Shown here: positions 1 to 40,642 of the stretch, piece by piece | Position numbering within the stretch: position 1 is the first letter of the stretch | Layout: each line of letters begins with the position of its first letter | Assembly: GCF_001194135.2 (NCBI RefSeq) | Contig: NC_069010.1 | Location: forward strand, 755,808-796,449 | DNA length: 40,642 nucleotides | Reading direction: 5' to 3' | From: Octopus bimaculoides | Lineage: Eukaryota | Translations under genes and position numbers: made by a program | The notes under the pieces: generated by a model | What the model was told of the DNA's origin: nothing | Database searches by the model: none | Seen by the model: the letters and a program-made list of their open reading frames with translations, nothing else

Positions 1-189
1 TATATGAAGAAAATATTACCGGTTCCGATGAATCTTATCTTATCAAATATCCGTAAAAAAGTATAAAAAATTGAAGTAAAAACAATTTATTTTCTGTCTG
101 AGGTCAAGAACATGTCTGGAAACTTTTCATTGAAGTCTTCTTTAAATATAGTTTGGTATAGAGCTGAAAGTGTTAGAGAATGAGAGAAA

Positions 190-420
190 GGGTGTCTATT
201 GGTTCTACTCGAAGGAGATATTTGCGAAGTGTTGTATTACTCTTGAATACTCCCCTGGTGCCATATGGAGCGCCTTTCTTTTGTATCTTTTCCGAGAGGC
301 CTTTCACATGGGGTGGACAGACTGTTTATGGGTTTTATCCTCACTCTTCTTCCTATTTGCAGTGGAGAGTATGTTTTGGGGGTAGTTGTTGCTTAACAGA
401 TTGTTACGTAGCTTGATCAT
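190..420 (-). mobile_element. Penelope-like retroelement fragment (RT to GIY-YIG linker)
   Basis: Minus-strand translation PHVKGLSEKIQKKGAPYGTRGVFKSNTTLRKYLLRVEP resembles the PLE PYVKGLSE...VFKS..TLR linker. Confidence 0.6.
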
Positions 421-533
421 TTCTTCGTGGTGTGAATCAGGATCGCTACTTATATTCTTTGCTCGATGTTTTAGGCACTGAGGAATCCCTATCTTTACAC
501 TGTATGGATGGTGGGAATTGAAATTGAGGGCTA

Positions 534-1305
534 ATCACAGCCTTGTGAGTGGATTTGGTAGANNNNNNNNNNNNNNNNNNNNNNNNNNNNNNNNNNNNNN
601 NNNNNNNNNNNNNNNNNNNNNNNNNNNNNNNNNNNNNNNNNNNNNNNNNNNNNNNNNNNNNNNNNNNNNNNNNNNNNNNNNNNNNNNNNNNNNNNNNNNN
701 NNNNNNNNNNNNNNNNNNNNNNNNNNNNNNNNNNNNNNNNNNNNNNNNNNNNNNNNNNNNNNNNNNNNNNNNNNNNNNNNNNNNNNNNNNNNNNNNNNNN
801 NNNNNNNNNNNNNNNNNNNNNNNNNNNNNNNNNNNNNNNNNNNNNNNNNNNNNNNNNNNNNNNNNNNNNNNNNNNNNNNNNNNNNNNNNNNNNNNNNNNN
901 NNNNNNNNNNNNNNNNNNNNNNNNNNNNNNNNNNNNNNNNNNNNNNNNNNNNNNNNNNNNNNNNNNNNNNNNNNNNNNNNNNNNNNNNNNNNNNNNNNNN
1001 NNNNNNNNNNNNNNNNNNNNNNNNNNNNNNNNNNNNNNNNNNNNNNNNNNNNNNNNNNNNNNNNNNNNNNNNNNNNNNNNNNNNNNNNNNNNNNNNNNNN
1101 TCTCCCCATCAACACTTGACAACCGATGGTGTTGTGTTTATATCTCCGTAGTGTAGCGGTTCGGCCTAAGAGACCGATAGAAAAAGTACTAGGCTTAAAA
1201 ATTAGTTCTGTGCTCGATTCCTGCGACTGAAACCCCTCAAGGCGGTGCTCCAGTATTGCCGCTGTCAGAATGACTGAAACAAGTAAAAGAATAAAAGAAT
1301 AAAAG
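534..1305 (+). mobile_element. SINE, gap-interrupted
   Basis: Shares gccttgtgagtggattt and the caaggcggtg...gactgaaa 3' part with the copy at 7626-8040; ends in a (taaaaga)n tail. Confidence 0.7.
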
Positions 1306-1639
1306 AAACACACAAATATTCATATTTGTGTGTGTGTTTGTGCGTATGTGTGTGTGTATGCGTGTGTGTGTGTGTGTGTTTTTGTGTATGGATGTGTGTG
1401 TGTGTGTGTGTGTGTGTGTATTTACACCGACAAATTTTATGCTTATGTACATGAGTTACTGAATCAGAGTGATATTTAAAAAAGTCATCTATGTATTATC
1501 ATGGTCATTATCCATGATGATGATCATTATCATCAACATCATGACCACCACTATCAGCATTATCTTCCTATCCCTGCTCAACCTCTTCCTCCTCCTCCTC
1601 CTCCATTATACGTCTATTTTTTTCATGCGTACATGACTT

Positions 1640-2780
1640 AGAAGTTTCTCTCCAACATAATGTCTTAATATTTGTTTGGTCCAACATCTCGGTATGTCTT
1701 CGTCACTTCATCCAATATCTTCTATGGTTTTTCTCTTTTCCAGATTCCTTCTTATATCGATATCCAGGCACTCTTTTTATGCACATGTCACCACCCAACC
1801 GTATATTTACCAGTGGTTATTCGTTTGTAAATTCATACCGACACACAACCATTCCCAATGAGAGTATGAAGTTATTACAAGTAAATATCTATAGTACAAT
1901 TATAGTTGAGGACAGCTCAATAAGGTACAAGCCACCCGTTGGCCTCTCCATCCTTCAATTCTGCACTATAGATGTAATTGGTCATTAGCGTACCTTTCAG
2001 GAACGTATTTAGCAATGAGGATCTCCATATTACTTTCACCCGGTACATAATAGCACTAGTGGGCCAACTAATTCTATATTCATGTGTTAGTCCAGTTTCT
2101 CCTATAAAATCAATGATTACTGTTTTCTTCGTCATATTGTAGTCAAGTTATTCATTTAACTTTCGTTGAGTTACGTTAATGTTCTGTCATAATTCTTGAA
2201 TGCTTAGGATCAAGCAGAGCTGATAGTATGCGTGTGGACAGATTAACTTCTTTCCAGTGGCAATACGGCACGTATCTATTGTAGTATGTGATGGCAGTGG
2301 ACACTTTCCTTAGATGTGTCTTTGAAAAATTTCAACTTTATGTAGGTCAGTGTTGATAACTTTTCAACCTGTCGCCTTTGACTCTATCACCTACCTATAC
2401 GACCTTTCCTTGACATCTGCGATGATAAAAGGGAGGGTTCCTGGTTGCTTTAAAGAATTTGAGCCACAATTTTTGGAGGAAATACAGCCAAAGCCATGGC
2501 TTGTTTCAAGAACTAATGTAATTTTAGCATAAATAGAAAAATATTAATTAATTATCTGTATTACGAAGGTGAAGCATATTCGATGTTTTGTTTATATCTT
2601 TGTATGTTGCTTTCATCAGTAGATATTTGGTCGTATTGAATTGAAGAGAGGAGAAACGCAAATGAGATCATTGATATTCATGAGTCTTGGAACAAAAGCA
2701 TTAACAATTTTAGTGAAGTTGGTTTACTACCAGCAATGAAAGTCGTGACTTGATGCTAGCTGACCTACTATTCTACAATA
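1640..2780 (-). mobile_element. Heavily decayed RTE-clade LINE (RT C-terminal part)
   Basis: Degenerate motifs in order: MLHLRNTDN (like HLRFADD), MTKKTVI, EYRISW, YTVGW*HV, and SAWISI*EGIWKREKP*KILDEV (like W.P.EG.R.RGRP...W.DEV). Confidence 0.45.
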
Positions 2781-2862
2781 CTAAAGGAGTAAATATATCT
2801 AGCAATAATATTAGTTGTGAAGAGCAGAGAAAATAAGGTAGATGAAAAAGAAAAATACTTAC

Positions 2863-2935
2863 ACCTGTGCAATTTTAATGTAATTGTCGGTGGAGTTAAC
2901 TGCCAGGGTAATTATAACGATGACTGCCGGAAGAC
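2863..2935 (-). CDS. Gene 1 TM4 exon (GLPAVIVIITLAVNSTDNYIKIAQV)
   Basis: ttgtcag acceptor, GT/GTAAGT donor; phase 1 completes WG with the TM3 exon. Confidence 0.92.
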
Positions 2936-4971
2936 CTGACAACGAGATTTACATAAATTAATATAAATCTCTAGATATTAATCAATATTTAAAATCATTA
3001 TTATATGACATTTGAATCGATTTTGTTGACAATGTTTTTGTTTAGAAAAACTGTCGAGTTCGAAAGAAATCAATATTTTATTTCGTATCACACGCGTCGC
3101 TTCACGCCATTTTCGCCTTTGGTTTCTTGGAAATAGGTACCAGTAATATGCAATTTGGATTCTTTCAACAATATTTTTCAATGAGAACCAAAAGTAATGA
3201 AATGTGAAACAAATTTGGATACATTTATGAAGATTAAATGGCCTGGTCGGGTAGCAAAAATTCACTGTCACGAACTTCACATATTGCTTCGTATGTCCGG
3301 TGAAAGTGCAGAATGGATGACTCAAAAATTTCCGTCAAGAGACGAGATCAGACTAACCATTTGCATGAAAATTCAAATAACGTTAGACTACCCAACAAGC
3401 TAGAACAAGGAGGGTGTGCTTTAGTTCTCTCAAGGATGTATAAATATTATATTTCATTCATCTTTGTATCCACGCGTTTGCATCTCTTTTCAATTACTTC
3501 CAACATCACGCCAGTTTACGAATCTATTCAATCCCAAATCATGTATATTTAACCCATTACCTTTCTAATAAGAATCAAGTTATTCATCTGTCTTTATTCG
3601 TGATTGAACTACCATGTTGATCATATAAAAATTAATATCTTTTTTCCACAATTCATTCATTGAGGTATTTAGGTAATTGACATTTTCCTTGTTCCAAGTT
3701 ATGTTAAAACAAGTGTTCTTTTTGTGTCACTCTCTAAAACATGATATCTTTTGAATTTTCTGCAAATTCCAAATATTGTTACGAGGGAGCTCTTACATGG
3801 TCTATTGATTTGCTAAGAAATAAAAGCCTAATATTTGAGGAACAATAATTTACAGCATTTTAGGAAATTAATGACATATTGGATTATGCTACCTATGATA
3901 AACTATGACTAAAAAGAGGGAATGGTCACGTCAAGAACGTCATTGCTCATGAATCTGCAGAGTTACTCTGAAGTCAAATAGCGACATCAACATTAACATA
4001 TTTTACTGTGGTTTCGTCTAACTATAATATTGGGCCCACAACCTTGAGTCTTATCTAAATTCTTCGCCAAATCAAGATGAACAATTTACATGCAACTCTC
4101 ATCAAATTATACAAGTAAAAAGACCGAGTGAAGATGTTTGTTTATTTGTTGTTAGCTTCAAATCTACTGTGTTTCACATCAGATGTGAGTCCACCAGACC
4201 TCTCAGTCCATGTTTCCATTGGTTCCTCTGAATTTTAGCTTACAATCTCACTCCATTTTCAACGTACGCTAGATAGTAAACCACCATAACCTGGCTGTTT
4301 ACGTACGCTACACAATAATACTACAACATTTAAACTGTCAAAAATGTTTTCAATTTCTGTACTTTTGTTTCAGTGTGTTAGAAAGACTAGCTAAATTTCT
4401 TTAGATCCCATTCTTCAGTCTTTCTAAATGGAAGAATAAATTGAATAATGTAGTGTTTGATGTATTGACAAGATAATCATCGACAGAACGTTTATAATCA
4501 TGGGGCTGAAGTAGCGCCAAACTACAACAGTAAGGTAGGGATCTTTTTATTCAAAGTTCAATGTGGCTGGATTTTACTGTGATACAGATCTGTAATCTAA
4601 ACCGAGATTATTTAAAGCAACGAGATTTTAATTTCTAGCTTCAAAAGTGCTTCTAAATATTGTAAGATTGATAATGATGTAGAGGACTCAGGACATAGAG
4701 CACTATCCTAGATGTGATTATGAATGATCTCTGTAAAGTTAGAACAAACTAATACGGAAATTTAAACGGAACCCCTACTGGATAACATCTACTTAAAGAA
4801 ATATGGTTAACAGTGTTTTGTATCCAGAGTTCAATACCTGTCTTGGCTAACTTTTCCCTGCAACACTTTTTTGGTGCAATGAAATGAATAAGATCCAGAT
4901 ATACTGGTTTTGAATCATTCAAGTGAACCTTTTCCGATCAAGTAATTTCAAACAAAAACGAAATAAGGAGA

Positions 4972-5005
<34 letters not shown>

Positions 5006-6955
5006 NNNNNNNNNNGATATAAAGTTTAAGACAAAACCAGAAAGCCATTATACATACCCCAGGCCAAAATTGAATTCTTCTTCATAAAAGACATCTCATA
5101 CGTCTTGAATACAACCACTACACTTAGATAGACATAGAAAGCTTCAACACTCATCCACACGAAAGATGCCAGGAGGAAGTAGTGTAAGAAGGCAGCCACT
5201 GCCTACAATAATGATAACAACATCGACAACAGGTTAAAGATTTCTAAGAGTAACACATGGTCTTCAATAGATATTGTTTTGCAGGATGGTGGCATATGGT
5301 TAACTGTATCAATATCAGTACTTTTTGTGCAGTTTGTATATATTGGCAGGTGCTTACCTCCTTAATTTTTTAAAAACATTCTTTTATTTTTTTTTTTCGT
5401 GCATTTAATTGCTTTGTTGCAATAAAANNNNNNNNNNAGGTATGTTTACATGTTCGGGTAGTCGGGGAGAAAAGAAAGATAAAACTTTCCCCACAAAATT
5501 GTAGATACTAAAGTTTTAAAATTTTCTAGATGTTCATTTGCAATAAAACGGATGTTTGCATAATTAGGGAGAAAGGAAAGGAAAGAAAAGGAGGGTAGAA
5601 TTTTAAGAGAAAATTGTAGATATTAAAGTTTTAAAATTCACTAAAGATGATCTTTTGTATGTCCGAACAGAGAAAATTGATAATTTCAAATGCTATGGGT
5701 AGAACGATGGTGGTAATGATAATCACTGTGGTTACGGAGGCGACACAATGCAAGCACGTTATTTATATATATGTGTATGCACATACTATCGTGCGTGTAT
5801 ATACAAATGAAGAGAGGAAGAGAGAGATGGGATCTCAGTAACAATTCTCGCGGGAACCCTTCGAACGACTCATGAAATCATGATGCAACACAAGGAAAGA
5901 ATTAACGGCGAGAATGAAGCTAGAGCCGATCATGGTGAAGGTTTCCCGCCCGGCACGTCCGAAACGTCACGCACCAGGGGTAGTGATCTGTCCTCGGACG
6001 GTAGTTATATCACAACAGATCACATACGCGCTGTGCGCGAAAACAGATGTAAGTGGACGAAAGAAGAGTTGATACACTTATCGAATGTCATGAAAGAGCA
6101 AAGCTGAAAGGAAGTCGCGGCATAGGCCGACGTACCTTGAAATTTTGGATGGAAACGAACACGTGTCCAATGTCAGAAAATAACCTAATGAACCAAGTGA
6201 GAGTGATTAGGAGGAAGGGTTACTTAACTGGAATGGAAATATCTCGGATTAGTGAGAGTCTGAGAGACCCTGTGGATGAGCTATAGAGGATGGCCGCAGT
6301 TGAAAACAGAGAGGTAGTAGTTGAAAGCAGGGAGAAGAGTAGACAGGAGGAACAGGAGAATGGTGATGGGGCAGTTAAGGAGGAGGAACAGGAACATTAT
6401 AAAGTGAACCCTGATAGTGTGGCGGGTGGACATGCAGAGGAAATGAACCTACTAGATAATGAATTGCTTGAAATTCAAAGACGACTCACCGACTTAATGA
6501 ATGCTCCAGAAGAAACAAATCCTCATGAATATGAGAAGGGTAGATAGGAGTATGATGAATAAAGTAACACAAAAGATAAATACTGTCATACCATACATCC
6601 ACTCGGAGAACATAACACAAACAAGGAATCTTATCCGGACCATTGTGAGTAAAGAGGTTGAAAAAACCACCAAGTACTCCGAATTGAAAGTGGAAATGGC
6701 AAGACTGTATAGAATGCGAGAGGGTAATGTAAAAGGGATACCAGTAGTGATCGGTGCGTTGGGCTCAATCCCATTGAAACTTCAAGACCTCTTAAGGCAA
6801 CTGGAAATCCCATGCAAGATTGATGTCTTGCAAAATGCAGCCTTATTGGGCACAGCGCACATCTTAAGGAAAGTATTATCTGTCTGAGGGCCTTGTTGTA
6901 ACTTCACAGATGACTAAAGACTCCTGTGCATTTTTACCTACACTGTGTTACGAAG

Positions 6956-7036
<81 letters not shown>

Positions 7037-10000
7037 TAGACTTACCCGTTGACGACCTGCACAAAGGTTTTGTCTATAGTGATCAAATGTATGTACGGTA
7101 TATTAGCTCACGCTCTTAAATCAACGTTGCCTGAACAGGTGCATGGTGTACCACGCGTCAGGTGTCAAAAGGATCGCATATTAACGTGAGGTGAAGCTCT
7201 TAATTGAAGAACACAACGCATCACCCAGTCTAGCTATCTAACAATCTATTTGAAAAATATTGTTGCAAAAATGTCCACGCAAGAAAGAAAAGTTCATAGA
7301 AAATGCAAAGTTCAGCAATCCTTTTTCTTTTTTTTCTTGTGAAGTATAAAAAGAAAACATTTTTTGTGTGTTTATTTGTGTGTTAATAAAGATATGTGCC
7401 AGTGTACCTAGCCGGGGCAATGTATTCTTCTCTCGCTTTTGGTTACCCTGTCAGTATGAAATTTACAGTTGTTGGATAATGTGTTATATTTATATGTGGA
7501 TTGTTTGTGTGAGGCAGAAGAGAAANNNNNNNNNNNNNNNNNNNNNNNNNNNNNNNNNNNNNNNNNNNNNNNNNNNNNNNNNNNNNNNNNNNNNNNNNNN
7601 NNNNNNNNNNNNNNNNNNNNNNNNNTGTGTGGTAAGAAGTTTGCTTCTCAACCACATGGTTCCGGGTTCAGCCCCGCTGGGTGAGACCTTGGACAAATGT
7701 CTTTTATTATAGCCTTGGCTCAACCAAAAGCCTTGTGAGTGGATTTAGTAGGTTGAAACTGAAAGAAGGCGATCTTATATATAGGTGTGTGTCTGTGTGT
7801 GCGTGCATACGTGTGTGCATGAATGTACGTCTTTATGTCTATGCTTGATCCTCACCACCGCTTGACAACCGGTATTGGCGATTATATCCCCTTAACTTAG
7901 CGGTTTGGATAAAAGTTACCGATAAAATAAGTATCAGGTTTTACATAAACATGAGTACTGGGGACGATTTGTTCAATTTAAATTCTTCAAGGCGGTGAAC
8001 CAGCAACGCCGCAATCTTATGACTGAAATATGTAAAATATCACAAAGGAAAATAAGACAAGGTAGGAAATGCTAAAATAATTTTATCATGAAGTACATTT
8101 TGTAACGGTTAGTACCGGTTTTAGTCTTTTCAACTTTTTCAACTAAGAGTAAAACAAGAAAAACAATTAGATCGAAGAAAAAAATAAATCAAATGTTTTG
8201 TAAATATTTCCATAATCTTCAAATAGGCAGGACATTATCCTTTTTCTGTCTCCATTTCTCTTTTGCTTTGTGAAGATTCGGTTGGTAACAATAGATCTGA
8301 AGAAATAGTTTTTATGGGTGCAGAGAAATGTTGATTCTGAAGAAGTTTGATGGTTTAAGCAGCAGCAGCAGCAGCCGAGGAAGGAGAAAGAAAAAAAAAG
8401 AANNNNNNNNNNNNNNNNNNNNNNNNNNNNNNNNNNNNNNNNNNNNNNNNNNNNNNNNNNNNNNNNNNNNNNNNNNNNNNNNNNNNNNNNNNNNNNNNNN
8501 NNNNNNNNNNNNNNNNNNNNNNNNNNNNNNNNNNNNNNNNNNNNNNNNNNNNNNNNNNNNNNNNNNNNNNNNNNNNNNNNNNNNNNNNNNNNNNNNNNNN
8601 NNNNNNNNNNNNNNNNNNNNNGGAAGAAGAAGAAGAAAAAGAAGAAGAAAAAGAAGAAGACCAAGGAGAAGAAGAGAAAGGAGAAGAGGAGGAAGAAGGA
8701 GAAGAAAAAGAAGAAGAAAAAGAAGAAGGAGGAGGAGGAGGAGACTAAGGAGAAGAAGAGGAAGAAGAAGCAGACGAAGAAAAAAAGGAAACGGACGCGA
8801 GTGGTATGACCCAGTAGTAGAGACTGTCCATGGAATCTACTTTAATGGTCAGGTAACCTAAAAGTGACCTGTTGTGGTTTGCAGCAGTAGAGGTAGGCGC
8901 AGTTCTAAATAAATTCATGGGTGGTGACTGTTCTTAATATATTTATCGTTTTAATATTTGCATGGGTATTATTCTAAGATTCTTGTAGTAGTGCCTTATA
9001 TAACTGTGTAGAAACAAAGAGATGGCACCGAAAAAACCAATTGTTATGTCATTAGCTTACGACATAAACCTTCTCACTCATAACGCCTTTATGTTCTGAA
9101 AATGTAACTTTCCCCAATAAATCGCATACCATATTAAGGAGCTGATGAAGCTATAGGATATTCTCCTGGTTTTCAACTAAAAGTCCAGCACATCCCACAG
9201 CAGAAAAAGCTGTAAGCTAATGAAATTAATTACATAGCAATTGGTTTTTCTGGTATCATCGTATAATCTCTTTGTTGCTATACTCACCTAACATTCTGTT
9301 CCAGATCAACCCTTATATTGAGTTCTACGTTAGGTTATTAATCGCACGCCTACGATCTTCGGGTGGTGCATTAATAAAGTTTAAAAATTACCATTCACGT
9401 TTCATTCAAATTATTATTATATTAATCGTAAGCTATTAGGAGTTCCACATGTGTAACCATTCTATAAGAGTATTCTGAAAGATGCGAATAGCAAGCGATA
9501 ACCAACAAGAAGCTTAAGAGCTTTTCAGAGCGAACTGGGAGGCATTGGCCCCAAACAATTTAAACGGATTTAACATATATATGGTACTCCGTCTGTAACG
9601 ACGACGAGGGTTCCAGTTGATCCGATCAACGGAACAGTCTGCTTGTGAAATTAACGTGCAAGTGGCTGAGCATTCCACAGACACGTGTACCCTTAACGTA
9701 GTTCTCGAGGAGATTCAGCGTGACACAGAGTGTGACAAGGCTGACCTTATGAAATACAGGTACAGCAGAAACAGAAATAAAGAATGAGAGAANNNNNNNN
9801 NNNNNNNNNNNNNNNNNNNNNNNNNNNNNNNNNNNNNNNNNNNNNNNNNNNNNNNNNNNNNNNNNNNNNNNNNNNNNNNNNNNNNNNNNNNNNNNNNNNN
9901 NNNNNNNNNNNNNNNNNNNNNNNNNNNNNNNNNNNNNNNNNNNNNNNNNNNNNNNNNNNNNNNNNNNNNNNNNNNNNNNNNNNNNNNNNNNNNNNNNNNN

Positions 10001-11715
10001 NNNNNNNNNNNNNNNNNNNNNNNNNNNNNNNNNNNNNNNNNNNNNNNNNNNNNNNNNNNNNNNNNNNNNNNNNNNNNNNNNNNNNNNNNNNNNNNNNNNN
10101 NNNNNNNNNNNNNNNNNNNNNNNNNNNNNNNNNATATATATATATATATATATATAAATGGAGTTAAACGCAGGTGTTATTCAAATTCTTTTGCTTCCGA
10201 CATATGTTTCGAAGACAACATTGGTAATATTCCAAAGGGATAAATGGTGTAAAATAATGTAATCGTCTCATCAGGGAAAGAAAGAGAATCAAACTCAACC
10301 ATAAGACATTTTAACAAATGTGATGACTGTGTAAATGATAAACAGAACGTTATTAAGTATTTTTAAAAACCGTTAGTAGATATGACGTCAAAGGTAGTGC
10401 ATATGAAGAGAAGGGGTAAAGAAATCAATAAGGAGGGAACTAATAAAGGAGAAATATAGAGTGATATGTGAGTTAAATAAGTGTTCAAAGGCTTGGAAAT
10501 AGACATCTCTATTGGAAGTAGAGTGAAAGAAGAACTAAATGTTCAAACTATATAGATTGGTAGAAATCACCTATAAGAGCTAAAGGTGTGTTTCTGCCAA
10601 TGTTAACATCTGTAAGAACGCTCTATAAACGCGTTTACAAGTGGATGTTTAGAAAAGAGAATGTGGAACAGTTCAGAATTACAAATGTTACAGAATTTTT
10701 TACCTTTGTTCTCCACAAACCCAATAGTACTACATAAGGCCAATAGTACTTAATAAGGCCAAACATCTTTAGCTTGGGGTGCCGGTGCTTCCCCTTTCCC
10801 TACCGACTGCCTTCGGCAATTGACATTTTTATAGAGAACCCATTTCTCGTCACCAGTCACTATTTGGTCCAAAAAAGGTTCATCTGTGAGACGTGACAAC
10901 AAGGAAGAGCACACATTCACTCTCTGCGCGCGATTAGACTCGAAAAGTTTGTGTGGAACCCACTGAGCCAATTTGCTGATTTTTCCGATGGCACACAGGT
11001 GTCGATGAATGGTCGAATGACTAAATCCGAACTTCTCTGCTAGTTTCTCAACAGTTACGATGGGATTTTGTTCCGCCAACGTTTGCAGGATGTCCTTGTC
11101 GAGCTCTACGTATCTTCCAGGACGAGGCTGTATATATATCTATGTGTGTGTGCCTTTGTGTCTGTGTTCGTCCTCACACCACTGCTTGGCAACCGGAGCT
11201 GGTGTGTTTACGTTCCTGTAAGATAGCTGCGCGGCAAAAAGACCAATAGAATAACTACATATATATAAAAGTGCATGGCTTAGTGGATAGAGCATCCGAC
11301 TGGCAATCATGAGGTAGTGAGTTAAATTCCTGGAGAATGATGTGTTGTATTCTTGAGAAACACTTTATTTCACGTTGCTCCATTTCATTAGCTGTAGAAA
11401 CGAGTTGCGACATCACTGGTGCCAAGCTGTATCGGGGTTTGCCATTCCCATGGAAAGGAGAGTGGAGGGTGGTATGCATGATCAACTGCTGGTCTTCCAT
11501 AAACGACCTTGCCCGGATTTATGCCCTGTAGAGAAACTTTGCATGGTCTTTATACCGTTTATATAAACACACACACACACACATATATGCAAGAATGGCT
11601 GTGTGGTAAGAAGCTTGCTTTAAAACCATATGGTTCCAAGTTCAATCTCACTGCGTCGCATTTTGGGCAAGCCTTTTGAGTGGATTAGGTAAGCGGAAAC
11701 TAAAAGAAGCCCGTC

Positions 11716-11751
<36 letters not shown>

Positions 11752-14700
11752 NNNNNNNNNNNNNNNNNNNNNNNNNNNNNNNNNNNNNNNNNNNNNNNNN
11801 NNNNNNNNNNNNNNNNNNNNNNNNNNNNNNNNNNNNNNNNNNNNNNNNNNNNNNNNNNNNNNNNNNNNNNNNNNNNNNNNNNNNNNNNNNNNNNNNNNNN
11901 NNNNNNNNNNNNNNNNNNNNNNNNNNNNNNNNNNNNNNNNNNNNNNNNNNNNNNNNNNNNNNNNNNNNNNNNNNNNNNNNNNNNNNNNNNNNNNNNNNNN
12001 NNNNNNNNNNNNNNNNNNNNNNNNNNNNNNNNNNNNNNNNNNNNNNNNNNNNNNNNNNNNNNNNNNNNNNNNNNNNNNNNNNNNNNNNNNNNNNNNNNNN
12101 NNNNNNNNNNNNNNNNNNNNNNNNNNNNNNNNNNNNNNNNNNNNNNNNNNNNNNNNNNNNNNNNNNNNNNNNNNNNNNNNNNNNNNNNNNNNNNNNNNNN
12201 NNNNNNNNNNNNNNNNNNNNNNNNNNNNNNNNNNNNNNNNNNNNNNTGTGTGTGTGTGTGTGTGTGTGTGTAAATGATTCAAGGAAATGCCCTGGATTGA
12301 TTTACATTTGGACACTACTATTTTGGTTAATGCCTTTTTCTGTGTACTAACAGCTTTTGAGGGTTCACAGTGTTTGTGAACCCTCGGGTGCATACACATA
12401 ATGTATGCTTGTTGCTACTTACCAAAGTTAAGTGTAATTTTCGCTCCTCATAAGCGATTTCATCCTAGAAATTCCTGAATGTCTAGTGTGGAATTTCTTT
12501 AACATTCAACTTTGTAGTGAGACAGGCATTATGATCTTCTGTGGATACACAAGCACATTATTACACATCGAATACAAATTCGAAACTGTGTTACGTCAAG
12601 CCACACGTATTTTTTTTTTTTGTTTTGTTTCTTCTAATTTCACAATTTATTTCATTTTCATGATGAGCTCATCCGCTTCTACTTAATTTTTATTTCTTCC
12701 AATGCCGCAGGCAATTCATGCACAATATTGAACAATATATTCTTTATTTCATTTTCGGCTCTTAACGCCACTATCATTGTGTCTTCTAGTGGTTCACTGC
12801 ATTTTGGTATTACCCAGACAAACCATCTGCATGTCCCAGTTTTTCAGATGGCAAATACTCTAGCTTGAAGTCATAATTTNNNNNNNNNNNNNNNNNNNNN
12901 NNNNNNNNNNNNNNNNNNNNNNNNNNNNNNNNNNNNNNNNNNNNNNNNNNNNNNNNNNNNNNNNNNNNNNNNNNNNNNNNNNNNNNNNNNNNNNNNNNNN
13001 NNNNNNNNNNNNNNNNNNNNNNNNNNNNNNNNNNNNNNNNNNNNNNNNNNNNNNNNNNNNNNNNNNNNNNNNNNNNNNNNNNNNNNNNNNNNNNNNNNNN
13101 NNNNNNNNNNNNNNNNNNNNNNNNNNNNNNNNNNNNNNNNNNNNNNNNNNNNNNNNNNNNNNNNNNNNNNNNNNNNNNNNNNNNNNNNNNNNNNNNNNNN
13201 NNNNNNNNNNNNNNNNNNNNNNNNNNNNNNNNNNNNNNNNNNNNNNNNNNNNNNNNNNNNNNNNNNNNNNNNNNNNNNNNNNNNNNNNNNNNNNNNNNNN
13301 NNNNNNNNNNNNNNNNNNNNNNNNNNNNNNNNNNNNNNNNNNNNNNNNNNNNNNNNNNNNNNNNNNNNNNNNNNNNNNNNNNNNNNNNNNNNNNNNNNNN
13401 NNNNNNNNNNNNNNNNNNNNNNNNNNNNNNNNNNNNNNNNNNNNNNNNNNNNNNNNNNNNNNNNNNNNNNNNNTAACTTTGTAAAGTTTGTCGTGGGAAG
13501 CATACTTTTTATTGCACTCACCACTCTTGAAGTGTCTGGTCTGTGTCCATTTTCATCGATAATCTGCCCTAGAAATATTATTCTTAGCATACAAAATTCA
13601 CACTTTTCCTCGCTGAGCTTAAAACCACAATCGTTTGGTTCTTCGAAGACCTTTTTAACATGCTCAGCATTCTGACCACGAGAATCACTTTTTATGAGTA
13701 GGTCGTCAAGGGAAGATATAGCGAAATCCGAACCTGCGAGCATCGTGTCCATAACCTATTGGAAAATTCCATGTGCTACCTTTATACCAAAGGGAAATCG
13801 ATTAAATTTATACAATCCTTTGTGGGTATCTATTGTCCATAATTTTAAATATTCCTCATCAACTTATACTTGCAAGTATGTTTCAGATAGTTTCAACTTT
13901 GGAAAAAATTTTCCTCCATTCAACTTCGCGGAATTTTTGGTTTAAATACCGCTATATAATAACGTCAAGCTTTCCACGTCTCTCCAGTTCTCCGTTAACT
14001 TGTTTCAACGCGGGGTTAGTTACAGTTCGTTTTGGTTTAAATACCGCTATAGCGTTTTCTTTCCCTTGAAAATTCACATTTTTGATTCAAAGACCTAATT
14101 CATCCGAAAAACAAACTCAAGGAAAAGTCTTTTTAATTCTTTTTTAAATCCCCCAACGCCTTATTTGGACTGACGGAAGAACCATTCACATCTTTACGAA
14201 AAATATTTATGGAGAGGTCTCATGAGTTAAATAATTCCATCCAGTCTGTTCCAAATAAATTTGTCTTATTATTCAGTACATANNNNNNNNNNNNNNNNNN
14301 NNNNNNNNNNNNNNNNNNNNNNNNNNNNNNNNNNNNNNNNNNNNNNNNNNNNNNNNNNNNNNNNNNNNNNNNNNNNNNNNNNNNNNNNNNNNNNNNNNNN
14401 NNNNNNNNNNNNNNNNNNNNNNNNNNNNNNNNNNNNNNNNNNNNNNNNNNNNNNNNNNNNNNNNNNNNNNNNNNNNNNNNNNNNNNNNNNNNNNNNNNNN
14501 NNNNNNNNNNNNNNNNNNNNNNNNNNNNNNNNNNNNNNNNNNNNNNNNNNNNNNNNNNNNNNNNNNNNNNNNNNNNNNNNNNNNNNNNNNNNNNNNNNNN
14601 NNNNNNNNNNNNNNNNNNNNNNNNNNNNNNNNNNNNNNNNNNNNNNNNNNNNNNNNNNNNNNNNNNNNNNNNNNNNNNNNNNNNNNNNNNNNNNNNNNNN

Positions 14701-15715
14701 NNNNNNNNNNNNNNNNNNNNNNNNNNNNNNNNNNNNNNNNNNNNNNNNNNNNNNNNNNNNNNNNNNNNNNNNNNNNNNNNNNNTCTTATCCGTTTCCGGT
14801 CGACACGCATGTATCTGTGAGCAATATTTTTCTTCAATTTTATCCGCACCATATCTTAAATTAATAATTCTCTGGCATTCTTTAGCCACTGCCTGTAGAG
14901 TTAAGTTTGGGTCCTGTTCAAATTTTGTTAATTTGCATCTTTGCTTGCAGTTAGCCCTTGAACAAAAATTAGACATTTGAATGTGTCCGGGGTAAATTCA
15001 TTTAATTTGAATTTTTCATACTCTCTGTTCACAACCCCAGTATAGGTGACGAAATATTCATCATCTTTTTTTTTTACTAAATTTAAGCACTGCCAGCGAG
15101 TATTAAACAGGGAACTTGTTTCGCTGAAAATTTTCGATAAAACATTTTCTTCATATAAATTTCAGATGACGTAGGTTGCGATTATACTGAAATTTGTCTT
15201 TCATCATAACCATACGTTTTGATGATGTAGAGTACAATTATGTTAGAGAAATTACTTTTGAAGCATATTCCACCTTTTCCTATCTAGAATGTATTATTAA
15301 ATGCGCATGGTTTCCATAAAAGGAAATTTTTTAGAGATACTGACTTAATTCAAAATAAAATAAAATTATTAGTTGTGAATTTGTTATTTGTTATGTTACA
15401 GGCCTTAGAACATCCCCACGTGATCACTGGATTCATGCAATTTCTAGCATACTAAATGACCACATAAAGGATGGGCTACTCTTGTGTTTGTTTGAGAGAT
15501 AGATTAATGTGGCGAAGTTTAGACAAAGTAATAGCCGATTTTTTCATGAAATCCGATACTGTCTTGGTGAGTGGTATTATTCTGAATTTGTTTTCTGGCC
15601 AAGCAAGTGCGATTACACAAATAAGATACAAAGGAAAATTAGTCGTAATATACCAGAAAGATTACACAAATTGGGAATCAAATGTGTGAAAATAATTTAA
15701 CGACTGCAAGTAGTG

Positions 15716-15770
<55 letters not shown>

Positions 15771-18136
15771 AGACGAAGTCACTACTGTCGCTACTCTATT
15801 GTTCTATATTTTTTGTGAATTATAAAGCTATTCATCAAAGTGATAATATTCTGGAATTCTTTCTTCACCCATAATTTCCCCACAGACATCAAACACATCG
15901 ATCTGACCAGCCTGTGAGTACTCCACAAACTGAGGGATGCTGTCTCTCTGCATTTGAATAGTTTATAAAAGAAAATAGAAACTGAAATGCTTACCTGAAA
16001 CAAACATGAATTATTATTGTAAGAATGAGAAAGACAAATGATATTCCACAGCCAGTGTAGGATATAATAGATAAGGCGTTGTCTGTCTCTCCTTCAGTCT
16101 GGTAGACATTCTACAATAGAAAGAAACAAACATAGCTTAGCTCTTCCTACTACTCCTTTTCTAATATGTCAGTCAATACTTAGGTAACGAGTGTGCATGA
16201 TGCTGATGTAGAATGTGAGGACTACTGTATGCTGCATTAATAATGTTCCAGGTAACGTTGACACTAATAGAAACAACATCAAGGATCTGACTATTTAATC
16301 TCAGTCTTCGTGATGTTAGCGGATGGCAGTGACTTTTTACAATATATCAACCTTATATATTTACCAAGATACTCTGCACCACAAAGTGCAGTGGACTTTA
16401 AAATCAGTTACGCATAGACATAGAGTGAACAAAGATGTGCACTTAGCTCAGCTTTCCTTTAGGCTGAAATAGTTACCATAGACAAGGGAAGGTTTTATTG
16501 TAGATAGCAGAGGTATTGTTTGGATGCATGTATATTATTGAAATGAAAGTCTCAGGTGAAGAAATGACATCTCTACCCACTTCAGATCAATGCTGAAGGA
16601 ATTACTATGCGTTACATTGGGAATGGTAGTTTCGTACATTTAAAAGGAACCGTCCGGTGTATGAACTGTAAAGAGCAGCGATGACAACTAGAACGGCAGT
16701 GACTTTTTACAATATATCAACCTTATATATTTACCAAGATACTCTGCACCACAAAGTGCAGTGGACTTTAAAATCAGTTACGCATAGACATAACTGCCAA
16801 CTTACGGGTAATTAACGACTTGTCAAAATATTACCAACCATTAGTAAGGCAAAACTTGTAAGATGGTCGCAGCAACAAACTACTTCCATTCCAGATTCAT
16901 GTTTGGATACGGATTTATAACAGCCATTCGGCGACCAACGGGGACTCAGTCCTGGGCTTTCATCCCAGTAAACGCATTGTAAGTTGCTGGCATTCTGAAA
17001 AAAATTAAACACTGATAATTTGATCAAATTACCTTGCAATTAGAATATATGTAATTATAATGTGACGCGTTTGACTTAGAAAACACCGAATAAACCATGG
17101 TCATCACTGTTTGGTTGGTATTGCCATTGTGAACTCCATAATACATGCTGTGACATAATTCAACTGATCATTTCATCTTGTTTATAAATCTATGTCTTTT
17201 CTCATAATTTACACAGAATCGTCATAACAATGGAAGAAAATGACATTGGATGGAGTAGTTCTAGAAATACCTAATGAAATATAAAATGATACGGTGTACA
17301 CGGCTGGGATGTGTTTCATCATAGGTCTACTGGGTCAGGGATGGCATGAACATTAATAGCAACAGCAGCAATAATAAATACACAGCTATTACCTGATGTA
17401 TTAGATTGAAGGTTATATTAAGTGGCTCGTCAAGCTTGTTTATTGTAATGTTAGGAACATTGGCAGCAAGAACATGGCTGTTGATTCTAGCATTTTGCTT
17501 GGTACTAGGGTTTTGTGTTACCTGTAAAGAGAAGTTATTAAGTAAATCAATTTATTCAATGGAATACATTGCTAAGGCATGAAACGATGAAATGTTTTTG
17601 TTGTACTTAGACATCGTTACTTTAGTAAAAACAGCACAACTTAATAAAATATATACTCGTTTCAAACTTTGGCACAACGCCAGCAACTTTTGGGGTGGGA
17701 TAAGTCTATTACATCAAACCCAGTACTAAACTGGTACTTATTTTTATCGACTGTGAAAGAATGAAAAGCAGAGTCGACATCAGCGAAATTTGAACTCAGG
17801 ACGGATGAAGTGGCTCTATGCATTTTACCCAGCATGCTAACTATTCGCAAGTCGAAAGCCTGGCAATAATATAATATATATATTACAAAAAAATATCCCA
17901 TGTGGATTCACACGTGATAGTTGAACTTGTTCAAAGGGACGGATAATTTGTTTAACACTGAAATTGTTTACATAAAGGTTGCCGGTATTTGAGTAATTCT
18001 CTTGGTAATCAACGAATCCCACGTTCAATTTCACTGCATAACGTCTTGAGTAAATGGATGTCTAACACAGACTCCGGTTGGTAATTTGTTTTGTAATCCA
18101 TTTGTAAGTATAAATGTGTGTGTGTATGTATGTATT

Positions 18137-18168
<32 letters not shown>

Positions 18169-21100
18169 CGCACACACGCACACACAGACACACAGAGTAA
18201 AGTTTCTTTGTTTCTTGTATTAAGCAGTATTCAGAAATGCTCAGATAAAAAACCCGAGACGCAAAGATATAAAAAAAATAAATGTTAAGGAGAATTTCAG
18301 ATAGGTTCAGCAATTTAATCATACATATATTTTGTCACAGATCAATGTATATCAGTCTTTAAAATATACCAATGTATCAGTGGTCAAAATATTTAAACAT
18401 TAAAAGTTCATGAATATACAACTATATAAAAATCTAATATACATATATAAATAGATGAGTGAAAATAGGTTTGAATGGCGTTGTAAAAAAATATTAAGAA
18501 TAAAAGTACGCCCTTACAAAAAGGTGAATAAAATAAAGTTTTCTGAAGAGCGAATAAAAAAAAAAACAAACATCCTAGCGTTGAGGTTGGAAAATTTAAA
18601 AAAGCATATGTAAATAATCAGAGAGAATAAGTAATGCTGTTAAGGTAAACTGTTGGTGGTTATCCTCTAACAGCTGTTTCAGGAGTACAGTAATCTATAG
18701 ATTTTAAGGGTATTTTCACTCCGACAATTGGATACTGCCTCCTTCATCAGAGAGGATCTTATTCAGGATTCACATTTTGTGCATACTGTATCCCCATCTT
18801 CTGGTCACTTCTAAAGATTGATATGCATTGATCTTATGGCAGAATGTAGTCATGATGACAGCGTTTGGATGCTCCGAGCTTTGTCCACCTTATGTTTAGC
18901 ATATTCACTCACAAGGATTTGGTATGCTCGGGCTATACTAAAAGGAACTTGCCCAATGTGCCGTGCAATCATACTGAACACAAGACCACACAGTTAGATT
19001 TGCGAGATTCTCAAAAATACGTATATGTATATACAGGGGTTGGACAAAATAATTGAAATACCTAACATCGTAGCATCATAATTTTCAAATATCTATAAAA
19101 CAGTCAAAAGCTTGTTTATTTTTATGTTTTTGATTTATAATTTGTGTTACTTAATATGTTTTGCTAAAATTGCTGTTTCTTTTCAGATATCATCAGAAAA
19201 AAGTTAACTAAAATTCATGAAAATGACAGATATGTCGGACTTTCAAAAAGGTGAAATTGTTGGTGCTTGTATGGTAGGCGCTAGCATAACGGAAACAGCC
19301 GAAATGTTTGGTGTATCAGGAAGTACTGTCTCGAAAGTAATGAGAAAGAGAGAAAAATCTCTTCGTCATAACAAAAACTCCGGAAGAAAACCAGAACTTT
19401 CAGTTCGGGACCGTCGGACTCTTACGCGAATTGTTAGAGGGGATCACAAAAGTACAGCACCCAAAATTACTGAAGAGCTTAATGACCGCCTCGAAAACCC
19501 AATTCCCACAAAAACTGTTCGTCGGGAGCTGCACAAAGTCGGATTTCACGGGAGGGCTGCAATCAGAAAACCACTACTTTCCCAAACAAACGTTGCAAAG
19601 CGTTTAGAGTGGAATAAAAACCTACAGAATTGATACCAAGAGCAGTGCAAGAATGTTATTTTCTCAGACGAGTCATCCTCTACCTTAGTTTCAACCAGCG
19701 GCCGAGTCTAGTGTAGAAACAGACAGAAGAAGCGTTTGACCCAGACTGCCTTCTTTCAACTGTTAAACATGGAGGAGCATCTGTGATGATCTGACTACTC
19801 TTGGAAATCCGCCGGCCCAATGGATTTCCTTCATGGCAGAATTAATAGTCAAGACTATTTAAGCATTTTATCTGATCAAATTTATCCTATGGTTGCAGAA
19901 CTGTTTCCAAAGGGAAACACAATCTTTCAGGATGACAATGCACCAATTCACACAGCTAAAGTCGTTACTGAATGGCATGAGAAGCATTCTAGTGAAGTTG
20001 AACATCTTACCTGGCCACCTCAGTCCCCAGATCTCAATACTATTGAACATTTATGGTGCATTTTAGAAAACCAAGTAAGGTAAGGAATCGATATCCTCCA
20101 CCATCATCACTATAAGAGCAAAGAGTGATTTCATTTATATCTGAGCAACTTCTACAGAAATCAACAAATGTTTAACTTTCTGATTTTTATATTTGAACAA
20201 AGACTCTAAATTAACTCAGAATGTCCTGTGTATTGGTCACTCTGTAGCGCTCCAATCGAGCTGGAACACCGGTTTCGGATGATTCTGTGTTTTTAATACT
20301 GCCTTAAGAGTAGTCAGTCCGAAATAAAACTCAAAACAAATGCCCTCCTGAGTTTGTATATGCGTAATAGATTGTTCACATACACATACTCTCATATATA
20401 GATACACGTACAAATTGGCAGTTGTATTAGTATTGTTTCAAAATGTATCAATGAATTCAAACATTCTCTTGTCAACAAGAACATTTTCCATTTTTGTTCC
20501 ATACCCTGTATAGTTTATCATCCCGCATGGAGAAAAAGTTTATCCGTGAAATGGATGCCCTTTCTTCGTCTTTCAGATGTTTTAATAAATTCATTGGTAA
20601 TGAAATAGAGGTCTTCATATCTGCTTCTTGTTGGTCGAGATTTGGTGAGTCATATATCTGGTGGGGAAAAATAAAGATAAATTGAAATTGATAAAGAATA
20701 AATAACACTACTACAATTGTTACTGCTATTATTGTTGTAACCCCTTCTTCTACAACCACTACACGTCTACAACATTGCAAGTAACATAATATCTAAACCT
20801 ACCAGTATCATACACTACCATTATCTCATACATAAGCAACCATTGGGGTTTCTACGTCGGTCAACTAATTATTGGTCTATTCAGTAATTTCCTACTTTCT
20901 GCTTCAATCGCTTTCTTGTCTTGGGATCGCAGTGACATGAAAACAGAAGTATTTTGTACAAAACTCTCTTTATCTCATTGTTTTCAACCAATGACATAAT
21001 TTTCTACTATTTATTCCTGAAACGTTTTGTAACAAACATACATACATAGAACCAAATACACACGTCTACTCCCTCAGCTACACATTACACATGATGATGT

Positions 21101-22227
21101 ATACAGATGAAACATGCACAAACTTGTTATATTTTTCTGATGAAGCAAATGATCAGAGAAATAATGCGGCCACATGTACGAATGTAAGTTCTAATTACTA
21201 TGCTGGGGTTATTGATGATCTATTTAATGTGATTGATACATCTGATTGATACATACATACATACATACATACATACATACATACATACATACATACATAC
21301 CGAGAGCGGGGACTGAAAAGTTGAAGAATTTCTTGCCTTGGGTAAGCAAAAATACGGGAGGATCAGTTAATTATGATTTTAATCAACATATTTCCCTCAG
21401 ACTCATGCACTTATTGCAGCGGTTCTCGTTGTTTTAAGTCTTGTAAAAGAACGCGGAAGGCTGGGCTTCCAACCAGTCCTTTCACGATTCCCTTTCAGCA
21501 TCTTCTCGTATACAAAGATAGGTATATGGATAGATAGATATATAGTTAGATAGAATTGTAAGCCGTATCAGATAAAAGAAGTACAATATCTACTTTATAT
21601 GACAATAAAGTTAATTATAATCCATTCTAATGTATTTTATCAACTTGGGTTTTTAGAAGAAACGGTTAACGAGAGAGTAATCATGAGATCGTTTTGTACC
21701 ATTGTGCTTCCTTCTGTTTCATTAGTTCCGTATGAAACCCCATAGAAAAGACCATCGAAAGTGTCCCTATTCACTTTGGCAACACCAATAGCAAGATTCG
21801 AGTATGAAACTGCGAATTGCTGCTCTTCCAGTGGAATCTTTTCTGGCATCGCTTCTATAATGTTCAGCAATCTGTGAGAAAATAAGTAAAACGACTTTCA
21901 ATTAACAATGTATTTCGAATACGTAATTAGCTTTAGGTGTAATTACACTAATTATTTCGCTTAACAAATTTTTGCATTCTACTCTTGCTTCTAATACTTC
22001 TGTTGTTGTTATGTTAGCGTTCATGCAACAACTTTTATCATTTATGCCCTGCAAATATGGCCGCTGCAGCTATTGCTATTTCTTTTTCTTCTTCTTCTTC
22101 CTATTCTTCTTCTTCTTCTTCGTCTCCTGCTGCTGCTGCTGATCCTGCTACTACTACTACTACTATTATTACTACTACTACCACCACCACCACCACCACC
22201 ATCACCACCACCACCACCACCACCACC

Positions 22228-22281
<54 letters not shown>

Positions 22282-22303
22282 NNNNNNNNNNACCACCACC
22301 ACC

Positions 22304-22361
<58 letters not shown>

Positions 22362-24504
22362 TCAAAAGTGATTTGTATATTACCTGCTGGCACTTCTCTT
22401 CTCTTGTTCTGCCCCAGCCAAAACCTCCTCTGGTATGTTTACCAAATTGTTGATAGAGCGAAGTGCATTATTCACAGTCACTTTCGATATCAATGGCACC
22501 ATTTTCTCAAGAATGTCTACAGCGAAGTTAGCATCATCTTCTTTGAAATACATTGATTTCTGTGATATACCTAAGACCTTTTTTGAAATTTTGTCGATGT
22601 TTCCTGGAAAATTTAACATGAAATTTAAATAAATTACAGTCGCGTTGAGTTGAAATATTAGATGCCAATTAAGTGTTACATAACAATTAATGAATCACCA
22701 GAATTTAATTAACAACTCCGACTCTAAATAGCACAAAGATTGCTGAATGCGTTCAGTGTATCAGCTGTATACTCATTGTTACACATCCTTAGTGTCTCCT
22801 GCTCTGTAACATTAACTGAAATAGTGGGGGAGTTATACAGTACTATGGAGTCTTTTATTGTTACTTGATGGTGGTGGTAGTGGGGGCTGCACATACATTA
22901 GGGTGAAGCGAATAATGCAACTTTCGAAATTGGTAACCAAGAATCGATATTTCGTTGCAAATTAGAATTAACAGAAAGGAGTATAACGATCTGTGCGGTT
23001 AAATATGTCTTTAGGCTCCGCAATGCCATTGGAAGTTTTGTAAACTGTTATTTTTGGTCGAGTTTTGGATTTCATTGATTATATGTTGTAACGAATAACT
23101 ACTTCTACATGTCACAATGCAAAACAGTAAATATAGTATCCTTAATAATTTGAATACCAAGTTTCAATACAATTGACTAATATCTTGACGTTCCGAATTG
23201 AATATAAATAGAACGGGAGTGTGAGCTTCTCTCCAGTGCAACTGCAACGGTCGTTGCGTGTGGACGTATGTTGTACGTGTGCGAAGTTCTCTACTTTGAA
23301 CCTTGACTTTAGGCCATTGCATTAAAATTAATTCTCGTGTTAAATTCAGTGTTGTTTACATTTAGTGAGGCCTCATAAACCAATAACACATCATGATATT
23401 GAAATGTTAAGCGTGTTGCGGAGTCAAAAGATATAAAAGTCAGAGCTTGAGATTTTAACAGACTAATTTTCCAAACAATTTCGCAAAAGAAAACCAATTC
23501 GTAACAATGAAGGTGAAAAATAAAGTGAAGAATGGCAAATATGTTATAAACTGATTTTTCGCTCATTATTAAAACTTTCTAGTGAGCGGCGGAGCTTGAA
23601 GATGTAAATTTAAAAACTTTAGATTGTAACAATGATTTTTAAAGGATTTCGCAATAAGAAATATATTCTTAAAAACATATTCCGAAAATCTGTGTAAAAA
23701 TTTTTTTTTTTTGCTCCACCCTGATGGCAACCAATGAATTACCACACACCAGCTATCATCGACAGCCATTAACACCAACAAAATTATCTTCCAACCACAA
23801 GGTGAATCTAGACAAAGCGGGTCACTTCTCTAAAGAATAATACAGGTTTCATATATTGGCACGTGACCAGAAGTTTTGGTAAAGGAGTTAAGCTGATTAC
23901 ATTGACCCAGTGCTCAACTGGTGCTTATTTTATTGACACTGAAAGGATAAAAAGCAAAGTCGACTTCGGCGGAATTTGAACTCAGAATGTAAAGACTCCT
24001 GAAATACCGCTAACGATTTTGCTTGGTGTGCTAACGATTCTGCCGGCTCACCGACTAATTTAACAATTGACAGATTTTTACGAAGGTCTAATGAGAAATT
24101 GAAATCATCCCATCACTAAATGCATATGAACATCTATTCAATTTTACGGTATCATAATAACATTTGAAAGACGTAAATTGCTTATATTCTCTGACAAACA
24201 TGTATGTAGGGTGCGTCATAGAAGATTTAAATATTTTATAACGTAATACATTCGAAGAGGTATGTATCAGTAATATCCCTGTTGCTTTCCTGCTTCTCTA
24301 TCTACTCAGCCTCTCTCAAGAAGGTTAACAAAAGAGTAGTTTTAATGATATAATAATAAGCTCAACCCGCCTAAGTAATAAATTCTTTCATAACATTTCC
24401 ATAAGTGAATCAAATGATTTGGACGAGATGAATACATTGCTGGAGAACTCGAAACAGAGAATACGGCGCATCACCTCTTGGTAGATAATTTTAATAACGA
24501 ACGA

Positions 24505-24553
<49 letters not shown>

Positions 24554-26363
24554 GTGATCGAAATGGAACAGATATACAAAGGCATACACGCATATACCTC
24601 TTCTACTACTTCTACTATTGTAAATGTCCTTCGAAACTATTGCTCGCTCACCTGTATGAATGTCTTTTCTTGCGATGGTACTTAGTCGTTGAATAATCCT
24701 CTCTGCATTGTAGCACTGAGACATGTCTGGTACTTGCCAGATACCAGTAAACGGTGAACACTTTGCTGATGTCATATATTGACTTGATGCCATTTCTGAG
24801 TCTCCTACCGTTCTGGGAGAACTGAAAAAATAAATGTGAAATTTTGTCAGAAGAATTTCAGTTTCATCAGACTCGGAGGAATATAAGAAACCTTCGACCT
24901 GGTCGTAATTTAAACTCATAATTTTGTGAAAGAAGGATAATTGGTGTAATGTATTTTGGGGAGAAATCTATTATTTACTCCTGATTCCTATCCTCAAAAC
25001 TAAAGTAAAATATTTTCTAATTAGAGTCCAGATTTAAAAACAATATTCCTGCAGATGCTTTTATTTATTATAATTTGTTGGTTTTATGATTATCACAAGA
25101 TTGGTTGGAATGGTATAGGTGATGAAATATTAAGGAACTGGATTGTTAGTTCAAGTTGAGAGAGGGAATTAATTGTTTATATTTCATCATAGTCATTAGT
25201 AGTGATAGCAGCAGCAATAGATTTACGTATAAATGTACAGATTTGAGTAATTCCACCAGTTGGTTTTGTCTTAAAACTTATAAAACTCAGCCTCAGGGAG
25301 GAACAATTTAGATGTTTAGCATGTGAAATGACGCGGTAGAAATGAGAGAAGAGTGAGCGTGTTACATAGTCTATGATGAGTCAAATCCCACGATGATCTG
25401 CTTTCTCCACTTGCCATTATATAGTAGCAAAATTATAGCACTTCAATAATTACAAAATTGAATAAATAATATTAGCCGGAAATAAACAGAATCACCAATA
25501 GATTCTATTTGCTGTCCCTAGGGATGTTTTTTTTCTTCCTATTTTGTGACATTCTGACACTTGCAGGAAACTTTAAAGCTTTGTATACTAGTGATTTCAA
25601 ATTTTGGCACAAGGCCAGCAATTTTGTGTGGGGTGGGGAGTAATTCGATTACATAGACTCTAGTGTCCAACTGGTACTTATTTTATCGATCCCAAAATGA
25701 TGAAAGGCAAAATCGACTCCAGTGATATTTGAACTGATAACGTAAAGTTGGAAGAAATGACGCTAAGCATTTTGTCCGGCGCGATAACGATTCTGCCAGA
25801 TCGCCACCATAAAGCTTTGTCCAATATTGGCTTCAAATTTTGGCACAAGGCCAGCAATTTCAGGGGAAGGGATAAGTCGTTTACACCAAACCTAGTACTC
25901 AACTGGTATTTATTTTATTGATCCCGAAAAGATGAAAGACAAAGTCGACCTTGGCGGAATTTGAACTCAACATAAAGCTTTGTATAATATAGGCAACAAA
26001 GCAAACCTAGATAGTTAGACCAAGGCTAAATTGTATCAAATAATGTATGAAATGTGAAAATGCTGGGAGAAGAGATTGCAACCGATAGACATTTAAATCT
26101 ATCGTGTTAATCCATCTCGCTGTTATTTACGCTACAAAGTAACATTCTCTCACAATAGGATGGCGCTGAAAAACTTCAAAATTAGAGTAGAAATAAATCA
26201 AAATAAACCAACCAGTATCTTGTGGCTACATTTCCATAACATGGGAGCTCTGCAGTAGTTCCTATTTTTGTTATTGGCCAATAGAAAGTTCGATTGTTAG
26301 CTGATGTTGTGCTTTCATCACAAACCACTGAAAAGGAAACAAAACATGGATATGGGAAAAGTC

Positions 26364-26394
<31 letters not shown>

Positions 26395-26488
26395 TTGATG
26401 GTGGTGATTGTGGTGGTGGTGATGGTGTTGGTACTGGTGATGTTGTTAGTGCTGGTGATAGTGGTGGTGTGGGTGATGGTGGAGGTGA

Positions 26489-26557
<69 letters not shown>

Positions 26558-29500
26558 CAGCGGCAGCAGCAGCAGTAATTGCTGTTGTAAATAGTTTGGA
26601 CGTGCTGGCTGATTTGAGAACAATGATTCATGAACTGCTGCAAACATATATGGAAAGCGTTATACTCATACGCTATGAAAATCTTCAAAATATGTTAGGA
26701 CATTTTCGAACTGGTACTTTCCTTGAGGAAGCAAATATTTACTTCCCTACTGAGATATATACAAAATATGGGCATGTATAGCAGTGACATACAAGCAGTC
26801 ATTGAAAAAGATAGAGTCTGATTAAAGTAGGATTAGCAGAGTCTGATTTTCTGGATAAGAAATGCTTAATTTGGAGAAAATTTGAGCTCATCTATTTTGA
26901 GAATGTAACTGAGAATCGAAAGTCTTGGTGAATATCACCAGAAATAACAATTAGTAAAGACTTTCATATTCCTATATGACCCGCGATACTGACACAGACT
27001 CGCATCGCAACTCACAATTCAAACGTCAACATATTGTCCCTCTATTACCTTCCTTTTCACCACTATATAAAGAATCATTTGGAAAGCTCGAAATACCAGA
27101 AAAACGGATTATAACTGCTGGCCAAAATGTTGGGAATAGAAGTTAAATCTCCTAAATTCCTATATAAGGGGAAGATTTAACTTCTATTCCCAAATTTTGG
27201 CAAGCAGTTGTAATTNNNNNNNNNNNNNNNNNNNNNNNNNNNNNNNNNNNNNNNNNNNNNNNNNNNNNNNNNNNNNNNNNNNNNNNNNNNNNNNNNNNNN
27301 NNNNNNNNNNNNNNNNNNNNNNNNNNNNNNNNNNNNNNNNNNNNNNNNNNNNNNNNNNNNNNNNNNNNNNNNNNNNNNNNNNNNNNNNNNNNNNNNNNNN
27401 NNNNNNNNNNNNNNNNNNNNNNNNNNNNNNNNNNNNNNNNNNNNNNNNNNNNNNNNNNNNNNNNNNNNNNNNNNNNNNNNNNNNNNNNNNNNNNNNNNNN
27501 NNNNNNNNNNNNNNNNNNNNNNNNNNNNNNNNNNNNNNNNNNNNNNNNNNNNNNNNNNNNNNNNNNNNNNNNNNNNNNNNNNNNNNNNNNNNNNNNNNNN
27601 NNNNNNNNNNNNNNNNNNNNNNNNNNNNNNNNNNNNNNNNNNNNNNNNNNNNNNNNNNNNNNNNNNNNNNNNNNNNNNNNNNNNNNNNNNGCTGTCTCTG
27701 CCCTTTTCTATACATCGAGCAAACGGGATGCCGCTTTACTGACTGGTTTGCGGAACATCTCCGAGACATCCGACTCGGCAATGACACCCCGGTCTCGCGC
27801 CATTTCCGCTCTACCAGTCACTCTTTGCAACACCTGTCTGTGTTCGGATTGTCCTTACACAGGGGCCATCCGGACTCCTGTTTGCGCCGTGAAAAGGGAT
27901 TAATCTTCTCTCTTCGCATCTTTGCACCCCATGGGCTCAACTCTCCCTCCTCTTCATCTAACCTCCTCCCCTCACCTCTCTCCCGCTCACACCTACTTCC
28001 TCCCACCCACTTCTCCTCTCTCGCTCCGATTCCTAGTTCTTTTCTTCACTCCTACTCTCCTTCTCTTTTCTCTTCACCACTACTCACATTCTCCTTCCCC
28101 TTTCATCGTCATCTCTCCCTCATAAGCCCACACCACCCCTACACATTTCAACTCCACCTTTCCTATTCTTCCTAGCCCACCCACCCCATCCTTTACACCC
28201 ATTTCCACATACCCCACCTCTACCGCCACCCTCAGCATAACCCACACCCCACCCTTGCTTTCCCTACCCTTGCCTCCCCAACTCCCAACTCCATCACACC
28301 ACACCACTACACTATACACCATCATACCACACAACACATCACATCAATACACACCACCACACACACACCAGCACTGACCACTTCCCAGCCCCATATTTTC
28401 ACACCTACACACACACACGCCCATGTCAAGATCGCCAGCACTCTTCCAAACGCACATACAAACTCTCGTATACATACGCACGCGCACCTTCGTTTTGGGC
28501 TCACCACTACTTTATTATCTCCCCTTCTTCCTAGCTCTCCTGTGTGACCCTTCTGTCCGGCATTCGCCATGATAGATCGCTAGCCACTACACATTCTTTG
28601 TTTTCTTTCCTTGTTTCTTTCTGTGTTCCTTTCTGTGATAGAGCGTAGGCTCGAAACGTTAAATACTTTTTCACTTCCCTAGCATTAAACTNNNNNNNNN
28701 NNNNNNNNNNNNNNNNNNNNNNNNNNNNNNNNNNNNNNNNNNNNNNNNNNNNNNNNNNNNNNNNNNNNNNNNNNNNNNNNNNNNNNNNNNNNNNNNNNNN
28801 NNNNNNNNNNNNNNNNNNNNNNNNNNNNNNNNNNNNNNNNNNNNNNNNNNNNNNNNNNNNNNNNNNNNNNNNNNNNNNNNNNNNNNNNNNNNNNNNNNNN
28901 NNNNNNNNNNNNNNNNNNNNNNNNNNNNNNNNNNNNNNNNNNNNNNNNNNNNNNNNNNNNNNNNNNNNNNNNNNNNNNNNNNNNNNNNNNNNNNNNNNNN
29001 NNNNNNNNNNNNNNNNNNNNNNNNNNNNNNNNNNNNNNNNNNNNNNNNNNNNNNNNNNNNNNNNNNNNNNNNNNNNNNNNNNNNNNNNNNNNNNNNNNNN
29101 NNNNNNNNNNNNNNNNNNNNNNNNNNNNNNNNNNNNNNNNNNNNNNNNNNNNNNNNNNNNNNNNNNNNNNNNNNNNNNNNNNNNNNNNNNNNNNNNNNNN
29201 NNNNNNNNNNNNNNNNNNNNNNNNNNNNNNNNNNNNNNNNNNNNNNNNNNNNNNNNNNNNNNNNNNNNNNNNNNNNNNNNNNNNNNNNNNNNNNNNNNNN
29301 NNNNNNNNNNNNNNNNNNNNNNNNNNNNNNNNNNNNNNNNNNNNNNNNNNNNNNNNNNNNNNNNNNNNNNNNNNNNNNNNNNNNNNNNNNNNNNNNNNNN
29401 NNNNNNNNNNNNNNNNNNNNNNNNNNNNNNNNNNNNNNNNNNNNNNNNNNNNNNNNNNNNNNNNNNNNNNNNNNNNNNNNNNNNNNNNNNNNNNNNNNNN

Positions 29501-30806
29501 NNNNNNNNNNNNNNNNNNNNNNNNNNNNNNNNNNNNNNNNNNNNNNNNNNNNNNNNNNNNNNNNNNNNNNNNNNNNNNNNNNNNNNNNNNNNNNNNNNNN
29601 NNNNNNNNNNNNNNNNNNNNNNATATTATTATATAATTGAACGGCACGCATCCTCTTCCAAGTAAGTTTTATCTTAATAATTCTGATGCGTACTCTATTC
29701 TATCCTTTTACTCTTTCGTTTTTCTCTCTCCCTTTCTCTTATTCTTTTACCTCCTCTTCTCGCACTATTCTATCCTATTACTCTTTCGTTTTTTTCTCTT
29801 TTCCTTTCTCTTATTCTTCTACCCCCCTTCTCCCCTCCTATTTTCCTCACTTATCCTATCTCCAAATCTTTTTCTCTCCCCTTCACAGTTCTCTGCCTGT
29901 CAGTCTCTCTCCTTCACTATTCCGCCTTTGCTCACGTGGTTCCCACGTGACCCTCGACCATCTTTCTTTCTTCTAATTTGTGTTTCTATCTTTCTCTCTG
30001 TTGTAGCTGGACCAAGAATACGTATTCTTGTCTGTCTCCTGTCCAAGTTTGATTACGCGTTCGCCACCACAACCTTGTTGAGGCTTAGCAGCCCTTCGTG
30101 TTTGTTTTTACTGTCGTGCAAAATCCCAAATTTTATTTAATTTGCTTTGCGGGAGCAATTGTTTTGTCGAAGGCGTATCTTGTTGTGAAATGCTCGAAAT
30201 GCAGAAGTAGAAAAACAGTCAACAACTGATGAAGGGTCGTTTTTAATGTTGCTTGTCTAGTTTTCCATTTGTGTCTTTCGTTCGAAAAAATAGTTCATAT
30301 TCTATGTACTCGTACTTCGTAATTTTTGTTGTTTACGATTTGTGACATCCTGTGCCCACATATGCATATATGTGTATANNNNNNNNNNNNNNNNNNNNNN
30401 NNNNNNNNNNNNNNNNNNNNNNNNNNNNNNNNNNNNNNNNNNNNNNNNNNNNNNNNNNNNNNNNNNNNNNNNNNNNNNNNNNNNNNNNNNNNNNNNNNNN
30501 NNNNNNNNNNNNNNNNNNNNNNNNNNNNNNNNNNNNNNNNNNNNNNNNNNNNNNNNNNNNNNNNNNNNNNNNNNNNNNNNNNNNNNNNNNNNNNNNNNNN
30601 NNNNNNNNNNNNNNNNNNNNNNNNNNNNNNNNNNNNNNNNNNNNNNNNNNNNNNNNNNNNNNNNNNNNATACGTATACATGTAAGTATGTACATATACGT
30701 ATGTATGTATGCATATATCTATATATATCATATATATCATTATATGATTGAAAGCCAAGTAAGTTTTATCTATCTATCTCCCTCCCCCCTCTCTCTCTCT
30801 CTCTCC

Positions 30807-30841
<35 letters not shown>

Positions 30842-33800
30842 CACCCAGATATGCATCTATATATACATGTGGATGAAGGTATGTACATACATGTACATAT
30901 ATATGCATATACGAATATATTTTTTGTATTACACGATCGAACGCACGTGTTACCCTTTCATGTAAGTTTTGAACTTTATTTTTCTGACGCAACTCTCTCT
31001 ATCTTTGTATCTATCTCTCCCTCTCATTCTTCCTTCTACTGTTCTTTGCCTCTCCTCTTCACTATTATACATATATCTCTCTCGGTCTCTCTTTGCTCAC
31101 TTATATTCTACTTCCTCCCCTTTTTCTCCCTCTACCACTCTTTCTCCTTACCCCTTACTGGTTACATATGTCCAGTCACTCATTCTTTTCATATCTTAGT
31201 CTCCCCAAGCTCGCACGTACATTTTCGTCCTTCCAGTTCGTGCTTCACAGCGTTCCATATACACATACTTTTCCACGTCTGGCCGTATAGCCTTTCTTGT
31301 GTGTTTATTTCACTGTTTCGTTTTCCTGTCTTGTTTTCCGTCCGCCACTATCCTCCATGGAACAAATTTAATTTGTGTCCGTGGGAAGAGTCATTTTAAC
31401 GATGCGTCCTGCCCTAACTCTTCGAAACGTCAGTGTTATAATGGTGGCAGCTGATGAAGGAAATGCTCTTATGTGGACTGTGTGTTTTCTGTACCCTGTT
31501 TATCATTTTGTCCATGTATTTTGCAACGTCATGTACCCAGATATGCATCTATATATACATGTGGATGAAGGTATGTACATACATGTACATATTTATGCAT
31601 ATACTCATATATTATTTATATATATATAGGTAAATGTTCAAATTAGGTTGGTAGGGATATACAATCCTAGCGGGTACCGTATTCACTTTTACCGGTCAAT
31701 AAAGCTGGCTAACCTCCGTGAGTGTAGAAAAACTTCAGTTAGTTTATTTTACTATCCTCAGTAGATCTTCACATCGGTAAATCAATATATCTTTATAGAG
31801 ACTGCATATTGTCGGTAGAAAAGAAATAATAAATTGAGAATAAGGAGAATAAAGATTCATATATACAGTTTTACTCCGCAGTCAATCACGTATTTCCATT
31901 TCTGCACCTACATGTGGGTCTGTTGAAAATTTTAGGCACATTCCAAAGTTTTGTATCTTGCTGTGCATTTGGGAGTTATTTGCCGCTTCTTCAGGATGCT
32001 ATTAATAGCGTTTCAGATTCCATCTGAACTAAAAACAAGTCCAACCAAAATATTTCATACACGTGGTGTTAGTATTTTAAGAATAGTCTAAATTCTGACG
32101 TTCTCAACACCGTAGCTGATTAAATATAAACTCCTAAGTAAGTAAACTGAATAATAAAATCAACGATATCCATACATTTTTAATTAAGTATAAAATTAGA
32201 AAATTAACTAATTGTGCAATAGCTCGTTATTAACCATAATAATAATAAGAAGAAAAGTTGTGGTCGTAAGAGTGATAGGGATCATAATTGTAGCAACAGC
32301 AATAACATCAACATACAGTAAGTAACCTGATACAGAATATACTACCATTCACCACATTTGCTGCCTAGTGACCCATTCTTGGACAGTTAGTCACTTGTTT
32401 TCCTAACCAGCAGAAACGATGTTAATAGCACCCTGAAGAAGCTGCCAGACGCATACCAAGATGCATGAGACTGCAGTGTGCACAGAATTGCAGCAGAAGG
32501 AAACATGGAGGTGCAGAAATGGAAAGGCGTGGTTGACTGCGGAACGAAACTGTATGTATGAATCTTTGTGGTCCTTATTATTGATACAAACGCACACACA
32601 CACACACACACACGCGCGCACACACACACGCACACACACACACACACATACACACATGTATGCATGCATGTATAAAGCGTAAAGAAATAAGAATTTGGAA
32701 TCCGGGCAGGTAACCTATTGTCTATCTAACATAATCCAGATCTGGTTAACCACATCGAATGACATAGAACATACAGAAATGTTTCAAATAAACAGTTAAA
32801 CGGCAAGTCCAGAGTTCGCTTCATTGGATTTCACACAGCATACAAAGTATATAATGAAGGCATCATAAAAAAAGAATGAAGAATTATACATCTTTTAAAG
32901 TATTCATTACTGTATTATTCTCCTCAATCAGAGAATTACTCTCGTTTAATGAGAGTAATAATGTAATAAATTTTGAAGGTGTATGATAGTCGATTCTTCT
33001 TTACGATATCTTGATGATATATGTATAAAGCATGTATGCTTATGCACGCACAGACACATACACAAACACATACATACACACGCATACACACATATACAGA
33101 GTGTCTCCAAAGGATGTATACACACATTGAATGATTGTGAAGTCAGTTCGTATAATACATTTCATTTTCAGACGGATTTTAGTTCTTTATGAACGCTTGT
33201 TTTGAAATTATGACCATTCTGGTTCAATTGCTGTTGTGGCTCAAACATCAAGGAGCCTCGTGGTTTCTATGACCAAAGCCTCGATCATCATCTACCGGCT
33301 TGGATTATCCATTATCACAGCAGTTAAAACAGTCAACTGGAAGTCACTACTTGTCCGCTGAAGCAAAATTGGAAATAGCGTATACCTACACACACGTTCA
33401 TATGTACGTACTTTGAATTACAGGCACACAGATACATATATATATATATATAAACATAAAATATATATAATTCACTCACATACACACACATGTATCTATC
33501 ATTCCTAGCTCAAAAATGAACGTGACCACATCGCACAAAATAAATTTGAGATCAGGAAAATTATTTGTGGCATTAAATAATTTTCCTGTTTGAGTAAAGG
33601 AAATCGTACGATTTGTGTGAATTTTTCAATCCAGTAGAGCCTGGACATTCTACTTCTCTACAGAGTAAGTAGAAAACATTTTTGCCCTCGATGTAATTGG
33701 TATAATTAAAAAGAAAATGAGCAAAGACAAACAGCTCAGTAGGGACAAGGAGAAGGAAAGTGAACGAAGAAAAGTTGAAAATGAATTTTTGATTTATTGA

Positions 33801-34138
33801 AATTATCCACGATTCGAGAAAATGTAAATAAATAGATACGTGCGATTGTGTGTGTGTATGTATCCTGTGGTATCATCTACTCATGATGACGATGACGACA
33901 ACGGCGAAGATGATGGTAATGGTGATGATAAAGCTAATTATGACGGTAGTGGTGATAAACATAAGAGACACAATACTTACTTTCATCAAATAATTTCATG
34001 TGACTTCGCTGAACTCCGAAGTTACGCAAAGTGTGGGATTTTTTTAAAACTTGGGAGATATTGCACCACAGTTGTTTATTAGTTATCTTGCTATATAGTT
34101 TGGAGTAAATAGCAAATATCGTTTGGTTTCTGTCTGAA
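2863..34138 (-). CDS. Adhesion GPCR gene 1 (ADGRG/GPR126-GPR112-like), multi-exon, partial: distal ectodomain-HRM-GAIN/GPS-7TM. TM2 exon not seen; TM5-7 not found (probably off-window)
   Basis: 11 exons with canonical AG/GT sites; phases match at every junction except across the missing TM2 exon. Translation shows HRM cysteines/tryptophans, the GAIN motif INSHVLAANV...LDEPLNITF, GPS CVYW...W...GC...C.CDHL/TSFALLM, TM1 LSIISYTGCGIS, TM3 LHYFLLASFVWMSVEAFY and TM4 WGLPAVIV. Confidence 0.93.
3220..3400 (+). mobile_element. RTE 3'-end relic
   Basis: KIKWPGRVAK...EWM resembles the RTE KLKWAGHVAR...W motif. Confidence 0.35.
5058..5202 (-). CDS. Gene 1 TM3 exon (AVAAFLHYFLLASFVWMSVEAFYVYLSVVVVFKTY...ILAWG)
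   Basis: attgtag acceptor, G/GTATGT donor; hallmark ADGR TM3 motif. Confidence 0.95.
5845..7034 (+). mobile_element. R4/Dong-clade non-LTR retrotransposon, internally deleted, with (TAA)n tail
   Basis: N-terminal RCKWTKEE...W.E...ENNLMNQVRVIRRKGYLT motif joined near 6630 to the C-terminal end KEVEKTTKYSEL...IPVVIGALG...LQNAALLGTAHILRKVL*; (TAA)n at 6957-7034; no RT. Confidence 0.75.
7626..8040 (+). mobile_element. tRNA-derived SINE
   Basis: Head gtggtaagaagtttgct...ggttcag with A/B-box-like motifs; body shared with 534-1305 and 11597-11725. Confidence 0.75.
8622..8790 (+). repeat. (GAA/GGA)n purine tract
   Basis: Directly visible next to a gap. Confidence 0.9.
9586..9790 (+). mobile_element. 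Probable SINE-like interspersed repeat (different family)
   Basis: GC-richer island abutting a gap; recognised by resemblance only, no second copy confirmed in the window. Confidence 0.4.
10150..10745 (-). mobile_element. Penelope-like element 3' end with hammerhead-bearing tail
   Basis: KFCNICNSELFHIL...VNAFIERSYRC*H resembles the PLE C-terminal C..C..E...I...N..E..C.H pattern; hammerhead motif downstream at 10194-10280. Confidence 0.55.
10194..10280 (-). ncRNA. Minimal type I hammerhead ribozyme motif (PLE-type), stem II imperfect
   Basis: ctttcc-CTGATGA-gacga...ttgtcttc-GAAAC-ATAT-GTC-ggaag; palindromic stem III ACATATGT; GUC site. Confidence 0.5.
10750..11110 (-). mobile_element. Mariner (DD34D family) transposase fragment
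   Basis: HTH region, WVPHKL and IVTGDEKWVLY motifs; truncated at both ends. Confidence 0.92.
11270..11555 (+). mobile_element. tRNA-derived SINE
   Basis: A box TGGCTTAGTGG and B box GAGTTAAATTCC, followed by a non-tRNA body. Confidence 0.7.
11597..11725 (+). mobile_element. SINE 5' part ending in (TA)n
   Basis: Homologous to the head at 7626-7780. Confidence 0.7.
12430..15330 (-). mobile_element. Decayed Ty3/Gypsy LTR retrotransposon (K02A2.6-like): gag, RT, RNase H end, integrase zinc finger
   Basis: gag FKCLIFVQGLTA...EQDPNLTL; RT THKGLYKFNRFPFGIK...SLDDLLI...KCEF..FLGQII; YDFKLEYLPSEKLGHADGLS; FHTRHSGISRMKSLMRS; stops, frameshifts and gaps; LTRs not identified. Confidence 0.9.
15710..15770. 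repeat. (TAG)n microsatellite
   Basis: Directly visible. Confidence 0.95.
15995..16110 (-). CDS. Gene 1 exon I, TM1 (NVYQTEGETDNALSIISYTGCGISFVFLILTIIIHVCFR)
   Basis: ttgtag acceptor, AG/GTAAGC donor; ADGR TM1 motif. Confidence 0.93.
16325..16792. repeat. Perfect 98-bp direct repeat (16325-16422, 16695-16792) flanking 272 bp
   Basis: ggcagtgactttttac...cgcatagacata identical in both copies. Confidence 0.95.
16839..16994 (-). CDS. Gene 1 exon H, GPS motif and Stachel (NASNLQCVYWD...CCCDHLTSFALLM)
   Basis: ttttcag acceptor, ATG/GTTGGT donor; canonical GPS. Confidence 0.95.
17393..17521 (-). CDS. Gene 1 exon G, GAIN (VTQNPS...INSHVLAANVPNITINKLDEPLNITFNLIHQ)
   Basis: ctttacag acceptor, CAG/GTAATA donor, 43 codons; too short for the ORF track, translated by hand. 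Confidence 0.92.
17662..17870 (-). mobile_element. SINE family copy (others at ~23840-24055, 25595-25805, 25835-25972)
   Basis: Shared ttggcacaaggccagca...ctggtacttattttatcga...gtcgac...aatttgaactca; tRNA-like head with GTTCAAAT on the minus strand. Confidence 0.8.
18663..18756 (-). ncRNA. Minimal type I hammerhead ribozyme with intact core
   Basis: Stem I TCCTCT/AGAGGA; CTGATGA; stem II AGGAG-G-CAGTA/TACTG-TA-CTCCT; GAAAC-AGCT-GTT with palindrome ACAGCTGT. Confidence 0.72.
19034..20120 (+). mobile_element. Tc1-like (DD34E) transposon, defective, 3' truncated
   Basis: TA/CAGGGGTTGGACAAAAT left end; paired-like HTH ORF at 19217; FSDES, FQDDNAPIH and SPDLNTIEHLW motifs; stops and frameshift. 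Confidence 0.92.
20505..20657 (-). CDS. Gene 1 exon F, GAIN (IYDSPN...SISLP...RINFFSMRDDKLYR)
   Basis: cccaccag acceptor, AGG/GTATGG donor, 51 codons; SISLP and DDKLY GAIN-type motifs. Confidence 0.9.
21700..21871 (-). CDS. Gene 1 exon E, GAIN (LLNIIEAMPEKIPL...GTNETEGSTM)
   Basis: ctcacag acceptor; phase-0 donor ATG/GTACAA is weak but is the donor matching the next exon's phase. Confidence 0.85.
22080..22360. repeat. Compound trinucleotide microsatellite (CTT/CTG/CTA/CCA)n
   Basis: Directly visible; ends about 25 nt from the exon D donor. Confidence 0.95.
22384..22603 (-). CDS. Gene 1 exon D, GAIN subdomain A (GNIDKISKK...AEQEKRSASR)
   Basis: tttccag acceptor, AG/GTAATA donor, 220 nt in phase; helical GAIN-A-like sequence. 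Confidence 0.9.
23840..24055 (-). mobile_element. SINE copy (17662 family)
   Basis: Sequence similarity to the other copies in the window. Confidence 0.75.
24652..24821 (-). CDS. Gene 1 exon C, HRM second half (SPRTVG...CSPFTGIWQVPDMSQCYNAE...)
   Basis: ttttttcag acceptor, G/GTGAGC donor, 170 nt = 1+56 codons+1. Confidence 0.9.
25595..25972 (-). mobile_element. Two tandem SINE copies (17662 family)
   Basis: Two successive caaattttggcacaaggccagcaattt starts; aaagctttgt recurs at the junctions. Confidence 0.8.
26213..26327 (-). CDS. Gene 1 exon B, HRM first half (VCDESTT...WPITKIGTTAELPCYGNVATRYC)
   Basis: Polypyrimidine tract + cag acceptor; TG/GTTGGT donor; HRM C..W..G..C pattern; phase 2 completes Cys with exon C. 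Confidence 0.9.
26365..26578. repeat. Compound trinucleotide microsatellite (TAG/TGG/TAT/CAG)n
   Basis: Directly visible; about 35 nt upstream of the exon B acceptor. Confidence 0.95.
27691..28690 (+). mobile_element. Penelope-like (Neptune-type) element 3' end: GIY-YIG C-terminus, CT-rich tail, hammerhead relic
   Basis: LYIEQTGCRFTDWFAEHLRDIR...PVSRHF...H...LIFSLRIFAPHGLN; tail motif CTGTGATA-GAGC-GTAG-GCTC-GAAACGTT at 28633-28660. Confidence 0.8.
30920..31535 (+). mobile_element. PLE-tail-like insertion (CT-rich, two hammerhead relics) flanked by 58-bp direct repeats
   Basis: GAAGAGT/ACTCTTC-GAAACGTC, then CTGATGAAGG...GCAACGTC; flanking repeats 30843-30900 and 31535-31592. Confidence 0.5.
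31866..32552. mobile_element. Non-autonomous Tc1/mariner-type element (MITE) with long diverged terminal inverted repeats and TA flanks
   Basis: TA/CAGTTTTACTCCGCAGTCAATCACG versus reverse complement TA/CAGTTTCGTTCCGCAGTCAACCACG; similarity persists for about 170 bp. Confidence 0.75.
33860..34138 (-). repeat. Inverted-duplication segment (homologous to ~36576-36860 on +): exon A plus downstream intron
   Basis: Exon homology, plus the intron flanks give similar spurious ORFs in the track (33840..34082 + versus 36570..36872 -). Confidence 0.88.
33981..34138 (-). CDS. Gene 1 exon A (distal ectodomain; SDRNQTIF...SHMKLFDE), phase 2 to 1
   Basis: tttcag acceptor, A/GTAAGT donor, open frame; phase 1 joins exon B (A+TG); homologous exon at 36576-36740. 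Confidence 0.75.
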
Positions 34139-34179
34139 CTGAAATAAAAATAAATATACGTACATAGATAGATAAACAA

Positions 34180-34212
<33 letters not shown>

Positions 34213-35267
34213 CAGATAGATAAATAGATAGATAGATAGATATATAGATAGACAGAATAAATAAATAAATATAATTAGTTTAATTATATATAGGACGTGT
34301 GAGGATTTTAATATGAATCTATACTTGCAAACGTTTGTGTATAGACGTGCAAACTCGCTTTGTCATAGGTATGTATTAACACTCGTTCGTGTATTTATTT
34401 GCATATACTGCGCTGAAGAGAGAAGAAACTCTTGAAATTACCTAATTCGCAATTAATGTGGAGTCTTTTTAAATATCTTCTCACTAGTTCGCTTTTAATC
34501 GCATGTATTTGTGGAGTTTTTTTCGGTAGCTTCGTAATGTTTGGACATTAATTCAGTATGGAGGAGATAAGTCTTGGTTTGACTTTCTCCCTTAAAATAA
34601 TTATATATATATAATTATTAATTTAATATAATCCTTTATTAAATACTTTTATTAGAATTTTAAAAGTTGTGCTTTTCTTTTATTCAAGCTATGTATTAAA
34701 ATTAATATTTTGTATAAATTTCTGATAATGTTATAAAACAAATTGTTTGTTAATCAATTTTCCTGGTGTTGAGTTGTCCTGGTATTGAGTCGGCGGAGTT
34801 GAGTTGGCGGTGGTGAGTTGTTCCTATTAATATATATATATATATCTTAGTCGAGTCAGTCTATTGCTGATATGAGTTTCCTTTTTGAGTGTACAGAAGG
34901 TTCAGGCGAGGTATGGTTGGAAAAAATCTAATGGCCTTTGCTCAATTATTTATTGTTTTCTAGTCTTAGGTTGTGGCGATGGGGGATAAAGAATGATAAA
35001 GGCGAGAAAGAAGCAAATAAAAAAAAAACAAAGAAAAAAGAAGAAAAACAACGAGTGGGTGAAGGATGAGAATAATGGAACTAAAGTGAAAAGAAAAGAA
35101 TTAGTAAAGAGAAGAAAAGAGGAAATGAAGAGAAAATGGGTGAAAAGAGGAAACGAATGGAGTGAAAGTTGAGCAAGAAGAAAATAGTCGATGAACATTT
35201 AGAAGCAATGAATGAATAAGTAGATCACTTTGCCTAAATCCTCACATTCACTCTTCTCTTCGCTCAC

Positions 35268-35519
35268 CTGTAGTCTTTTAATTTTCAAGAGGACTTGTGA
35301 AGAGAGGGCACTGTGTACTTCTCCAACTTGGATTTTCTCAATCCATCCAACGCAAGATGGAAAACGGAAGTCAAATGATAATGATGATGATATCGATAAT
35401 GACGATGATGCAGTATAAATGAATATACATATATTAGTTGTTAGCGACAGAAGACATATTACTACTGTATAAGCAATCTTTATAACCTGCTTAAGTTGGC
35501 TATACTTCAAGAAGGCCAT
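35268..35519 (-). CDS. Candidate first coding exon of gene 1 (MAFLKYSQ..., hydrophobic N-terminal stretch)
   Basis: 84 open codons from ATG to a strong CAG/GTGAGC donor; signal/anchor-like segment IKIAYTVVICLLSLTTNICIFIYT. Phase 0 does not match exon A (phase 2). Confidence 0.3.
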
Positions 35520-36575
35520 AAAACTGGAATATTCTGTCTGAGAAAGCGTCTCGTATAAACGTCTGGTGCTACAGAATATGAGCAGTGGACGAAATATGTG
35601 CAGTGTACATGATACTTTCTCAGAGCGACTACTGCGGTTTTATAATATTCACACAGACAGTCAGGCAGACAGGCAGATAGACAGACACGTAGACCGTTAA
35701 ATTTTATCTGCAGATAGAATTTTGAGGCGCAATGGCAGTTATGACGTTCCGTATATGAATACATGTAAATAATGCGATTGAAGATAGAGAAATAGGGAAT
35801 GGGTGTAGATGCATATTTCAGGAGTTATTGATCCCCCTTCAACACTTCATCCATTCACTTGAGGGTTATAAGTCAATACTGTGTTCTATTTTTCGTGTAA
35901 GCAGCGCGATTCAACAACTTTATGCCTGCAACCATACATACACACATAAATACATACATACATACATACATACATACATNNNNNNNNNNNNNNNNNNNNN
36001 NNNNNNNNNNNNNNNNNNNNNNNNNNNNNNNNNNNNNNNNNNNNNNNNNNNNNNNNNNNNNNNNNNNNNNNNNNNNNNNGAGCTATATATATATATAGCT
36101 ATAAACAGTTTCATTGTTCTCTTTCCCAGGACTTAAGTCGCTATTTTACGTGTGCAGTGAGAATAATGAAAATATTTAATGTCAATCTTTGTATCCTACA
36201 TAATGTTAATATACTTTAAGAATGTCATAACTTATTATTTATTTTGGCCGGATTCAAACCTTGGTCGCAGTAACAAAGTTTACCCGCCACACTTCTCGAC
36301 GTGTTGGACGCATTCTAGGCCACTGTCTACAATCCAGTTGTCAATGTGTGACAACTGGATTGTAGAGAACAATGAAACTGTTTATAGCCACCGAAGTGAT
36401 AAGTTCATAGACACAAGTAAGATAAATAATACCATTTCATAGTCATTAATACACAGTAGTTTAAATACTATATTCCTTTACTCCCATCCTCTCTGTGGTC
36501 ATTCCATTAATATATACCCTTCACATTTTCCCTATGTTTCCATTTATCTATCTAACTGCATATATTTTATTACAG

Positions 36576-36740
36576 ATTCGACCACAATAAAATAATATAT
36601 ACTATGTACTGTAGTGTACTNNNNNNNNNNCAAAATAACTGAAGATCAACTACGACGCAACATCTCTCGCGTTTTGACCAAATCCCAGGCATTGCATGAC
36701 TTAGGAGTCCAGCAAAGTCACATGAAATTGGTTGATGAAA
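36576..36740 (+). CDS. Adhesion GPCR gene 2 (paralog), exon A homolog (FDHNKII...SHMKLVDE)
   Basis: ttacag acceptor, A/GTAAGT donor; about 27/52 aa identical to gene 1 exon A; the 10-N gap should be 3 nt to match the 158-nt homolog. Confidence 0.75.
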
Positions 36741-37069
36741 GTAAGTATCGTGTTTCTTATTGATTTTATCACCATTGTCATCATAACTGGTTTTATCCTC
36801 TCCATTACCATCGTTTTCGGCGTTGTCGTCATTGTCAACCACAGTAGGTGATTTCATAGGACACGCGAACACTTTACAATTATAGAAGAGATGGCATTTG
36901 AACCAACTCTAAACGACATTTATTTAGCTGTGAATAAGNNNNNNNNNNNNNNNNNNNNNNNNNNNNNNNNNNNNNNNNNNNNNNNNNNNNNNNNNNNNNN
37001 NNNNNNNNNNNNNNNNNNNNNACGACATTTATTTAGCTGTGAATAAGCTGAATAACAATAAGTCGCTAG

Positions 37070-38930
37070 GGTGTGAATGAATCTGTGCAGATGTCTGGAA
37101 ATATGGGGGTGACAAAATGTTTGNNNNNNNNNNGTGACAAAATGTTTGAACTCTTAAATATATTAATTTGTCACTGTTGGAGACATGAGAAAGTGCATCA
37201 AGACTGGATTGATGCCACTTTTGTCTCCTTGTATAAATCGGGGCCGAAGGATCTGTGTGGAAGGTTTTGCGAGATTTCGCTTTTGTCTGTGGTTGGAAAG
37301 GTTCTTGCCAGCANNNNNNNNNNTGTTAGAACATTTAAATACCTTTATAGTTCCAAATATAGTGTCTGAGTCTGAGTGTAGTTTTCGTTCCTCCAGGGGC
37401 ACAGCTGATTGTATCTTTACTGCCAGACAANNNNNNNNNNNNNNNNNNNNNNAGAATCTTGCTCTATACCATTGCTTTGTTGATTTGAGAAAAGCATTCG
37501 ATACTGTTAGTCGAAATGCTCTGTGGCTAACTCTAAGAAAAATAGTTTGCCCCGAAAAATTTGTAATCATGATCAGGGCTTTGCAACAAGATATGAAAGT
37601 CATAGTTAACTTTGGTTTGGTGGTAGGCTCTCTGAATCTTTTGCTGTGGAAAATGGAGTAAAGCANNNNNNNNNNNNNNNNNNNNNNNTCTTTGCAATAT
37701 ACTTTGCTGTTGTGTTGTTACATGATTATCAAAACTCTGAGCAGGGTATTTACATAAACTATCGAGCCACAGGGAATGTTTTTAATCTAACCAGACGGAA
37801 ATTCAAAACGAAGGTTTTACTTCACTCATTAGGGAACTGTTATACGCTGACGATTGCCTTCTTGCCATTCATTCTGAAACAGGTCTGCAATATCTTGTAT
37901 CTGCATTTGACTCAGCTTNNNNNNNNNNTGATTTTGGCTTGACTATCAACTTGACAAAAACAATTGTAATGCATCAACCTGCGAGTGGTATTGTTTGTAA
38001 CCAATCTAAAATTTTTGTTAAGGGCAAGTTACTTGAGGTTGTCGATTTGTTCATCTACCTTGGAAGCTCTGTTCAAAATTTTGGAAATCTTGATACAGAA
38101 ATACAACTGCGAATTCAAAGGGTAGCAAAAATATTTGATGGCTTAGAGTCACGCGTTTGGTGCCAGCGACATATAAATAAGCTGGCTCTTTACAAATCAT
38201 TTGTCTTACCATCTCTCTTGTATTCCTGTGAAACATGGACTTGTTATAAAAGGCATTTCAAATTGTTAANNNNNNNNNNNNNNNNNNNNNNNNNNNNNNN
38301 NNNNNNNNNNNNNNNNNNNNNNNNNNNNNNNNNNNNNNTTTGAGGAACCAAATGAGATGGTGTGGCCATATTGTTCGAATGGCATATGAACGCAAGCCGA
38401 AACAGCTGTTTTATGGTGAGCTTGCTGAGAGGAAACGCTATCGGTGTAAAACCTAAAAAAAGATTTAAGGGCGGCATACGGACTATTATGAAGTCACTTG
38501 GAATGGATGTATAGAAGACATAAAAACCCATGCTTCGGATCGAGTTGGATGGCGACCAAAAGTGTGGAGTGAAGTGAAAGCATTTGAAGAGGCCAGGATA
38601 AGGCATGCAAGACTCAGCGATCGAGAANNNNNNNNNNNNNNNNNNNNNNNNNNNNNNNNNNNNNNNNNNNNNNNNNNNNNNNNNNNNNNNNNNNNNNNNN
38701 NNNNNNNNNNNNNNNNNNNNNNNNNNNNNNNNNNNNNNNNNNNNNNNNNNNNNNNNNNNNNNNNNNNNNNNNNNNNNNNNNNNNNNNNNNNNNNNNNNNN
38801 NNNNNNNNNNNNNNNNNNNNCTTATCTGCAGCTGTTGGTGGTCCAAATTTGACGTGAAATCTGTGTGGGTGTCTTTTCAGAACATACATTCTCCGGTTTA
38901 AAAAGCGACATCAGGGGTGGTTAAACTCTG
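37070..38930 (+). mobile_element. RTE-clade LINE, RT and 3' region, decayed and gap-riddled, in the gene 2 intron
   Basis: QDWIDATFVSLYK, ISLLSVVGKVLA, FRSSRGTADCIFTARQ, FVDLRKAFDTVSR, LLYSCETW and RWCGHIVRM-type motifs. Confidence 0.92.
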
Positions 38931-40597
38931 CATAAGGAGTAGAAAACCACCATATATATATATATAATATAGATTTTCCGCTGATACATATCTTTTATCT
39001 TTTCATTGTTTCTATCATTAGAATGCGGGCATGCTGGGTCGCCGCCTTCAGGAATTTGTAGTCGAATGTATTTACCACAGTTATTGTTATCTATATATAT
39101 ATATNNNNNNNNNNNNNNNNNNNNNNNNNNNNNNNNNNNNNNNNNNNNNNNNNNNNNNNNNNNNNNNNNNNNNNNNNNNNNNNNNNNNNNNNNNNNNNNN
39201 NNNNNNNNNNNNNNNNNNNNNNNNNNNNNNNNNNNNNNNNNNNNNNNNNNNNNNNNNNNNNNNNNNNNNNNNNNNNNNNNNNNNNNNNNNNNNNNNNNNN
39301 NNNNNNNNNNNNAGAGTAGGAAGATAGACAAATACCATACTGCTGGTACTTCAGCTTAGAAGTTTCTAAGACATTACGAACACTTTTTTGTTTCCTGCTC
39401 AGTCAACAATTGATGAAGAGATTNNNNNNNNNNNNNNNNNNNNNNNNNNNNNNNNNNNNNNNNNNNNNNNNNNNNNNNNNNNNNNNNNNNNNNNNNNNNN
39501 NNNNNNNNNNNNNNNNNNNNNNNNNNNNNNNNNNNNNNNATATTTTCGTATTTCGTATATATGTTGTTTTCGTATTTCATGATTTTATATGCCGTGGTGT
39601 CCAGTGCCCATATATGCATGTATATACAAATATATGCATGTACATATATATGTGTATGTATGCATATACATATATTANNNNNNNNNNNNNNNNNNNNNNN
39701 NNNNNNNNNNNNNNNNNNNNNNNNNNNNNNNNNNNNNNNNNNNNNNNNNNNNNNNNNNNNNNNNNNNNNNNNNNNNNNNNNNNNNNNNNNNNNNNNNNNN
39801 NNNNNNNNNNNNNNNNNNNNNNNNNNNNNNNNNNNNNNNNNNNNNNNNCTTTGACATGCAGTTGTAAGCCTTCTGAAAGATTCTTGGTATTGTGGTGAAA
39901 AGGAAGATAATAGAAGTGCGGTATGTTGACAAATGAATTGTGTGTTGCGTTGCAAATCTGTATCAGCTTCGTGGGTCATCTGTAAATATATTTTTCTTTA
40001 CACATTGTTATTTCTGGTGGTATTGACCAGGACTTTTGATTCTCAGTTACATTCTNNNNNNNNNNNNNNNNNNNNNNNNNNNNNNNNNNNNNNNNNNNNN
40101 NNNNNNNNNNNNNNNNNNNNNNNNNNNNNNNNNNNNNNNNNNNNNNNNNNNNNNNNNNNNNNNNNNNNNNNNNNNNNNNNNNNNNNNNNNNNNNNNNNNN
40201 NNNNNNCTCATCTCATCTTTCTTTTATCAGTATTTACCTTTTACAATGATTGCCTATATGTCTCTGCCATACACACCCGTATTTTGTACATATCTCAGTA
40301 TGGAAGTAAATATTTCTGTCCTTACATATCATGGAAAGTTCATGGTGAACCACTTTCGAGTTAATTGTTTAATAGATCGTTGCTAAGGTCACGCGTGTCT
40401 TGCCTTAAAGAGAATAATATTTCTAAAATGTCCGATCTAAAATATTTTGAATAGCTTTGTTAGCGTAAGTGTATATCTCTCTCCATATATGTTTGCAACA
40501 CGTCAAAACTATTGTCCTCAAATCCGGTCACAACTATTTATTTACAACAACGACTACTACTGACTTCTCTGATATCCATGTTTTGTTTCTTCTTCAG

Positions 40598-40642
40598 TGG
40601 TTTGTGATGAAAGCACAACATCAGCTAACAATCGAACTTTCT
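40598..40642 (+). CDS. Adhesion GPCR gene 2, HRM exon B homolog (truncated by window end)
   Basis: tcttcag acceptor; all 45 visible nt identical to the reverse complement of 26283-26327; phase matches exon 36576-36740. Confidence 0.88.

Follow-up and report, generated by a model that had tools for sequence, protein, structure and literature searches.

The head-to-head pair of adhesion GPCR paralogs on Octopus bimaculoides chromosome 30 is probably a scaffolding artefact caused by a misoriented 13-kb scaffold

On chromosome 30 of the Octopus bimaculoides assembly, two sets of adhesion GPCR exons lie in opposite orientation on either side of a 2.4-kb spacer, an arrangement that the initial annotation read as a divergently transcribed, palindromic pair of receptor genes with a possible shared promoter. 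The question raised by this locus is whether that layout belongs to the genome or to the way in which the genome was assembled. The window analysed here is the whole stretch of 40,642 nucleotides (C30:755808-796449), and positions without the prefix C30 refer to it (Table 1). In the sequence as assembled, the inverted exon matches are present: 33860-34090 matches 36631-36864 (77%, E 4e-45), 26900-27088 matches 39867-40055 (79%, E 3e-41), 26733-26836 matches 40212-40315 (82%) and 26283-26382 matches 40543-40642 (92%, E 3e-35). Beyond the window, which stops partway through exon B' where a run of 4405 N begins, the inverted homology continues through the whole of a 13-kb scaffold (C30 792438-804862 on the plus strand against window positions 34090-17481 on the minus strand). 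The exon boundaries proposed from the sequence alone are exact for all four exons, and the splice phases are equal as claimed, with acceptor sites, donor sites and phases agreeing between the copies.

Table 1. Features of the window, with positions counted from its first letter unless prefixed C30.
Feature	Position	Strand	Description
Gene 1 7TM exons	5283-5053 and 2936-2862	-	tblastn with P0001; colinear with L041
100-N Hi-C join inside gene 1	7526-7625	.	flanks match the O. vulgaris ortholog in order and strand
Gene 1 GAIN region through TM1	15955-24826	-	tblastn with P0001; ORFs
Gene 1 TM1 exon	16125-15955	-	
Gene 1 GPS exon	17012-16839	-	encodes CCCDHL|TSFALLM
Gene 1 GAIN-region exons	~24826-24623, 22604-22383, 21873-21697, 20657-20502, 17551-17393	-	
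Gene 1 exon B	26213-26327	-	first half of hormone-receptor-like Cys motif (VCDESTTSANNRTFYWPITKIGTTAELPCYGNVATRYC)
Gaps in gene 1 A-B intron	27216-27690, 28692-29622, 30379-30668		flanks colinear with the gap-free O. vulgaris ortholog
Gene 1 exon A	33981-34138	-	internal exon; encodes ...SDRNQTIFAIYSKLYSKITNKQLWCNISQVLKKSHTLRNFGVQRSHMKLFDE; acceptor tttcag|, donor |gtaagt, phase 1
(TCTA)n microsatellite	~34162-34290		precedes the dispersed repeat
High-copy dispersed repeat	34300-34830	.	just upstream of exon A
100-N Hi-C join	35980-36079	.	shotgun scaffold S1, with gene 1, on one side; block X, with copy 2, on the other
Block X	C30:791887-804862; in-window part 36080-40642	+	one shotgun scaffold
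Copy 2 exon A'	36576-36740	+	encodes ..DHNKIIYTMYCSVL (gap) KITEDQLRRNISRVLTKSQALHDLGVQQSHMKLVDE; its O. sinensis ortholog is exon A of XP_029652812.2
10-N gap within exon A'	36621-36630		spanned by one alignment to each ortholog
SINE-like high-copy repeat, start	36866-36938	.	93-96% identical copies on many chromosomes
Intronic gap, copy 2	36939-37021		
Non-LTR retrotransposon reverse transcriptase fragments	37029-38600	+	gap-riddled; A'-B' intron
Copy 2 exon B'	40598-40642	+	first 45 nt, cut by window end

The minus-strand arm belongs to gene 1 (XP_052834106.1), which encodes an adhesion GPCR that includes a GPS site and is annotated as ADGRG6-like. GAIN, GPS and 7TM exons follow on the minus strand, which bears out the earlier view of the copies as parts of adhesion GPCR genes; Pfam identifies the GPS in the gene 1 protein P0001 (49.5 bits against a cut-off of 22.5), and the secretin-type 7TM domain (PF00002) scores 112.6 bits in the ortholog P0003 and 123.9 bits in the ortholog P0007. 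The 7TM exons of gene 1 that can be read in the window are TM1, TM3 and TM4 only; the TM2 exon would be expected to fall in the gap at 12880-13473 and the TM5-7 exon in that at 563-1100. Gene 1 is the ortholog of O. vulgaris P0003, with 34/51 identical amino acids in exon A and 83-90% nucleotide identity, colinear through the introns, and its match to the O. vulgaris gene 1 locus L041 is likewise colinear from exon A to the TM4 exon at 83-90%.

The plus-strand arm, copy 2, lies on a single 13-kb shotgun scaffold, here called block X, which is about 56% N and is bounded on both sides by 100-N Hi-C joins. Copy 2 has its ortholog in O. sinensis in XP_029652812.2 and in O. vulgaris in CAI9744521.1 (86-92% identity). 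Exon A' shares 11/13 + 27/36 amino acids with the copy 2 ortholog P0160, against 4/10 + 18/36 with P0003, and is 86.5% identical at the nucleotide level to L047 and L048, the copy 2 loci in the long-read genomes of two relatives. The 10 N within this exon shift the reading frame by +1; the frame is preserved only where the real gap length is divisible by 3, and the alignment with exon A points to 3 bases.

Draft assemblies of invertebrates often contain duplicated haplotypes, and two similar copies side by side could on that ground be alleles of one gene, but the introns of gene 1 and copy 2 are 72-82% identical, where allelic haplotigs would be nearly identical, and each copy is nearer to a different O. 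vulgaris/O. sinensis gene (83-92%) than to the other copy. Because of this reciprocal orthology and divergence we regard the haplotig reading as refuted, its residual probability being negligible; the initial annotation was right to see two paralogs, each of which has a separate ortholog in other Octopus species. The same comparison tells against a palindromic pair: in a local segmental duplication each arm would have the other as its nearest relative, and here this is not so. Gene 1, copy 2 and the group of a further paralog, gene 0 (C30:~636-667 kb), form an unresolved three-way split. Exons B' and B are identical at 45/45 positions, whereas their orthologs differ; this may stem from gene conversion between paralogs that lie physically near each other, and the locus offers a hint of such conversion at exon level.

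If the two copies were complete receptor genes driven in opposite directions by a common promoter, they would show the inverted orientation and short spacer of the assembly, and some gene models do start at or just before exon A (P0001 with MKLFDEM, P0003 at exon A0). However, exons A and A' begin at splice acceptors, that of exon A being conserved, so the exons facing each other across the spacer are not first exons, as they would be in a bidirectional pair. In full-length models (P0160, 989 aa; P0040, 1091 aa; P0012), exon A is joined to preceding exons for the signal peptide, the LRRs and the Cys-rich region; in full-length members of the family, signal-peptide, LRR, LRRCT and Cys-rich exons come before it, all far upstream. 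In L047 a distance of at least 24 kb separates exon A from the first mapped exon. A signal peptide is missing from the models that begin at A. Because exon A is internal and the signal-peptide and LRR exons lie tens of kilobases upstream, the 2.4-kb spacer is not a shared promoter. The spacer itself contains a microsatellite, a dispersed repeat and 100 N, with homology to the intron of the O. vulgaris ortholog ending at 34238, and no 5' or 3' exons of the family were found on the plus strand within 100 kb. Divergent transcription of two complete genes from this spacer is consequently very unlikely.

The head-to-head layout then depends on the join at 35980-36079, which is the sole link between exon A and exon A': no contiguous sequence joins the two genes, and the sequence across the gap gives no sign of continuity. 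The O. bimaculoides chromosome assembly was made by ordering the old shotgun assembly with HiRise on Hi-C data; gaps were left unclosed, and the default gap size was 100 bp (PMC9068888 supplement). Eleven gaps of exactly 100 N occur in 240 kb, and the three apparent breakpoints, between S1 and block X, block X and S3, and S3 and S4 (S1, S3 and S4 being other shotgun scaffolds), all coincide with 100-N joins, none of them spanned by read-derived sequence. For the upstream scaffold S4, the assignment to gene 1 comes from 287 bp alone, which are 87.8% identical to L041. A search of 240 kb for the short exon A0 and a second GWTKSF exon returned only one GWTKSF exon, at C30:813.6k.

Comparison with long-read loci exposes a strand conflict at the other end of block X. 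On the plus strand, block X is colinear from A' to G' with L047 (49763->59893) and L048 (9939->21987) at 80-92% identity, but the adjacent scaffold S3 (C30:804963-812300) matches these two loci in reverse (L047 43606->40103, 88-91%). S3 carries, on the minus strand, a Cys-rich exon (LU') of the same gene as copy 2, with 47/50 amino acids identical to P0160, while in L047 and L048 all exons lie on one strand (LU 41782, GWTKSF 43760, A 49780, G 59823). Copy 2 is thus inverted with respect both to the adjoining scaffold of its own gene and to both long-read loci. Flipping block X alone brings its A' end next to the 43606 end of S3 and restores the order seen in the orthologs. A match at C30 806118-808832 to the TM1-TM2 intron of gene 1 might have indicated that copy 2 runs on colinearly into S3, and with it a read-supported inversion junction within S3; both readings are rejected, since the matching stretch is a high-copy dispersed repeat inserted in S3 and absent from the orthologs.

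In related species an ortholog of each copy was located, and the head-to-head layout is absent from both long-read relatives. L041 contains no N and no inverted copy of exons A and B, the distance from its GWTKSF exon to exon A is 7.9 kb, and upstream of exon A there is nothing of copy 2 in this O. vulgaris ortholog of gene 1. In the loci read from O. vulgaris and O. sinensis, gene 1 and copy 2 do not lie next to each other.

Because the layout rests only on a Hi-C join and conflicts with two long-read octopus genomes, a scaffolding artefact is the most likely explanation, and we consider it highly probable that the apparent pair arises from a misoriented 13-kb scaffold of a second, anciently separated paralog. 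The region would then comprise parts of two such paralogs from an octopus adhesion GPCR family with LRR, Cys-rich, GAIN-GPS and 7TM regions. Copy 2 would be a short-read scaffold, carrying exons A' to G', of the ortholog of XP_029652812.2 and CAI9744521.1, which Hi-C scaffolding would have put in the wrong orientation inside an intron of gene 1, between two 100-N joins, so producing the apparent head-to-head palindrome. Its placement is probably only roughly right; since the scaffolder set it beside S3, it probably belongs somewhere nearby. Small scaffolds are often misoriented by Hi-C. Block X resembles known local inversion and interleaving errors of this kind in being 13 kb long, mostly N and flanked on both sides by 100-N joins, and in that a single flip restores gene order; it differs in that the error is here inferred from sequence rather than seen in a contact map or in reads.

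The strand conflict could alternatively stem from a rearrangement in O. bimaculoides itself, in which a real inversion or inverted transposition carried the 13-kb A'->G' segment into the intron upstream of exon A, breaking the paralog and leaving an imperfect inverted repeat, 12-17 kb in size, on either side of the 2.4-kb spacer. This is the arrangement in the deposited assembly, Hi-C made block X and S3 neighbours and its signal is locally informative, and the B'/B identity is compatible with gene conversion of nearby copies. We nevertheless judge it improbable: every junction falls in a 100-N join, both long-read relatives are without the arrangement, frames remain open and splice sites intact in the readable exons of block X, as one would not expect of a broken gene unless the break is recent, and the flip of one small scaffold accounts for everything. 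There is a slim chance that the 5' intron of gene 1 does hold a real inversion, with a 12-17 kb inverted repeat in a fast-evolving receptor cluster; if so, the repeat could be a source of antisense or double-stranded RNA that targets both receptors, or could promote gene conversion. Under the favoured explanation, a misoriented scaffold, the locus serves as a warning that small, gap-rich scaffolds of expanded families are easily flipped or interleaved in Hi-C-ordered short-read assemblies, and palindromic gene pairs that meet at a fixed-length run of N should not be taken as biology.

The rest of the copy 2 gene is dispersed. GAIN/GPS and 7TM exons of copy 2 were found neither on block X nor downstream on the plus strand, while its ortholog P0160 carries GPS and 7tm_2. 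Unplaced contigs of ~300 bp match the GPS and TM1-2 region of the copy 2 ortholog (85-93%), a further match to the TM2-exon region (89%) lies 1.77 Mb away at C30:2567391-2567758, and an upstream intron piece is on the unplaced contig C89246. The ~300-bp contigs concerned are C4343, C56408, C117913, C27283, C27467, C30305, C124929, C53184 and C89246. Because its remaining parts are scattered in this way, the copy 2 gene is shattered in the assembly. When the 5' and 3' parts of L047 were searched against the whole genome, the hits were dominated by transposable elements. Such elements also occur in the introns of the window: the fragments at 37029-38600 contain FVDLRKAFDTV and YADD motifs, which we take to be those of a non-LTR reverse transcriptase, with RVT_1 scoring 17.3 bits in Pfam, below the cut-off. 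Pfam did not confirm a suspected Penelope/GIY-YIG ORF at 27168-28175, nor an assignment of the Cys-rich exon to Ly6/uPAR.

NCBI names both gene 1 and the copy 2 gene 'adhesion GPCR G6(-like)'. Vertebrate ADGRG2 and ADGRG6 (GPR126) give the best GAIN-B + 7TM matches among solved structures (E 6e-62 and 1e-56), and the octopus gene shares the autoproteolysis-type HL|T site, but its N-terminus consists of LRRs and a Cys-rich exon rather than CUB and pentraxin domains; for the N-terminus, the Pfam hits in P0012, P0033 and P0014 are to LRR families only. The RefSeq ADGRG6-like name reflects 7TM similarity only. ADGRA2/3 (GPR124/125) offer a different likeness, in the order LRR region, hormone-receptor-like motif, GAIN and 7TM, and precomputed domain lists for P0040 and P0160 contain LRR, GAIN_ADGRA3 (PF26588), GPS and 7tm_2. 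Unlike these receptors, however, no Ig domain was found in the octopus proteins and the 7TM is nearer to subfamily G; the Cys/Trp pattern of exons B and C resembles HRM, and HRM (PF02793) scores 17 bits in the paralog P0012 against a cut-off of 26.2.

The receptor family is expanded, as the initial annotation had claimed. Ritschard et al. 2019 described an octopus-specific expansion of adhesion GPCRs as their group 3, and it is reported to be expressed in axial nerve cord, suckers and skin (PMC6408891). Its members resemble the genes described here in having a GPS motif and an adhesion-type 7TM, with LRRs in some, and in being co-localised in O. bimaculoides; a head-to-head pair is not reported there (PMC6408891). 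With the expansion already published, what this locus adds is the reciprocal orthology of two of its members across three Octopus species.

The inverted matches that the initial annotation had noticed within the window were recovered by self-comparison, far above chance and at 77-92% identity, and its boundaries for exons A and B of gene 1 (the minus-strand adhesion GPCR) and exons A' and B' of copy 2 (the inverted paralog) proved exact. A polypyrimidine-AG acceptor precedes both exon A copies and GATGAAA/GTAAGT ends both, and CAG/TGGTTTGTGAT opens both exon B copies. Two further inverted "repeats", 35980-36101 and 39088-39209, were rejected as merely N aligned to N.

Features of gene 1 and copy 2 (positions in the window, or on chromosome 30 where prefixed C30)
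Feature	Position	Strand	Remark
Exon A	34138-33981	-	gene 1
Exon A'	36576-36740	+	copy 2
Exon B	26327-26213	-	gene 1
Exon B'	from 40598	+	copy 2
Inverted match	33860-34090 vs 36631-36864		77%, E 4e-45
Inverted match	26900-27088 vs 39867-40055		79%
Inverted match	26733-26836 vs 40212-40315		82%
Inverted match	26283-26382 vs 40543-40642		92%
Hormone-receptor-like Cys motif	exons B and C	-	gene 1
GAIN region		-	gene 1
GPS exon	17012-16839	-	gene 1, CCCDHL/TSFALLM
TM1 exon	16125-15955	-	gene 1
Two more 7TM exons	5283-5053 and 2936-2862	-	gene 1
Cys-rich exon LU'	C30:809934-810089	-	on scaffold S3

The earlier reading of the copies as paralogs rather than alleles was right. In exon-plus-flank alignments copy 2 and gene 1 are 72-79% identical, and together with the "gene 0" group (C30:636-640k and unplaced scaffolds) they form an unresolved three-way split; the whole genome holds no near-identical copy of copy 2, its best relatives being ~80% identical. 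Each copy is nearer to its own cross-species ortholog: the exon A' peptide matches the O. sinensis protein P0160 at 11/13 and 27/36 residues, versus 4/10 and 18/36 for P0003 of O. vulgaris, and exon A of gene 1 shows the reverse pattern (34/51 to P0003, 20/46 to P0160). The shotgun scaffold carrying copy 2 (block X, C30:791887-804862, plus strand) is colinear at 80-92% identity with one locus in O. sinensis (L047, CM016887.1:2742346-2827578; 49763 to 59893) and one in O. vulgaris (L048, OX597843.1:18515367-18555129; 9939 to 21987); the colinearity extends from exon A' as far as exon G', whose first 13 codons lie at the extreme end of X. Since each copy has its own ortholog across species, the duplication took place before these species diverged, and the copies are not alleles, nor are they the product of a recent inverted duplication at this locus.

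Exon B' and exon B agree in all of their first 45 nt (40598-40642 vs 26327-26283), with flanking intron ~85-92% identical. Over the same stretch the orthologs of O. sinensis and O. vulgaris are unlike each other (VCDENTTSTNNGTF vs VCDESTTSNNNQTF), whereas VCDESTTSANNRTF stands in both copies of O. bimaculoides. The identity could be due to exon-level gene conversion between the paralogs, or to a contig that ends in a collapsed repeat.

Gene 1 corresponds to the RefSeq model XP_052834106.1 (P0001, 433 aa, "adhesion GPCR G6 isoform X1"), in which the Pfam GPS domain reaches 49.5 bits (cut-off 22.5). The window is colinear between 34238 and 2583 with a gap-free O. vulgaris locus (L041, GCA_951406725.2, CATOCA020000001.1:885826-938893, gene P0003), introns and exons being 83-90% identical, and on this alignment we identify L041 as the ortholog of gene 1. 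Order and strand of the ortholog are kept on both sides of the three large A-B intron gaps and of the 100-N join 7526-7625, and the alignment assigns the TM2 exon to the gap 12880-13473 and the TM5-7 exon to the gap 563-1100; it is the loss of conserved exons to gaps that truncates the gene 1 model. The final residues of P0001 derive from the TM3 exon (5201-5154) read in the wrong frame.

The solved structures that come closest to the GAIN-B and 7TM parts are ADGRG2 (E 6e-62) and ADGRG6 (E 1e-56). ADGRG6 has a CUB and pentraxin N-terminus, whereas the octopus genes carry LRRs and a Cys-rich exon there, so that the name "G6" reflects similarity. From what is established for the family, the receptors would presumably undergo GAIN autoproteolysis at HL/T and then signal through a tethered agonist. 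An octopus-specific expansion of adhesion GPCRs has already been published (Ritschard et al. 2019, PMC6408891).

The initial annotation had taken the two copies for a divergently transcribed pair, possibly sharing a promoter, a reading to which we give very little weight. Exon A is not a first exon: in full-length members (P0160, 989 aa, O. sinensis; P0040, 1091 aa, O. vulgaris, 114-kb gene range; P0012, O. bimaculoides) it follows, in order, a signal peptide with LRRNT, 24-residue LRR exons, an LRRCT exon, the small exon CQTC, the Cys-rich exon LU (a CC..LCNKN pattern, without Pfam confirmation), the GWTKSF exon and the small exon A0, and it precedes the GAIN and 7TM parts. The 5' exons lie far upstream; those of the family found past copy 2 are on the minus strand (C30 809.9k, 813.6k, 815.7k, 817.8k, 821.2k, 827.2k and 861.7k). 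The 100 kb that follow the window contain no plus-strand family exon, nor is there one upstream fit to serve copy 2. Between the exon A copies, the spacer is made up of a (TCTA)n microsatellite, a dispersed repeat at 34300-34830 (with dozens of copies, 75-90% identical, across the genome), ~1.1 kb of further sequence and 100 N. Several predicted O. vulgaris and O. sinensis isoforms (P0028, P0029, P0030, P0037) have two A-type modules (GWTKSF-A0-A ... GWTKSF-A0-A) followed directly by the C-terminal tail exon of the receptor, the 7TM being absent; such models may be chimeric or read through from one tandem member into another, or they may represent secreted isoforms.

The chromosome assembly of O. 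bimaculoides (2.34 Gb in 145,327 sequences, chromosome 30 being 10.08 Mb and the window occupying C30:755808-796449) is the earlier short-read shotgun assembly ordered by Hi-C with HiRise and then Juicebox curation; according to its authors the shotgun assembly was neither improved nor gap-closed, and the default gap is 100 bp (PMC9068888 supplement). The window itself has 36% G+C and 27 N runs, and the 240 kb around it contain 93 gaps, 11 of exactly 100 N, 13 of exactly 10 N and the others of variable estimated length; given the default, we infer that the 100-N runs are Hi-C joins between shotgun scaffolds. Block X is ~56% N, with exons C' to F' swallowed by gaps of 4405, 1467 and 1418 N. In both genes the best-conserved exons are lost in gaps (TM2 and TM5-7 of gene 1; C'-F' of copy 2, C30:796450-800854), as expected if near-identical family exons broke short-read contigs, and the RefSeq models so shortened are 433 and 424 aa.

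Copy 2 conflicts in strand with the scaffold next to it, S3 (C30:804963-812300), from which a 100-N join divides X. S3 matches the copy-2 orthologous loci at 88-91% in reverse (C30 804965 to 812299 aligning with L047 43606 to 40103 and L048 3664 to 259), and its exon LU' agrees with P0160 at 47/50 residues, versus 46/60 for the LU exon carried by S4, the scaffold beside it. In L047, whose one 100-N gap is far off at 8591-8690, and in the N-free L048, a single strand carries every exon, in the order CQTC 39989, LU 41782, GWTKSF 43760, A 49780, B 51008, ... G 59823, GPS 60376, TM exons, tail 75183. The O. bimaculoides assembly instead sets the G' end of X against the "43606" end of S3. If X alone were turned round, its A' end would come to that end of S3 and the ortholog order would be restored; a 5.7-kb stretch with GWTKSF' and A0' would be absent from the join. 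Family exons are on the minus strand on S3, S4, S5, S0 and S1 (which carries gene 1), leaving X as the only dissenting scaffold. We therefore consider it likely that the head-to-head layout is a scaffolding artefact, with X misoriented and only approximately placed. A real lineage-specific inversion appears improbable: the apparent breakpoints (S1/X, X/S3, S3/S4) all fall at 100-N joins, so that read-derived sequence supports no inversion junction. Colinearity of X with S3 and a real junction inside S3 had been considered, with C30 806118-808832 as the plus-strand TM1-TM2 intron of copy 2; this was withdrawn, that segment being a high-copy dispersed repeat inserted relative to both orthologs. 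The LU exon and its upstream intron form a direct repeat (C30:809937-812225 vs 815663-817711, 75-78%) because S3 and S4 belong to two different paralogs.

The placement of copy 2 within gene 1 is likewise doubtful. The GWTKSF exon region of S4 is 87.8% identical to the region upstream of gene 1's ortholog (L041 5756-6038), and S4 matches L047 at 79-81%, paralog level only; S4 thus appears, by similarity, to be the 5' part of gene 1, which would leave the copy-2 pieces S3 and X interleaved within that gene. Only 7.9 kb, with no copy-2 material, separate the GWTKSF exon from exon A in gene 1's O. vulgaris ortholog, and O. vulgaris has its orthologs of gene 1 and copy 2 on different sequence records. 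The initial annotation had made the second gene depend on GAIN and 7TM exons downstream: the assembly has none there, but copy 2 very probably possesses them, since 85-93% matches to L047 59.9-64 kb (the exon G remainder, GPS exon and TM1/TM2 region) are scattered over unplaced ~300-bp contigs (C124929, C4343, C53184, C117913, C56408, C27283, C27467, C30305). Unplaced C89246 carries an upstream intron piece. At C30:2567391-2567758, 1.77 Mb from X, there is one more match, 89% identical to the TM2-exon region of copy 2's ortholog in O. sinensis; with that ortholog at 2.74-2.83 Mb of its own chromosome, this may hint that the true location is near 2.57 Mb.

A 798-bp segment of S4 (C30:825311-826101) is 84% identical to L041 33944-34716, a single-copy sequence within the TM2-TM3 intron of gene 1's ortholog in O. 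vulgaris; the O. bimaculoides counterpart is in the LRR-LRRCT intron ~55 kb away, not in gene 1's matching intron, and either a low-copy element or a further misassembly may account for it. The GPS-TM1 intron of gene 1 contains an exact 98-bp direct duplicate (16325-16422 and 16695-16792, 100% identity, 370 bp apart), which looks more like a contig-end assembly duplication than a real repeat. The F-G intron contains a Tc1/mariner-type transposase remnant (19208-20080, plus strand; Pfam HTH_Tnp_Tc3_2 60 bits, DDE_3 47 bits) that is also present in L041 (26748-27791, 85%), so it was inserted before the species diverged; another ORF, mariner-like, is found on the minus strand at 10753-11139. A SINE/MITE-like element of ~150 bp occurs in four copies in gene 1 introns (17648-17799, 23836-23985, 25595-25793 and 25824-25969; 71-79% identical), in at least six copies in L041 and also in S4. 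Long trinucleotide microsatellites (22124-22364, 26364-26577, 6957-7038 and 15709-15770) give rise, on both strands, to long artefactual ORFs of low complexity (poly-T, poly-S, poly-V, poly-L) and to numerous self-matches.
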